This document shows, in pieces, positions 1 to 64,000 of a stretch of 64,000 nt of DNA. This DNA is from Paramoeba atlantica. Taxonomy: Eukaryota > Protista > Discosea. The stretch spans positions 248,001 through 312,000 of the forward strand of contig CDRNVI010000004.1 in assembly GCA_977017575.1 (NCBI GenBank), given 5' to 3'. Both the position numbers and the translations under genes were made by a program. How positions within the stretch are numbered: the first letter of the stretch is position 1; each line of letters begins with the position of its first letter. The notes beneath the pieces were generated by a model that was given only the letters and a program-made list of their open reading frames with translations, made no database searches and was not told the origin of the DNA.

Positions 1-77
1 CAAGCTGGAAATACGTTCAAGCAAATCTGCATTTTCCCAGTCTGCGTATTTACCCAACTGATACGGTACACGTACTT
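1..77 (-). pseudogene. Partial RNase H C-half (window edge), same as 4897-4973
   Basis: Sequence identical to the start of the RNase H C-half in the next unit (offset 4896); ends at gtactt 72-77. Confidence 0.85.
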
Positions 78-565
78 CAAATAAAGGCGATAATCGTATG
101 GACTAAACTGCAAATTCAATCATTCTTAATATTTCATATATTTCGTCTGAACTATTACCTGACTTTCCGAGTTACGACTATATACGTTGACAACGCCTGC
201 GTAGCGAAAACTACGAAATTCAGATGAAAAGCTGCCTCCAGTGACTTTACATTCTTTGCTTAATAAAATTCACAAGCTTAAGAACACACTTTTTATAAAG
301 AACACCTACCAAGAATATAAAGAATGAATAATGAGTAAACTATTAAAACAAGCAAAATTCACTCCAAACAAACAAAATTCACTCCTTGGTTCCTCCTATT
401 GTAAAGCATATTGAGAAAAGTACAGACATTAACAGCAGCAATACTCTCCGTGAGCTCTTTATCTGAAATAAGTTAATATCAACTTAGATCATGAGATGAT
501 ATCAACGTAGATGACGGGGAATTTTATCAAATCGAATAGAGGTTGTAAGTGAAAGGAAATTCTGA

Positions 566-3500
566 TTAGTGTTCAAGTCCTCCGAGCCACTGAATTGGTG
601 GAAAGTATTGTCGGAGTTGCGTGGCAATTGTGTACGCGTTCATCTTCTCTATTTCAAGTTGGAACGCTTCTTTGACATCCTTCACGTTTTGTTGTGACCG
701 TTGTGCGAGCGAGACAATGAGAGTTTTCGTGTTGTTGTGCAACTGTCCTAATTCGGTCATTGCCAAGCAGCTGAAACTTTCTTTCGGTATGCCCCCTTGT
801 ACAACGTATTTTTTGTGCTTGCGCTCAAGGGCATTTTGGATTAACTGCTCGACGGAGGTTTTGGCATAGCTCGGGGCACAACTGTGAACTACGGTGACAT
901 CGTAGAGAATTTCTCCGAGATGGGACCACATGATACCGAGATCAGGGCCTGATCGCATACGTCTTGCTCTGCATGGGTGATGTTCAGAGAGCTCTTCGGA
1001 TATGGTGGCCTTACATTTGGTGCAGAAGAATGATGAATGTACTCGAGGTTCTATAACATGGGGCACCCCTGCTTTGGCACACAATTCACCTAGGAAACAG
1101 ACTAATCGTGTGTGCTTCTTCGTTGCATTTATCCCACAGCATTGTGTACATCCAGGAATGTGCTGGAAGATGGTATCAGAAGAATATTCTGTCAGGCATC
1201 CCGGGCATACCACACTCTTAGGCATATTTTCTGGCACTATTCCCAGGCGCATCATTATACAGAAACGGAAGAGGTACGGATTGATGTAGTTGCTGGTTGA
1301 TTGCAGGTGGTGAAATGATGCGGATCCTCGCTCCATTAGTTCTTTGAGGCGCATGTCCTTTCTCAGCTCGGTTGCAAATCGTTTTTGTTCAGATCGTATT
1401 GCTTTCATGACTAATCGCTTGGAAGTATCATTCTTCTGGCTGTCACGTTCGTTCAGAGCCCTGTTTCGCTTGGATCCCGCTATGACCACCGGAGCGTTAT
1501 TGGTTTTGGATTGCTCTTCAATGGCTTTGCGAGACGCTTGGAAAAAGTGCTTTTGCTTCAAACATGACGGAGTAAGTCCGAGTCCGCCGAGATATTGCGG
1601 AAGTGTGGCGAGTTTTGCAGTAGGGCCCGTTGCATTAAACCAATGCTGAATACTGCCTACTTCCGCGTCGAACTGCTGGGCGATTTCAAGGGATGCTTCG
1701 GGCTTGTGTACTCGGAGGTGATAGTCTTGACGGGGGATGGTGCACCGATTCAGAATTGCGAGGGATAGGTTGCTCGGTCCCATGAGTCGAAGACGGCGAA
1801 AGAGACACTTGTGTTTGTCCATCTTTTTCTTTAGGCATTCACTTACCATCTCGTCCTGTCCGATATATGCACCTAGAATTTTCACTGTTTCTTGCGGGCA
1901 GGCTACCCCCATCGCTTGCAGAGTTTGGGGCGTCCATGGAGTGTCTGTTTTCTTGAACCATTCGCATTTCTGGAAGTTCATTTCCAGTCCCAGAAGTCGT
2001 GAAGATTCGTGCAGGTGTAGAAAGGCGGTCTGCAAGGATAGGGGATTTGTTGATGACAAGGTTATGTCGTCCATGTACGCTCGAACCGTTACATCTGGAA
2101 AGGACTCTTCGATTTCTTTGAGCGAATCCTGTATCAGGGCACAGAAGTATAGTGACGAAAGCGCTGAGCCCTGTCGAACGCCAGAAGTGCTCTTCACGAT
2201 CGAATGGAGCGAGTTATTGGCAAAGAAGAGCAGATCAGACGAGTCCCCGTACTCAAGATTAAAAATCCGCATGAAAGGTTTGAAGATGCCGTCTTTCTTG
2301 AGTGCTTCGAAGATTGCTTGACGCGTGGGGGTATTGTAGGCATTCTTATAATCGATCGCCAAGATGGCGTGTCCCTTGTCATATTCATCGAGCACCTCGT
2401 GAACAATTCCCTCGCACGCATTCTTTTGGAGGATCCCTCTTTGGACAGGCTGGAAAAATTTCTTCAGTTTCTCTTCGTTCCTGTTTAGAAGGATCGAGCC
2501 ACATACTTTCAATAGAGTCTCCCCAATTGCAATCGGTCGTATTCCGTTCTGCGGTTTGTTGATGGCCATTAGTCGACATCGTGTCAGTCTGTCACGCACC
2601 GACGATGCGATCTCCCCGTTCACTACATCGCGTAACATATGGCAGAGCGCGGTGCTGGATTCCTCGTCATCCGCAAGTAGGCGCAACATGGCTTCACTCA
2701 ATCCCGTAGGGCCCGGGGAAGCTCCCGGAGCCAGTTTCTCTATCGCGGCCCGAAGTTCGTGTTTTTCGATGATTCCTGTTCGGGGGTCTACGTCCGTCTG
2801 AGCTTGTGGGCGCTCTCCATCGGGATGTTAGTTAGTTAGTTATTATCCAGCCATTTGTCTGCGAACAGATGTGGCTGCCTCACTTCACGCGTAGGTCGCG
2901 TTGCCGGTGCTCCACGCGGGGAGTAATCTTCTAGCACGAGAGCGGTTGGCTCAATCATATAAGAAGACACCGGACTTTAGACAGACATTACCCTAGTTAT
3001 TTGATGCCTTGTTTTATTGGCATTGGGGAAATCCATCTATAGGAAAGGTGTAATGCCCTAGTTCTTTAGCATCTTGCTATTTTGATGCCGGGTACCTCCT
3101 TTCGTAAGCTTTCTAGTTCGCTTACATATTGTACGCATCTATACCAATATCGTATGTAATTCTGTATTGTTAGATAACGTTCCAACAAGGTACAGTCCAT
3201 CGGGATGTAGACTCTTGAGCTCCGCTACTTTCTCCTCAACGCTAAGGTTCGAGTCAAAATATACGTTGTCGAGGATACGCGTAGCTTTGCTTAGGTTACC
3301 AGCCCTAGCCGTTCGAAGCGCACTGCGGATTGATCGGCGGTCGACTTCACGTTCAAGTTTCTCGTCAGGTGAGGAGAACGCCGGCTCCTCGTTGCGCAAT
3401 TTGTTTGGCACATGATACTTCCGCTGGATCGCTTGTCGCACAGTGGTGAGTGAGTCGCGGGGTGCGTTTAGAAACTTGTGCCAGACGGATGTTTTCTCTG

Positions 3501-4515
3501 TTATAAGCTTGAGCGTGGGATATCCTCGCAGGATTGATCTAAAGATTGCTATGACGTGAGCGGCAAACGTGGGGTCGATGTGGGCGAGTGGGGGAAGAGG
3601 CTCCAAGTCGCATCCCGTGTCACAATCTTGTGTTTCTTCGATATCCAAAAATGGCGTTTGTGTCACAATACGGTTGAGCTTTACCACCCGTAATCGGAAG
3701 ATGTTAATCTTGTGAGATGCAGGTAGATATAGAAATCCTGATGGACCTGGCTGATGCTGCGGTGTGTAGGAAATCTTTACCCTGATTGCACCTTTTCTAG
3801 AATGTCGCGTAACAACTTCTCCAATCGACTGATAAATCTCACTGCTGTGGCGGAATTTCCAATGTAGCTCGCAAGTAGTTCCTTTTCCCCAGTCGTTGAT
3901 TATCTTTAGTATTTGGTCCGGAGCTTTCATTGTTTCTTCGGCGACCTCGGCCACCCGATCGTCCTCCGAGATGTCTGATCCTGATGCAGATGAGCTCTCC
4001 GATCCTTCGTCATGTGACATGTCCGCTTGTCCGAGGTTCGCCTTCGTTAGATCAGAGCTACGGAGTATCACTTTTACCTTTTTCGGAGTTTTCTTCAGTC
4101 GTGTCTCTTTTCTGATCTTAATTTTCAAGGATGACTCTCCAGTTTGACTTCTTCGTAGAATTTCATTTCTCCGAACACTGGCAAAAGCGGTTTCCTCGTC
4201 TTTCGTGTTGTGGCGGCCGTGGTCTGACGTTGGGTTTTTCTCGATGCTTTGCGCTTTGTGTTCCATCTTCTTTTGCCAGTTGAGGGGAATATGCTGTGGA
4301 ATGGGGGTTGTGTACATGAGGTCGTCGTACGTGCTAGCGTCTTGGATGAGTTTCTTGTTTGCCTCAAACTGGTCCCATGATCCAATCTCGTGTCTATTCG
4401 CTTGTTCCGTAAAGTTCAAGTTGTGCTCCTTTACGCCAGTGGACCTCACTGCTGCAGTGTTCTGCTGCTGATGCGACGGCGTGCCTTGCGCCGCCCTCGG
4501 GGGAGGTTCTGACAT
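566..4515 (-). pseudogene. Family A RT/RLE ORF split into 3139-4515 and 566-2701 by insertion
   Basis: Both ORFs match the intact 1190-aa ORF at 14796-18368; break lies at the duplicated tccatcgggatgt. Confidence 0.92.
2829..3195 (-). mobile_element. 367-bp SL-headed SINE-like or retroposed RNA
   Basis: 13-bp TSD tccatcgggatgt (2816-2828 / 3196-3208; single at 17047); starts CTGTACCTTGTTG, ends in terminal hairpin plus (TAAC)n tail. Confidence 0.85.
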
Positions 4516-4545
4516 AAAAGAAAGAAAAGCAAAGTAGTAAAAATT

Positions 4546-4561
4546 CAACAAGGTACAGAAA
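4546..4561 (-). other. Spliced-leader-like remnant TTTCTGTACCTTGTTG
   Basis: 14/16 match to kinetoplastid SL 3' end TTTCTGTACTTTATTG; also at 9442-9457, 18399-18414, 27356-27371, 60488-60502, 3183-3195, 8079-8091. Confidence 0.75.
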
Positions 4562-4973
4562 TAATAATAATAATAATAATAATAATATACCACTTTCTGA
4601 CTAAGTGGCTAAGTGTTCGACTATTATGACAAAGAAATGTTGACATTATCTTTCGCTACTCCTAAATGCCGCTTACAACAGGAATATAGACATGAGGCCT
4701 TATCACGGCACTTATGGCCGCATTCGGCCGTAGAATTTATAACTCTACACGCTGTGGTTGAGGGATTCACTGGTTCACGCACGAGTTCGACTGCTGCCTC
4801 GTTCGCTAGTTTGTCCACGAGTTCATTCATAAAGTTTCCGCTATGAGCTCGAACTTTCACTACGAAAATCTTGTATTTCTTCAAAATCGAACGGGCCAAG
4901 CTGGAAATACGTTCAAGCAAATCTGCATTTTCCCAGTCTGCGTATTTACCCAACTGATACGGTACACGTACTT
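4562..4973 (-). pseudogene. RNase H C-half with Cys/His cluster, 3' hairpin and (TAT)n tail
   Basis: ENADLL..VKVRAHSGNFMNELVDKLA is the RNase H1-type C-terminal motif; ccactt/aagtgg hairpin before the tail. Confidence 0.85.
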
Positions 4974-7900
4974 CAAATAAAGGCGATAATCGTATGGACT
5001 AAACTGCAAATTCAATCATTCTTAATATTTCATATATTTCGTCTGAACTATTACCTGACTTTCCGAGTTACGACTATATACGTTGACAACGCCTGCGTAG
5101 CGAAAACTACGAAATTCAGATGAAAAGCTGCCTCCAGTGACTTTACATTCTTTGCTTAATAAAATTCACAAGCTTAAGAACACACTTTTTATAAAGAACA
5201 CCTACCAAGAATATAAAGAATGAATAATGAGTAAACTATTAAAACAAGCAAAATTCACTCCAAACAAACAAAATTCACTCCTTGGTTCCTCCTATTGTAA
5301 AGCATATTGAGAAAAGTACAGACATTAACAGCAGCAATACTCTCCGTGAGCTCTTTATCTGAAATAAGTTAATATCAACTTAGATCATGAGATGATATCA
5401 ACGTAGATGACGGGGAATTTTATCAAATCGAATAGAGGTTGTAAGTGAAAGGAAATTCTGATTAGTGTTCAAGTCCTCCGAGCCACTGAATTGGTGGAAA
5501 GTATTGTCGGAGTTGCGTGGCAATTGTGTACGCGTTCATCTTCTCTATTTCAAGTTGGAACGCTTCTTTGACATCCTTCACGTTTTGTTGTGACCGTTGT
5601 GCGAGCGAGACAATGAGAGTTTTCGTGTTGTTGTGCAACTGTCCTAATTCGGTCATTGCCAAGCAGCTGAAACTTTCTTTCGGTATGCCCCCTTGTACAA
5701 CGTATTTTTTGTGCTTGCGCTCAAGGGCATTTTGGATTAACTGCTCGACGGAGGTTTTGGCATAGCTCGGGGCACAACTGTGAACTACGGTGACATCGTA
5801 GAGAATTTCTCCGAGATGGGACCACATGATACCGAGATCAGGGCCTGATCGCATACGTCTTGCTCTGCATGGGTGATGTTCAGAGAGCTCTTCGGATATG
5901 GTGGCCTTACATTTGGTGCAGAAGAATGATGAATGTACTCGAGGTTCTATAACATGGGGCACCCCTGCTTTGGCACACAATTCACCTAGGAAACAGACTA
6001 ATCGTGTGTGCTTCTTCGTTGCATTTATCCCACAGCATTGTGTACATCCAGGAATGTGCTGGAAGATGGTATCAGAAGAATATTCTGTCAGGCATCCCGG
6101 GCATACCACACTCTTAGGCATATTTTCTGGCACTATTCCCAGGCGCATCATTATACAGAAACGGAAGAGGTACGGATTGATGTAGTTGCTGGTTGATTGC
6201 AGGTGGTGAAATGATGCGGATCCTCGCTCCATTAGTTCTTTGAGGCGCATGTCCTTTCTCAGCTCGGTTGCAAATCGTTTTTGTTCAGATCGTATTGCTT
6301 TCATGACTAATCGCTTGGAAGTATCATTCTTCTGGCTGTCACGTTCGTTCAGAGCCCTGTTTCGCTTGGATCCCGCTATGACCACCGGAGCGTTATTGGT
6401 TTTGGATTGCTCTTCAATGGCTTTGCGAGACGCTTGGAAAAAGTGCTTTTGCTTCAAACATGACGGAGTAAGTCCGAGTCCGCCGAGATATTGCGGAAGT
6501 GTGGCGAGTTTTGCAGTAGGGCCCGTTGCATTAAACCAATGCTGAATACTGCCTACTTCCGCGTCGAACTGCTGGGCGATTTCAAGGGATGCTTCGGGCT
6601 TGTGTACTCGGAGGTGATAGTCTTGACGGGGGATGGCGCACCGATTCAGAATTGCGAGGGATAGGTTGCTCGGTCCCATGAGTCGAAGACGGCGAAAGAG
6701 ACACTTGTGTTTGTCCATCTTTTTCTTTAGGCATTCACTTACCATCTCGTCCTGTCCGATATATGCACCTAGAATTTTCACTGTTTCTTGCGGGAAGGCT
6801 ACCCCCATCGCTTGCAGAGTTTGGGGCGTCCATGGAGTGTCTGTTTTCTTGAACCATTCGCATTTCTGGAAGTTCATTTCCAGTCCCAGAAGTCGTGAAG
6901 ATTCGTGCAGGTGTAGAAAGGCGGTCTGCAAGGATAGGGGATTTGTTGATGACAAGGTTATGTCGTCCATGTACGCTCGAACCGTTACATCTGGAAAGGA
7001 CTCTTCGATTTCTTTGAGCGAATCCTGTATCAGGGCACAGAAGTATAGTGACGAAAGCGCTGAGCCCTGTCGAACGCCAGAAGTGCTCTTCACGATCGAA
7101 TGGAGCGAGTTATTGGCAAAGAAGAGCAGATCAGACGAGTCCCCGTACTCAAGATTAAAAATCCGCATGAAAGGTTTGAAGATGCCGTCTTTCTTGAGTG
7201 CTTCGAAGATTGCTTGACGCGTGGGGGTATTGTAGGCATTCTTATAATCGATCGCCAAGATGGCGTGTCCCTTGTCATATTCATCGAGCACCTCGTGAAC
7301 AATTCCCTCGCACGCATTCTTTTGGAGGATCCCTCTTTGGACAGGCTGGAAAAATTTCTTCAGTTTCTCTTCGTTCCTGTTTAGAAGGATCGAGCCACAT
7401 ACTTTCAATAGAGTCTCCCCAATTGCAATCGGTCGTATTCCGTTCTGCGGTTTGTTGATGGCCATTAGTCGACATCGTGTCAGTCTGTCACGCACCGACG
7501 ATGCGATCTCCCCGTTCACTACATCGCGTAACATATGGCAGAGCGCGGTGCTGGATTCCTCGTCATCCGCAAGTAGGCGCAACATGGCTTCACTCAATCC
7601 CGTAGGGCCCGGGGAAGCTCCCGGAGCCAGTTTCTCTATCGCGGCCCGAAGTTCGTGTTTTTCGATGATTCCTGTTCGGGGGTCTACGTCCGTCTGAGCT
7701 TGTGGGCGCTCTCCATCGGGATGTTAGTTAGTTAGTTATTATCCAGCCATTTGTCTGCGAACAGATGTGGCTGCCTCACTTCACGCGTAGGTCGCGTTGC
7801 CGGTGCTCCACGCGGGGAGTAATCTTCTAGCACGAGAGCGGTTGGCTCAATCATATAAGAAGACACCGGACTTTAGACAGACATTACCCTAGTTATTTGA

Positions 7901-9457
7901 TGCCTTGTTTTATTGGCATTGGGGAAATCCATCTATAGGAAAGGTGTAATGCCCTAGTTCTTTAGCATCTTGCTATTTTGATGCCGGGTACCTCCTTTCG
8001 TAAGCTTTCTAGTTCGCTTACATATTGTACGCATCTATACCAATATCGTATGTAATTCTGTATTGTTAGATAACGTTCCAACAAGGTACAGTCCATCGGG
8101 ATGTAGACTCTTGAGCTCCGCTACTTTCTCCTCAACGCTAAGGTTCGAGTCAAAATATACGTTGTCGAGGATACGCGTAGCTTTGCTTAGGTTACCAGCC
8201 CTAGCCGTTCGAAGCGCACTGCGGATTGATCGGCGGTCGACTTCACGTTCAAGTTTCTCGTCAGGTGAGGAGAACGCCGGCTCCTCGTTGCGCAATTTGT
8301 TTGGCACATGATACTTCCGCTGGATCGCTTGTCGCACAGTGGTGAGTGAGTCGCGGGGTGCGTTTAGAAACTTGTGCCAGACGGATGTTTTCTCTGTTAT
8401 AAGCTTGAGCGTGGGATATCCTCGCAGGATTGATCTAAAGATTGCTATGACGTGAGCGGCAAACGTGGGGTCGATGTGGGCGAGTGGGGGAAGAGGCTCC
8501 AAGTCGCATCCCGTGTCACAATCTTGTGTTTCTTCGATATCCAAAAATGGCGTTTGTGTCACAATACGGTTGAGCTTTACCACCCGTAATCGGAAGATGT
8601 TAATCTTGTGAGATGCAGGTAGATATAGAAATCCTGATGGACCTGGCTGATGCTGCGGTGTGTAGGAAATCTTTACCCTGATTGCACCTTTTCTAGAATG
8701 TCGCGTAACAACTTCTCCAATCGACTGATAAATCTCACTGCTGTGGCGGAATTTCCAATGTAGCTCGCAAGTAGTTCCTTTTCCCCAGTCGTTGATTATC
8801 TTTAGTATTTGGTCCGGAGCTTTCATTGTTTCTTCGGCGACCTCGGCCACCCGATCGTCCTCCGAGATGTCTGATCCTGATGCAGATGAGCTCTCCGATC
8901 CTTCGTCATGTGACATGTCCGCTTGTCCGAGGTTCGCCTTCGTTAGATCAGAGCTACGGAGTATCACTTTTACCTTTTTCGGAGTTTTCTTCAGTCGTGT
9001 CTCTTTTCTGATCTTAATTTTCAAGGATGACTCTCCAGTTTGACTTCTTCGTAGAATTTCATTTCTCCGAACACTGGCAAAAGCGGTTTCCTCGTCTTTC
9101 GTGTTGTGGCGGCCGTGGTCTGACGTTGGGTTTTTCTCGATGCTTTGCGCTTTGTGTTCCATCTTCTTTTGCCAGTTGAGGGGAATATGCTGTGGAATGG
9201 GGGTTGTGTACATGAGGTCGTCGTACGTGCTAGCGTCTTGGATGAGTTTCTTGTTTGCCTCAAACTGGTCCCATGATCCAATCTCGTGTCTATTCGCTTG
9301 TTCCGTAAAGTTCAAGTTGTGCTCCTTTACGCCAGTGGACCTCACTGCTGCAGTGTTCTGCTGCTGATGCGACGGCGTGCCTTGCGCCGCCCTCGGGGGA
9401 GGTTCTGACATAAAAGAAAGAAAAGCAAAGTAGTAAAAATTCAACAAGGTACAGAAA
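4974..9457 (-). mobile_element. Family A copy 2 (interrupted by the same 367-bp insert)
   Basis: Near-identical to copy 1 at offset 4893-4896; ORF pieces 8035-9486 and 5462-7597. Confidence 0.9.
7725..8091 (-). mobile_element. 367-bp SL-headed SINE-like insert, copy 2
   Basis: Identical to 2829-3195; TSD 7712-7724 / 8092-8104. Confidence 0.85.
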
Positions 9458-9866
9458 TAATAATAATAATAATAATAATATACCACTTTCTGACTAAGTG
9501 GCTAAGTGTTCGACTATTATGACAAAGAAATGTTGACATTATCTTTCGCTACTCCTAAATGCCGCTTACAACAGGAATGTAGACATGAGGCCTTATCACG
9601 GCACTTATGGCCGCATTCGGCCGTAGAATTTATAACTCTACACGCTGTGGTTGAGGGATTCACTGGTTCACGCACGAGTTCGACTGCTGCCTCGTTCGCT
9701 AGTTTGTCCACGAGTTCATTCATAAAGTTTCCGCTATGAGCTCGAACTTTCACTACGAAAATCTTGTATTTCTTCAAAATCGAACGGGCCAAGCTGGAAA
9801 TACGTTCAAGCAAATCTGCATTTTCCCAGTCTGCGTATTTACCCAACTGATACGGTACACGTACTT
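9458..9866 (-). pseudogene. RNase H C-half with (TAT)n tail
   Basis: ORF 9517-9846; same as 4562-4973 with one Y/H change and a shorter ATT run. Confidence 0.85.
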
Positions 9867-10255
9867 CAAATAAAGGCGATAATCGTATGGACTAAACTGC
9901 AAATTCAATCATTCTTAATATTTCATATATTTCGTCTGAACTATTACCTGACTTTCCGAGTTACGACTATATACGTTGACAACGCCTGCGTAGCGAAAAC
10001 TACGAAATTCAGATGAAAAGCTGCCTCCAGTGACTTTACATTCTTTGCTTAATAAAATTCACAAGCTTAAGAACACACTTTTTATAAAGAACACACTTTT
10101 TATAAAGAACACCTACCAAGAATATAAAGAATGAATAATGAGTAAACTATTAAAACAAGCAAAATTCACTCCAAACAAACAAAATTCACTCCTTGGTTCC
10201 TCCTATTGTAAAGCATATTGAGAAAAGTACAGACATTAACAGCAGCAATACTCTC

Positions 10256-10330
10256 TTAACAAAAAGAAGGGTCTTAACAAAAAGAAGGGTCTTAACAAAA
10301 AGAAGGGTCTTAACAAAAGTCTTAACAAAA
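10256..10330 (-). repeat. 18-bp tandem repeat tail (TTAAGACCCTTCTTTTTG)x3 plus a short unit
   Basis: Read directly; related to the 60504-60897 unit; repeated at 19213-19287. Confidence 0.9.
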
Positions 10331-10436
10331 GCCCGTGGAGCGCATATATTATATACGCGCCGATTACTATCAAATGTTCACATTCTAATAAACTAATATC
10401 CCTTTCTTTTCTTAAGAAGTATTTGAGATGACAAGC

Positions 10437-13400
10437 TTAAAAACTCGTCTCAGTGTATTGGTCGTGAGCTAGAAACTGGCGGAGTTGAGCGTGGAGGATA
10501 CTTCCTGCCTGTTCCTGGTGGAGTAGCGTAAATGTTTCCATTACGCTGTGTCTCTCTAGCCCGCAACGGTCCGCAATAGCCCACAGGAGATTTCGAGTGG
10601 CGTTGTGCATGGAACCGCAGGACAGAACAGGGATACATTCAAAGCATTCCTTGTTTATCATGCCACTGTCAACATAGCGTACACGCTTGCGCTTTATCGC
10701 TTCGTTCATGAGGAATGTCGTATTGTGTTTGATATTCGAGGGAGCCAGTTCGTGAACTACTGTGAGGTCGTAGTATTTCTCTCCTGAAGCCCATTGAATT
10801 GCGAGGTCGGGGCCCGTGCGACGCAGAGTACTTCCAACACATGTCCTGGCATGTTCCGTTTTGTTTTCAGGGTGGATCGTGGCTGCGCACGCAGAGCACT
10901 CATAGTAACTGAACTGACGAGGTTCACGTTCACACGGCAAGCCAGCTCGGAGGCATAGCTCGTAAAGGTAGCGAACAAGGGCATGATGCTTCGTAGTTAC
11001 ATTGTGTCCTGCACATTTGACGCATCCAGGTATGTGGGTTAGCGCTTCCGAGGAGCTTAGCAGCTTTTTGCATCCCGGGCATAGCAACGAGTTTGGCAGT
11101 TGTGGGTGGCTTATTTTTAGTCGTGACATGATGTTTAGCGTGTAGATGTGCGAAGGAATGATTTTGCGATTCCCGATAGGCCATTCATAGCTCCCTTTCT
11201 TGCTGCAAGCTTTAATCGTCGGAGCCCACTCCTTGTTTTTGAGAAGATTTGTCTGGATTTCTGTGGCTCTTTTGGTCTCCGTCACCACCTCGTCCTCAGG
11301 TGTCTTATGTGATTCCTCCAACGTCCCTGCAGGTGCTGGCGGTTCCATGCGCTGTGCCATCCGAGCTGAAAAGGATTTTTGATGCTCAAAAACGGCATGT
11401 CGCGATGAAGTGTACGCAGCGTTCCGCAAGGGTTCTGTTGCTGGAATACCCAATCCACCTTTCTTTAAAGGTAGTCTTGCTATCATTTCTTGCTCTGGAC
11501 TCAGAGGTCCCAACCACGATGTGACGACATTCTTGATCTCGTGGTCAAATTTTTGCGCTAGCTCAAGTGAGGCCTCTGGTTTATGTACCCGTACGTGATA
11601 ACGGTGCCGAACGTTTACGCTGCGCGATAGCAAAAGCAGGGACGCGTTGTTGGCACCCATCTTTTTAAGACGTCTGAATATCGTATGGTGTTTTTCCAGC
11701 GTTCGGATTAATTCGGATCCTATGCGCTGTTCCTCCCCAACGAATGCACCCAGTACTTTAATGACTTCGCTCTCTGTACGCACACCTTCTTCTTTGAGTG
11801 TTGATGGAATGGGGGCGTCGCTTTTCCCTTCAAACCAGATGCATTTTTCGTTATTGAGTTGAATTCCTTCAGTGAGAAGCAGGGTTTGTAACCGGTGGTA
11901 TGCCGCCTCGACCTCTTTTCCACTAGGAGAAGTGAGGCTGACGTCGTCGACGTAAGCTAGAACTTTGACGTTTGGAAATTCCTGCGCTATGGTCTCCAAC
12001 ATGGGTTGCAGAAAGCAGCAAAAGAAAACCGTCGACAGTGGGGAGCCTTGACGAACACCTGCATTGCTCTCAAGTACGCTGTACAATGTACCGGTATGTC
12101 CGTAAAAAAGAAGTTCTGAGGCTTCTTTGTATTGCGCCGCAAACACTCTTTGAAAGGGCTTCATTGTGGCGAAACCAAAGACTGCTTTTGCTATTTCGTC
12201 ACGGGATGGAACGTTGAATGCGTTGCGAAAGTCGAGCGATAAAATGACGTGGCCTTGCTCATATAGATCACTGAGATTATGTATTACGCTTTCACAACCG
12301 GATTTGGATAACACTCCTTGTTGAAGGGGCTGGAATAAGGTAGCGAGCGATGATTCGTGTCGAAGTAATAGGACGAGTTCAGCGAGTTTTAGTAGTGTTT
12401 CTCCCATGGCGATTGGACGAACTCCTCCATTTGGCTTTGGAATAGCCACCAATCGAGCTCTTTTCAATCGTCGCATAATGTCGGTAGGCAGCACCCCGTT
12501 GACCAGATCCACTAGCATGTGGCACAAGCTTCTGCAGCATATTTCGTCGTCGATTAGCAGGCGGAGAATGACGTCATTCATCCCGGTCGGACCTGGAGAT
12601 GAACCTTTGGCCAACCGGCGACCAGCAAGTCGAAGTTCCTCGGGCGATATGCAAGCCATTGCCGGCGCATCGGGTGGCAACGTGAAGGTGCAAGGATGCT
12701 TTGGATGTAGTTTCTCCAATTTTTCCAGAATTTCCTGATCTGACGCACTTGTTGTGATCATTTCCCGGTCTAAAATTTTAGTAGCCCTGGATGTCGCACC
12801 CTCCTTTACTAGCCGCATTGCTTTCTTAATGGCTCGATTGTCACCGTTTTCTTCGTGGGTCTTGTTGGTATCGTTGCGTGATCGAAAAGGGCGATTCCTG
12901 CGTCTTCTTTCTGATTCGGCCCGTACGGTCGCCAATGAGAACTTGACTGCCGATAGCAACTTATGCCATATCTGGTTTTTGAGCTTTTGCGGACTATCCG
13001 CGTATTCACGTATGAGGTCTCTGAAAATTGAAATGACACATGGAATGAATTCGGTTTCAATGGTTTTTGTCGTGGGAAGTGGTTCAAAGTCAAGGTCTTC
13101 TTGCGTGTGGCTGGCATTGCTTGCATGAAATACTGGTTCATCCGATGTTTCATTTTCACCTTCCCACACTAAACGGAAAATTCGTACATTAGGTGGCGGT
13201 GGTAAGGTTCCATTGTACTTTTTCCCTCGACAGTGTCCATGTATCCCTTCGTATTCCAGATTAACTTGTCCTGATCCCTTTCTTACTTTAGTCTTGGTGA
13301 CGATTCCTTGTGATATGTTAATAGCCGTTTGTCGATCGAAAGTCCAAGCAACGACGCAGCGCTGACCTACCTTGCTTTTGCATGCCATTTTCCAGATGAT

Positions 13401-14432
13401 GTCAGGGGGAATAGGGAATTGGGTAGTCGGGTTGATCTCGGCGAGCATTTCTTCCGCAAAGTTGGCCTGGGTCGTCGAGTTATCGTCTACGTTTCCTTGT
13501 TCACTCACGCAATCGGGTAGCGCATCGATCGGATCGGGCGATTCGTATCGAGGTGTTGAACGCGGTGTTGATATACAATCGTGGTAAATGCGCTGCTCAT
13601 TCGTCGGTGATTCCGGGTTGTTTCTTTCTTGGAGCGTTTGGTTTTTACCTTCACCTACAGCCTCTGCACGGTCTTCCGATTCGTCACTATGATTTTCATC
13701 TCTCCGATGCCATTCTGCACCTCCCAGCGGGACAAGATTCGAGAAGCCGCCGTTCGGATAGCCGACAGCCTCGCACGACTTCCTGGATCCAAAGCGCGAT
13801 CCACACAAAATTGTGTCTGCTGACCCTTCTGGCGGAAAACAAAATCTTTTCTTCCGCTGGTTATTCCGCGAAATGCTTGTTCTCGTTTCTCCGCCTTCTT
13901 CGTTGTACAGATTCCTTGTGGGCAACTCGGTTGGGCGGGTATCGATTGAGCCGGTTATTTCCTTGCGGCGACTGAACAAGCTGGACAGCAGGCCTGTTGA
14001 CAATAGGTTAGCGCTTTTGATTGTTACAGAGCATTTGTTTCCTGCAGTTGACGGGGGGCCCACTCGCGGGGGAATCGACCCGGTGCACGTTTCAGAAGCT
14101 GTTTCGGAGCTTTGATTCGGAGCCTCCTCCACCGAATTCTTAGCCTTATCCTTTTTCTGTCGCAGTGCCTCATGGAATTCCCAGCGCATTTGTTTGCGTT
14201 CCTTCCTCTTTAGGAAAATCTCTTCGTCGGAGAGTATCCGCGCAGTGGGATTCAAAGGTCGAAGAACAATGTCGTCGATAGGTACCTCTACTTCTTCGGC
14301 TCGTACCGCTACACGTGGTGAGTGTGACACTTGTGTTTGTAGTGGCGGTGGTGGTGGCGGTGGTGATTGTAGTGGTAGAAGCTCTGATTGTGGGGGCGAC
14401 GTTGGCGATGGTGGCTGTTTTGGTGGCGGTGG

Positions 14433-14463
<31 letters not shown>

Positions 14464-14633
14464 GGCGGCAGCGGCGGCGGCGGCGGCGGCCGTGGTGGTG
14501 AATCTTCGGGTGGCGCTGGTGGTATTGGCGGCAACGTCGGCATCTCTTTCTTTTTCCGTCGCGTCGTGGGAAGCGATTGGACAACGGGAGCTACCCCCGT
14601 GTCCTTCGCCTTGGCACGCGTTAGCATGCCCAT
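10437..14633 (-). CDS. Family B polyprotein, 1398 aa: poly-Pro N-terminus, Tudor/SH3-like module, RT, CCHC, RLE
   Basis: RPIAMGE, LDFRNAFN, QGSPLS, AYVDD, CPGC..HIPGC, GPDL..YDLTVVH. Confidence 0.93.
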
Positions 14634-14795
14634 TTCGAATAAAAGATTAATATAATCAACAACAAGAGTGAGCCTCTCCGTGAGCTCTTTATCTGAAATA
14701 AGTTAATATCAACTTAGATCATGAGATGATATCAACGTAGATGACGGGGGATTTTATCAAATCGAATAGAGGTTGTAAGTGAAAGGAAATTCTGA

Positions 14796-17700
14796 TTAGT
14801 GTTCAAGTCCTCCGAGCCACTGAATTGGTGGAAAGTATTGTCGGAGTTGCGTGGCAATTGTGTACGCGTTCATCTTCTCTATTTCAAGTTGGAACGCTTC
14901 TTTGACATCCTTCACGTTTTGTTGTGACCGTTGTGCGAGCGAGACAATGAGAGTTTTCGTGTTGTTGTGCAACTGTCCTAATTCGGTCATTGCCAAGCAG
15001 CTGAAACTTTCTTTCGGTATGCCCCCTTGTACAACGTATTTTTTGTGCTTGCGCTCAAGGGCATTTTGGATTAACTGCTCGACGGAGGTTTTGGCATAGC
15101 TCGGGGCACAACTGTGAACTACGGTGACATCGTAGAGAATTTCTCCGAGATGGGACCACATGATACCGAGATCAGGGCCTGATCGCATACGTCTTGCTCT
15201 GCATGGGTGATGTTCAGAGAGCTCTTCGGATATGGTGGCCTTACATTTGGTGCAGAAGAATGATGAATGTACTCGAGGTTCTATAACATGGGGCACCCCT
15301 GCTTTGGCACACAATTCACCTAGGAAACGGACTAATCGTGTGTGCTTCTTCGTTGCATTTATCCCACAGCATTGTGTACATCCAGGAATGTGCTGGAAGA
15401 TGGTATCAGAAGAATATTCTGTCAGGCATCCCGGGCATACCACACTCTTAGGCATATTTTCTGGCACTATTCCCAGGCGCATCATTATACAGAAACGGAA
15501 GAGGTACGGATTGATGTAGTTGCTGGTTGATTGCAGGTGGTGAAATGATGCGGATCCTCGCTCCATTAGTTCTTTGAGGCGCATGTCCTTTCTCAGCTCG
15601 GTTGCAAATCGTTTTTGTTCAGATCGTATTGCTTTCATGACTAATCGCTTGGAAGTATCATTCTTCTGGCTGTCACGTTCGTTCAGAGCCCTGTTTCGCT
15701 TGGATCCCGCTATGACCACCGGAGCGTTATTGGTTTTGGATTGCTCTTCAATGGCTTTGCGAGACGCTTGGAAAAAGTGCTTTTGCTTCAAACATGACGG
15801 AGTAAGTCCGAGTCCGCCGAGATATTGCGGAAGTGTGGCGAGTTTTGCAGTAGGGCCCGTTGCATTAAACCAATGCTGAATAATACTGCCTACTTCCGCG
15901 TCGAACTGCTGGGCGATTTCAAGGGATGCTTCGGGCTTGTGTACTCGGAGGTGATAGTCTTGACGGGGGATGGCGCACCGATTCAGAATTGCGAGGGATA
16001 GGTTGCTCGGTCCCATGAGTCGAAGACGGCGAAAGAGACACTTGTGTTTGTCCATCTTTTTCTTTAGGCATTCACTTACCATCTCGTCCTGTCCGATATA
16101 TGCACCTAGAATTTTCACTGTTTCTTGCGGGCAGGCTACCCCCATCGCTTGCAGAGTTTGGGGCGTCCATGGAGTGTCTGTTTTCTTGAACCATTCGCAT
16201 TTCTGGAAGTTCATTTCCAGTCCCAGAAGTCGTGAAGATTCGTGCAGGTGTAGAAAGGCGGTCTGCAAGGATAGGGGATTTGTTGATGACAAGGTTATGT
16301 CGTCCATGTACGCTCGAACCGTTACATCTGGAAAGGACTCTTCGATTTCTTTGAGCGAATCCTGTATCAGGGCACAGAAGTATAGTGACGAAAGCGCTGA
16401 GCCCTGTCGAACGCCAGAAGTGCTCTTCACGATCGAATGGAGCGAGTTATTGGCAAAGAAGAGCAGATCAGACGAGTCCCCGTACTCAAGATTAAAAATC
16501 CGCATGAAAGGTTTGAAGATGCCGTCTTTCTTGAGTGCTTCGAAGATTGCTTGACGCGTGGGGGTATTGTAGGCATTCTTATAATCGATCGCCAAGATGG
16601 CGTGTCCCTTGTCATATTCATCGAGCAGCTCGTGAACAATTCCCTCGCACGCATTCTTTTGGAGGATCCCTCTTTGGACAGGCTGGAAAAATTTCTTCAG
16701 TTTCTCTTCGTTCCTGTTTAGAAGGATCGAGCCACATACTTTCAATAGAGTCTCCCCAATTGCAATCGGTCGTATTCCGTTCTGCGGTTTGTTGATGGCC
16801 ATTAGTCGACATCGTGTCAGTCTGTCACGCACCGACGATGCGATCTCCCCGTTCACTACATCGCGTAACATATGGCAGAGCGCGGTGCTGGATTCCTCGT
16901 CATCCGCAAGTAGGCGCAACATGGCTTCACTCAATCCCGTAGGGCCCGGGGAAGCTCCCGGAGCCAGTTTCTCTATCGCGGCCCGAAGTTCGTGTTTTTC
17001 GATGATTCCTGTTCGGGGGTCTGCGTCCGTCTGAGCTTGTGGGCGCTCTCCATCGGGATGTAGACTCTTGAGCTCCGCTACTTTCTCCTCAACGCTAAGG
17101 TTCGAGTCAAAATATACGTTGTCGAGGATACGCGTAGCTTTGCTTAGGTTACCAGCCCTAGCCGTTCGAAGCGCACTGCGGATTGATCGGCGGTCGACTT
17201 CACGTTCAAGTTTCTCGTCAGGTGAGGAGAACGCCGGCTCCTCGTTGCGCAATTTGTTTGGCACATGATACTTCCGCTGGATCGCTTGTCGCACAGTGGT
17301 GAGTGAGTCGCGGGGTGCGTTTAGAAACTTGTGCCAGACGGATGTTTTCTCTGTTATAAGCTTGAGCGTGGGATATCCTCGCAGGATTGATCTAAAGATT
17401 GCTATGACGTGAGCGGCAAACGTGGGGTCGATGTGGGCGAGTGGGGGAAGAGGCTCCAAGTCGCATCCCGTGTCACAATCTTGTGTTTCTTCGATATCCA
17501 AAAATGGCGTTTGTGTCACAATACGGTTGAGCTTTACCACCCGTAATCGGAAGATGTTAATCTTGTGAGATGCAGGTAGATATAGAAATCCTGATGGACC
17601 TGGCTGATGCTGCGGTGTGTAGGAAATCTTTACCCTGATTGCACCTTTTCTAGAATGTCGCGTAACAACTTCTCCAATCGACTGATAAATCTCACTGCTG

Positions 17701-18368
17701 TGGCGGAATTTCCAATGTAGCTCGCAAGTAGTTCCTTTTCCCCAGTCGTTGATTATCTTTAGTATTTGGTCCGGAGCTTTCATTGTTTCTTCGGCGACCT
17801 CGGCCACCCGATCGTCCTCCGAGATGTCTGATCCTGATGCAGATGAGCTCTCCGATCCTTCGTCATGTGACATGTCCGCTTGTCCGAGGTTCGCCTTCGT
17901 TAGATCAGAGCTACGGAGTATCACTTTTACCTTTTTCGGAGTTTTCTTCAGTCGTGTCTCTTTTCTGATCTTAATTTTCAAGGATGACTCTCCAGTTTGA
18001 CTTCTTCGTAGAATTTCATTTCTCCGAACACTGGCAAAAGCGGTTTCCTCGTCTTTCGTGTTGTGGCGGCCGTGGTCTGACGTTGGGTTTTTCTCGATGC
18101 TTTGCGCTTTGTGTTCCATCTTCTTTTGCCAGTTGAGGGGAATATGCTGTGGAATGGGGGTTGTGTACATGAGGTCGTCGTACGTGCTAGCGTCTTGGAT
18201 GAGTTTCTTGTTTGCCTCAAACTGGTCCCATGATCCAATCTCGTGTCTATTCGCTTGTTCCGTAAAGTTCAAGTTGTGCTCCTTTACGCCAGTGGACCTC
18301 ACTGCTGCAGTGTTCTGCTGCTGATGCGACGGCGTGCCTTGCGCCGCCCTCGGGGGAGGTTCTGACAT
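14796..18368 (-). CDS. Family A polyprotein, 1190 aa: LsmAD-like, Tudor/SH3-like, RT, CCHC, RLE
   Basis: First ATG after the SL head; RPIAIGE, IDYKNAYN, QGSALS, AYMDD, GPDLG..YDVTV. Confidence 0.93.
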   Translation of the reverse strand: MSEPPPRAAQGTPSHQQQNTAAVRSTGVKEHNLNFTEQANRHEIGSWDQFEANKKLIQDASTYDDLMYTTPIPQHIPLNWQKKMEHKAQSIEKNPTSDHGRHNTKDEETAFASVRRNEILRRSQTGESSLKIKIRKETRLKKTPKKVKVILRSSDLTKANLGQADMSHDEGSESSSASGSDISEDDRVAEVAEETMKAPDQILKIINDWGKGTTCELHWKFRHSSEIYQSIGEVVTRHSRKGAIRVKISYTPQHQPGPSGFLYLPASHKINIFRLRVVKLNRIVTQTPFLDIEETQDCDTGCDLEPLPPLAHIDPTFAAHVIAIFRSILRGYPTLKLITEKTSVWHKFLNAPRDSLTTVRQAIQRKYHVPNKLRNEEPAFSSPDEKLEREVDRRSIRSALRTARAGNLSKATRILDNVYFDSNLSVEEKVAELKSLHPDGERPQAQTDADPRTGIIEKHELRAAIEKLAPGASPGPTGLSEAMLRLLADDEESSTALCHMLRDVVNGEIASSVRDRLTRCRLMAINKPQNGIRPIAIGETLLKVCGSILLNRNEEKLKKFFQPVQRGILQKNACEGIVHELLDEYDKGHAILAIDYKNAYNTPTRQAIFEALKKDGIFKPFMRIFNLEYGDSSDLLFFANNSLHSIVKSTSGVRQGSALSSLYFCALIQDSLKEIEESFPDVTVRAYMDDITLSSTNPLSLQTAFLHLHESSRLLGLEMNFQKCEWFKKTDTPWTPQTLQAMGVACPQETVKILGAYIGQDEMVSECLKKKMDKHKCLFRRLRLMGPSNLSLAILNRCAIPRQDYHLRVHKPEASLEIAQQFDAEVGSIIQHWFNATGPTAKLATLPQYLGGLGLTPSCLKQKHFFQASRKAIEEQSKTNNAPVVIAGSKRNRALNERDSQKNDTSKRLVMKAIRSEQKRFATELRKDMRLKELMERGSASFHHLQSTSNYINPYLFRFCIMMRLGIVPENMPKSVVCPGCLTEYSSDTIFQHIPGCTQCCGINATKKHTRLVRFLGELCAKAGVPHVIEPRVHSSFFCTKCKATISEELSEHHPCRARRMRSGPDLGIMWSHLGEILYDVTVVHSCAPSYAKTSVEQLIQNALERKHKKYVVQGGIPKESFSCLAMTELGQLHNNTKTLIVSLAQRSQQNVKDVKEAFQLEIEKMNAYTIATQLRQYFPPIQWLGGLEH

Positions 18369-18414
18369 AAAAGAAAGAAAAGCAAAGTAGTAAAAATTCA
18401 ACAAGGTACAGAAA

Positions 18415-18823
18415 TAATAATAATAATAATAATAATATACCACTTTCTGACTAAGTGGCTAAGTGTTCGACTATTATGACAAAGAAATGTTGACATTATC
18501 TTTCGCTACTCCTAAATGCCGCTTACAACAGGAATGTAGACATGAGGCCTTATCACGGCACTTATGGCCGCATTCGGCCGTAGAATTTATAACTCTACAC
18601 GCTGTGGTTGAGGGATTCACTGGTTCACGCACGAGTTCGACTGCTGCCTCGTTCGCTAGTTTGTCCACGAGTTCATTCATAAAGTTTCCGCTATGAGCTC
18701 GAACTTTCACTACGAAAATCTTGTATTTCTTCAAAATCGAACGGGCCAAGCTGGAAATACGTTCAAGCAAATCTGCATTTTCCCAGTCTGCGTATTTACC
18801 CAACTGATACGGTACACGTACTT
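18415..18823 (-). pseudogene. RNase H C-half with (TAT)n tail
   Basis: ORF 18474-18803; joins in frame to 27372-27615 at aagtac. Confidence 0.88.
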
Positions 18824-19212
18824 CAAATAAAGGCGATAATCGTATGGACTAAACTGCAAATTCAATCATTCTTAATATTTCATATATTTCGTCTGAACTA
18901 TTACCTGACTTTCCGAGTTACGACTATATACGTTGACAACGCCTGCGTAGCGAAAACTACGAAATTCAGATGAAAAGCTGCCTCCAGTGACTTTACATTC
19001 TTTGCTTAATAAAATTCACAAGCTTAAGAACACACTTTTTATAAAGAACACACTTTTTATAAAGAACACCTACCAAGAATATAAAGAATGAATAATGAGT
19101 AAACTATTAAAACAAGCAAAATTCACTCCAAACAAACAAAATTCACTCCTTGGTTCCTCCTATTGTAAAGCATATTGAGAAAAGTACAGACATTAACAGC
19201 AGCAATACTCTC

Positions 19213-22200
19213 TTAACAAAAAGAAGGGTCTTAACAAAAAGAAGGGTCTTAACAAAAAGAAGGGTCTTAACAAAAGTCTTAACAAAAGCCCGTGGAGCGC
19301 ATATATTATATACGCGCCGATTACTATCAAATGTTCACATTCTAATAAACTAATATCCCTTTCTTTTCTTAAGAAGTATTTGAGATGACAAGCTTAAAAA
19401 CTCGTCTCAGTGTATTGGTCGTGAGCTAGAAACTGGCGGAGTTGAGCGTGGAGGATACTTCCTGCCTGTTCCTGGTGGAGTAGCGTAAATGTTTCCATTA
19501 CGCTGTGTCTCTCTAGCCCGCAACGGTCCGCAATAGCCCACAGGAGATTTCGAGTGGCGTTGTGCATGGAACCGCAGGACAGAACAGGGATACATTCAAA
19601 GCATTCCTTGTTTATCATGCCACTGTCAACATAGCGTACACGCTTGCGCTTTATCGCTTCGTTCATGAGGAATGTCGTATTGTGTTTGATATTCGAGGGA
19701 GCCAGTTCGTGAACTACTGTGAGGTCGTAGTATTTCTCTCCTGAAGCCCATTGAATTGCGAGGTCGGGGCCCGTGCGACGCAGAGTACTTCCAACACATG
19801 TCCTGGCATGTTCCGTTTTGTTTTCAGGGTGGATCGTGGCTGCGCACGCAGAGCACTCATAGTAACTGAACTGACGAGGTTCACGTTCACACGGCAAGCC
19901 AGCTCGGAGGCATAGCTCGTAAAGGTAGCGAACAAGGGCATGATGCTTCGTAGTTACATTGTGTCCTGCACATTTGACGCATCCAGGTATGTGGGTTAGC
20001 GCTTCCGAGGAGCTTAGCAGCTTTTTGCATCCCGGGCATAGCAACGAGTTTGGCAGTTGTGGGTGGCTTATTTTTAGTCGTGACATGATGTTTAGCGTGT
20101 AGATGTGCGAAGGAATGATTTTGCGATTCCCGATAGGCCATTCATAGCTCCCTTTCTTGCTGCAAGCTTTAATCGTCGGAGCCCACTCCTTGTTTTTGAG
20201 AAGATTTGTCTGGATTTCTGTGGCTCTTTTGGTCTCCGTCACCACCTCGTCCTCAGGTGTCTTATGTGATTCCTCCAACGTCCCTGCAGGTGCTGGCGGT
20301 TCCATGCGCTGTGCCATCCGAGCTGAAAAGGATTTTTGATGCTCAAAAACGGCATGTCGCGATGAAGTGTACGCAGCGTTCCGCAAGGGTTCTGTTGCTG
20401 GAATACCCAATCCACCTTTCTTTAAAGGTAGTCTTGCTATCATTTCTTGCTCTGGACTCAGAGGTCCCAACCACGATGTGACGACATTCTTGATCTCGTG
20501 GTCAAATTTTTGCGCTAGCTCAAGTGAGGCCTCTGGTTTATGTACCCGTACGTGATAACGGTGCCGAACGTTTACGCTGCGCGATAGCAAAAGCAGGGAC
20601 GCGTTGTTGGCACCCATCTTTTTAAGACGTCTGAATATCGTATGGTGTTTTTCCAGCGTTCGGATTAATTCGGATCCTATGCGCTGTTCCTCCCCAACGA
20701 ATGCACCCAGTACTTTAATGACTTCGCTCTCTGTACGCACACCTTCTTCTTTGAGTGTTGATGGAATGGGGGCGTCGCTTTTCCCTTCAAACCAGATGCA
20801 TTTTTCGTTATTGAGTTGAATTCCTTCAGTGAGAAGCAGGGTTTGTAACCGGTGGTATGCCGCCTCGACCTCTTTTCCACTAGGAGAAGTGAGGCTGACG
20901 TCGTCGACGTAAGCTAGAACTTTGACGTTTGGAAATTCCTGCGCTATGGTCTCCAACATGGGTTGCAGAAAGCAGCAAAAGAAAACCGTCGACAGTGGGG
21001 AGCCTTGACGAACACCTGCATTGCTCTCAAGTACGCTGTACAATGTACCGGTATGTCCGTAAAAAAGAAGTTCTGAGGCTTCTTTGTATTGCGCCGCAAA
21101 CACTCTTTGAAAGGGCTTCATTGTGGCGAAACCAAAGACTGCTTTTGCTATTTCGTCACGGGATGGAACGTTGAATGCGTTGCGAAAGTCGAGCGATAAA
21201 ATGACGTGGCCTTGCTCATATAGATCACTGAGATTATGTATTACGCTTTCACAACCGGATTTGGATAACACTCCTTGTTGAAGGGGCTGGAATAAGGTAG
21301 CGAGCGATGATTCGTGTCGAAGTAATAGGACGAGTTCAGCGAGTTTTAGTAGTGTTTCTCCCATGGCGATTGGACGAACTCCTCCATTTGGCTTTGGAAT
21401 AGCCACCAATCGAGCTCTTTTCAATCGTCGCATAATGTCGGTAGGCAGCACCCCGTTGACCAGATCCACTAGCATGTGGCACAAGCTTCTGCAGCATATT
21501 TCGTCGTCGATTAGCAGGCGGAGAATGACGTCATTCATCCCGGTCGGACCTGGAGATGAACCTTTGGCCAACCGGCGACCAGCAAGTCGAAGTTCCTCGG
21601 GCGATATGCAAGCCATTGCCGGCGCATCGGGTGGCAACGTGAAGGTGCAAGGATGCTTTGGATGTAGTTTCTCCAATTTTTCCAGAATTTCCTGATCTGA
21701 CGCACTTGTTGTGATCATTTCCCGGTCTAAAATTTTAGTAGCCCTGGATGTCGCACCCTCCTTTACTAGCCGCATTGCTTTCTTAATGGCTCGATTGTCA
21801 CCGTTTTCTTCGTGGGTCTTGTTGGTATCGTTGCGTGATCGAAAAGGGCGATTCCTGCGTCTTCTTTCTGATTCGGCCCGTACGGTCGCCAATGAGAACT
21901 TGACTGCCGATAGCAACTTATGCCATATCTGGTTTTTGAGCTTTTGCGGACTATCCGCGTATTCACGTATGAGGTCTCTGAAAATTGAAATGACACATGG
22001 AATGAATTCGGTTTCAATGGTTTTTGTCGTGGGAAGTGGTTCAAAGTCAAGGTCTTCTTGCGTGTGGCTGGCATTGCTTGCATGAAATACTGGTTCATCC
22101 GATGTTTCATTTTCACCTTCCCACACTAAACGGAAAATTCGTACATTAGGTGGCGGTGGTAAGGTTCCATTGTACTTTTTCCCTCGACAGTGTCCATGTA

Positions 22201-23389
22201 TCCCTTCGTATTCCAGATTAACTTGTCCTGATCCCTTTCTTACTTTAGTCTTGGTGACGATTCCTTGTGATATGTTAATAGCCGTTTGTCGATCGAAAGT
22301 CCAAGCAACGACGCAGCGCTGACCTACCTTGCTTTTGCATGCCATTTTCCAGATGATGTCAGGGGGAATAGGGAATTGGGTAGTCGGGTTGATCTCGGCG
22401 AGCATTTCTTCCGCAAAGTTGGCCTGGGTCGTCGAGTTATCGTCTACGTTTCCTTGTTCACTCACGCAATCGGGTAGCGCATCGATCGGATCGGGCGATT
22501 CGTATCGAGGTGTTGAACGCGGTGTTGATATACAATCGTGGTAAATGCGCTGCTCATTCGTCGGTGATTCCGGGTTGTTTCTTTCTTGGAGCGTTTGGTT
22601 TTTACCTTCACCTACAGCCTCTGCACGGTCTTCCGATTCGTCACTATGATTTTCATCTCTCCGATGCCATTCTGCACCTCCCAGCGGGACAAGATTCGAG
22701 AAGCCGCCGTTCGGATAGCCGACAGCCTCGCACGACTTCCTGGATCCAAAGCGCGATCCACACAAAATTGTGTCTGCTGACCCTTCTGGCGGAAAACAAA
22801 ATCTTTTCTTCCGCTGGTTATTCCGCGAAATGCTTGTTCTCGTTTCTCCGCCTTCTTCGTTGTACAGATTCCTTGTGGGCAACTCGGTTGGGCGGGTATC
22901 GATTGAGCCGGTTATTTCCTTGCGGCGACTGAACAAGCTGGACAGCAGGCCTGTTGACAATAGGTTAGCGCTTTTGATTGTTACAGAGCATTTGTTTCCT
23001 GCAGTTGACGGGGGGCCCACTCGCGGGGGAATCGACCCGGTGCACGTTTCAGAAGCTGTTTCGGAGCTTTGATTCGGAGCCTCCTCCACCGAATTCTTAG
23101 CCTTATCCTTTTTCTGTCGCAGTGCCTCATGGAATTCCCAGCGCATTTGTTTGCGTTCCTTCCTCTTTAGGAAAATCTCTTCGTCGGAGAGTATCCGCGC
23201 AGTGGGATTCAAAGGTCGAAGAACAATGTCGTCGATAGGTACCTCTACTTCTTCGGCTCGTACCGCTACACGTGGTGAGTGTGACACTTGTGTTTGTAGT
23301 GGCGGTGGTGGTGGCGGTGGTGATTGTAGTGGTAGAAGCTCTGATTGTGGGGGCGACGTTGGCGATGGTGGCTGTTTTGGTGGCGGTGG

Positions 23390-23420
<31 letters not shown>

Positions 23421-23630
23421 GGCGGCAGCGGCGGCGGCGGCGGCGGCCGTGGTGGTGAATCTTCGGGTGGCGCTGGTGGTATTGGCGGCAACGTCGGCAT
23501 CTCTTTCTTTTTCCGTCGCGTCGTGGGAAGCGATTGGACAACGGGAGCTACCCCCGTGTCCTTCGCCTTGGCACGCGTTAGCATGCCCATTTCGAATAAA
23601 AGATTAATATAATCAACAACAAGAGTGAGC
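19213..23630 (-). mobile_element. Family B copy 2
   Basis: Identical translation to copy 1; ctctc TSD 19208-19212 / 23631-23635. Confidence 0.9.
19394..23590 (-). CDS. Family B polyprotein, 1398 aa
   Basis: Same protein as 10437-14633. Confidence 0.93.
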
Positions 23631-23752
23631 CTCTCCGTGAGCTCTTTATCTGAAATAAGTTAATATCAACTTAGATCATGAGATGATATCAACGTAGATG
23701 ACGGGGGATTTTATCAAATCGAATAGAGGTTGTAAGTGAAAGGAAATTCTGA

Positions 23753-26700
23753 TTAGTGTTCAAGTCCTCCGAGCCACTGAATTGGTGGAAAGTATTGTCG
23801 GAGTTGCGTGGCAATTGTGTACGCGTTCATCTTCTCTATTTCAAGTTGGAACGCTTCTTTGACATCCTTCACGTTTTGTTGTGACCGTTGTGCGAGCGAG
23901 ACAATGAGAGTTTTCGTGTTGTTGTGCAACTGTCCTAATTCGGTCATTGCCAAGCAGCTGAAACTTTCTTTCGGTATGCCCCCTTGTACAACGTATTTTT
24001 TGTGCTTGCGCTCAAGGGCATTTTGGATTAACTGCTCGACGGAGGTTTTGGCATAGCTCGGGGCACAACTGTGAACTACGGTGACATCGTAGAGAATTTC
24101 TCCGAGATGGGACCACATGATACCGAGATCAGGGCCTGATCGCATACGTCTTGCTCTGCATGGGTGATGTTCAGAGAGCTCTTCGGATATGGTGGCCTTA
24201 CATTTGGTGCAGAAGAATGATGAATGTACTCGAGGTTCTATAACATGGGGCACCCCTGCTTTGGCACACAATTCACCTAGGAAACGGACTAATCGTGTGT
24301 GCTTCTTCGTTGCATTTATCCCACAGCATTGTGTACATCCAGGAATGTGCTGGAAGATGGTATCAGAAGAATATTCTGTCAGGCATCCCGGGCATACCAC
24401 ACTCTTAGGCATATTTTCTGGCACTATTCCCAGGCGCATCATTATACAGAAACGGAAGAGGTACGGATTGATGTAGTTGCTGGTTGATTGCAGGTGGTGA
24501 AATGATGCGGATCCTCGCTCCATTAGTTCTTTGAGGCGCATGTCCTTTCTCAGCTCGGTTGCAAATCGTTTTTGTTCAGATCGTATTGCTTTCATGACTA
24601 ATCGCTTGGAAGTATCATTCTTCTGGCTGTCACGTTCGTTCAGAGCCCTGTTTCGCTTGGATCCCGCTATGACCACCGGAGCGTTATTGGTTTTGGATTG
24701 CTCTTCAATGGCTTTGCGAGACGCTTGGAAAAAGTGCTTTTGCTTCAAACATGACGGAGTAAGTCCGAGTCCGCCGAGATATTGCGGAAGTGTGGCGAGT
24801 TTTGCAGTAGGGCCCGTTGCATTAAACCAATGCTGAATAATACTGCCTACTTCCGCGTCGAACTGCTGGGCGATTTCAAGGGATGCTTCGGGCTTGTGTA
24901 CTCGGAGGTGATAGTCTTGACGGGGGATGGCGCACCGATTCAGAATTGCGAGGGATAGGTTGCTCGGTCCCATGAGTCGAAGACGGCGAAAGAGACACTT
25001 GTGTTTGTCCATCTTTTTCTTTAGGCATTCACTTACCATCTCGTCCTGTCCGATATATGCACCTAGAATTTTCACTGTTTCTTGCGGGCAGGCTACCCCC
25101 ATCGCTTGCAGAGTTTGGGGCGTCCATGGAGTGTCTGTTTTCTTGAACCATTCGCATTTCTGGAAGTTCATTTCCAGTCCCAGAAGTCGTGAAGATTCGT
25201 GCAGGTGTAGAAAGGCGGTCTGCAAGGATAGGGGATTTGTTGATGACAAGGTTATGTCGTCCATGTACGCTCGAACCGTTACATCTGGAAAGGACTCTTC
25301 GATTTCTTTGAGCGAATCCTGTATCAGGGCACAGAAGTATAGTGACGAAAGCGCTGAGCCCTGTCGAACGCCAGAAGTGCTCTTCACGATCGAATGGAGC
25401 GAGTTATTGGCAAAGAAGAGCAGATCAGACGAGTCCCCGTACTCAAGATTAAAAATCCGCATGAAAGGTTTGAAGATGCCGTCTTTCTTGAGTGCTTCGA
25501 AGATTGCTTGACGCGTGGGGGTATTGTAGGCATTCTTATAATCGATCGCCAAGATGGCGTGTCCCTTGTCATATTCATCGAGCAGCTCGTGAACAATTCC
25601 CTCGCACGCATTCTTTTGGAGGATCCCTCTTTGGACAGGCTGGAAAAATTTCTTCAGTTTCTCTTCGTTCCTGTTTAGAAGGATCGAGCCACATACTTTC
25701 AATAGAGTCTCCCCAATTGCAATCGGTCGTATTCCGTTCTGCGGTTTGTTGATGGCCATTAGTCGACATCGTGTCAGTCTGTCACGCACCGACGATGCGA
25801 TCTCCCCGTTCACTACATCGCGTAACATATGGCAGAGCGCGGTGCTGGATTCCTCGTCATCCGCAAGTAGGCGCAACATGGCTTCACTCAATCCCGTAGG
25901 GCCCGGGGAAGCTCCCGGAGCCAGTTTCTCTATCGCGGCCCGAAGTTCGTGTTTTTCGATGATTCCTGTTCGGGGGTCTGCGTCCGTCTGAGCTTGTGGG
26001 CGCTCTCCATCGGGATGTAGACTCTTGAGCTCCGCTACTTTCTCCTCAACGCTAAGGTTCGAGTCAAAATATACGTTGTCGAGGATACGCGTAGCTTTGC
26101 TTAGGTTACCAGCCCTAGCCGTTCGAAGCGCACTGCGGATTGATCGGCGGTCGACTTCACGTTCAAGTTTCTCGTCAGGTGAGGAGAACGCCGGCTCCTC
26201 GTTGCGCAATTTGTTTGGCACATGATACTTCCGCTGGATCGCTTGTCGCACAGTGGTGAGTGAGTCGCGGGGTGCGTTTAGAAACTTGTGCCAGACGGAT
26301 GTTTTCTCTGTTATAAGCTTGAGCGTGGGATATCCTCGCAGGATTGATCTAAAGATTGCTATGACGTGAGCGGCAAACGTGGGGTCGATGTGGGCGAGTG
26401 GGGGAAGAGGCTCCAAGTCGCATCCCGTGTCACAATCTTGTGTTTCTTCGATATCCAAAAATGGCGTTTGTGTCACAATACGGTTGAGCTTTACCACCCG
26501 TAATCGGAAGATGTTAATCTTGTGAGATGCAGGTAGATATAGAAATCCTGATGGACCTGGCTGATGCTGCGGTGTGTAGGAAATCTTTACCCTGATTGCA
26601 CCTTTTCTAGAATGTCGCGTAACAACTTCTCCAATCGACTGATAAATCTCACTGCTGTGGCGGAATTTCCAATGTAGCTCGCAAGTAGTTCCTTTTCCCC

Positions 26701-27325
26701 AGTCGTTGATTATCTTTAGTATTTGGTCCGGAGCTTTCATTGTTTCTTCGGCGACCTCGGCCACCCGATCGTCCTCCGAGATGTCTGATCCTGATGCAGA
26801 TGAGCTCTCCGATCCTTCGTCATGTGACATGTCCGCTTGTCCGAGGTTCGCCTTCGTTAGATCAGAGCTACGGAGTATCACTTTTACCTTTTTCGGAGTT
26901 TTCTTCAGTCGTGTCTCTTTTCTGATCTTAATTTTCAAGGATGACTCTCCAGTTTGACTTCTTCGTAGAATTTCATTTCTCCGAACACTGGCAAAAGCGG
27001 TTTCCTCGTCTTTCGTGTTGTGGCGGCCGTGGTCTGACGTTGGGTTTTTCTCGATGCTTTGCGCTTTGTGTTCCATCTTCTTTTGCCAGTTGAGGGGAAT
27101 ATGCTGTGGAATGGGGGTTGTGTACATGAGGTCGTCGTACGTGCTAGCGTCTTGGATGAGTTTCTTGTTTGCCTCAAACTGGTCCCATGATCCAATCTCG
27201 TGTCTATTCGCTTGTTCCGTAAAGTTCAAGTTGTGCTCCTTTACGCCAGTGGACCTCACTGCTGCAGTGTTCTGCTGCTGATGCGACGGCGTGCCTTGCG
27301 CCGCCCTCGGGGGAGGTTCTGACAT
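23753..27325 (-). CDS. Family A polyprotein, 1190 aa
   Basis: Same protein as 14796-18368. Confidence 0.93.
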   Translation of the reverse strand: MSEPPPRAAQGTPSHQQQNTAAVRSTGVKEHNLNFTEQANRHEIGSWDQFEANKKLIQDASTYDDLMYTTPIPQHIPLNWQKKMEHKAQSIEKNPTSDHGRHNTKDEETAFASVRRNEILRRSQTGESSLKIKIRKETRLKKTPKKVKVILRSSDLTKANLGQADMSHDEGSESSSASGSDISEDDRVAEVAEETMKAPDQILKIINDWGKGTTCELHWKFRHSSEIYQSIGEVVTRHSRKGAIRVKISYTPQHQPGPSGFLYLPASHKINIFRLRVVKLNRIVTQTPFLDIEETQDCDTGCDLEPLPPLAHIDPTFAAHVIAIFRSILRGYPTLKLITEKTSVWHKFLNAPRDSLTTVRQAIQRKYHVPNKLRNEEPAFSSPDEKLEREVDRRSIRSALRTARAGNLSKATRILDNVYFDSNLSVEEKVAELKSLHPDGERPQAQTDADPRTGIIEKHELRAAIEKLAPGASPGPTGLSEAMLRLLADDEESSTALCHMLRDVVNGEIASSVRDRLTRCRLMAINKPQNGIRPIAIGETLLKVCGSILLNRNEEKLKKFFQPVQRGILQKNACEGIVHELLDEYDKGHAILAIDYKNAYNTPTRQAIFEALKKDGIFKPFMRIFNLEYGDSSDLLFFANNSLHSIVKSTSGVRQGSALSSLYFCALIQDSLKEIEESFPDVTVRAYMDDITLSSTNPLSLQTAFLHLHESSRLLGLEMNFQKCEWFKKTDTPWTPQTLQAMGVACPQETVKILGAYIGQDEMVSECLKKKMDKHKCLFRRLRLMGPSNLSLAILNRCAIPRQDYHLRVHKPEASLEIAQQFDAEVGSIIQHWFNATGPTAKLATLPQYLGGLGLTPSCLKQKHFFQASRKAIEEQSKTNNAPVVIAGSKRNRALNERDSQKNDTSKRLVMKAIRSEQKRFATELRKDMRLKELMERGSASFHHLQSTSNYINPYLFRFCIMMRLGIVPENMPKSVVCPGCLTEYSSDTIFQHIPGCTQCCGINATKKHTRLVRFLGELCAKAGVPHVIEPRVHSSFFCTKCKATISEELSEHHPCRARRMRSGPDLGIMWSHLGEILYDVTVVHSCAPSYAKTSVEQLIQNALERKHKKYVVQGGIPKESFSCLAMTELGQLHNNTKTLIVSLAQRSQQNVKDVKEAFQLEIEKMNAYTIATQLRQYFPPIQWLGGLEH

Positions 27326-27371
27326 AAAAGAAAGAAAAGCAAAGTAGTAAAAATTCAACAAGGTACAGAAA

Positions 27372-27624
27372 GTACTTTGTGCCAAAAGTTCCAGACGTAC
27401 TCCGAATCGACATGCACAACGAAGGATTCTTGCTTACCCTCCCCGATTTGCAGTGCAAGAAAAAATGCGTGAAGCTCTGATCTGATGGATGTGGCGTCCG
27501 CCTTTTGCAATGATTGTTTCTTCGAAAAGGCAACATACCCGTTCTGTGCCACAGCTACCGCAGCTCCCGCGACTATTTGGTTGAATTTACGTTGTGATGA
27601 CCCATCACAATACATGTGCAAGAG
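27372..27624 (-). pseudogene. RNase H N-half
   Basis: LHMYCDGSS..RSELHA..VHVDSEYV carries the first three catalytic acidic residues (D, E, D). Confidence 0.88.
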
Positions 27625-30600
27625 TCACTCACTCACTCACTCTACACTAACTCCATAGAGTTAGTTAAGTATTTATCTATATTCATTCTTAAATTTCCTC
27701 ATATTACTTTCGAGCAACTTATTTTTCAAGTGGAAATTTCCCCCCAATACCTTCCCCACTGCATACAGCTCAGTGATCGCTTGCCCTGGTAGGTGGCCGC
27801 ATTTCGTGGTTTCTAGCGGGGGCGACGCTTTGCTTGAGCTGTTTGATTCCCGTCCCGTAGACTACCGCGGCGACAATTGGCACTGGTGTTAGAGATCCTT
27901 GCTACCTCTGGCATGCCAGGCTCGGAAAGGAGATCAGGATTTTGACCTTCGCTTGTCGCGGCGGAGGTTTTGCGCTTTTTCTTCGAAGAGTTGCGTGAAA
28001 GAGCTGCTTTGGCTATTAAATCGCACTTCTCGTTGTAAATATTTCCGCAGTGACCTTTCACCTTAAAAACAAAAAGCTGCACACTACGCGCTTCTAAGCC
28101 TCGAAAAGCGTGTTCCAGATCCAAATATATATCGCTATTTGGAAGGCCTTCAAAACCAATCAAATAATACTTTTTTCTAATCACATTTGACAAATGCCAA
28201 ACTACCCAGGAATCCGTATGCAGTATGATTCTTTCCCTATCTTGTGGTGCCCTTTGTATGGCTGTTAGTGCCGCATATAGTTCCGCCCTCTCCGGCGAGC
28301 CGCAGCCTAAAGTTTCCTTGCAAATGGCAAAGCTTGACACTTCCTTCCCACATTGTACTTCAACCATTCCCAGCCCCATTTTCCCAATAAACCCAGAACT
28401 CACCGATGCATCAGAATAAATATGTAAAGCACCTTCGTCGATTATAAATGGCGTGGTGCCTTCCTCCGCATACTGAAGATCCGATAAATTGGTATCCCGA
28501 AGTGCTGTTGAGGTAACCTTATGCCAACCTTTTCCCCGATAGCTCACGTATGTTTTCTTGCGCCCAAGGCTAGCTTGCAGATTCTCAACTTGGGTCTGCC
28601 AATATTTTCGATCCCCTGCATAGACCAATGCTTGTTCAATCATGATCCCCATATCGCCCATGCAGGCTTCAGAAGGAGAATGAATCCTGCTTTTTTCTTT
28701 AACGTTCCACTGCACAAGCTCGGAATATATCTCCGAATGTCTTATCAGGTGCCCTAGAAGTCGTGCCCGGTTTACCTTATGTAGTGTGGAGAATGATGGT
28801 GTGTCAACGTAAAGGGCTGTAAGAGGTATACTTTTCCCACGGTGGTCCAATTTTGGGCAACGACATATGATGCGACGCATTTTGTTTACCTGAATGTCTA
28901 CCCAATTTAACGTTTTATCCGTCAATACAAGAGTACCTGAGTTATAGTTCAGAACGGGGTAAACCAGTGTATCGAAAAGGCGAAGTTTAGTTTTCACAGA
29001 TAGTGGTGATATCCATATTCCTTGAAATTTTGAGAAGCTTGCCCAGGTAAGCCGCACCCTGTCCCTAATGCACGCCTTGGGGTCCTGTTCATGAAAAAGG
29101 TGCCCTAGGTAACGGTAACTCTCGACGTGTGGAACCTTTCCCAATGTATCGGATATTATTTCTTCGATGTTGTTATTTTTTCCTATGCTCATCCAGGCGG
29201 TTTTGGTGGGCCCAACAGCAATCTTTAAATTCGCAGCAAGGGCTTGCTCTGCTGTATCTTCCATCATGCTTTGCAAGTCTTCCTTGTCGCTCCCAAATAG
29301 GAGCAAATCGTCAGCATAATTCAGATCAGTGAGCCGCGTTTCCCGTAACCCTCTGCTCCTCGTACCCTTGGATGATAATAAGATGCCGTGGGGTTTTGAA
29401 TCTATTGCCTTAAATAATATTCGATCCAGGACCATAACAAAGAGGTACGGTGCGAGAACGTCGCCCTGTAGAATTCCTGTCGTGATGGGGAAAGCTTCCG
29501 TTAGCCCATACGGTGTACGAACGACGCCTCTCATATTGCGATAGACCGACATAATCATTTCTACTAACTTGGGGCCAATGTGGAATGCTACCAGAGATGC
29601 CCTGATAGCATCAAACGAAACAGATGGAAAAGCCTTTGCAAAATCCACGAAACCAATGTTGAGCCCATTTTCCCGCAAAGCTTTAACTCTTGCTTCGTTG
29701 AGAATCGCCTGGGCTTGAGTTGTTGAGCGATCTGGTCGAAACCCATATTGATTCTCGCGAAGCATGGGCTCCACATAAGGTCTCATTCGTTGCAAGATTA
29801 AACTGTTCATTAGTTTGACGATGCAATTCACTAAGCAAATAGGTCGCCAGTTCTTAAGAAGACTCAAATCACCCTTTTTTGGTATAGGAACTTGTAAGAC
29901 ATCACCCCAAACATCCGGAGCCATCCCGGTATCGTGAACTCTGTTTATGACACATAGCAGCCAATCTCGAAGTAACTCGTTACCAGCTATGCATTTCAAG
30001 GCTTCCATTGGGATTTCGTCTTTTCCTGGCGATTTTCCTTTACCAAAGTGTGAGATGCCAATTTGAAGCTCATCTTCCGTAAAAGTGGAGTCGTTAATCG
30101 TGTTAGGGGATGGTTTGGCCTCAGGAAATTTTATATTCGTGTCCCCCCCGGCGTCTCCCGCAAAGGCTTCGAAGAATGATTTGATTTCCGCCAGCTTTTG
30201 TTTATTACAGGTCCCTGAAATCTTAAAATCGGCGCGATGAACTCCACATATTTCTTTCAGAGCTCTCCATGGGCTGGAATGATTCTTCTTTAGTTTAGTT
30301 TCCAGGACATCACATGATTTGGCTATTGCTTCCTCTATTGGCACCTGTGTTTGTAAAACCAATTCATTGAAGTCCTTGTGTTTTCTGCTTAGCTCAAAGA
30401 TTCTGCGCAAATAACCAGTTTCGGTTCCTTCGAGCGTTTCCATTGGCGAATCGATTTCAAGAGATATTTTGTTTTGTGGTTTCGGAATTTCCCTGCCAGA
30501 CGATCGAAGGCAAGAGGCAAGAAGATCCCAGGAAGGGAAATCCTTGTTGTGCAGTTCGCCTTTGACATGATCGCAGATTCGTTTGTTAAATTTTTCACTA

Positions 30601-32058
30601 TGTTCTGGGTTAGAAAGTTGAAGCCAGGGAATCTTATTTCTGTGGGTATTTGTGGAAACTTTCCATTTGATCTTGATCTCGGCTCTCACCAGAAAGTGTA
30701 CAGTTGGTGTTGGTGCGCCAAAAACTTGATGTTTATGTAGGGCAGACGCAAAGCGCGAACACACTGCAATGTGATCGAGCTGTCGCTTAGCATCGTTCGG
30801 CAGTATACATGTATATTTACGGCGGCTTGGGCATAAGATGTGCCCCGATTTACAATTTATTCCTTCTAAAAGGCCTTCTAATCTTTCCATTGATAGCGCG
30901 TCCTCTTCTGTCTTATTTTTAAAAGTGAGCGGTGCATTCAAATCTCCAAGGAGAAGAGCTGGCCGTCGTGAATATTTACCAACTGCGTCATGAAACGCAG
31001 TGGTGAGAGAAATGTCAAACTCTTCCATTGCATCTTGTGAAGAATCGCGCGTCGGCCCATATACATTCATGATAAAGGCCGACCCCCCTTCTATAGTAAA
31101 CTCGGCCCCCATGATCCTGTCACTCACCTTCCAAACCTTCAAAAACGGATGCTGAGAGATAAACCCCATACCGTTGTACCCATTCACCGCCGACAAAAGG
31201 TAGATGAAAAAGTGTTTATCTCCGTACCGTAGTTGCCTGCGCAAAATGTCAGACCCACCGCTAGAAGTAAAAGAGAATCTTGTTTCCTGTAAAGCCAGAA
31301 CATGCAAATCTTTCTGAGCCATATATCGCAATGTTTCATGTAATCGGGAGGATGCTTTCAGTCTGAAAACGTCGTCGCCCTTAAGTTTCAACGAAGTCGT
31401 GTTAAGAGTTCCTATAGATAAATACTTCCTCACAGCAGACCTTTCAGGGTCGTTGTCGCGAAGAGCATGCTTGCCACACAGTGCCCTATTTTTCCGTACT
31501 TTCTTTCGGGTATTCGAACGTCGAGGTTTCCGAATTCGCACCCCACACAGCACTATACGTGGGTCATACGGCGGGAAAGGAAGCGTTTCCGATCGCCGGT
31601 AGTATTTCACCCGCCAGCGACCTAGCTGAAAGAGAGACCCATAACCTCTCTGTGTAACATCCCCCCTCCAAACCCGATACTCCGCAGCCCCCGCATATCG
31701 CCAGCACAGCGCGATGCAGTCGCCAGGACGAAGAATTTTACATATTCTCATCACAGTACGCAGGCGAAGTTTAGCATGTCCATCAAAATCCAAAGTTGGT
31801 TCAAAATTCGTCGTGTATTTTTTTTGTTTTCTGTTTTTACAGTCTGCCTTCTTTTTCTATTCCGTAAAAAAAACGCCTTCAAATATCTTTTTTTTTTACT
31901 TTTTGTATGTCTTCATATCACACATATTCATCATTTTGCACGTGCCTCCTTCTAAAAAAAAGCAAAAAGGACACCCCGACCTAACGTGGACCGTACTAGA
32001 AGATTCACTATACTCTTCTCGCAAGGCCCGGACGCCTTCGCCATAATTTTGAAGAATA
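27625..32058 (-). mobile_element. Ingi-like LINE (APE-RT-RNase H)
   Basis: Single long ORF; (GTGA)n tail at 27625-27642; 5' limit approximate; candidate trans-splice acceptor (pyrimidine tract plus AG) at ~31952. Confidence 0.82.
27813..31793 (-). CDS. APE endonuclease / reverse transcriptase / RNase H polyprotein, ~1326 aa
   Basis: TLNTTSL, LQETR, NVYGPT, GDLNA, LDHI (APE); NWRPICL, QYGFRP, DFAKAF, QGDVLAP, YADD (RT); YSDAS, AEL, HTDS, VKGH..NEKCD (RNase H). True start may be ATG ~31751. Confidence 0.92.
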   Translation of the reverse strand: MDFDGHAKLRLRTVMRICKILRPGDCIALCWRYAGAAEYRVWRGDVTQRGYGSLFQLGRWRVKYYRRSETLPFPPYDPRIVLCGVRIRKPRRSNTRKKVRKNRALCGKHALRDNDPERSAVRKYLSIGTLNTTSLKLKGDDVFRLKASSRLHETLRYMAQKDLHVLALQETRFSFTSSGGSDILRRQLRYGDKHFFIYLLSAVNGYNGMGFISQHPFLKVWKVSDRIMGAEFTIEGGSAFIMNVYGPTRDSSQDAMEEFDISLTTAFHDAVGKYSRRPALLLGDLNAPLTFKNKTEEDALSMERLEGLLEGINCKSGHILCPSRRKYTCILPNDAKRQLDHIAVCSRFASALHKHQVFGAPTPTVHFLVRAEIKIKWKVSTNTHRNKIPWLQLSNPEHSEKFNKRICDHVKGELHNKDFPSWDLLASCLRSSGREIPKPQNKISLEIDSPMETLEGTETGYLRRIFELSRKHKDFNELVLQTQVPIEEAIAKSCDVLETKLKKNHSSPWRALKEICGVHRADFKISGTCNKQKLAEIKSFFEAFAGDAGGDTNIKFPEAKPSPNTINDSTFTEDELQIGISHFGKGKSPGKDEIPMEALKCIAGNELLRDWLLCVINRVHDTGMAPDVWGDVLQVPIPKKGDLSLLKNWRPICLVNCIVKLMNSLILQRMRPYVEPMLRENQYGFRPDRSTTQAQAILNEARVKALRENGLNIGFVDFAKAFPSVSFDAIRASLVAFHIGPKLVEMIMSVYRNMRGVVRTPYGLTEAFPITTGILQGDVLAPYLFVMVLDRILFKAIDSKPHGILLSSKGTRSRGLRETRLTDLNYADDLLLFGSDKEDLQSMMEDTAEQALAANLKIAVGPTKTAWMSIGKNNNIEEIISDTLGKVPHVESYRYLGHLFHEQDPKACIRDRVRLTWASFSKFQGIWISPLSVKTKLRLFDTLVYPVLNYNSGTLVLTDKTLNWVDIQVNKMRRIICRCPKLDHRGKSIPLTALYVDTPSFSTLHKVNRARLLGHLIRHSEIYSELVQWNVKEKSRIHSPSEACMGDMGIMIEQALVYAGDRKYWQTQVENLQASLGRKKTYVSYRGKGWHKVTSTALRDTNLSDLQYAEEGTTPFIIDEGALHIYSDASVSSGFIGKMGLGMVEVQCGKEVSSFAICKETLGCGSPERAELYAALTAIQRAPQDRERIILHTDSWVVWHLSNVIRKKYYLIGFEGLPNSDIYLDLEHAFRGLEARSVQLFVFKVKGHCGNIYNEKCDLIAKAALSRNSSKKKRKTSAATSEGQNPDLLSEPGMPEVARISNTSANCRRGSLRDGNQTAQAKRRPR

Positions 32059-32096
32059 TTCAAAAAAACAAAGGTCTTCAAAAAAACAAAGGTCTT
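32059..32096. repeat. Two units of the 18-bp minisatellite (other side of the D insertion)
   Basis: ttcaaaaaaacaaaggtc x2, same unit as 60504-60897. Confidence 0.88.
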
Positions 32097-32545
32097 GTTT
32101 TCGTACGTCCCACTTGGGGATTAGCATCCCACACGGGAAAAAAGCAGAAAAGGCCGGATTAAAACTCAAATCAGAATTTTGAGGTGTAGCATACTTCTTA
32201 TTCTACATATAAAATTTATTAAATGCTTCAATTACTTTCACAAGTTCTCATTATCGTATGATGATGATGTATATTTATACGAAGATTATTTTTTTTTGGG
32301 TGTGCACCCCCCTAGGCCCACCGGAAGCCTACCCACTTTTCATATGGATTTTCATCATATAAAAATCCATTTCTAAAGAAAATACCTTTCTTTCTTAAGC
32401 AAAAAGGAAATTTGTCCATTTAATAGCCCTCAGAGTTTAGTGTCCTGTATCTGTGCCCATGTTGTCGTTGTTGGGTCCTGTATTTGTGCCCATGTTGAAT
32501 AATACGAGATAGACTTGACTTTGGAGACTAGAAGATTATTTGGCT

Positions 32546-34270
32546 TCAAAGGCTTATGCCACCTAGCCATTTTTCACCCTGTATGTGGTTCCGCAATTGC
32601 GATACGATAGTGTAAGCCGCAAACTTTTCATTTTCCAATTGAAAAGCTTCACGTATAACTTTTGGGTCAGAATCCGCTCGTTTTGCAAGGGCTTTGATCA
32701 AGACCTTGGTATCTTCATGTAACATTCCACAATCCGTTAAAGCGATGCAACGAAAATACTCTGGTTCTAATCCCTTCTCTACAACGTATTTCCGATGTTT
32801 TCTTTCTACGGCACTCTCTAACAGGGCTTTGCTGGTCTGTTTCTGGTAACTGCTGCATAGTGTGTGGACAACTGTGACATCATATAGAACTTCTCCAATA
32901 TCTGGCCACATTATCGCCAGATCTGGGCCAGATCGTATACGACGAGCTCGGCATGGGTGCCTCTCTGCTGCTTCTGGTGATATGGAGCACTTGCACTTTG
33001 TGCAGAAAAACGAGGAATACAGACGCGGTTCCACGGCACATGGTAGGCCTGCTTTCCCACACAGATTTGATAGGTATCTCACAATGTGTGAGTGCTTTCT
33101 TGTGCAATTCATTCCGGCACATTTCGAGCATCCGGCGACATGAGGAATTATACCAATCGGCGATTCACTGATCCCACAGCCTGGGCAAGAGATTGTACTT
33201 GAAGCATTAGGCAGTCCAATAGCTAATCTCATCTTGAGTGTTTGCTGAAATAAGTACGGGTTTACATAATTGTTTGTCGAGAGTAGATGATAATTCGCTT
33301 CTTTGGAACGTTTTATAACCCCACTGAAACGAGGATTCGATTTCAGCTCCGCTGCTAGCTTTTCGTGCTCACTATTTGCCATTTTTTTCATTGCAGTACG
33401 TGCGCATTGTGATCCCGTTGTCCTCATACCTTTTCGTTGCTTCTCGAGTTTTACCGGAGCTTCATGTGGTTTGAATTGCTCATCGATAGATTGACGAGAA
33501 GCGTCAAAGAGGTAACGATGTTTTAGGATCGTTGAGGTTATTCCCAGTCCTCCCATTTTGCATGGCAAAGAAGCGAGTGTTAGAGCATCTTCGTCAGCGT
33601 CACACCATTTCACTAAGACCTGCCGGATCTCCTTATCGAATTCCTGTGCTAGAAGAAGGGAAGCTCCCGGTTTGTGTACTCGCAAGTGATAATCATGACG
33701 TGGTAATGTACAGCGTTTGAGAATTGCTAGTGAGAGATTGTTTGGGCCCATGCGACTGAGTCTTCGAAACAAACAGTTGTGTTTTTCTAATTTTTCAAGG
33801 AGCATGCGTTCTACTGCTTTGTTGCTCCCTATGTATCCTCCAAGTACTTTGATTGTGTCAACGCAGTCTTGAACCCCTAGTTCTCGGAGTGTCGAACCTT
33901 TGAAGTGCTGTGCCTTAGACCCTTGAAAAATTTCGCATTTCCGGAAGTTTATTTCCAAGTTCAAGTCGTTCGTAAGCTCTTTAAAGTGCTGAAACGCAAC
34001 CTCGAGAGAAGCTTCATTTTTGGAGCTCATCGTGACGTCGTCCTGGTATGCTCTTATAGTAACTTCGGGGTATGCTTCTGCTACTTCCTTCAACGCTCCA
34101 TGCAGCACAGTGCAGAAATAAACTGATGATAGCGCTGACCCTTGTCGAACTCCTGAAGAGCTTTGGATGACAGAATGTAGGGAGTTATTTGCAAAGAAGA
34201 GAAGTTCCGTTGGCTGACCATATTCCAAGTAAAACATTCGCATGAAGTGCTTGAAAATGGGATACTGTGT
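32546..34270 (-). pseudogene. Family D 3' part (RT C-half, CCHC, RLE)
   Basis: QGSALS, AYQDD, CPGC..HVAGC, GPDL..YDVTV; clear paralogue of family A. Confidence 0.9.
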
Positions 34271-34813
34271 TAAATTCACAATCCTGTGGAAGGGGTAGAC
34301 ACAGATTCTCAGTGCGCGACCCGCGCGCTGGAGCGCACGGGTCGCGAAAAAATATTATTATGTCCCAGGGCTATGCTCACAGTTGGGCCTTGCTCGCAAA
34401 CGGGGGCTTTTGCCACCAGTAGTGGGCTTCGCTCACAGTTGGGCCTTTCTTCCTCCTCCCTCTAAGGTCCTGCAGATTTTTTGAGCTGGAGCGCACGGGT
34501 CGCCAAAAAATATTATTATGTCCCAGGGTTACGCTCTCAGTTGGGCCTTGCCTCTGGATAATACTGCGGAAGGGGTAGACACAGGTTCTCAGTGCGCGAC
34601 CCGCGCGCTGGAGCGCACGGGTCGCCAAAAAATATTATTATGTCCCAGGGCTACGCTCACAGTTGGCCCTTCGCAAAAAGTTGATAAAATACGAAAAATT
34701 GAAAAAGTCAAAAACACCTTCGATGAGTACTCATCGAAAGTCTACAACTTTCCGTGAGACTCATCGAAAGTCTACAACTTACGATGAGTACTCATCGAAG
34801 GTCCCCCCTAGCC
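34271..34813 (-). mobile_element. Truncated Merlin end (internal repeats plus one TIR)
   Basis: Matches 37960-38120 and 39014-39447; ends gaaggtcccccctagcc. Confidence 0.82.
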
Positions 34814-36430
34814 AAAAACGCTCCATGCAAAACGCTCCATGCAGCACAGTGCAGAAATAAACTGATGATAGCGCTGACCCTTGTCGAACTCCTGAAGAGC
34901 TTTGGATGACAGAATGTAGGGAGTTATTTGCAAAGAAGAGAAGTTCCGTTGGCTGACCATATTCCAAGTAAAACATTCGCATGAAGTGCTTGAAAATGGG
35001 ATACTGTGTCAAAGCTTTTTCTATCGCTGTGCGGTGAGGTGTGTTATACGCATTTTTGAAATCGATGGTGAGGACAGTATTCCCTGCTTCGTATTCTGAA
35101 AGTAACTCATGGACAATTGATTCGCAGGCATTTTTCTGTAGAATTCCGCGTTGGATTGGCTGAAAAAGCGACTTCAAAGCACTTTCATGACGCTGGAGAA
35201 GGATCGACCCACAAATTTTAAGTACCGTATCTCCCATCGCTACGGGTCGTACTCCGTTGTTTGGTTTTGCCAGCGCTATAATTCTGCAGCGGGTTAACCG
35301 TGAACGTACGCTTTGGGCTATCTCCCCATTTATGACGTCACGGAACATATGGCACAAGGAAAGGCAAGATTCTTCGTCTTCAGCTAGGAGCCTCATCATG
35401 CTTTCGCTAAAACCTGTGGGACCCGGTGATGCTCCTCGCGATAATTTTTCGGTTGCTAGGCGTAGTTCTGTGTTCTCGACGACTGCTATTCTAGGTAGTT
35501 CTTCATCTGTCCCTTGCGGCGAAGGTCCTTTCGGGTGAAGTAAGTTTAGCGCTCGAGCCTTTTCTTCAGCTGTGAGAGGAGAATCTCGATACACATTGTC
35601 CAGTATGCGTGTCGCTTTGCCAAGATTATTTGCCCTGGCCGCTTGTAAGGCACTACGAATTGAACGGCGATCAATATCTTGCTCAAGGCGTTCTTTTTCA
35701 CTTAGCTTGGAATCTTCTTCTCCCAATCGGAACTTCGTTGCTTTTCTCTCTGAGCTTTGCTTTCTTAGCAAGTTTTGGTGAATCGTGGCCAAGGAGTCTC
35801 TGGGTGCATTTAAAAGCTTGTGCCAAATGATGCATTTTTCTAATTCTGTCTTGGCTTTTGGGTACGCACCGATGATTGAGCGAAAAATTGCAACAACGTG
35901 TACAGAAAACGACGAATCAATTTGAGCAAATCTCGGTAGAGGATCTAAATCGCGTCCGTCCTCCGTTGTTTCACAGCCTTGATTTAGTTCTGCGTGCTTC
36001 TCCTCAGTGGATTCGAGGGCTGGAGCTCCACATTTGATTCTGTTTATCTTCACTTCGCTGATTGACCAAATTTTGATTTTCGCGGATTGCGGAAGATGAA
36101 GAAGCCCAGAAGGTCCTTCACTGCCATCTTTCGGTTTGTATGCAATTGTCAGCTTCACCAAACCTCGTCGTACAGTTCTCTTGGATACCGCCCCTATGCT
36201 GATGTAAGATTGTTTCTCGTTGAAGCTCCATCTGATTTCACATGTACTACCTTTGCCCCATTCCTTTATGATCTCATAAACACGATCAGGTGCTTTAGGA
36301 AATGCTCCGCTTGAAATTCCTTGAACTTCGTCCATCGACGTGTCTGAGAGTTCGCCGTCAGAGCTTTCCGGTGTCTCAGCATCTGAGCTGGACTTCGATG
36401 CGGAATCAACTTCGGAGTCGTCATAATTTT
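34814..36430 (-). pseudogene. Duplicated middle part of family D
   Basis: Copy of 39448-41064 (offset 4634) with one RTV/RAV difference. Confidence 0.88.
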
Positions 36431-36632
36431 GGGTAGGGGGGACCTTCGATGAGTACTCATCGAAAGTCTACAACTTTCCGTGAGTCTCATCGAAAGTTGT
36501 AAACTTCCCAAAAGAACACTTTTTTTTATAGTTTTTTCATTTTTTTTATTTTTTTTCATTTTTTTTTAGCCAGTCAGGTTTAGCCCTGAGTCCCAGCAAA
36601 CTACATGAATAGATATGTACAAAAATATTGTT

Positions 36633-37700
36633 TCACTCGTCATGCATAGCATGACCTTCAGACTCACTCGAAACGAAATCATCGCCGCTGGTATAGTCTG
36701 ATGGACAGCTGCTCAAACTCACACTGTCGTCGAAGTCATCTACGTCCGAGCCGTAGTACTCAAGAAAACACCCCAAGAGGTTGGAAAGTCGAGTTTGCCA
36801 AGCAGTCTCTCGCCCGTTGTGAACTTCCCCCAACTTCACACACTGAAGGGCCACATTTCGCATCAATTCCAAGGAAGAAGCCCCAAAGTTGTAATGCTGC
36901 TTCCTCACCCAGTCTTTAATGATGCGATGCGACCCTTCAGCGGTGTTAGTGTGGTAGCCTTGGGAGTTCACAAACTCCACGCTATGATTCACAGCGTGGT
37001 GGCGACAAAAGTCCCCCAGAGTGGAATACGCCCCCCAACAGTCACTGACAACCACAGCCCGTGCACTCGTCAAGTGCGGCAGGATGAAGTTATGCAGCGT
37101 TTCCGTGTCTCGACGCTTGACTAACTTCCAATGGGTTCTTCCCATTTCTTGTCCACGTATCTCCGTGACGGTGGCAAACCACCATCCCCTTTTCCGCTGC
37201 CGCCTCCCACGCTGATACTTTCTCTTTCCAATGAACGTTTCGTCCACTTGGATGCGAGAAAACTCGTATTGCTCGGACTGCTCTTGGGAAAGCGCAGCAT
37301 TGGCCGCGGAGTGTAACACTTCCTGGACTGTTTTTCTACCCACCCCTCGGCTGTGGCAGATTTGGCCAGTACAAAGCTGATTCGCAATGTCTGCCCAAAG
37401 AAGTAAAAGGATGGTGGGAGTTAGATGGCTCCGCAAAGAAATGTATGGCTCAAACTTTCCCATCTTTATTCGACAGGGGTTCCGCATTCCAGGCTCCTTA
37501 AACATGCAAATCATATAATTCTTCCCCGGTACGGACGCCATCTTTTCCGTTCCATGCTTTCGGCACGATGGCGGAGTCAAAAAACCATGGCAGCTCATCC
37601 AGCTTTCGACATCCGCGCCAAGAGGAATGTCTTGCATACTGCGCCAACGCTTGACACAGTTAAAAGCAGGGCATCCGTTACAAAGCGGGCGCAACGGCAC
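36633..37700 (-). CDS. Merlin/IS1595-family DDE transposase, ~335-355 aa
   Basis: VDETFIGKRKY.RGR, VVSDCWGAY, VNHS..F, HTNTAEG; N-terminal Cys/His finger; start uncertain (GTG 37700 or a downstream ATG). Confidence 0.9.
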   Translation of the reverse strand: MPLRPLCNGCPAFNCVKRWRSMQDIPLGADVESWMSCHGFLTPPSCRKHGTEKMASVPGKNYMICMFKEPGMRNPCRIKMGKFEPYISLRSHLTPTILLLLWADIANQLCTGQICHSRGVGRKTVQEVLHSAANAALSQEQSEQYEFSRIQVDETFIGKRKYQRGRRQRKRGWWFATVTEIRGQEMGRTHWKLVKRRDTETLHNFILPHLTSARAVVVSDCWGAYSTLGDFCRHHAVNHSVEFVNSQGYHTNTAEGSHRIIKDWVRKQHYNFGASSLELMRNVALQCVKLGEVHNGRETAWQTRLSNLLGCFLEYYGSDVDDFDDSVSLSSCPSDYTSGDDFVSSESEGHAMHDE

Positions 37701-37959
37701 ATCACGCCATAAAGTTGGGTTGAGGTAACGTGGGTCAGGAAGTACTGCCGGGCCATCTCCTAAAGGTCCTCACCGGTGTTCTCGGTACGTGGCAGCCTCC
37801 AGAAGAGAAATGAAACTTCTGAGAATAGCGTCAGGATCCTGCTGATTGTTGTTGTTATTGTTCATGATGAAAAGCAGAACTGAGTAAAAAGGAAGCGCTG
37901 AGACTAAAAAGAATGGGGTTCACCGCATATTTGTTGAGCCTTTCGCAACATAGGAAAAC

Positions 37960-39330
37960 AAATTCACAATCCTGTGGAAGGGGTAGACACAGATTCTCAG
38001 TGCGCGACCCGCGCGCTGGAGCGCACGGGTCGCGAAAAAATATTATTATGTCCCAGGGCTATGCTCACAGTTGGGCCTTGCTTGCAAACGGGGGCTTTTG
38101 CCACCAGTAGTGGGCTTCGCTCACAGTTGGGCCTTGCCTCTGGACAATCCTGCGGAAGTGGTAGACACAGGTTCCCAGTGCGCTACCCGCGCGCTGGAGA
38201 AACTACGAAATTCAGTGAGCTTCGCAAATTGCTTCCCACTAACGACGCACAGGGGAATCCTACGCGGGGTACGGCTCAGGCCCGCTCACGCGGGCCTTCG
38301 CCGTTTCGCGGCCGCGCGCACCCCCGCTCACGCGGGGGCCCCCGCGCGGCCAAAATGGGTGCTAAAATTTGTTATCAAGGTAGTTGGGCTTCGCAAATTG
38401 CTTCCCACGAATCTAGAGAGAAGCACACGTACAATAATCTTTAACGATAAGTTAAACGAAGTTTAAGTTAAGTTAACGAAGTTAACGAACAGTTGGGCCT
38501 TGCTCGCAAACGGGGGCTTTTGCCACCAGTAGTGGGCTTCGCTCACAGTTGGGCCTTTCTTCCTCCTCCCTCTAAGGTCCTGCAGATTTTTTGAGCTGGA
38601 GCGCACGGGTCGCCAAAAAATATTATTATGTCCCAGGGTTACGCTCTCAGTTGGGCCTTGCCTCTGGACAATCCTGCGGAAGTGGTAGACACAGGTTCCC
38701 AGTGCGCTACCCGCGCGCTGGAGAAACTACGAAATTCAGTGAGCTTCGCAAATTGCTTCCCACTAACGACGCACAGGGGAATCCTACGCGGGGTACGGCT
38801 CAGGCCCGCTCACGCGGGCCTTCGCCGTTTCGCGGCCGCGCGCACCCCCGCTCACGCGGGGGCCCCCGCGCGGCCAAAATGGGTACTAAAATTTGTTATC
38901 AAGGTAGTTGGGCTTCGCAAATTGCTTCCCACGAATCTAGAGAGAAGCACACGTACAATAATCTTTAACGATAAGTTAAACGAAGTTTAAGTTAAGTTAA
39001 CGAAGTTAACGAACAGTTGGGCCTTGCTCGCAAACGGGGGCTTTTGCCACCAGTAGTGGGCTTCGCTCACAGTTGGGCCTTTCTTCCTCCTCCCTCTAAG
39101 GTCCTGCAGATTTTTTGAGCTGGAGCGCACGGGTCGCCAAAAAATATTATTATGTCCCAGGGTTACGCTCTCAGTTGGGCCTTGCCTCTGGATAATACTG
39201 CGGAAGGGGTAGACACAGGTTCTCAGTGCGCGACCCGCGCGCTGGAGCGCACGGGTCGCCAAAAAATATTATTATGTCCCAGGGCTACGCTCACAGTTGG
39301 CCCTTCGCAAAAAGTTGATAAAATACGAAA
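37960..39330. repeat. GC-rich modular repeats inside Merlin, including a ~524-bp tandem duplication
   Basis: agttgggccttgctcgc at 38491 and 39015; recurring GCGACCCG..CGGGTCGC hairpin. Confidence 0.85.
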
Positions 39331-39447
39331 AATTGAAAAAGTCAAAAACACCTTCGATGAGTACTCATCGAAAGTCTACAACTTTCCGTGAGACTCATCG
39401 AAAGTCTACAACTTACGATGAGTACTCATCGAAGGTCCCCCCTAGCC

Positions 39448-41210
39448 AAAAACGCTCCATGCAAAACGCTCCATGCAGCACAGTGCAGAAATAAACTGAT
39501 GATAGCGCTGACCCTTGTCGAACTCCTGAAGAGCTTTGGATGACAGAATGTAGGGAGTTATTTGCAAAGAAGAGAAGTTCCGTTGGCTGACCATATTCCA
39601 AGTAAAACATTCGCATGAAGTGCTTGAAAATGGGATACTGTGTCAAAGCTTTTTCTATCGCTGTGCGGTGAGGTGTGTTATACGCATTTTTGAAATCGAT
39701 GGTGAGGACAGTATTCCCTGCTTCGTATTCTGAAAGTAACTCATGGACAATTGATTCGCAGGCATTTTTCTGTAGAATTCCGCGTTGGATTGGCTGAAAA
39801 AGCGACTTCAAAGCACTTTCATGACGCTGGAGAAGGATCGACCCACAAATTTTAAGTACCGTATCTCCCATCGCTACGGGTCGTACTCCGTTGTTTGGTT
39901 TTGCCAGCGCTATAATTCTGCAGCGGGTTAACCGTGAACGTACGCTTTGGGCTATCTCCCCATTTATGACGTCACGGAACATATGGCACAAGGAAAGGCA
40001 AGATTCTTCGTCTTCAGCTAGGAGCCTCATCATGCTTTCGCTAAAACCTGTGGGACCCGGTGATGCTCCTCGCGATAATTTTTCGGTTGCTAGGCGTAGT
40101 TCTGTGTTCTCGACGACTGCTATTCTAGGTAGTTCTTCATCTGTCCCTTGCGGCGAAGGTCCTTTCGGGTGAAGTAAGTTTAGCGCTCGAGCCTTTTCTT
40201 CAGCTGTGAGAGGAGAATCTCGATACACATTGTCCAGTATGCGTGTCGCTTTGCCAAGATTATTTGCCCTGGCCGCTTGTAAGGCACTACGAATTGAACG
40301 GCGATCAATATCTTGCTCAAGGCGTTCTTTTTCACTTAGCTTGGAATCTTCTTCTCCCAATCGGAACTTCGTTGCTTTTCTCTCTGAGCTTTGCTTTCTT
40401 AGCAAGTTTTGGTGAATCGTGGCCAAGGAGTCTCTGGGTGCATTTAAAAGCTTGTGCCAAATGATGCATTTTTCTAATTCTGTCTTGGCTTTTGGGTACG
40501 CACCGATGATTGAGCGAAAAATTGCAACAACGTGTACAGAAAACGACGAATCAATTTGAGCAAATCTCGGTAGAGGATCTAAATCGCGTCCGTCCTCCGT
40601 TGTTTCACAGCCTTGATTTAGTTCTGCGTGCTTCTCCTCAGTGGATTCGAGGGCTGGAGCTCCACATTTGATTCTGTTTATCTTCACTTCGCTGATTGAC
40701 CAAATTTTGATTTTCGCGGATTGCGGAAGATGAAGAAGCCCAGAAGGTCCTTCACTGCCATCTTTCGGTTTGTATGCAATTGTCAGCTTCACCAAACCTC
40801 GTCGTACAGCTCTCTTGGATACCGCCCCTATGCTGATGTAAGATTGTTTCTCGTTGAAGCTCCATCTGATTTCACATGTACTACCTTTGCCCCATTCCTT
40901 TATGATCTCATAAACACGATCAGGTGCTTTAGGAAATGCTCCGCTTGAAATTCCTTGAACTTCGTCCATCGACGTGTCTGAGAGTTCGCCGTCAGAGCTT
41001 TCCGGTGTCTCAGCATCTGAGCTGGACTTCGATGCGGAATCAACTTCGGAGTCGTCATAATTTTTACCCTTGGTTCGTTGTCTAGGTGGAAAGTCGTACG
41101 CCACATGATCTGCCCATGATTTCGAGAGTTCTTTCCCACTCGTCACTACTCTGATTCGAGGAATTTTCTTAGGCGTGATTCGTATGCATTCCTTCTGATC
41201 GAGGTGTGCA
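39448..41210 (-). pseudogene. Family D 5'/middle part
   Basis: ORF 39413-41146 extends in frame to 41210 (LAHLDQKECIRITPKK). Confidence 0.88.
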
Positions 41211-41880
41211 AGAAATCAACGACGAGAGTCTTCCACATACATTAAAAACAACTTGTAAGAAAACATTGTTGTAAGAGCTAAAGAAATATATCGCTGATAT
41301 CCTGAATCTCATCCACTGCCTATATTTACTAGCTAAAGAATATTCGTATTATTGATGCAACTATCCGGATGTATATAGCGCGCAAACTATTTCAAAAGCA
41401 TAATATAAAATTATAATACGTAGTGAAGGGGCTTTGCCCCCTGGCACGCAGCCACTGGTTGGGGGCTGGTGGGAGGGCATCGCACACTAATAAAAATAAC
41501 TTGTAAGAGAATGTAAGCTATAAAACTATACACAATCTACATAAAGTTATAATTTAAATCATATTAAAAGATATAATAGAATTCATAATCAGAGATTATG
41601 TGCCTCGTAGGGCCATTCGAGAAAAAGGAGTCTTTTCAAATTCGTATTTCTTCTCGTCTAAATTTCCTCTCGTAAACTATCAGAAATCAACGACGAGAGT
41701 CTTCCACATACCGGTAGCGATAAAGCAATACAATGCCGGAAAGATGCATATGCGAGATTAACGTCGTCGACGTAAGCATGGACGTTGACTTCCGACTACA
41801 AATTTGGCGCTACACCCTACAATCTATTCAAATCAAAACAAAAACAAAAAAAAACGAAACACATTCCTGCCATTGTTCCT

Positions 41881-44800
41881 TCATATCGCATAGTCTGTAC
41901 CCCGTTTGTCCTTCTCAAGAAAGGATCTCAGCTGCGAATATACAACAGCTCCATTCAACTCTTGAAGACAGAGTTGAAACTCCATCTGCGTCTGTTTTCG
42001 AGGCAGGCAACAAGCGCCTGCTAGGGCGTTGAGAAGAGATTTCGTATTTTCGTGTAGAGACCCGCCTGACAGCACTGGCACGCACCGAAACGTTTCCTCT
42101 GATATCAAACCCGAGCGAACATAGGTGTCTTGTTTACGTTTGATCGCGTCGCGAAAAAGTTTGCCACATTTTGTTCCGAGATTAGAGGGCGCTAACTCGT
42201 GAATCACGGTGAAATCATAGAATATCTCGCCGGAATTCCAAAAAACTACAAGATCGGGACCCGATCTGCGGAAAGAACGGCCTCCGCAAACTTTTCCATG
42301 CGTCCGTCTGTAATCAGGATCCACTTTTTCGTTGCATTGTGTGCACGAAAACGTTGCGAAATTACGCGGCTCTTTTTCGCAGGGAATCCCAGCTTTTAAA
42401 CACAACTCGTAGAGAAAATTTACTAAAGAGTTATGCTTCGCTGTGGCGTTGAGACCGGGGCATTTCGAACAGCCAGGTATGTGCGCGAGCATGGCTTTCG
42501 AATCTAGCAGAATCCGGCACCCGGGGCAGAGCAACTGTTTTGGCAGTAGAGGATGCGCGATTCCGAGTCGCGGCATTAAAGCAAGCGAAAAAAGGCGCGA
42601 GGGAACAAACTTAGCATTAGACATGACCCATTCTGCGTTGCCCTTATATGAGACTGCTTGTAAGATGGCAACCGAGTCTGACTTCGAAGAAGACAAAAGG
42701 TCCCACGCTTTCGTGTGAAGAGCTGCCGCCGCCGTATCTTCGTCGATAGGAACGCTGGTGTCGGTTGTTGCTGTTGGCACGCTGGTGTCGGTGTCGGACT
42801 GCAAAATGGCGTGCGTCTGGTCTCCTTGGTGTTCGACTTGAGCTGAAAGATTAATTGGGCGCTCGAAAACTGAATACCAAGAGGACTCAAAGGCTGCACA
42901 CCGAATTGGGAGACAAGCCGTCAGGCCCAGCCCGCCTTTCTTAACCGGTAAACGTAACTGAGTTATCTGATCCTGAGATAGCGTTCCAAACCACGAATTC
43001 AACACCTCTTCTACCTCGTGATCGAATAGTTTAGCTAGATTTTCGGAGACTATGGGGTGGTGTACTCTCAACTGGTAGTTCTGACGTACATTCACGCATT
43101 TGGACAACAATTGTGCCGACGTGTTGTTGATACCCATCTGCTTCAGACGTCGAAAAATTTCATAATGTTTTTGCAAAGATTTCACCAGCTCTTCGCTGAC
43201 CTTACTTTCTTCGCCGATGAAAGCACCCAGTACCTTTATCGTACAGTCTGCTTTTTTTACCTCTGCACTGCTGAGTTCTTGCGGCATTGGAATGTTCCCC
43301 GTCCCTCCAAACCACATGCATTTGTTTGTTGAAACAATCAGGCTGCAGTCTTGCAATAGGGATTGGAGGCGTGTGAAAGCTTTTGTTAAAAGCTGCGGGT
43401 CGTCGGAAACAAGGTTGATATCGTCTATGTACGCGCAGATTTCAACTCCAGGAAATTCTTCAGCAAGATTTTCTAATATTGGCTGCAACAGAGCGCAAAA
43501 ATAAATGGTGGATAGCGTTGAGCCTTGACGGACGCCACTAGTGCTTTTCACTATGCCGGTCAAACGGTTTGTCTTAGCGCCGTAGAAAAGTAATTCGGAA
43601 GCTTCAGCATACTCCGCGTGGAAAAACCTTTGAAACGGTCGGAGAGTAGCTAGTCCAAAAACATGTTTGGCGATAAGATTCCGCGACGGGGTATTGAACG
43701 CATTTTTTAGGTCGATGGCTAAGATGCACGCGCCTTTTCTGTATCGTTCATTTAAGGTGTGTACAATGCGCTCACTCCCCGATTTTGAAAGCACACCTTG
43801 CTGCATTGGTGCGAAAAGGGGTTGAATCGTGGATTCGTATCGCTGAACGAGAATGTTGCCGGCAAGCTTCATCAGCACCTCACCGATGGCCACGGGGCGG
43901 ATACCACCTCCTGTTTTCTGAATCGCTACTAGACGTGATCTTGCCAAACGTTTCATCAGATCTCGCGGAAGAAAACCGTTGATTAGATCCATGAGCATGT
44001 GGCAAAGGTTTGGGCTGCACACTGGGTCATCAATAAGGAGACGCACGACGCTGTCTGTAGTGCCTGTCGGACCTGGGCTAGCTCCTCTTACTAAACGCAT
44101 CCCTGCTGACCGAAGCTCAGAAGAATCCAAACCAGTAAGAAGAGGCGCATCATTTGGTAGGTTAAACTTGTATTCGTGTTGCGGATGTAAATCCTTCAGC
44201 CTATCTAGAATCTGATCATCCGACAGAGTGTTTGGGATGAATTTCTGATCAAGAGTTTTGCATGCCTTTCTCGCGCATCCTTCCATGACTAAACGCGTTG
44301 CCTTTTTTATTGCTCTTTTATCCGCTTCGTGCTCATCAGACTTGGTTGGATGATCGCCAGATGTTTCGCTGTCGGCTTCGAATGGGCGGCGGCGTCTTCG
44401 GCGATTGGAGGCTTGACGCACTATTGCTAGGGAATATTTCATCGCTGAGAGAACTTCGTGCCAGATTTTGTGCCTTTGTGGATAAGTACTGTTGATGTAT
44501 TCACGCATTATTTCTCGGTAAGACGCGATTACAGCGGATATCATTTCCGGTTTTATGACGCGAGATGTTGGAATGGGCACGTAATCCAAGTCCTTTGACT
44601 TCCAACCTTCCTTCGAGTTACTCATGCTTTGCTCGGCCGACTGCCCAAACATGTATTCCCCTTGCGATTGACCGTCGTTTGGATCAATGGGCGTAGAGGC
44701 TGTACACGGGGGTGCTGCAGCATGCCATATCATCCCGTTAACCCTCACACTTTCGTGGGGCGGTAGTGTCCCAGTGAATTCCTCACCAACTTTATGCCCT

Positions 44801-45351
44801 ACGATCCCCGAGTAGAGTATGTTCAGCTTCCAAGAACCTTTCCTACGATACACGCTGGTCACTTTCCCAAGTGAGATGTTGGTGTCATCTCGATTCCCGA
44901 AAGACCACGCGACCGAACATAGCGTTCCTTTTTTGATATGTTGAGACTTCGATTGGATATCGCTTGCTTGTAGAGGAAAGCCTCGTGTAGCGAATTGGGA
45001 CGACAGTGTGTCACACATCTCTGCCGAATTCGCATTCTCTACGAATCGAATTCTATCTAGCGCGGAGTTCAACACATTCCCCATTTCAGACAAAGTTGTA
45101 CCACCAGAATTTTCGTCAGGCGCTGGAAGAGGACTGGGAAGTTCCGATTGTACGGGGTTCCCATCACTAATCGTACCGTATGACTTGTGAGGTTGCGGAG
45201 AGGAGAACACAGAATTTACCGATCGAGCTGAATGATTGGTTTGTCGCTCAGAAGCGGTAGAGTCTGTCCCCCCTGCATCCTGCAGATAGTCTTGCAGATC
45301 AGGGTTCTGACCTACGATGGACGCAATCCCGTTGTCCGTACGTTCCTCTAC
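41881..45351 (-). pseudogene. E/F polyprotein C-part (Tudor/SH3-like, RT, CCHC, RLE)
   Basis: RPVAIGE, IDLKNAFN, QGSTLS, AYIDD, GPDL..YDFTV; frame open up to 45351. Confidence 0.9.
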
Positions 45352-46206
45352 GAATTGCTCATCAGAATATAATTTTAATAAACAAATAATTAATTTGTAA
45401 TCACTAAATATAATTTATCAAATACGAGGCACCCAAATACCTGTGTTTTGAACGTTACTATAAATAAAATTATTTGATGAATATAGTACTAAAGGACGTC
45501 CTTATCAAAACAATCTTCACCTCTCTCTCTCTTGCGAATGGGTAGTTCCCCGGCGGGGAGTGGTTCGGGGGATGGCGGGTGGGGCAACTTTCCTTTTGCG
45601 AAAATAGAGAAAAGCTACTAGTGTAATAATAAAGTATAGTACTGTATAATTGATAATCTACAAATATACATGGTTCCCCCCAGAGGGGGCAATGTCACAC
45701 TGAAATCAGATCATAATATTAAATATCATGTGCCCCGTAGGGCCACGGTCAGATCTCATACAGAATCAAAAGTATCTTCTTTGATCAATTCTTTCCGTAA
45801 ACTATAAGAATTGCTCATCAGAATATAATTTTAATAAACAAATAATTAATTTGTAATCACTAAATATAATTTATCAAATACGAGGCACCCAAATACCTGT
45901 GTTTTGAACGTTACTATAAATAAAATTATTTGATGAATATAGTACTAAAGGACGTCCTTATCAAAACAATCTTCACCTCTCTCTCTCTTGCGAATGGGTA
46001 GTTCCCCGGCGGGGACCACCCACTCGCCAGTTCTCACAATCACCCACACGCTAGTAATGTGGCGAAACCCCCAGGTCGCCTACTACCTGAGAGCCCCCCT
46101 CATCACCTCGTACTCTCACTCACACATTGCCCAATCCTCACATCAACATACATCCCATACATATCAAAATCGCTCGAATATCCGTTCTTCCTGGTTATTG
46201 ATTGTA

Positions 46207-49029
46207 TCAATGCTTTTTCTCTTCACACATTCTGCTATATGGATCTGCAGGATTTTCTTTTGATGCAATATATTCTGCCTGTACTGCAATTCCTTGACGA
46301 TTCAAATATTTCAACAAACCATACAACTCCGAAGTAATGCCATCAGATCCTGACACTTTCCTATTGATCGCTGCTAAACAGGATGTATTGTCAACAAATA
46401 AATCTACGCATGTATCTCGCTGAAAGTGATGCCCGTACTTCTCAAACGCCAAACGTACTGCCCGAGCTTCGGCTCGATTCACTTCGTACTTGAAACCCTC
46501 CGGCCAGGAGGCTCCGGTACATAAAACTTTCCCATAGTCGAGGTAAAGCACCGCCCCCCACCCGGTGGACGACGCATCGGTAAATAGAACGTGCTGATGT
46601 GGTACTGTATCAGGGTGTCGGACCGGGTCCACTGGAGAACAATAGATCAAGGAATCGCGCCACTCGGTCAACTTCACTCGCACTCGTAATGGTAAAGGTA
46701 CGACAGTATCCAATAGGCAAGGATCGCGATTTAAATGATTGATTCGTCGTCGGACAATTTTCAAGAATAGATGATATTGGGGAATCGGTATGCCCATGAT
46801 TGCCGAAGCAAAAATGAGCCTCCCAACACCGGCCTCCAGCCCAGAGTATGTGGTATGCATGTAGTTATCATTCTGAAGTCTTCGCGTTATCTTGGGTCCC
46901 AATGCAACTTTCCCTGATCGGTGGTGATAATTGACTCCATTGAATGTGTAGTTCTGCAAAGGTGGCACCCCAAGCTCCTTAAAACGGGCGTTAACTTGCT
47001 GCGCCCGTCGATCTATAAACGCGGCATATTCCTGTGTATTTTTGTCACTAGAAGCGTAACGAATGCCGTCGATATACACATCCAGACCATTGTGGGCAAA
47101 CGCCGATTTCTTATTACAGTAAGCTGGATCTCCCGCTATTGTCGCGGTTAACGAGTGCATCAACTCAGGGGCACACCGGTGTCCCATCGGCATCACATTC
47201 ATTTCATATACTTGCCCACTGCGGTCCAAAAATCTGAACTTCGCCCTACTTTCGGATGGAATCGCGACCTGAAAAAAACCGCATGCCAGATCACGCTTTA
47301 CCGCCGAGTCCTGTCGGGCTCGATGGAGATAATAGGCTGCATGTTTTACCGGTACTTGTGGCTCATAAACCTCCTTAATCCGCGCGTTGTCATCCCGGGT
47401 CCATGCTATAAACCGCCGGCGTTCTGTCTCGTCGTCAGCAGGCTCGACAACCGTGAATGGTATCACCCATTCCATCGTTGGGCGACGCTGTGCTTCCTCT
47501 GTGTTGACGTGTGACACAAATCCTGCGTCCACCAGCTGGGTTATATCCTTGTCGTGCAATAATGATTTACACGCCGGTGTTTTACTCGGAGTGTTTGGTA
47601 ACCGAGTTAAAATTTTCCATGTCTCCTGGAAGCGCTCACGTGCTTTTTGGTTCATTAACAGTTTAAGTCGCTCGACCTCCATCTGTGGAATATTTAGCTT
47701 CACATGCAAGGGCAACTTCCAATCCCCCTCCTGTGCCACCTTAGAGGTCCTCCTCGATCTCGTTATTGTGTGCTTTACCTTCTCGTGTGGTATATCTTCC
47801 AAAAACTTGCTAAAAATAACCTCGGGGCTCACAGTATCTGTAGTTTTGACGTGGCCTTCTGGGTACCAAGCGCCAAGGCGGTAGTGACTGGGTCCGCATT
47901 GTACCGCAGGAGGGACTCCAGGGATTGGTGCTTTGCGAGATGTTGCACCTCGTCGAGTCGGATTGTCCCGTTGGCTACCTCTGTGAAAAGGTGTGTGATT
48001 GCGCCCCTCTTCGCCGAATGCGTGCCGTACCCCGCCCCTAACCGCTCTCGAATGCGGGCGTCGACCTCCGTCACCGTTGATCTGGACATTGGCTGGTGCT
48101 GTCCCAACTGACTGATGTACGCGTGAAGGGTAGCGGTTCCGGGGCCCTCGATCACCGTGTACATGGAGGGTCGGTATGGGTTGAACCTGGAAGTCTTTGT
48201 TTTTCGCCCCCACCAAATCACTATTCTTAACGGCGTTAATTCGCGAAATTGTTCCTTCGTCAAACTTGCAGTCTCTGTCCACCGGCTGGCTGCTTTCCAA
48301 CAAAGCATCAAGGTATGTCTTTCGCTGCATGGGAGATGGTGCCATAACTGGTTCAGTAACGTGGGTGTCAAAGGAGCCATCTGGCGTACTGGCTCCGTGG
48401 CCCCTTCTGCCATCAGTGATTTTACATAAAATTTTAGAGGATTCGTTTCCAGGCCTGCGAGGCTTAATATAGAAGCGAGGCTGCGTGCGTACGTGAGCTT
48501 GCCCTGTACTCTGATGTTCATCGTCGCCACAAAAGTTACTGCATGTATCGCGGTAATTTCGATTGCCTTCCAATTGCAAAAGGCGGTTAGTCTTTCCCAC
48601 AACCTCGCCCTGCTTTTCCAGGTTGCGTTGCTCCACATCTCGGACATCCCATCTAGTGCTACACGGACCTCTTCCGTCACGTGAGTAATTCCCATTAATA
48701 ACTTCATCAACTTCATCCTTACTGGCGTAGTATCCACACTTAACATTCCTCCGTACAAACTCCCAGATCTTATCAATCTCCCTTTCAAGTCGCCTGCACT
48801 TGGTACATTCACCGTCTGCTTTTCCGTTTGTAACCTTCTCTCCCTCCTCCTTTTCTTTGCAACTTGCATATTCGACACACTTTTCCCCTTGAATATAATA
48901 ACACTGGCCGTTAGGGTGGGGCTTTTTCATAAGCTCTTGCTGCTCCCGGCAGGGCCAGCCACCCGCGAACGAAAATCCCGCTTTGGACAGTTTTTCCATA
49001 CATGATCGGGTGAACGGCACCCAAAACAC
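46207..49029 (-). CDS. YR1 RT/RNase H ORF (N-part overlaps YR)
   Basis: KRDLACGFFQV, PMGHRCAP, YIDG, FTDASSTGWG, NRAEARA, VDN, NPADPYSR; start uncertain. Confidence 0.85.
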   Translation of the reverse strand: MFWVPFTRSCMEKLSKAGFSFAGGWPCREQQELMKKPHPNGQCYYIQGEKCVEYASCKEKEEGEKVTNGKADGECTKCRRLEREIDKIWEFVRRNVKCGYYASKDEVDEVINGNYSRDGRGPCSTRWDVRDVEQRNLEKQGEVVGKTNRLLQLEGNRNYRDTCSNFCGDDEHQSTGQAHVRTQPRFYIKPRRPGNESSKILCKITDGRRGHGASTPDGSFDTHVTEPVMAPSPMQRKTYLDALLESSQPVDRDCKFDEGTISRINAVKNSDLVGAKNKDFQVQPIPTLHVHGDRGPRNRYPSRVHQSVGTAPANVQINGDGGRRPHSRAVRGGVRHAFGEEGRNHTPFHRGSQRDNPTRRGATSRKAPIPGVPPAVQCGPSHYRLGAWYPEGHVKTTDTVSPEVIFSKFLEDIPHEKVKHTITRSRRTSKVAQEGDWKLPLHVKLNIPQMEVERLKLLMNQKARERFQETWKILTRLPNTPSKTPACKSLLHDKDITQLVDAGFVSHVNTEEAQRRPTMEWVIPFTVVEPADDETERRRFIAWTRDDNARIKEVYEPQVPVKHAAYYLHRARQDSAVKRDLACGFFQVAIPSESRAKFRFLDRSGQVYEMNVMPMGHRCAPELMHSLTATIAGDPAYCNKKSAFAHNGLDVYIDGIRYASSDKNTQEYAAFIDRRAQQVNARFKELGVPPLQNYTFNGVNYHHRSGKVALGPKITRRLQNDNYMHTTYSGLEAGVGRLIFASAIMGIPIPQYHLFLKIVRRRINHLNRDPCLLDTVVPLPLRVRVKLTEWRDSLIYCSPVDPVRHPDTVPHQHVLFTDASSTGWGAVLYLDYGKVLCTGASWPEGFKYEVNRAEARAVRLAFEKYGHHFQRDTCVDLFVDNTSCLAAINRKVSGSDGITSELYGLLKYLNRQGIAVQAEYIASKENPADPYSRMCEEKKH
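47829..48878 (-). CDS. YR1 tyrosine recombinase
   Basis: WKAASR, K, HSAKRG, AKH, LLRY catalytic set. Confidence 0.9.
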   Translation of the reverse strand: MSNMQVAKKRRRERRLQTEKQTVNVPSAGDLKGRLIRSGSLYGGMLSVDTTPVRMKLMKLLMGITHVTEEVRVALDGMSEMWSNATWKSRARLWERLTAFCNWKAIEITAIHAVTFVATMNIRVQGKLTYARSLASILSLAGLETNPLKFYVKSLMAEGATEPVRQMAPLTPTLLNQLWHHLPCSERHTLMLCWKAASRWTETASLTKEQFRELTPLRIVIWWGRKTKTSRFNPYRPSMYTVIEGPGTATLHAYISQLGQHQPMSRSTVTEVDARIRERLGAGYGTHSAKRGAITHLFTEVANGTIRLDEVQHLAKHQSLESLLRYNADPVTTALALGTQKATSKLQIL

Positions 49030-50120
49030 AGCATTCCCGGTCTTCGGTATGGCGCAGGCGCGCGAGCTGGTGTGACGTGCGGAGTAAAATAACGCTGCGA
49101 TCCTTGAGGTACATACGTGGCGTATGCTCGAGATAAACGTTTTTCTCTTTCGGCCAGCTGATCACTCACGTGGTGGTAAAATTTATCGTTGGGACGCACG
49201 TCTTTTTGCATTTTCTCATGTACTAGCTCCACGTCCACGCGACGCGCACGCCAGTACGCGTCACGTAGCGATTGGATAATTGCTCGGCCCATCTCAAGAA
49301 AAGTACTCTGGTTCCACCCGGGCGTTTGTCGAGCCAGAATAATCCACTTGCAGAAAATTCCATTAAAATTACGCTCTTGCTGTTTTACGAAAGTACGATC
49401 TTGGAAGTACTGGTTAACTCGTAATCCAAACTCAGGTGCATCACGCAGTTCACGTATTAAATCCCTCGTTCGAAACCCACCCTCATCGAGAGACATAATC
49501 CACGGCTCAAATGTAATGGGCTCATAGGGATCCAGGGCGTTCGGGTCGAGAACCAACGGGGATGCATCTGTCGAAAATATCACTTCCGCAGGTTCCTCAT
49601 TAACACGAGTTTCATCGAGCGCGTTCATTTGCCGTACAGGTCGGCGCCCTTGTGTCGGTAACATCGCAGAGGGTACAGTTGGTTGAGTTCCTGGCGTGGT
49701 CGAAGGTTGTGTCGGATCTCCTGCTGTCTGTGGCCCCCCCTGGGCTGTCCCTCCCCTCGTCTCGGTCTGTGGAACCTCCCCTGGAAAATGGTGGATTTTT
49801 ACCTGATAATAATTCAGTTCCGCATGAGGAAAAGGATACTCTTTCGTGGGTTCATCTTCCCACACGGCCCATAACTCCAAACCTTCCTGACGAACTTTTC
49901 CGTACACTGCTTTTATTGATTCATTGGGCTCGTCCTTGCGGCGAAAAAAAGCTTGCACTGACACCGCCGGCTTGTCGGCCGGTGCCAAAAGAAGTCTCTC
50001 CCGGATCACTGCACATACATTGGTCAGATCGTGCGTCGTAAGCGGCTCGGTAGGCGCGAGCGGCTCCGTCACAGGAGAGGAACGTCGGGAGCTCCGTAAG
50101 CTCCGCGTCGAAGGATTCAT
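48927..50120 (-). CDS. YR1 gag-like protein with CCHC knuckle, ~397 aa
   Basis: CFGCRSPDHVWKNC; first ATG 50120. Confidence 0.85.
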   Translation of the reverse strand: MNPSTRSLRSSRRSSPVTEPLAPTEPLTTHDLTNVCAVIRERLLLAPADKPAVSVQAFFRRKDEPNESIKAVYGKVRQEGLELWAVWEDEPTKEYPFPHAELNYYQVKIHHFPGEVPQTETRGGTAQGGPQTAGDPTQPSTTPGTQPTVPSAMLPTQGRRPVRQMNALDETRVNEEPAEVIFSTDASPLVLDPNALDPYEPITFEPWIMSLDEGGFRTRDLIRELRDAPEFGLRVNQYFQDRTFVKQQERNFNGIFCKWIILARQTPGWNQSTFLEMGRAIIQSLRDAYWRARRVDVELVHEKMQKDVRPNDKFYHHVSDQLAEREKRLSRAYATYVPQGSQRYFTPHVTPARAPAPYRRPGMLCFGCRSPDHVWKNCPKRDFRSRVAGPAGSSKSL

Positions 50121-50361
50121 AGTTGCGAGTTCTGATCGCAACTTTCCTTTTGCGAAAATAGAGAAAAGCTACTAGTGTAATAATAAAGTATAGTACTGTA
50201 TAATTGATAATCTACAAATATACATGGTTCCCCCCAGAGGGGGCAATGTCACACTGAAATCAGATCATAATATTAAATATCATGTGCCCCGTAGGGCCAC
50301 GGTCAGATCTCATACAGAATCAAAAGTATCTTCTTTGATCAATTCTTTCCGTAAACTATAA

Positions 50362-51762
50362 GAACACTTCATTTTTATTATGGAATGCAGACGCAACATT
50401 GGATAAGGGTGATGCGTTCGTGTCCTCATTAGGCCTTTCTTTCGTCTGATTCGCGTCAAAAGGCGTCATAAACGCGATGTCCGGGGCATCTGGCCTCATG
50501 TCCGGGGCATCTGGCGTTTTTGGAGTCAAGAGTATGCCCGTACTCTCATCTGGCGGCGTGATAGTTCCGGTGGGCGTGTAGACTGCGGTGGGGTCCGCCT
50601 CGTCGAGCGCATCGGAGAATGGGTCGAAACTGTAAACGTCATAAACATAACCGTTTCCTACCCATTTGTATCCTTTAAATTTCGGATCTTTTGGGTCAGT
50701 GCACTGGGGATTTCGATCTTCCGACAGACCTCCTTCAGCTTCGGGGATGTTTTTATCCATGTTGTCCGAGTCTGTACCTTCTAGTTCATCACTTTTCTTT
50801 TCTGTTAGCTTCTTTGTTGGGGATTTTGAATTTACGAACTTAACTTTTATTTGACGCACCGGTGTAGACGTTGGATTTTTCTCAACTGGAGTGCAAGACG
50901 TATCCCTTGTTACCTCCCCCTGATCGTTCCAATTGGCATCATTCTTGCTCTGACTGATTCTTTTTTTTGCTCCTTCCTTGACTTGTAGCTCTTCCGGTGA
51001 TGCATTCTGACCGCGGTTTGAAAGTTCAGGTAGGGCTATGTTTGGCTGACTGTTTGCGATCGATGCTATGGCCGAAACAGCTGCCCCGCAGGTTTTAGCA
51101 GCCGCGCAACACGACTTCGCAATAATGGAACTCCACCCGTTTTCATTGTGCGGCGTTAACTTGTATCCTTCGGGTCGACGAATGCGAATTAATGAACTGA
51201 TTTTTCCTTGCCTCGTAGCGTTCGCTTCCTGGTCTTTTCTTTCCTTTACTTTTCTTTCTTCTTCTTCAATTTGTTTCTTCAACTGGTAAAAGGACATTCG
51301 AAAACCTTTTTTTGCATTCTTTTTCACGGTTGGCGGGGTACCCGGACGAGTGAGCGATGTATCTACGGGTGTGCGCGGGGGAGGTGTGCATGTTAAATGG
51401 TCCGGCCGTTGCGGGGGTGGCGATTGTTGCGGTGCTGGAAGAAAGAGCATTTGTTGCGGTGGTGGCGGCGTTTGTTGCGGTGGTGGTGGTGTTCGTTGCT
51501 GCAGCCGTTTCGGGAGTGGCGATTGTTGCGGTGGTTTTTGTGGTGGACGTTGCTGTGTTCGCGCCGATGGCTGCAGTGGTGGCTGTGGTGGTGGTGATCG
51601 TTGCTGCGGCGGTGGTGGCGATCGTTGTGGTGGCGGTTGTGGCGATGGCGGCGGCAGTGGCGTTCCCGCGGTCAGTTTCTTCTTCCGGCGTGTGGGTGGA
51701 AGCGACTGGACGACGGGAGCTACCCCCGTCTCCTTCGCCTTGGCACGCGTCAGCATGCCCAT
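50362..51762 (-). pseudogene. E/F polyprotein N-part (Pro/Gln-rich)
   Basis: Starts MGMLTRAKAKETGVAP like family B; continues in frame into 45351 after YR1 removal. Confidence 0.88.
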
Positions 51763-52241
51763 TTATTTGAAAAAGAGTAGGAAAGAAAACAACAACAATT
51801 CCACATACATTAAAAACAACTTGTAAGAAAACATTGTTGTAAGAGCTAAAGAAATATATCGCTGATATCCTGAATCTCATCCACTGCCTATATTTACTAG
51901 CTAAAGAATATTCGTATTATTGATGCAACTATCCGGATGTATATAGCGCGCAAACTATTTCAAAAGCATAATATAAAATTATAATACGTAGTGAAGGGGC
52001 TTTGCCCCCTGGCACGCAGCCACCACCCCGATCGCTCGTCTCCTCACAACATCCTGTCTCTCGTATATTAAATCGCTGCACGTTCCACATACAAAATTCC
52101 ATTGCGAAGCTGGCCAAGCTGCGAACGGAAGCTTGATAAACCTACATTTGATCATTCACTAAATATATATTTTTTTTTTTTTTTTTTGAAAGAAGAAGCA
52201 ATCTTTTTTTTTTTTTGTGTGTGTGTGTGTGTGTTTAATCT

Positions 52242-54959
52242 CTAAAAAATTCTGCTTATTGGGTCCGCTGGATTTAGTTTCGTAGAAATATAATGAGCTT
52301 GAATACATATTCCTTTATTCTTTAAACTCTGTAAAATGCTTTTCAATTCTTTCGCTATGCCATCAGACTTGCATATTTTCCGATTCAACGCTGCTCGACA
52401 AGACGTATTATCAATCCAAAGCTGAACGCAAGTCCCTTGCTCGAAATATTTTTGGAATTCTTCGAGGGCGAATCGCACCGCCGCCGCTTCTGATTTGTTA
52501 ACTTCGTAGGTCCATTCTGCTGGCCAAGGTGCGCCCAAAATCTTAACCTCTCCGCTATCCATGTACAGAATTGCTCCCCATCCTTTTGAGGAGGCGTCTG
52601 TAAAGAGTTTATGACGCGGAGGTGCAGTGGCGGGGTGAGGGGGTGCTCTTATCGGCACGTTTTTAATCAAGTCGTCACGCCATTGAGCTAAGATCACACG
52701 AGTTTTCATGGGAAGATCCACGATTTTGTCCTTTGCAAAAGGATGTCGGTTCAAGTAATTAATACGTCGTTGTACTATTTTTATCGCAAAGTGATATTGC
52801 GGGATTACCACACCAAGTATCGAAGAGCAGTACAGTAGACGCCCCACCGCCGCCTCCAGCTCTAAGAAAGTGAGTCTCGAAAAAGTATCCCGTTTCAATT
52901 TGCTCACAACCTTCGGTCCCAAGCAGACCCGGCTTGATGCGTGATCAAATTTCACTCCGTTGAACACGTATTGTTTCGTCGGAGGAACGTCCTGATCTTT
53001 AAATCGAGCTCCTGCCACTCGCGCACGCGAGTCAATAAAATAAACATACTCGTCTGCATGTTTTCTAGATCCGGAAAAACGAACTCCATCTATATAGATA
53101 TCAGTAGAACCGTGTTGATACGAGTGGGATTTTGAGCAATAATCTTTATTTCCTGCCAACGCTGCTGTCATGCAATGCATAATTTCAGGCGCACATCTGT
53201 GGCCCATGGGTAAAACATTCATTTCGTATAATTGCCCATCTTCTGCACGAAACCGAAACTTTGCTCGGGATCGTAAGGGTAAGCCAACCTGGTAAAAACC
53301 ACACATTAGATCACGTTTTACCCCCACCTCAGCATTTACTGCGTATAAATAACGAGAAGGGTGTAGGAGAGGAACAGCTGGTTCGTAGTCCTTTAGGCGT
53401 AAATTGTCTGATCGTGTCCATGAAATAAAACGTCTTCTGTCTTTGCCCGCGTCGTCTTTTTCAAGGACAGTGAACGGAACCATATATTGCATGGTCGGGC
53501 GTCGTTTGGCTTCTTCGGTAGATACCTTCGATATGACTTTAGACCGAATCAATGCTGGAATGTCTCCTGGAGCCAATGCCGGTTTAATGCAAGGAGCGGA
53601 CTCAGCTTTCTCGGGCAACTTGGTGAGTTCATCAAGAACGTACGTTAGCCTATCATTCTGTTGTTCCGTTAGCCACTTCCGTAATTTTTGAACATTCAAC
53701 GTCGGAATATTATCCTTTGCATGCAAGGGGATATGGTAGTCGTCGGTTTTAGCTAATTTGAAACTGCGCCTTGGACATAAAATTGAATACGATTTAAGGA
53801 AAGGAACCTGTTCGTAAAACTCCTGAACCATCACATTATCGATGCACCGGGGAGAAGTACTGACACCTTCTGAGTCCCTAACGCTCTTGCCGTAGTTATT
53901 TGGTTGGCGTTGTACCGCAGTAGACTTTCTACGTTCAAGTGCTTTGAGAGATTCATTACTTCCGATAAGTTGAGGTGGCCTTCTACTATTTCCTGAAATA
54001 GAAAGGTGATGGCTCCTCTCTTGATTGAGTGCGTGCCATATCCGTCGCCTAGGACGTCTCGAATATGGAGATCCATCTCCTGAACTGTCGCGGTGCTCAT
54101 TCGTTGCCCTGGTCGCAGGCTGCTTACATACTGAGCTATTTGGTTTGTGCCCGGACCCGTGATGATCGCGTACATGTACGGTCGGTACGGATTTAGACGA
54201 GTGGTCTTCGTGAAACGTCCCCAGTAGATTATTATTTCGTTCGAATTTACACTCAGAAATTGCTCCCTTCTTAGCTCGGCCGTTTCGGTCCAGCGTGACG
54301 CGGCTTTCCAGCATAGCAGGACCGTCATTGCTTGTGTTATCGACAGGCGTGTGCACAATTTTTGCAACATGGGAGGTGTTATCGGTTGCATTTGACGTTG
54401 TGGTTCCGTGCCCCCCTGGGCTTGAATCGCTTTTGTGAACAACTTCAACGGATTGCATTCCATCCCCATCAACGTGAAAACCGTGTGAAGAGCGCGAGCA
54501 TAATTGAGGCGAGTTGACGGCGCGACGCGTAGAGTCTGGAGATACAAAATGGCGGTTGCTGAATTCATCTCTCGGTGCTTCACGCGACAAAATTCGTTTA
54601 CGTTTTTCCATAGGCGTGTTCTGTTGTTCCAAGTCGACTTTGCCCACATCGGCTGAATCGCTTCGGTCAGCTGGACGGAGTCCGGATCGTCCGGATTTAT
54701 CCTCAGAATTGCCTGAGTAATGTTTTGAACTTGGTCGTGGGATACATCGCGACTGTGTTCTCGTTTTAGTCCTCTGACTGTTTGCGAATCTGTGCGGTGC
54801 GCGACACGTGTTTGAGGTAAGACCCTTAGTGGAATCAGTCGTGTGCAAGGATGCATTTTGGTCTGTATTGGGATACGAGTAGTTTTGGGCACACTCCGGG
54901 CACTGATTTTGGGAAATTTGGGAGAGCACCTCACGAACGAGTTTTGCGAACTTTTCCAC
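52242..54959 (-). CDS. YR2 RT/RNase H ORF
   Basis: KRDLMCGFYQV, PMGHRCAP, YIDG, FTDAS, SEAAA, IDN, NPADPISR. Confidence 0.85.
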   Translation of the reverse strand: MEKFAKLVREVLSQISQNQCPECAQNYSYPNTDQNASLHTTDSTKGLTSNTCRAPHRFANSQRTKTRTQSRCIPRPSSKHYSGNSEDKSGRSGLRPADRSDSADVGKVDLEQQNTPMEKRKRILSREAPRDEFSNRHFVSPDSTRRAVNSPQLCSRSSHGFHVDGDGMQSVEVVHKSDSSPGGHGTTTSNATDNTSHVAKIVHTPVDNTSNDGPAMLESRVTLDRNGRAKKGAISECKFERNNNLLGTFHEDHSSKSVPTVHVRDHHGSGHKPNSSVCKQPATRATNEHRDSSGDGSPYSRRPRRRIWHALNQERSHHLSISGNSRRPPQLIGSNESLKALERRKSTAVQRQPNNYGKSVRDSEGVSTSPRCIDNVMVQEFYEQVPFLKSYSILCPRRSFKLAKTDDYHIPLHAKDNIPTLNVQKLRKWLTEQQNDRLTYVLDELTKLPEKAESAPCIKPALAPGDIPALIRSKVISKVSTEEAKRRPTMQYMVPFTVLEKDDAGKDRRRFISWTRSDNLRLKDYEPAVPLLHPSRYLYAVNAEVGVKRDLMCGFYQVGLPLRSRAKFRFRAEDGQLYEMNVLPMGHRCAPEIMHCMTAALAGNKDYCSKSHSYQHGSTDIYIDGVRFSGSRKHADEYVYFIDSRARVAGARFKDQDVPPTKQYVFNGVKFDHASSRVCLGPKVVSKLKRDTFSRLTFLELEAAVGRLLYCSSILGVVIPQYHFAIKIVQRRINYLNRHPFAKDKIVDLPMKTRVILAQWRDDLIKNVPIRAPPHPATAPPRHKLFTDASSKGWGAILYMDSGEVKILGAPWPAEWTYEVNKSEAAAVRFALEEFQKYFEQGTCVQLWIDNTSCRAALNRKICKSDGIAKELKSILQSLKNKGICIQAHYISTKLNPADPISRIF

Positions 54960-55006
54960 GATCTCTTCAATCCAATGACACGAGTAGTTTTTGGGGTGGG
55001 GAACAA
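53831..55006 (-). CDS. YR2 tyrosine recombinase
   Basis: WKAASR, HSIKRG, SKH, LLRY; overlaps the RT ORF in another frame. Confidence 0.9.
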   Translation of the reverse strand: MFPTPKTTRVIGLKRSWKSSQNSFVRCSPKFPKISARSVPKTTRIPIQTKMHPCTRLIPLRVLPQTRVAHRTDSQTVRGLKREHSRDVSHDQVQNITQAILRINPDDPDSVQLTEAIQPMWAKSTWNNRTRLWKNVNEFCRVKHREMNSATAILYLQTLRVAPSTRLNYARALHTVFTLMGMECNPLKLFTKAIQAQGGTEPQRQMQPITPPMLQKLCTRLSITQAMTVLLCWKAASRWTETAELRREQFLSVNSNEIIIYWGRFTKTTRLNPYRPYMYAIITGPGTNQIAQYVSSLRPGQRMSTATVQEMDLHIRDVLGDGYGTHSIKRGAITFLFQEIVEGHLNLSEVMNLSKHLNVESLLRYNANQITTARALGTQKVSVLLPGASIM

Positions 55007-55009
55007 TCC

Positions 55010-55565
55010 CTAGTGGATTGTCCGTCTTTCGCTGCGCACCATTTGGTGGGAACGCGCAGCGCCACTCGCCACCCCCCTCTGAAAAATCTGAGTCAAAAGA
55101 GGACAGTTAGCACGTATATGACCTGGTTTACGACAATTATAGCAAACAGGGTTGGCACGGCGAGAAATACGAGTTTGCTTGAGCTGTTCCTCAAGCATCA
55201 TTTTCCCAAATACGTCATTGGGGTCTTCCACTTGATGGAGGCGTTGTTGAACACGATCGACTGGCGCTCCAGCAGCTGCCCAATAGTGCGTGCGTAACTC
55301 CTCGATCAGCATGGTAGCGATAGCAACGAAATCTTCTGTCCAGGTGCCTAGCTCGCGCGCCGCATAAATCCATTTGGTGAGGATAGTAAACAAGCGCTCT
55401 CGGATTGGGGGAGGGTTGAAGCGAACACCTAATTGAGGAGCATCGCGCAATTCTCTGATCAATTCACGGGGCTTGAAGTCATCTTCAGAGTATATATACG
55501 ATTTCCATGTCAAGGGGAAGATTACTGAAAATGCCTTGGGGTCTTCTACGCCCACTTCAGATTGG
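55010..55565 (-). pseudogene. YR2 gag C-half
   Basis: RELIRELRDAP as in YR1 gag; CYNCRKPGHIRANC knuckle. Confidence 0.88.
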
Positions 55566-55572
55566 ATAGGAT

Positions 55573-57734
55573 TTTTTTTTTTTTTTTTAAAAACGAGCAA
55601 AATATATAACTAGCAAATACATGCTTTCCCATCTTACCCACTTCCCCTTACCAATCTTACCAGCTTTCCAGGGAGGGTAAGGTCTCCCTCGGCTAGGAGG
55701 GCCAGACTTTCCCCGAACCATTCGCGCGTTCCGGACCGGGTCTTTCGACCTCTCCCAGCTTGCCTTGGTAACCCTTCTCTTGTTGTACGAGAGGGCGCAA
55801 GCAATGGGCCTGTGCCGACAGCGGCACGGTCGCGGAGCATGATGCTGGCCGACGGGGAGGAACAAAGTTCCCTACCCATGTCCTACCTCACTTGGAGTAC
55901 CTAGCCCTGGCGGACTAGGCGTGAGCATAGACCTTGCCGGCATCGACCAGCATCCGGACCAGCTGTTCGGGTTCCGGCTGAGCGGCCCATCTTGCACATC
56001 CGTCATCGTGCTATTGCTCGATTAAAGGGGGCAAGGGGTCCACAGCCGGCAGGCGCGTAATCATCATGCGCGCCTGGCAACGCATCAATGTTACGTTCAT
56101 GTCGGTCACGAGACGGAGCGTAGAGGCCTCGTCTGTCAAGATACCGTTGGACGCTTTTGCCCTTCGTTCTCCAACCTTCCGGAGAACGGCTAAAGCACTG
56201 GCACTCCAAGAGCCATAGCTCTCGACCACCATAGCTGTGAAATCGCTTCCGGCATCTTCAGATTCACGGCGTTGTCGGACTTTCTGCTCTGAGGCATAAT
56301 GCTCTGCGAAGGACCCCGCGGCCACCCAGCTAGCATTTCGGACTGTGTCCGTGTATTTAGATTGCTGGGCGTGAGTGACCGCGAAGTCAAGCACGATAGG
56401 TTTCCAGAGGAAGAGACTCGGAAGGAAGACGTCCCCGGGTCTAGTCAGAGCGCCTCCGGGGCCCCGGTTCCCGAGGCTTTTTTCCCGTTGGGGAGCTAGG
56501 CGTGCGTTACTGCAAGTATCGGCAAAGTGATCGGCCAAGGCGTTGTGACGGCCGATGATACCGTCCCCGTGCTTGCATGTGAGAGCGTGATCGCCGTGTA
56601 TGTCCAATGGGAGTGTGCAGTTCCCCTTGGGACATGTACCTTCTTCCCCGTACACGGGCACACCTAACCACCAGCGGGATAGGATGCGGAATTCTGTGGG
56701 GTTAAAGGCGTGGCCCGTGTCTCTGGAAGGAGTTACGAACGCCCAACTGCTTGCTCCTTTACCACACTGAGAAGCCCAGCGTGCGCGAGTCCGGGCGTCG
56801 GCGTTTTCATATGCGTGCGAGAACTCTGTGGCAGAGATCGCGTAACTTATGTCTTTTTGGCGGGGGACGCTATTACTTGCCCAGTCGGGTGGCTGCGCGT
56901 CAACGCAATCTTCGGATGCGTAAAGGGGGTTTGTATCGTGTGGAAAGTCTTCGGAATGAGGCAATGCGCGGTCACGAGGAAGGGAAGGCGGATTTGCGGG
57001 TTCAAAGGGATGTCTGGTTTCTCCCTCGCGAGATCTCTTGGTGAAGCGAGCTTTGGGGGAGAGTTCTTCACATTTATGGCGCGGGATGGAACGCACGAGT
57101 CCGTTTGAGTCGAGTAGACTGATACCAACTTTCGAATTCACGTCTTCAATCGATTGTAGAAAGCCCTCCACTTCTGAAGCATCCCATGAGTCCGTGGCCG
57201 CCGCGAAAACTACAGAGGAGGCGTAAGCGGAGGATGCGTGCACGGTCGCCGATTTTAAACCGAAACCTCCGTGTCTTTTCAAGCGCTGAATTTGGGCGCG
57301 TGCGGAGGGAGGCAAAGGACATAGAGTGGATTCGACCGCGTGCATTAGGAAGTCGTCGAGCCGCTTGCAGAGGTTCATAACTGATTGCGGGGGCGTCGTT
57401 CGTAGAGCATGTACCAATTTGCAGAATCCAGCACATTGTCGAATTAGCGCCATGGCTACCTGGGGGTCCCGGATTCTGGTTATGGCATCAAGGGCCATTT
57501 CAGCGGGCTCAACCGCGTGTGTCAGCAGATATTCAGTACAGTACTCAGGGGACCCAATTGGGCTTCCTAGGACACTAAAGTTACCGCACACGTTTATTTG
57601 GCGTCGGGTATGTCCGGAAATATGGTTACAACGTTAGCCGAGGCAGGGGGGGTGATTATTTCGCACTTGGACATGTTCAGATATAGGCCCCATCGCGGAC
57701 CTACTCTGGCGATTGTATCCAACCAGTTCCTGAC

Positions 57735-57735
<1 letters not shown>
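55573..57735 (-). mobile_element. 5'-truncated CRE-like element family C, copy 1, poly(A) tail
   Basis: ORF 56011-57591 plus a frameshifted 5' piece (LNMSKC); CPKGNC..HALTC, RPGD..DFAV, VESYG. Confidence 0.88.
55723..55955 (-). ncRNA. Conserved structured RNA in family C 3' UTR
   Basis: Multiple helices with compensatory changes versus 62033-62260; copies at 58015-58247 and 62597-62829. Confidence 0.7.
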
Positions 57736-57767
<32 letters not shown>

Positions 57768-59257
57768 AGATAATAGGGGGGGAAGAGTACGAGTTCTAAC
57801 TTTATATATGTATGTACGGTATGACTTTCTCACTTACTTTCCCACTTGCTCAACTTCTTTCCCTCACTTCCCCCCATTTTGAAAACGAGCAAAATATATA
57901 ACTAGCAAATACATGCTTTCCCATCTTACCCACTTCCCCTTACCAATCTTACCAGCTTTCCAGGGAGGGTAAGGTCTCCCTCGGCTAGGAGGGGCAGACT
58001 TTCCCCGAACCATTCGCGCGTTCCGGACCGGGTCTTTCGACCTCTCCCAGCTTGCCTTGGTAACCCTTCTCTTGTTGTACGAGAGGGCGCAAGCAATGGG
58101 CCTGTGCCGACAGCGGCACGGTCGCGGAGCATGATGCTGGCCGACGGGGAGGAACAAAGTTCCCTACCCATGTCCTACCTCACTTGGAGTACCTAGCCCT
58201 GGCGGACTAGGCGTGAGCATAGACCCTGCCGGCATCGACCAGCATCCGGACCAGCTGTTCGGGTTCCGGCTGAGCGGCCCATCTTGCACATCCGTCATCG
58301 TGCTATTGCTCGATTAAAGGGGGCAAGGGGTCCACAGCCGGCAGGCGCGTAATCATCATGCGCGCCTGGCAACGCATCAATGTTACGTTCATGTCGGTCA
58401 CGAGACGGAGCGTAGAGGCCTCGTCTGTCAAGATACCGTTGGACGCTTTTGCCCTTCGTTCTCCAACCTTCCGGAGAACGGCTAAAGCACTGGCACTCCA
58501 AGAGCCATAGCTCTCGACCACCATAGCTGTGAAATCGCTTCCGGCATCTTCAGATTCACGGCGTTGTCGGACTTTCTGCTCTGAGGCATAATGCTCTGCG
58601 AAGGACCCCGCGGCCACCCAGCTAGCATTTCGGACTGTGTCCGTGTATTTAGATTGCTGGGCGTGAGTGACCGCGAAGTCAAGCACGATAGGTTTCCCGA
58701 GGAAGAGACTCGGAAGGAAGACGTCCCCGGGTCTAGTCAGAGCGCCTCCGGGGCCCCGGTTCCCGAGGCTTTTTTCCCGTTGGGGAGCTAGGCGTGCGTT
58801 ACTGCAAGTATCGGCAAAGTGATCGGCCAAGGCGTTGTGACGGCCGATGATACCGTCCCCGTGCTTGCATGTGAGAGCGTGATCGCCGTGTATGTCCAAT
58901 GGGAGTGTGCAGTTCCCCTTGGGACATGTACCTTCTTCCCCGTACACGGGCACACCTAACCACCAGCGGGATAGGATGCGGAATTCTGTGGGGTTAAAGG
59001 CGTGGCCCGTGTCTCTGGAAGGAGTTACGAACGCCCAACTGCTTGCTCCTTTACCACACTGAGAAGCCCAGCGTGCGCGAGTCCGGGCGTCGGCGTTTTC
59101 ATATGCGTGCGAGAACTCTGTGGCAGAGATCGCGTAACTTATGTCTTTTTGGCGGGGGACGCTATTACTTGCCCAGTCGGGTGGCTGCGCGTCAACGCAA
59201 TCTTCGGATGCGTAAAGGGGGTTTGTATCGTGTGGAAAGTCTTCGGAATGAGGCAAT
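57736..59257 (-). mobile_element. 5'-truncated family C copy 2 with longer 3' end and A30 tail
   Basis: ORF remnant 58303-59256; T run 57736-57765. Confidence 0.88.
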
Positions 59258-59805
59258 TTTTTTTTTTTTTTTTTTTTTTTTTTGCATATTCAAATCATTC
59301 TAAATACAAGCGTACAATACCCGCCGGCCATTTATCGGCGTATAAATCCCTTCGAACAATTCTATTTCCGTATGTTTCGTTTCCCTCTTCTTGAATCGTT
59401 TACTTCCATACATGTATGAATACGGTTTTTTTTTTCTTAATAAAAACACAGGTCTTAATAAAAACAAAGGTCTTAACAAAAACAAAGATCATCTAATCCA
59501 TCCGGTTTTAGGTTGTAGTTTGTTTGCTCGTTGCTTTTTTTTGAGGTATTATTTACAGATTTTTAGGGAATAATTTACCGCATGATTGTTTTGGACTTTA
59601 GGCGTTGTTGTTGCTGTTGGAATTGACGTGGACTTGTGCATATATATATACCATATGTATATTGCATAAAAACGAATCTCTCACTATTATTATTTTGCGG
59701 TATGTTCTTTTAGTTGCAACTTTACGCAGAGAAAATAAGCGGTCTTGACACGGGTTCTTTTTGCGAACTTTATTTTTCAATGGCTGAGGCCTCCTATGTT
59801 CTTTT
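59258..59805 (-). other. AT-rich poly(A)-tailed retroposed segment of unknown origin
   Basis: Ends ..TATGC(A)n; holds 18-bp repeat variants at ~59437-59488; inside the ataggat TSD. Confidence 0.55.
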
Positions 59806-60212
59806 ATAGGATCACTCACCCGTTGTCCACCCGGCATACGTGCTTGAACCTTGACGAAACTGAGATCGTAATAGCTTATATCCGGGAAAGGAAACGAATA
59901 TTCAATGTCAGGGTCATCGTCCCATCGCGCTTTAATCTCACTGTTCGGATCTTTTGGATTCTTAAAGTAGACACGACCTGTAACCGTGTATCGATCCTGG
60001 TCCCCTCGCTCCGACCACACTGCTTGAACGAAGACGCGATAACCTCGTGAGAGTAGTAAATTGGTTTTATCTGCAAATTCTCGCAAAGCTTCTTCGGACA
60101 ACGGAACGGCATGGCCACCGCCTTGCAGAATCGCCTCAACCTGGCCAGGGTTGAGTGTCTGCTGGTGATCACTCGGCGCGGCCGGATCAGGACTGATCGC
60201 TCTGGCCGTCAT
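59806..60212 (-). pseudogene. YR2 gag N-half
   Basis: ATG 60212 at the edge of repeat A1; joins 55565 in frame (RVSDPIQSEV) at atcctat. Confidence 0.85.
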
Positions 60213-60416
60213 CGCACACTAATAAAAATAACTTGTAAGAGAATGTAAGCTATAAAACTATACACAATCTACATAAAGTTATAATTTAAATCATATTAAA
60301 AGATATAATAGAATTCATAATCAGAGATTATGTGCCTCGTAGGGCCATTCGAGAAAAAGGAGTCTTTTCAAATTCGTATTTCTTCTCGTCTAAATTTCCT
60401 CTCGTAAACTATCAGA

Positions 60417-60503
60417 GTCGTCTGTTGAAGAGAAATGCTGTGAGAAGTGGACATGACAATAATCGTTTAACGAAAAAAAAAATAAGTCAACAAGGTACAG
60501 AAT
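60417..60503 (-). other. 5' end of family D: SL remnant, UTR, first 13 codons
   Basis: MSTSHSISLQQTT continues into LAHLDQKE at 41210 through core TCT. Confidence 0.82.
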
Positions 60504-60897
60504 GGTCTTCAAAAAAACAAAGGTCTTCAAAAAAACAAAGGTCTTCAAAAAAACAAAGGTCTTCAAAAAAACAAAGGTCTTCAAAAAAAAAACAAAGGTC
60601 TTCAAAAAAACAAAGGTCTTCAAAAAAACAAAGGTCTTCAAAAAAACAAAGGTCTTCAAAAAAACAAAGGTCTTCAAAAAAACAAAGGTCTTCAAAAAAA
60701 CAAGTCTTCAAAAAAACAAAGGTCTTCAAAAAAACAAAGGTCTTCAAAAAAACAAAGGTCTTCAAAAAAACAAAGGTCTTCAAAAAAACAAAGGTCTTCA
60801 AAAAAACAAAGGTCTTCAAAAAAACAAAGGTCTTCAAAAAAAAAACAAAGGTCTTCAAAAAAACAAAGGTCTTCAAAAAAACTAAGGTCTTCAAAAA
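60504..60897. repeat. 18-bp minisatellite (GGTCTTCAAAAAAACAAA), ~21-22 units
   Basis: Read directly; a few units vary in A-run length. Confidence 0.95.
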
Positions 60898-61279
60898 GAA
60901 ATCCACGCCGAGGGGCTCCCTGGAAACATATACACTGATAACATGTATGAATAAATGAACAACTATGAATAGCTCAATCGTAATTCAAAATGACACAACA
61001 TATCATTCATTCATTTCACACGCACAAAGATGGAAAAGAAACAAGCCTGCATAAAACAACACAATGAAATCAGCGTCTTCTTTCTCACACATAATGAACA
61101 AGAATAAATAAAATGAAACCAATTCCTAAATCATGTAATATCTTTCTTCATAAAGCCATTCAAAGAATTCAACTGCTTTAGTATCCTCACCACCTATCCA
61201 TGAAAAGAAATTAAGGTACCTGGCCATTTCAATCAAACTTACAGTATTTGAAACAAATCCACAACAAACTCCTTTACTT

Positions 61280-61830
61280 ACGAACGGGCATCCCGTCCGC
61301 CAACTCCGCGAACCAGCCCGGGTTGGTGGGCGGGCGCAATAAAAAGGTTAGAGAATACCAAACTAAATAAATGAAATCTCTAAACAAAACAAACAAATCA
61401 TATCTCATAATATAAATATTATGTGCCCCCAAGGGCCATTATATCAATCATCCTAAATTTCTAAACGTACACTTATATAAACAAAACAAACAAATCATAT
61501 CTCATAATATAAATATTATGTGCCCCGAAGGGCCATTATATCAATCATCCTAAATTTCTAAACGTATACTTATACAATGTCACTCTGTTAACGGGGTTCC
61601 CCCCCACCGGAACCCTCGGCCAAATGGCTGGGGGCTCGGTGGGTGGGCACAAAACTTTAAACGTAACAAAATAACAACCTAACAAGAATATAACAAACGA
61701 GTAAACACCCCCCTCCATGCAATTAGAGAATACTACATCATAATTTGAGAAAATTATGTGCCCCGAAGGGCCAGCAGGCAAATATATAGCCGCCCCTCGG
61801 CTAAATTTTTCGAAAACCAAGGCGTGAGGA
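61280..61830 (-). mobile_element. ORF-less remnants of split direct repeats from other YR families
   Basis: G-rich spacers (61321, 61625) followed by the ATYATGTGCCCCGWAGGGCCA motif seen in YR1/YR2 repeat A; ~97-bp tandem duplication at 61381/61478. Confidence 0.55.
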
Positions 61831-61912
61831 TAAAGTTTGTCAACCGATTAACATCCATAACCTTCCAAAATTATAGGGACAACCTCCAAACCCCAGGACC
61901 CCGTCCGCTCTC

Positions 61913-62336
61913 TTTTTTTTTTTTTTTTTTTTTCACATGTTGTAGCCCAAAACTAGTAATTCAACCTGCCTTAAGTTATTTATGATTCTGACAATAATAA
62001 TAAAAAAGGAAGCAATCCACGCCCAATCCATCCGCGCGTTCCGGACCGGGTCTTTCGACCTCACCACGGCCTGACTTGTTGACCCTTCCCTTGTTATATG
62101 GGAGGGCGCAGGCGCGGGCCTGTGTCGACAGCGACACGGTCGCGAAACAGGATGCTGGTCGACGGGGAGGAGATTCACTTCCCGTGTACTACCTCACTTG
62201 GGGTACCTAGCCCTCGCGGGCTAGGCGTGAGCATAGACTCTGTCGACCCGACCAACATCCAGGCCAGAAGTTTTCCTTACTCTTCTTTGCCATACCCCAC
62301 AAGTGCAGGGCCTGTGTTCGCCGAGGAACTCTTCTC
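61913..62336 (-). mobile_element. Short 3' fragment of a diverged family C relative, A21 tail
   Basis: Homologous structured RNA 62033-62260, different flanks, possible ORF end ..GYGKEE*. Confidence 0.75.
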
Positions 62337-64000
62337 TTTTTTTTTTTTTTTTTTTCTTTTTTTCTTGTCTTTGTTTTTTTTCTTTTTTTCTTGTCTTTGT
62401 TTTTTTTGCAAATAATTGGGGGGAATAGTATTGAGTCTAACTTTTTATGTATGGAGTCCAACACTTTGTTTTTTTTTATATAACTAGCAAATACATGCTT
62501 TCCCATCTTACCCACTTCCCCTTACCAATCTTACCAGCTTTCCAGGGAGGGTAAGGTCTCCCTCGGCTAGGAGGGGCAGACTTTCCCCGAACCATTCGCG
62601 CGTTCCGGACCGGGTCTTTCGACCTCTCCCAGCTTGCCTTGGTAACCCTTCTCTTGTTGTACGAGAGGGCGCAAGCAATGGGCCTGTGCCGACAGCGGCA
62701 CGGTCGCGGAGCATGATGCTGGCCGACGGGGAGGAACAAAGTTCCCTACCCATGTCCTACCTCACTTGGAGTACCTAGCCCTGGCGGACTAGGCGTGAGC
62801 ATAGACCCTGCCGGCATCGACCAGCATCCGGACCAGCTGTTCGGGTTCCGGCTGAGCGGCCCATCTTGCACATCCGTCATCGTGCTATTGCTCGATTAAA
62901 GGGGGCAAGGGGTCCACAGCCGGCAGGCGCGTAATCATCATGCGCGCCTGGCAACGCATCAATGTTACGTTCATGTCGGTCACGAGACGGAGCGTAGAGG
63001 CCTCGTCTGTCAAGATACCGTTGGACGCTTTTGCCCTTCGTTCTCCAACCTTCCGGAGAACGGCTAAAGCACTGGCACTCCAAGAGCCATAGCTCTCGAC
63101 CACCATAGCTGTGAAATCGCTTCCGGCATCTTCAGATTCACGGCGTTGTCGGACTTTCTGCTCTGAGGCATAATGCTCTGCGAAGGACCCCGCGGCCACC
63201 CAGCTAGCATTTCGGACTGTGTCCGTGTATTTAGATTGCTGGGCGTGAGTGACCGCGAAGTCAAGCACGATAGGTTTCCCGAGGAAGAGACTCGGAAGGA
63301 AGACGTCCCCGGGTCTAGTCAGAGCGCCTCCGGGGCCCCGGTTCCCGAGGCTTTTTTCCCGTTGGGGAGCTAGGCGTGCGTTACTGCAAGTATCGGCAAA
63401 GTGATCGGCCAAGGCGTTGTGACGGCCGATGATACCGTCCCCGTGCTTGCATGTGAGAGCGTGATCGCCGTGTATGTCCAATGGGAGTGTGCAGTTCCCC
63501 TTGGGACATGTACCTTCTTCCCCGTACACGGGCACACCTAACCACCAGCGGGATAGGATGCGGAATTCTGTGGGGTTAAAGGCGTGGCCCGTGTCTCTGG
63601 AAGGAGTTACGAACGCCCAACTGCTTGCTCCTTTACCACACTGAGAAGCCCAGCGTGCGCGAGTCCGGGCGTCGGCGTTTTCATATGCGTGCGAGAACTC
63701 TGTGGCAGAGATCGCGTAACTTATGTCTTTTTGGCGGGGGACGCTATTACTTGCCCAGTCGGGTGGCTGCGCGTCAACGCAATCTTCGGATGCGTAAAGG
63801 GGGTTTGTATCGTGTGGAAAGTCTTCGGAATGAGGCAATGCGCTGTCACGAGGAAGGGAAGGCGGATTTGCGGGTTCAAAGGGATGTCTGGTTTCTCCCT
63901 CGCGAGATCTCTTGGTGAAGCGAGCTTTGGGGGAGAGTTCTTCACATTTATGGCGCGGGATGGAACGCACGAGTCCGTTTGAGTCGAGTAGACTGATACC
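62337..64000 (-). mobile_element. Family C copy 3 (runs off window) followed by a diverged 3' tip and A-rich tails
   Basis: ORF 62885->64000 matches 56011-57130; 62408-62470 resembles 57766-57810. Confidence 0.88.

What the first reader, a model, noticed from the sequence alone, without database searches (positions are those of the whole stretch)
27356..27371. Spliced-leader remnants written into DNA at the 5' ends of unrelated retroelements
Seen: (TTT)CTGTACCTTGTTG heads all four A copies, element D (60488-60502) and the 367-bp insert (3183-3195, 8079-8091). Each family has a different downstream sequence (AATTTT.., ACTTAT.., GAACGT..) and none has a GT donor. At 27371, 60503 and 3195 it abuts the target duplication, with one extra base at 60503. 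Known: kinetoplastid SL exons end TTTCTGTACT(A/T)TATTG. Inference: these copies were reverse-transcribed from trans-spliced RNAs and reveal this host's variant SL end. All stop within 13-16 nt of the junction, suggesting a fixed RT stop (a modified base or a short SL). B and E/F may keep a shorter (C)TTGTTG remnant.
Basis: partly seen in the sequence, partly recalled or inferred. Interest (0 to 1): 0.8.

Follow-up and report, generated by a model that had tools for sequence, protein, structure and literature searches.

The report
Spliced-leader stubs heading retroelement copies
Several unrelated jumping-gene copies here begin with the last 13-16 bases of the cell's own spliced leader, which marks them as DNA copies of trans-spliced RNA; about a third of the roughly 1,100 leader copies in this genome end in that same short stretch, for a reason still unknown.

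Summary
CTGTACCTTGTTG occurs 7 times in the window, all on the minus strand (0.05 expected by chance). Each copy sits at the 5' tip of a retroelement: four copies of A, element D, and two copies of a 367-bp insert.

The motif is the 3' end of the host's 38/39-nt spliced-leader (SL) exon. I found the real SL RNA gene: exon, then GT, in a tandem 1454-bp repeat that also holds 5S rRNA. The genome holds 1,104 copies of the 13-mer.

The first 24 nt of the insert occur at four other loci, each directly after CTAG. So the leader was joined at an AG acceptor, as trans-splicing does.

The "short SL" idea is refuted. A "universal fixed RT stop" is only partly right. Relic lengths have three modes: about 16 nt (13-19 nt: 361 copies), about 27-28 nt (one SINE-like family) and near full length (at least 34 nt: 396 copies). 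Why one mode sits at 16 nt is unresolved.

Nested relic arrays, such as [full SL][16][10], resemble the leader recycling known in dinoflagellates.

No RNA data were available. This scan has already reported SL-headed retroelements on other pieces of this genome; the relic-length spectrum, the nested arrays and the AG-junction test are the additions here.

The parts
27356..27371 (-). 16-nt SL relic (TTTCTGTACCTTGTTG) at the 5' tip of the first A copy of the array. It abuts the 3' end of a 255-bp repeated segment (27372-27626).
   Evidence: Assembled contigs of three public runs break exactly at 27371 and continue into at least 3 different flanks, none of them the SL 5' half.
18399..18414 (-). 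16-nt SL relic heading an A copy, directly after the (ATT)n tail of the preceding A. The same junction is at 9442-9457 and 4546-4561.
60488..60502 (-). 15-nt SL relic heading element D.
   Evidence: Two other D-type heads in the genome carry 16-nt relics.
3183..3195 (-). 13-nt SL relic heading the 367-bp insert (second copy at 8079-8091).
2829..3195 (-). 367-bp chimeric retrocopy made of a 13-nt relic, 24 nt of a 5'UTR-like piece, the 3' part of a longer element, and a (TAAC)n tail. It is flanked by the 13-bp duplication ACATCCCGATGGA (3196-3208 and 2816-2828). The duplicate copy is at 7725-8091.
23631..27371 (-). Element A, 5' part: relic, T-rich 5'UTR, and an ORF with RT plus CCHC plus a PD..D..K endonuclease (R2/CRE type). 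Its 3'UTR and (ATT)n tail continue at 18415-19212, after the B insertion.
19213..23630 (-). Element B (R2/CRE-type, 1398-aa ORF) inserted in A's 3'UTR. Its head is ..CTCTTGTTGTTG (a possible relic of 7 nt or less) and its tail is made of 18-nt repeats.
59426..60502 (-). Element D, non-autonomous: relic, 5'UTR with the TTCGTTAAACGATTA motif, a 204-aa ORF with no family match, and a tail of 18-nt repeats plus A10.
60503..60900 (-). 18-nt minisatellite (GAAGACCTTTGTTTTTTT)n. D's head sits directly after it.
27372..27640 (-). 255-bp repeated segment, preceded by the (GTGA)n tail of the endonuclease/phosphatase-type LINE C (ORF 27813-31793). Together they form a head-to-tail chain upstream of A.

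Best explanation
The motif is the 3' end of this kinetoplastid-type host's own spliced leader. It was written into DNA because the RNAs that were reverse-transcribed into these copies had been trans-spliced. That applies to the R2/CRE-type elements A and B, the non-autonomous D, and a chimeric 367-bp retrocopy. Shown: the motif is identical to the SL exon end of a real SL RNA gene; the sequence diverges exactly at the exon/intron boundary; the relic sits at the 5' terminus inside the target duplication; and the source sequence has an AG exactly at the junction. Inferred: reverse transcription, or transfer of the cDNA 3' end to the target, often ends early. It ends most often just after copying the UUU run at -16..-14, at the border between the pyrimidine-rich 3' third of the SL and its purine-rich 5' part (..ACAG|UUUCUG..). 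This gives relics of 13-19 nt with a mode at 16. Other events run on to the cap region, mostly ending at C3. My preferred cause is dissociation or template transfer at the weak rU:dA stretch, possibly helped by a protein or structure on the 5' part. I hold this only at about 35-40% of the weight among causes. An RT-blocking feature at G-17/A-18 is the main alternative. DNA-encoded leaders can be trans-spliced again at their internal AG. Together with RT slippage on the TG..TG repeat, this builds nested arrays such as [full SL][16][10].
For: SL identity: there are 1,104 genomic copies of the 13-mer against 0 for the reversed control. The SL RNA gene has the exon followed by GTATGAGAAGC, a 1454-bp tandem unit holding 5S rRNA, and a classic stem I pairing exon nt 21-32 with the intron. 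Retroposition: a 13-bp target duplication encloses the relic; tails are (TAAC)n, (ATT)n and 18-mer repeats; A and B have RT plus CCHC plus PD..D..K. Trans-splicing: the insert's first 24 nt occur at 4 other loci, each directly preceded by CTAG. Preferred end: counts by length are 58/83/114/106/55/292/396 for 13/14-15/16/17-19/20-23/24-33/at least 34 nt. At least 12 families have 15-16-nt relics. In the A family the outermost relic is 15-19 nt in 13 of 16 distinct heads, and new outer layers are again 17-19 nt. Re-splicing at the internal AG: 14 direct [..CTTGTTG][TTTCTG..] arrays against 0 for the control, and [full][16][10] seen three times.
Against: There is no RNA evidence. No public RNA run holds the stretch, and the runs I laid are contigs, probably DNA. 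So the 5' ends of A and D transcripts are unknown, and the SL has not been shown on mRNAs directly. The cause of the 16-nt mode is untested. Relic length is typical of each family, which also fits inheritance from master copies. Some abutments, such as [14][15] and [8][12][10], cannot come from an AG acceptor. The AG-junction test rests on one repeated source motif, so it counts as about one independent observation.
Confidence: 0.85

Rival explanations
1. The reverse transcriptase adds the leader by template jumping, not by trans-splicing of the element RNA. On reaching a 5' end it jumps onto the 3' end of a free SL exon (the trans-splicing intermediate) and copies 7-38 nt of it. Repeated jumps give the relic arrays.
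For: Relic arrays have 0-6-nt spacers (AA, GG, AAAC, CCTCTA), like the non-templated additions made at jumps. Some abutments cannot be AG-derived, such as [14][15] and [8][12][10]. Presumed parent copies carrying those spacers are absent from the assembly. Poly(A) runs sit directly before full SLs, which suggests serial jumping. The elements are R2-type, and R2 reverse transcriptases are known for end-to-end jumping (my own knowledge).
Against: The insert's SL junction coincides with an AG in the source sequence. The free SL exon is a rare intermediate. The 14 [relic][16] arrays fit use of the internal AG as an acceptor.
Confidence: 0.15
2. The 16-nt relic is an inherited, functional 5' module (a transcription start, promoter or translation element) that each family keeps. 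It is not a stop made anew at each retroposition.
For: Relic length is typical of each family, and the relic is perfectly conserved while the neighbouring 5'UTRs differ. Assembled contigs all end A at exactly 27371. For dinoflagellates it has been proposed that SL relics carry a promoter-like TTT(G) motif (PMC6050394).
Against: My searches required exact relics, which biases toward apparent conservation. The A family also shows heads of [17][8], [10][7], [18][10] and [full][7]. Outer relic layers were newly added and are again 15-19 nt. Related families carry full leaders, for example L005, L006 and L022, which share A's GSWDQF motif.
Confidence: 0.2
3. The relics are target-site remnants. CRE/SLACS-like elements insert into SL sequences and leave the downstream 16 nt attached to the resident element.
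For: A and B belong to the R2/CRE type, whose trypanosomatid members target SL genes (PMC12278014). In the window, three of the four independent relic heads abut the 3' end of another element.
Against: Orphan SL 5' halves are absent: the pattern TTAACGATAAAGATACAG followed by any base other than T occurs once in 45.7 Mb, and no SL 5' half is in the window. The relic lies inside the target duplication. No intron sequence follows the relics. Most 16-nt relics elsewhere have ordinary flanks.
Confidence: 0.03
4. A modified nucleotide at SL position -17/-18 blocks reverse transcription.
For: The mode is sharp at 16 nt, with a trough at 20-23 nt. By analogy, the 'full-length' class ends at C3, just before the cap-proximal A residues that are hypermodified in trypanosomatids, often with a T in place of A2 (the cap4 chemistry is from my own knowledge).
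Against: Copies that read through number 743 (at least 20 nt) and are perfect at these positions. Substitution or skipping of G-17 is not enriched: CA+H+16 gives 11 against about 7 expected, and CA+16 gives 10 against about 13 expected. No such modification is known in trypanosomatid SLs, where only cap4 and a pseudouridine at position 28 are described (my own knowledge).
Confidence: 0.2

Closest known systems
Relict spliced leaders of dinoflagellate retrogenes ('recycling of processed cDNAs'; Slamovits and Keeling 2008, reviewed in PMC6050394 and PMC5585692)
   Same: The SL is written into DNA at the 5' end of retroposed copies. Truncated relics stack in tandem beneath a newer leader. An AG inside the DNA-encoded leader is re-used as an acceptor.
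   Different: The lineage is different (Euglenozoa, with a 38/39-nt leader). The tagged units here are mainly autonomous and non-autonomous retrotransposons, not host genes. The outermost relic is itself often cut to about 16 nt. There are 10-nt slippage repeats. Three length modes are seen.
CRE-clade retrotransposons of trypanosomatids (SLACS, CZAR, CRE1/2; PMC12278014)
   Same: The protein architecture matches: RT plus a C-terminal CCHC and a restriction-like endonuclease. Both have a link to the spliced leader.
   Different: Those elements insert into SL RNA genes at one fixed position in the exon. The elements here lie outside SL genes and carry the 3' end of the exon as their own first bases, a mark made at the RNA level.
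Pr77 hallmark of ingi/L1Tc/NARTc/SIDER elements (PMC1874656, PMC8190864)
   Same: A short 5' sequence is shared by otherwise different kinetoplastid retroposons.
   Different: Pr77 is an element-encoded promoter that gives unspliced transcripts. The motif here is host SL sequence acquired through splicing, and its length varies.
Chimeric retrocopies made by LINE template switching (for example U6-L1 chimeras; my own knowledge)
   Same: The 367-bp insert joins the 5' end of one RNA (SL plus 24 nt) to the 3' part of another element within a single target duplication.
   Different: The 5' partner here is a trans-spliced mRNA end, not a small nuclear RNA.

Membership tests
Host spliced-leader exon sequence | Identical to the exon of a real SL RNA gene, with the boundary at the exon/GT junction | tested here: met
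   L036/L037 carry the exon ..CAGTTTCTGTACCTTGTTG followed by GTATGAGAAGC. The units are tandem, 1454 bp, with 5S rRNA. Stem I pairs the exon with the intron. The relics diverge exactly after ..TTG.
Host spliced-leader exon sequence | Found at the 5' ends of mRNAs | not testable with these tools
   No RNA run holds the stretch. The runs I laid are contigs, probably DNA.
Retroposed copy made by target-primed reverse transcription | Target-site duplication, a 3' tail, and a variable 5' end | tested here: met
   A 13-bp duplication flanks the 367-bp insert. Tails are (TAAC)n, (ATT)n and 18-mer repeats plus A10. 5' relics range from 7 to 38 nt.
Trans-spliced template | The SL is joined directly 3' of an AG in the source sequence | tested here: met
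   The 24-mer that follows the relic in the insert is preceded by CTAG at 4 other loci. These are homologous copies, so this is about one independent observation.
Dinoflagellate-type leader recycling | Tandem relics in which the inner one is truncated at an internal AG of the leader | tested here: met
   There are 14 [..CTTGTTG][TTTCTGTACCTTGTTG] arrays against 0 for the control. [full][16][10] is seen three times. Other arrays cannot be explained by an AG.
CRE/SLACS/CZAR site-specific elements | RT plus a restriction-like endonuclease | tested here: met
   A and B have RVT_1, best PDB matches to R2 proteins, and CCHC plus GPDL..YD.TVVH..K.
CRE/SLACS/CZAR site-specific elements | Insertion inside an SL RNA gene exon at a fixed position | tested here: not met
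   The window has no SL 5' half and no SL intron. Genome-wide there is only 1 orphan SL 5' half cut at this point.

The most novel reading that the evidence does not exclude
In this kinetoplastid, retrotransposons routinely propagate through trans-spliced mRNAs, and stacked leader relics record successive rounds of copying, a convergence with dinoflagellates. The discrete end at leader position -16/-17 would then reveal a so-far unknown feature of the SL on mRNA, such as a modified base, a bound protein, or a programmed point where the element's enzyme leaves the RNA. That feature would limit or steer retroposition.
Probability: 0.25. Interest if true: 0.8.

Novelty: new variant of a known kind. 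Interest (0 to 1): 0.62.

Why it matters
In genomes transcribed as long polycistrons, it is unclear how a retrotransposon obtains a defined, translatable 5' end. These copies show that host trans-splicing supplies that end, and that the leader is then carried back into DNA. The leader tag marks retroposed DNA unambiguously. It counts rounds of copying through the nested relics. It also exposes where reverse transcription ends on a natural capped RNA: at the cap region and at -16. In my searches of the held literature I found this reported only for dinoflagellate retrogenes, not for kinetoplastid mobile elements. The relic-length spectrum gives a concrete handle for experiments on SL structure or modification and on the behaviour of R2/CRE-type enzymes.

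Tried and rejected
- **Insertion into DNA-encoded leaders as the source of 16-nt stubs:** rejected. Orphan SL 5' halves are essentially absent: one in the genome and none in the window.
- **A read-error signature of a modified G at -17:** not found. Substitution gives 11 against about 7 expected, and skipping gives 10 against about 13 expected. An apparent 'ACA-TTT' excess in my first 24 loci did not hold genome-wide.
- **Extra G's from cap copying before the 16-nt relic:** not enriched. The exact-17 class is 33 TG, 10 GG and 4 CG, and 14 of the TG cases are relic-relic junctions.
- **Parent copies of the spacer-containing double relics (CCTCTA, AAAC):** none exist in the assembly.
- **RNA evidence:** no RNA run holds the stretch. 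The one possible RNA run gave no coverage. The other runs are contigs that only confirm the element borders.
- **Target duplications claimed at 27371 and 60503:** not verifiable.
- **Relic length determined by RT clade:** rejected. A-like and B-like families include both full-leader and 16-nt heads.
- **Literature search for the 13-mer:** it returned only an unrelated paper.
- **Rfam:** the only matches reaching a family's own threshold in the SL repeat were 5S rRNA; no spliced-leader family matched.

Full report
**Observation.** CTGTACCTTGTTG occurs seven times in the window, always on the minus strand, against 0.05 expected. On that strand it is followed by three unrelated sequences:
- AATTTTTACTAC.. 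at four copies of element A;
- ACTTATTTTT.. at element D;
- GAACGTTATC.. at two copies of a 367-bp insert.

None of these starts with GT. Matching the upstream bases to the leader gives relics of 16 nt (A), 15 nt (D) and 13 nt (insert).

**Independent events.** A self-comparison shows that 1-27371 is a tandem array of A units that are 99.6-100% identical. The window therefore holds four independent junctions, not seven:
- A after a 255-bp repeated segment (27371);
- A after the (ATT)n tail of another A;
- D after an 18-nt minisatellite;
- the insert, inside A's ORF.

The insert (2829-3195) is bounded by a perfect 13-bp duplication, ACATCCCGATGGA, and the relic lies inside it, against the upstream copy. 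The far end of the A array, fetched as L073, is truncated, and I see no duplication around D.

**What the motif is.** The window's genome (45.7 Mb, 248 contigs) holds 1,104 exact copies of the 13-mer, against 0 for the reversed control. In most fetched loci the motif is preceded by (A)ACTTTAACGATAAAGATACAGTTT. That gives a 38/39-nt unit followed by many different T-rich leaders and an ATG.

Searching for the unit followed by GT found real SL RNA genes at contig C3, 780.7 and 782.2 kb. There the exon is followed by GTATGAGAAGCTTCG.., in a 1454-bp tandem unit that also carries 5S rRNA on the other strand. In the predicted fold, exon nt 21-32 pair with the start of the intron, which is the classic stem I, and two more hairpins follow. 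The host has an SL RNA gene whose exon ends ..TTTCTGTACCTTGTTG, a variant of the kinetoplastid ..TTTCTGTACT(A/T)TATTG (that consensus is from my own knowledge).

**The elements.**
- A (23631-27371, with its 3'UTR and (ATT)n tail at 18415-19212) and B (19213-23630, inserted in A's 3'UTR) each encode a reverse transcriptase. Their best solved relatives are R2 proteins. Both have a C-terminal CCHC knuckle and a GPDL..YD.TVVH..K endonuclease motif, which is the R2/CRE type.
- D (about 59426-60502) is non-autonomous. Its tail of 18-nt repeats resembles B's.
- The 367-bp insert exists only in this array. It is chimeric: a 13-nt relic, then 24 nt, then the 3' part of a longer element that elsewhere continues upstream with different sequence.

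**Test of trans-splicing.** The 24 nt that follow the relic in the insert (GAACGTTATCTAACAATACAGAAT) occur at four other loci, and in each they are directly preceded by ..CTAG. The leader was therefore joined exactly 3' of an AG, as trans-splicing requires. The four loci are copies of one repeated motif, so this counts as roughly one independent observation. It is, however, made on the window's own element.

**Was there a fixed stop?** I counted leader lengths by exact extension from the exon end:

| Relic length (nt) | Copies |
|---|---|
| 13 | 58 |
| 14-15 | 83 |
| 16 | 114 |
| 17-19 | 106 |
| 20-23 | 55 |
| 24-33 | 292 |
| 34 or more | 396 |

These come and sum to 1,104.
- The leader is not short, and most copies pass position -16.
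- There is nonetheless a distinct hump at 13-19 nt (361 copies) with its mode at 16, followed by a trough.
- A second mode at 27-28 nt belongs mostly to one SINE-like family, GTACATTTTGCTAGCCC...
- The 'full' class mostly starts at C3 of the leader, often with a T where A2 should be. That fits a stop at the cap-proximal residues that are hypermodified in trypanosomatids (my own knowledge).

**Is the 16-nt end inherited or made anew?** In 65 distinct sites, relic length is typical of each family. A and at least eight other families have 15-16 nt. This sample is partly biased, because 30 of the loci were fetched with the 16-nt pattern.

I then fetched all detectable A heads. The outermost relic is 15-19 nt in 13 of 16 distinct heads. 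Layered heads also exist: [17][8], [10][7], [18][10], [19]AA[16] and [36][7]. D-type heads have 16, 16 and 15 nt. Families sharing A's N-terminal GSWDQF motif carry full leaders. B-like families show 36, 36, 16 and 7 nt or less.

The end near -16 is therefore produced repeatedly and is not a property of one RT clade.

**Nested relics.**
- Fourteen loci have a leader end directly followed by TTTCTGTACCTTGTTG.
- Three have [full SL][16][10]. That is what results if a DNA-encoded leader is transcribed and trans-spliced again at its internal ..ACAG|TTT.. This matches the dinoflagellate 'recycling' pattern (PMC6050394).
- The 10-nt unit TACCTTGTTG repeats with period 10 after ..TTG. It is best read as slippage between the TG..TG repeats.
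- Other arrays cannot come from AG acceptors: [14][15][10], [8][12][10], and spacers such as AA, GG, AAAC and CCTCTA. The presumed parents of two such arrays are absent from the assembly. Template jumping by the reverse transcriptase therefore also contributes.

**Causes of the -16 end that I could test.**
- Insertion of other elements into DNA-encoded leaders is excluded. An SL 5' half not followed by T occurs once in the genome and never in the window.
- A modified G at -17 leaves no substitution or skipping signature.
- Cap-derived extra G's are not enriched.

What remains is an early end or transfer of the cDNA just after the UUU run, at the border between the pyrimidine-rich and purine-rich parts of the leader. 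The cause could be the weak rU:dA hybrid, a structure or protein on the 5' part, or a modification that gives no read errors. I favour the first, but only weakly.

**RNA and reads.** No public RNA run holds the stretch. Contigs of three runs, probably DNA, break exactly at 27371 and 23631. At 27371 they continue into at least three different flanks, none of them the leader's 5' half. This confirms that A ends at the 16-nt relic in several genomic contexts. It says nothing about transcripts.

**Comparison and novelty.** The closest known phenomenon is the relict leader of dinoflagellate retrogenes. The closest element family is the CRE clade. A and B do not meet that clade's defining feature, insertion into SL genes. 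My literature searches found no report of leader-headed retrotransposons in kinetoplastids.

Earlier follow-ups of this scan reported the same phenomenon on other pieces of this genome. The additions here are:
- the SL gene anatomy;
- the AG-junction test;
- the genome-wide length spectrum;
- the nested-array catalogue;
- the exclusion of the insertion model.

**Verdict.** This is a real feature: a new variant of a known kind, of moderate to high interest. Its truncation mechanism is still open.

Noticed in passing
window 1-64000: All 27 ORFs of 200 aa or more lie on the minus strand; those with a family match are RT, RNase H-like, zinc-knuckle or transposase pieces. In the stretches I read, elements sit head-to-tail with no spacer: (GTGA)n tail, then the 255-bp segment, then A-(ATT)n, then A. 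This looks like a one-orientation retroelement train, perhaps because sense orientation within a polycistron is needed for expression.
   Followed up: partly
window 36633-37700 (-): A 355-aa ORF matches the ISXO2-like DDE transposase domain (PF12762, E 2e-14). It lies between two RT fragments, so a Merlin/IS1595-like DNA transposon may be nested in a retroelement.
   Followed up: no
window 60503-60900; also L060, L075, L148: 18-nt minisatellites (GAAGACCTTTGTTTTTTT and relatives) form the tails of B- and D-type elements. In either orientation they are also the sequence directly upstream of several relic-headed copies, which suggests insertion targeted to these tails.
   Followed up: partly
L031-L042 (12 loci fetched's pattern, whose genome-wide count of 189 also includes the real SL genes): A dispersed SINE-like family starts with SL nt 12-38, followed by GTACATTTTGCTAGCCC.. 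and a long perfect hairpin (CCCGGAAACGGGCAT..ATGCCCGTTTCCGG). Its start, near SL nt 11-12, is close to the fixed position where CRE/SLACS/CZAR elements cut SL genes in trypanosomatids (nt 11/12, from my own knowledge).
   Followed up: partly
L005, L006, L018, L019, L022, L028, L131, L135: Full-length leaders are often directly preceded by 10-22 A's, sometimes with a T replacing leader A2. This fits jumping from a cap to another RNA's poly(A) tail, or insertion into A-runs. The T may be a misreading of a modified cap-proximal A.
   Followed up: no
L064 (G000:C11, about 274.1 kb): A retroposed SL RNA fragment: the leader (with two substitutions), 12 nt of the true intron (GTATGAGAAGCT) and then an A-run. 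The unspliced SL RNA itself was therefore also copied back into DNA.
   Followed up: no
L007, L012, L014-L016: Partial SL 5' pieces (CTTTAACGATA, CTTTAACGATAAAG) lie just upstream of a full leader. This is a different kind of leader duplication, not explained by the 3'-relic scheme.
   Followed up: no
window 26978-27187 (-): A's N-terminal region gives a weak LsmAD match (E 0.007, below Pfam's threshold). It contains a GSWDQF motif shared with several other leader-headed families (L005, L006, L019, L022).
   Followed up: partly

Follow-up and report, generated by a model that had tools for sequence, protein, structure and literature searches.

A structured RNA module of about 235 nt was found in the 3′ untranslated region (UTR) of family C retroelements in the 64,000-nt stretch of DNA analysed here (hereinafter referred to as the window). 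On the sense strand, the module forms two domains of several helices each; the outer helix that closes them is weaker and has less support. Compensatory substitutions maintain the helices of the module across five sequence types. Its host is probably a poly(A)-tailed non-LTR retrotransposon of the type encoding a restriction-like endonuclease (RLE). We infer that the module acts in cis as a recognition RNA for target-primed reverse transcription, similar to that of R2 elements, and consider this reading somewhat better than an even bet.

The preliminary description of this DNA had compared two copies of the module; a BLAST search of both segments against the window gave four, all on the minus strand, comprising three copies of one sequence type (A-type) and one of another (B-type). 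The copies and the elements around them are listed below.

55572-55588, minus strand: poly(A) of 17 A, ending A-type copy 1 at an early polyadenylation site
55589-55712, minus strand: variable 3′ tail of the A-type UTR, from the module to the poly(A)
55713-55965, minus strand: A-type module copy 1, core 55723-55955 (covariance model R1, 266 bits)
56011-57591, minus strand: ORF of the family C host element, 5′-truncated, with the end of the reverse transcriptase (RT), a CCHC motif and a PD-(D/E)xK-like region
58005-58257, minus strand: A-type module copy, core 58015-58247 (R1, 270 bits)
61811-61866, minus strand: remnant of a D-type module (its first ~50 nt), AT-rich, just past the poly(A) of the B-type element
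61913-61933, minus strand: poly(A) of 21 A, ending the B-type element
61934-62022, minus strand: variable tail of the B-type UTR, pyrimidine- and AT-rich
62023-62270, minus strand: B-type module copy, core 62033-62260 (R1, 296 bits)
62587-62839, minus strand: A-type module copy, core 62597-62829 (R1, 270 bits)

The three A-type copies were mutually 99.6-100% identical by BLAST, and the B-type copy matched them with 82-83% identity over about 235 nt (E about 1e-62). The A-type copy at 58015-58247 lies within a 1.38-kb repeat that is 99.7% identical to 55585-56965, and the copy at 62597-62829 lies within a repeat (62477-64000) matching 55603-57126. Outside the core of about 235 nt, the identity between A- and B-type sequences collapsed on both sides in pairwise alignment, in agreement with the earlier observation that the conserved helices are embedded in unrelated flanks. 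The tail of the A-type UTR was 46-52% identical to B-type tails, which corresponds to the random level. For the B-type copy, the host element is strongly 5′-truncated, starting at about 62340.

In the tails of the A-type UTR (55589-55712) and of a homologous locus, L014 (5464-5640), a common small hairpin (CUCCUAGC...GGGAG) was observed right after the module, followed by purine-rich GGAAAG/GGUAAG repeats, whereas B-type tails are pyrimidine- and AT-rich instead. Tails consisting of A-runs broken by CAAAGACAAG, not plain poly(A), were present in two different lineages (window 62341-62476, minus strand, and L005:5190-5280). In addition, the sequence following the poly(A) of the B-type element (GCGGACGGGGTCCTGGGG...) was common to window 61811-61913 and L005:5281-5376 at 94% identity; the match, aligned from window 61907 to 61813, is followed by approximately 595 nt of L005 that are missing from the window. 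This common sequence points to a possible shared insertion site about 45 nt upstream of a D-type module, or to a segmental duplication.

The entire window is composed of retroelements arranged head-to-tail on the minus strand. Directly downstream of the poly(A) of A-type copy 1 lies another element (52242-55600, minus strand), whose gag-like ORF includes a CCHC zinc knuckle and whose pol ORF encodes an RT-RNase H domain of LTR/YR type; the family C copy was inserted at or next to it. An ORF for an IS1595/ISXO2-like DDE transposase was found amid the retroelements, both in the window (36633-37700, minus strand) and in L002 (1060-2292). The window also contained an 18-bp minisatellite of about 29 units (TCTTCAAAAAAACAAAGG, plus strand; 60426-60954), and short arrays related to it were located at 10236-10333, 19193-19290, and 59417-59514. 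Further, a complete spliced-leader-like sequence of 39-40 nt (...GATACAGTTTCTGTACCTTGTTG) was identified in L002 (about 5780-5830), downstream of the module and directly after poly(A), and it matches a remnant at window 27356-27371. A spliced-leader sequence such as that of the remnant is typical of Euglenozoa, and the host organism was taken to be a euglenozoan protist. The spliced-leader-like string was not found in a literature search.

The position of the module in the 3′ UTR of family C elements, as originally proposed, was confirmed: it lies between the ORF and the poly(A) of a non-LTR retrotransposon, and in each A-type copy it starts 56 nt past the stop codon of the ORF. Over the C-terminal 526 residues of P0001, a 920-aa protein with an RVT_1 domain, the ORF at 56011-57591 shows 99% identity; the best match of P0001 in the PDB was R2Bm, the R2 protein of Bombyx (8gh6; E 4.6e-5, RT region). 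Invariant motifs in the C-terminal 300 residues of P0001 (C..C..H...C, RH, R-E, RPxDV, LDFAVT, and QQxKY) are read as a CCHC knuckle and a putative PD-(D/E)xK restriction-like endonuclease of the R2/CRE kind. A phmmer search of the C-terminal domain against the PDB found nothing, and a search of the protein atlas found only unnamed clusters; the AlphaFold model of the domain (pLDDT 44.7) was too poor for testing the endonuclease fold. From these motifs and the arrangement of ORF, module, and poly(A), the host is likely an RLE-type, poly(A)-tailed non-LTR retrotransposon with the module in its 3′ UTR.

Homologues of the ORF (P0002-P0015; 43-78% identity) were all encoded in one ENA assembly, and nine further module copies were recovered from the homologue loci, bringing the number of copies examined to 13. 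All module copies originate from that one genome assembly, which is apparently the window's own genome. They fall into five sequence types with one common two-domain fold. B-type copies were present behind the P0002, P0003, P0004, P0006, and P0007 lineages, and the B-type copy of the window is 96% identical to those behind P0002, P0004, P0006, and P0007. An A-like variant (L001:6305-6538) and a diverged type behind P0008 (L014:5218-5463; 179 bits) were also detected. The most diverged type, D, is AT-rich and scored 55.7 bits (L005:5324-5558; E 9.5e-14, or 4.1e-16 when searched over a 501-nt subsequence). It lies in non-coding AT-rich sequence, whereas the other 12 of the 13 copies follow RT-RLE-type ORFs and start 14-100 nt past their stop codons.

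The module is separated from the poly(A) by a variable stretch of 95-260 nt. Full-length tails contain a C-run and then TTATTnATnGC at the end, and several copies stop earlier at alternative poly(A) sites; in these, the last ~150 nt of the full-length UTR are missing, but the module is complete. The module was the most repeated part of the element, with a word depth 10-100 times that of the ORF (contigs of four sequencing runs, probably DNA), and this peak fits a combination of 5′ truncation and sharing of the module among families. A miniature retro-copy, consisting of the last ~20 nt of a module, ~30 nt of tail, and poly(A), was observed in L004 (about 5330-5400); it is apparently a drastically 5′-truncated copy that was inserted into the poly(A) of another element. 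No diverged module copy was detected in the other retroelement families of the window using a broader covariance model with filters off, and the module was absent from the same-genome paralogues L003, L007, and L015 even with filters off. In metagenome relatives (L013, L017, and L018; 32-40% protein identity), no module was found within the 3′ flank, which spanned only 200-240 nt. An exact-pattern scan for the conserved core motif matched five metagenome contigs, but none was confirmed by the covariance model and the matches were attributed to chance. The module sequence was not found in the single RNA-labelled sequencing run.

A two-domain structure of about 230 nt kept by covariation had been proposed from the comparison of two copies, and it held up with nine more copies and five types. 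All helices listed at that time were recovered by RNAalifold on a MAFFT alignment, with the compensatory changes as described. The helices compensated between A- and B-type sequences include GUGCCG/CGGCAC vs GUGUCG/CGACAC, GCUUGC/GCAAGC vs GCCUG/CAGGC, UCUC/GAGA vs UCCC/GGGA, and CCCA/UGGG vs CCGCG/CGUGG. The elements described as invariant, GGUC-GAAA-GACC and GACCG/CGGUC, are so between the A and B types, but their invariance does not extend to the more diverged types: the GAAA hairpin reads GGCC-GAAA-GACC in L014 and is absent from the D-type.

Single minus-strand sequences folded more stably than their shuffles (z = -3.7 and -4.4; 0 of 200 shuffles were as stable), and the B-type fold reached -113.3 kcal/mol (z -4.35). 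For the analysis of covariation, 12 distinct sequences were placed in a model-fitted alignment, in which the D-type, too, was aligned by fitting to the model. The 84 pairs in 11 helices were 96.9% paired in this alignment, and 32 of them showed changes on both sides, values reached by none of 500 shuffles; since the copies belong to one assembly and several share descent, the independent compensatory events are fewer than such cell counts suggest. The collection of homologues, which had been put forward as a check on the structure, thus left the covariation in place. When the 3′ partners were slid by 1-3 columns, pairing fell to 33-43%. MAFFT and RNAalifold gave the same two-domain architecture with nine and then with twelve sequences, 22 of 76 pairs having changes on both sides in the latter, and minimum free energy folds of the L014 and D copies, each computed alone, recovered the same domains.

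Relative to the B-type reference, 14 pairs were altered in the A-type, 13 of which were kept, and 17 of the 24 altered pairs were kept in L014. In the D-type, 33 of 40 altered pairs were kept (82%), 24 of them by double changes, compared with a mean of 25% and a maximum of 49% under random placement of the substitutions. Across types, the random placement null kept 20-25% on average and never more than 58%.

Paired columns changed less than unpaired columns, and near-invariant single-stranded stretches were present as well (CCAA-GUGAG, CAAG, ACAG, and the CUGU loop). The assignment of the structure to the minus strand, made earlier from mismatches that become G-U pairs, was upheld by 100 G-U vs 11 A-C cells, and 96.9% of cells were paired on the sense strand vs 88.0% on the antisense strand. 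This polarity agrees with the orientation of the ORF and the poly(A). The short sequences GGUCG/CGACC recur five to six times in the module (columns 17-22, 119-123, 138-143, 221-225, and 233-237 of alignment A4), so that several alternative pairings beyond the consensus fold are possible. A coding role for the module was rejected, as indels of 1, 2, 4, and 5 nt separate the types; two mechanically predicted ORFs overlapping the module (62098-62415, plus strand, and 62207-62515, minus strand) were without support.

Outside the nested helices, a search for complementary segments that covary revealed a candidate long-range pairing between the following two segments of the B-type copy.

62232-62239, minus strand: junction strand GUCGACAG in domain 1, one half of the candidate pseudoknot or switch
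62113-62128, minus strand: hairpin 8 in domain 2 (GUGUCG-CUGU-CGACAC), whose loop and 3′ strand form the other half

The junction strand GUCGACAG is the complement of CUGU-CGAC, which comprises the loop and the 3′ strand of hairpin 8. This pairing is possible at eight of eight positions in all five types, with five different pairs of 8-mers: GUCGACAG/CUGUCGAC, GCCGGCAG/CUGUCGGC, GCCGACAG/CUGUCGGC, GUCGGCAG/CUGCCGGC, and GUUAACAG/CUGUUGAC. In L014, a change from U to C in the loop of hairpin 8 is matched by a change from A to G in the junction strand, so that hairpin 8 alone is an insufficient explanation; in the same copy, the stem of hairpin 8 is paired at four of six positions and the long-range helix at eight of eight. 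The predicted, covarying 8-bp pairing links the two domains, and it would be a pseudoknot because it crosses the closing helices of both. It competes with half of hairpin 8, so that the module would either make a tertiary contact between loops or have two alternative folds.

Among the B-type carriers, the module was 93-97% identical, compared with 57-74% for the last 600 nt of the ORF (43-70% for the 200 residues encoded there) and 52-83% for the downstream tails. By these identities, the module is much more conserved than the adjacent coding and UTR sequence. The protein closest to that of the A-type element belongs to the P0002 lineage (86% amino acid identity), yet the two carry different module types (83% identity). 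The module tree disagreed with the ORF tree, the L014 module is a mosaic with an A-like domain 2, and similarity between lineages begins exactly at the 5′ edge of the module. The high conservation together with the discordant relations of module and ORF indicates strong constraint as well as exchange as a unit: the module, with part of the tail, has been exchanged between lineages.

The comparison with Rfam, which had been proposed along with the structure, was performed with cmscan. No match among 4,227 families was obtained at gathering scores over the whole window, so there was no plain Rfam match, and at E ≤ 10 the element and two loci gave only chance matches to miRNA and sRNA families. 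The R2 3′ UTR family (R2_retro_el) gave no match in the window at gathering scores and none on the element at E ≤ 10. Likewise, rRNA, SRP, tRNA, snRNA, and other host non-coding RNAs were not matched on the element at E ≤ 10. The initial failure to recognise hammerhead, HDV, or SRP motifs in the sequence was therefore repeated by Rfam, which returned no ribozyme or SRP match at E ≤ 10. A literature search found nothing on the module RNA.

In R2 elements, the protein identifies its template, and places it for target-primed reverse transcription, through the tertiary fold of a 3′ UTR RNA of 210-248 nt (PMC12180492). By analogy, the protein of the family C element may bind the module fold on its own transcript; in this way, the RNA would be chosen as template and brought into place for target-primed reverse transcription, in the manner of R2. 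Copying would then begin in the poly(A) or tail 95-260 nt downstream and proceed through the module. The points fitting a recognition role are the protein class, the size and complexity of the RNA, its strict retention in all copies (including those with early poly(A) sites), and its portability between lineages. The preliminary description had suggested a recognition element for a ribonucleoprotein resembling R2 3′ UTRs. The class of the host protein, the size of the RNA, and the covarying long-range pairing speak for this suggestion; on the other hand, the module does not abut the 3′ end, and it did not match the Rfam model of R2.

The nearly identical module is carried by elements whose proteins are only 43-70% identical, and a conserved host partner would fit this pattern as well as the element's own protein. 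The module could thus be read by host factors instead of the element's RT, serving stability, nuclear export, localisation, translation control, or 3′-end definition of retrotransposon mRNAs in a host that transcribes polycistronically and trans-splices its mRNAs. A single conserved partner would more easily account for 93-97% identity of the module in the face of such divergent proteins, and the internal position of the module in the UTR, away from the priming end, and the use of several poly(A) sites downstream of it would also suit this explanation. We nevertheless consider it rather unlikely, as no host mRNA context was seen, the RT-RLE ORFs directly precede 12 of 13 copies, the module was detected only in this group of related elements and was not found in the window's other retroelement families with filters off, and the closest characterised relatives, the R2 elements, use such an RNA for template recognition. 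Two alternative folds, or dimerisation with template switching, would make the module a conformational switch or an RNA-RNA pairing device, a proposal that appears decidedly improbable to us. Hairpin 8 cannot form together with the pairing of the junction strand, as both need the same bases, and covariation is three-way, involving the junction strand and both strands of hairpin 8; in L014, the long-range helix is fully paired and the hairpin stem is not, as described above; the hexamers are palindromic or nearly so in most types (GUCGAC, GCCGGC, and GUUAAC), while GCCGAC in A2 breaks the palindrome. The swapping of the module between lineages with breakpoints at its 5′ edge, and the head-to-tail arrays of poly(A)-joined pieces in the window, would be in line with template switching. 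Conversely, palindromes may arise simply where the same strand has two pairing partners, and short GGUCG/CGACC repeats in a GC-rich RNA create many chance alternative pairings. A switch would be compatible with recognition by a protein and need not exclude it. More speculatively, the module may represent a new class of catalytic or switching RNA, in which an exchange between hairpin 8 and the 8-bp helix would toggle self-processing or dimerisation and template switching; we regard this as a long shot, which, if true, would explain the passage of the module between lineages with breakpoints at the 5′ edge.

Self-processing had also been raised in the preliminary description, in the form of a new RNA that frees elements from longer transcripts by cleaving itself, and this part of the description did not stand. 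The module does fold into a large and compact structure with multiple junctions; it contains a GNRA-type hairpin (unchanged between the A and B types, absent in D), conserved single-stranded stretches (CCAA-GUGAG, CAAG, and ACAG/CUGU), and long-range pairing. Ribozymes that process co-transcripts are also carried at the 5′ ends of L1Tc/ingi elements of trypanosomatids and of R2 elements (PMC4035085, PMC3383444). Against this, no ribozyme family (HDV-like, hammerhead, twister, twister-sister, hatchet, pistol, or hairpin) was matched even at E ≤ 10, and the position is wrong, since a cut would part the ORF from the 3′ priming end. The genomic copies also argue against self-cleavage: all 13, being reverse transcripts, extend without a break from sequence upstream of the module as far as the poly(A), which makes a self-cleaving ribozyme unlikely. 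No copy starts or ends at a fixed site in the module, the lone internal start (L004) being apparently an ordinary 5′ truncation, and no pile-up of ends inside the module was seen in contigs of sequencing runs that are probably DNA. Only a very slight chance is left, in our estimation, for self-cleavage. The module could finally be a captured piece of a host non-coding RNA, such as a lineage-specific rRNA expansion segment, that is carried without a role. Thousands of dispersed 28S rRNA pieces are reported for the genome of Diplonema papillatum, a related euglenozoan (PMC10161547), and lineage-specific regions of such RNAs would escape Rfam models. Such a passenger without a role is most improbable in view of the missing rRNA, SRP, tRNA, snRNA, or other match at E ≤ 10, and of the slower evolution of the module relative to the adjacent coding sequence; a passenger would decay, whereas substitutions in the module are compensated far above chance. 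The substitution pattern itself excludes a lack of function, even for an RNA that may have originated by capture.

With recognition by the element's own protein as the preferred reading, the module bears on several wider questions. Structured 3′ UTR RNA is the means of template choice by R2-type proteins, and this recognition is now exploited for RNA-templated gene insertion. To our knowledge, well-defined structured recognition RNAs in 3′ UTRs are known almost entirely from animal R2 elements. To these, the module adds an RNA from a distant lineage of eukaryotes (Euglenozoa) that is large, has clear boundaries, and shows strong covariation. As one module is combined with several proteins that are about half identical, it offers a natural experiment on which protein surfaces and RNA features co-vary. 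In addition, the module could enter Rfam as a new family and serve to annotate the retroelement fragments that are very abundant in this genome, and the sharpness with which the 3′ unit is exchanged as a module is informative on how non-LTR lineages recombine.

Compared with known systems, the module most resembles the R2 3′ UTRs (248 nt in R2Bm of Bombyx; pseudoknot, hinge, and stem in avian and testudine elements; Rfam R2_retro_el). Both are structured RNAs of 210-250 nt in the 3′ UTR of a non-LTR element of the single-ORF type that encodes an RT and a C-terminal restriction-like endonuclease, the latter assigned by motifs in the module's host, and in both the fold is conserved more than the sequence and consists of multiple helices with long-range or pseudoknot pairing. 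The R2 RNA, however, adjoins the target junction, whereas a variable tail of 95-260 nt and the poly(A) come after the module; owing to this internal position, the priming site would be remote from the module, unlike in R2. The host elements of the module further differ from R2 in being poly(A)-tailed, and 93-97% sequence identity across lineages is unusually high.

The 3′ stem-loops of stringent-type LINEs, which are shared with partner SINEs (e.g., UnaL2 and UnaSINE1 of eel), are short single hairpins at the extreme 3′ end. They have in common with the module a conserved 3′ UTR structure, a presumed recognition by the RT, and an exchangeable 3′ unit, but the module has a two-domain fold of 235 nt and an internal position. 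The 5′ HDV-like ribozymes of L1Tc/ingi and R2 are about 70-80 nt in length and adopt a nested double pseudoknot. They, too, are structured RNA modules of retrotransposons, whereas the module described here is located in the 3′ UTR, is three times larger, matches no Rfam ribozyme, and has uncut genomic copies. The module RNA is thus undescribed in Rfam, and as a structured 3′ UTR module of an RLE-type retrotransposon it is of a known kind.
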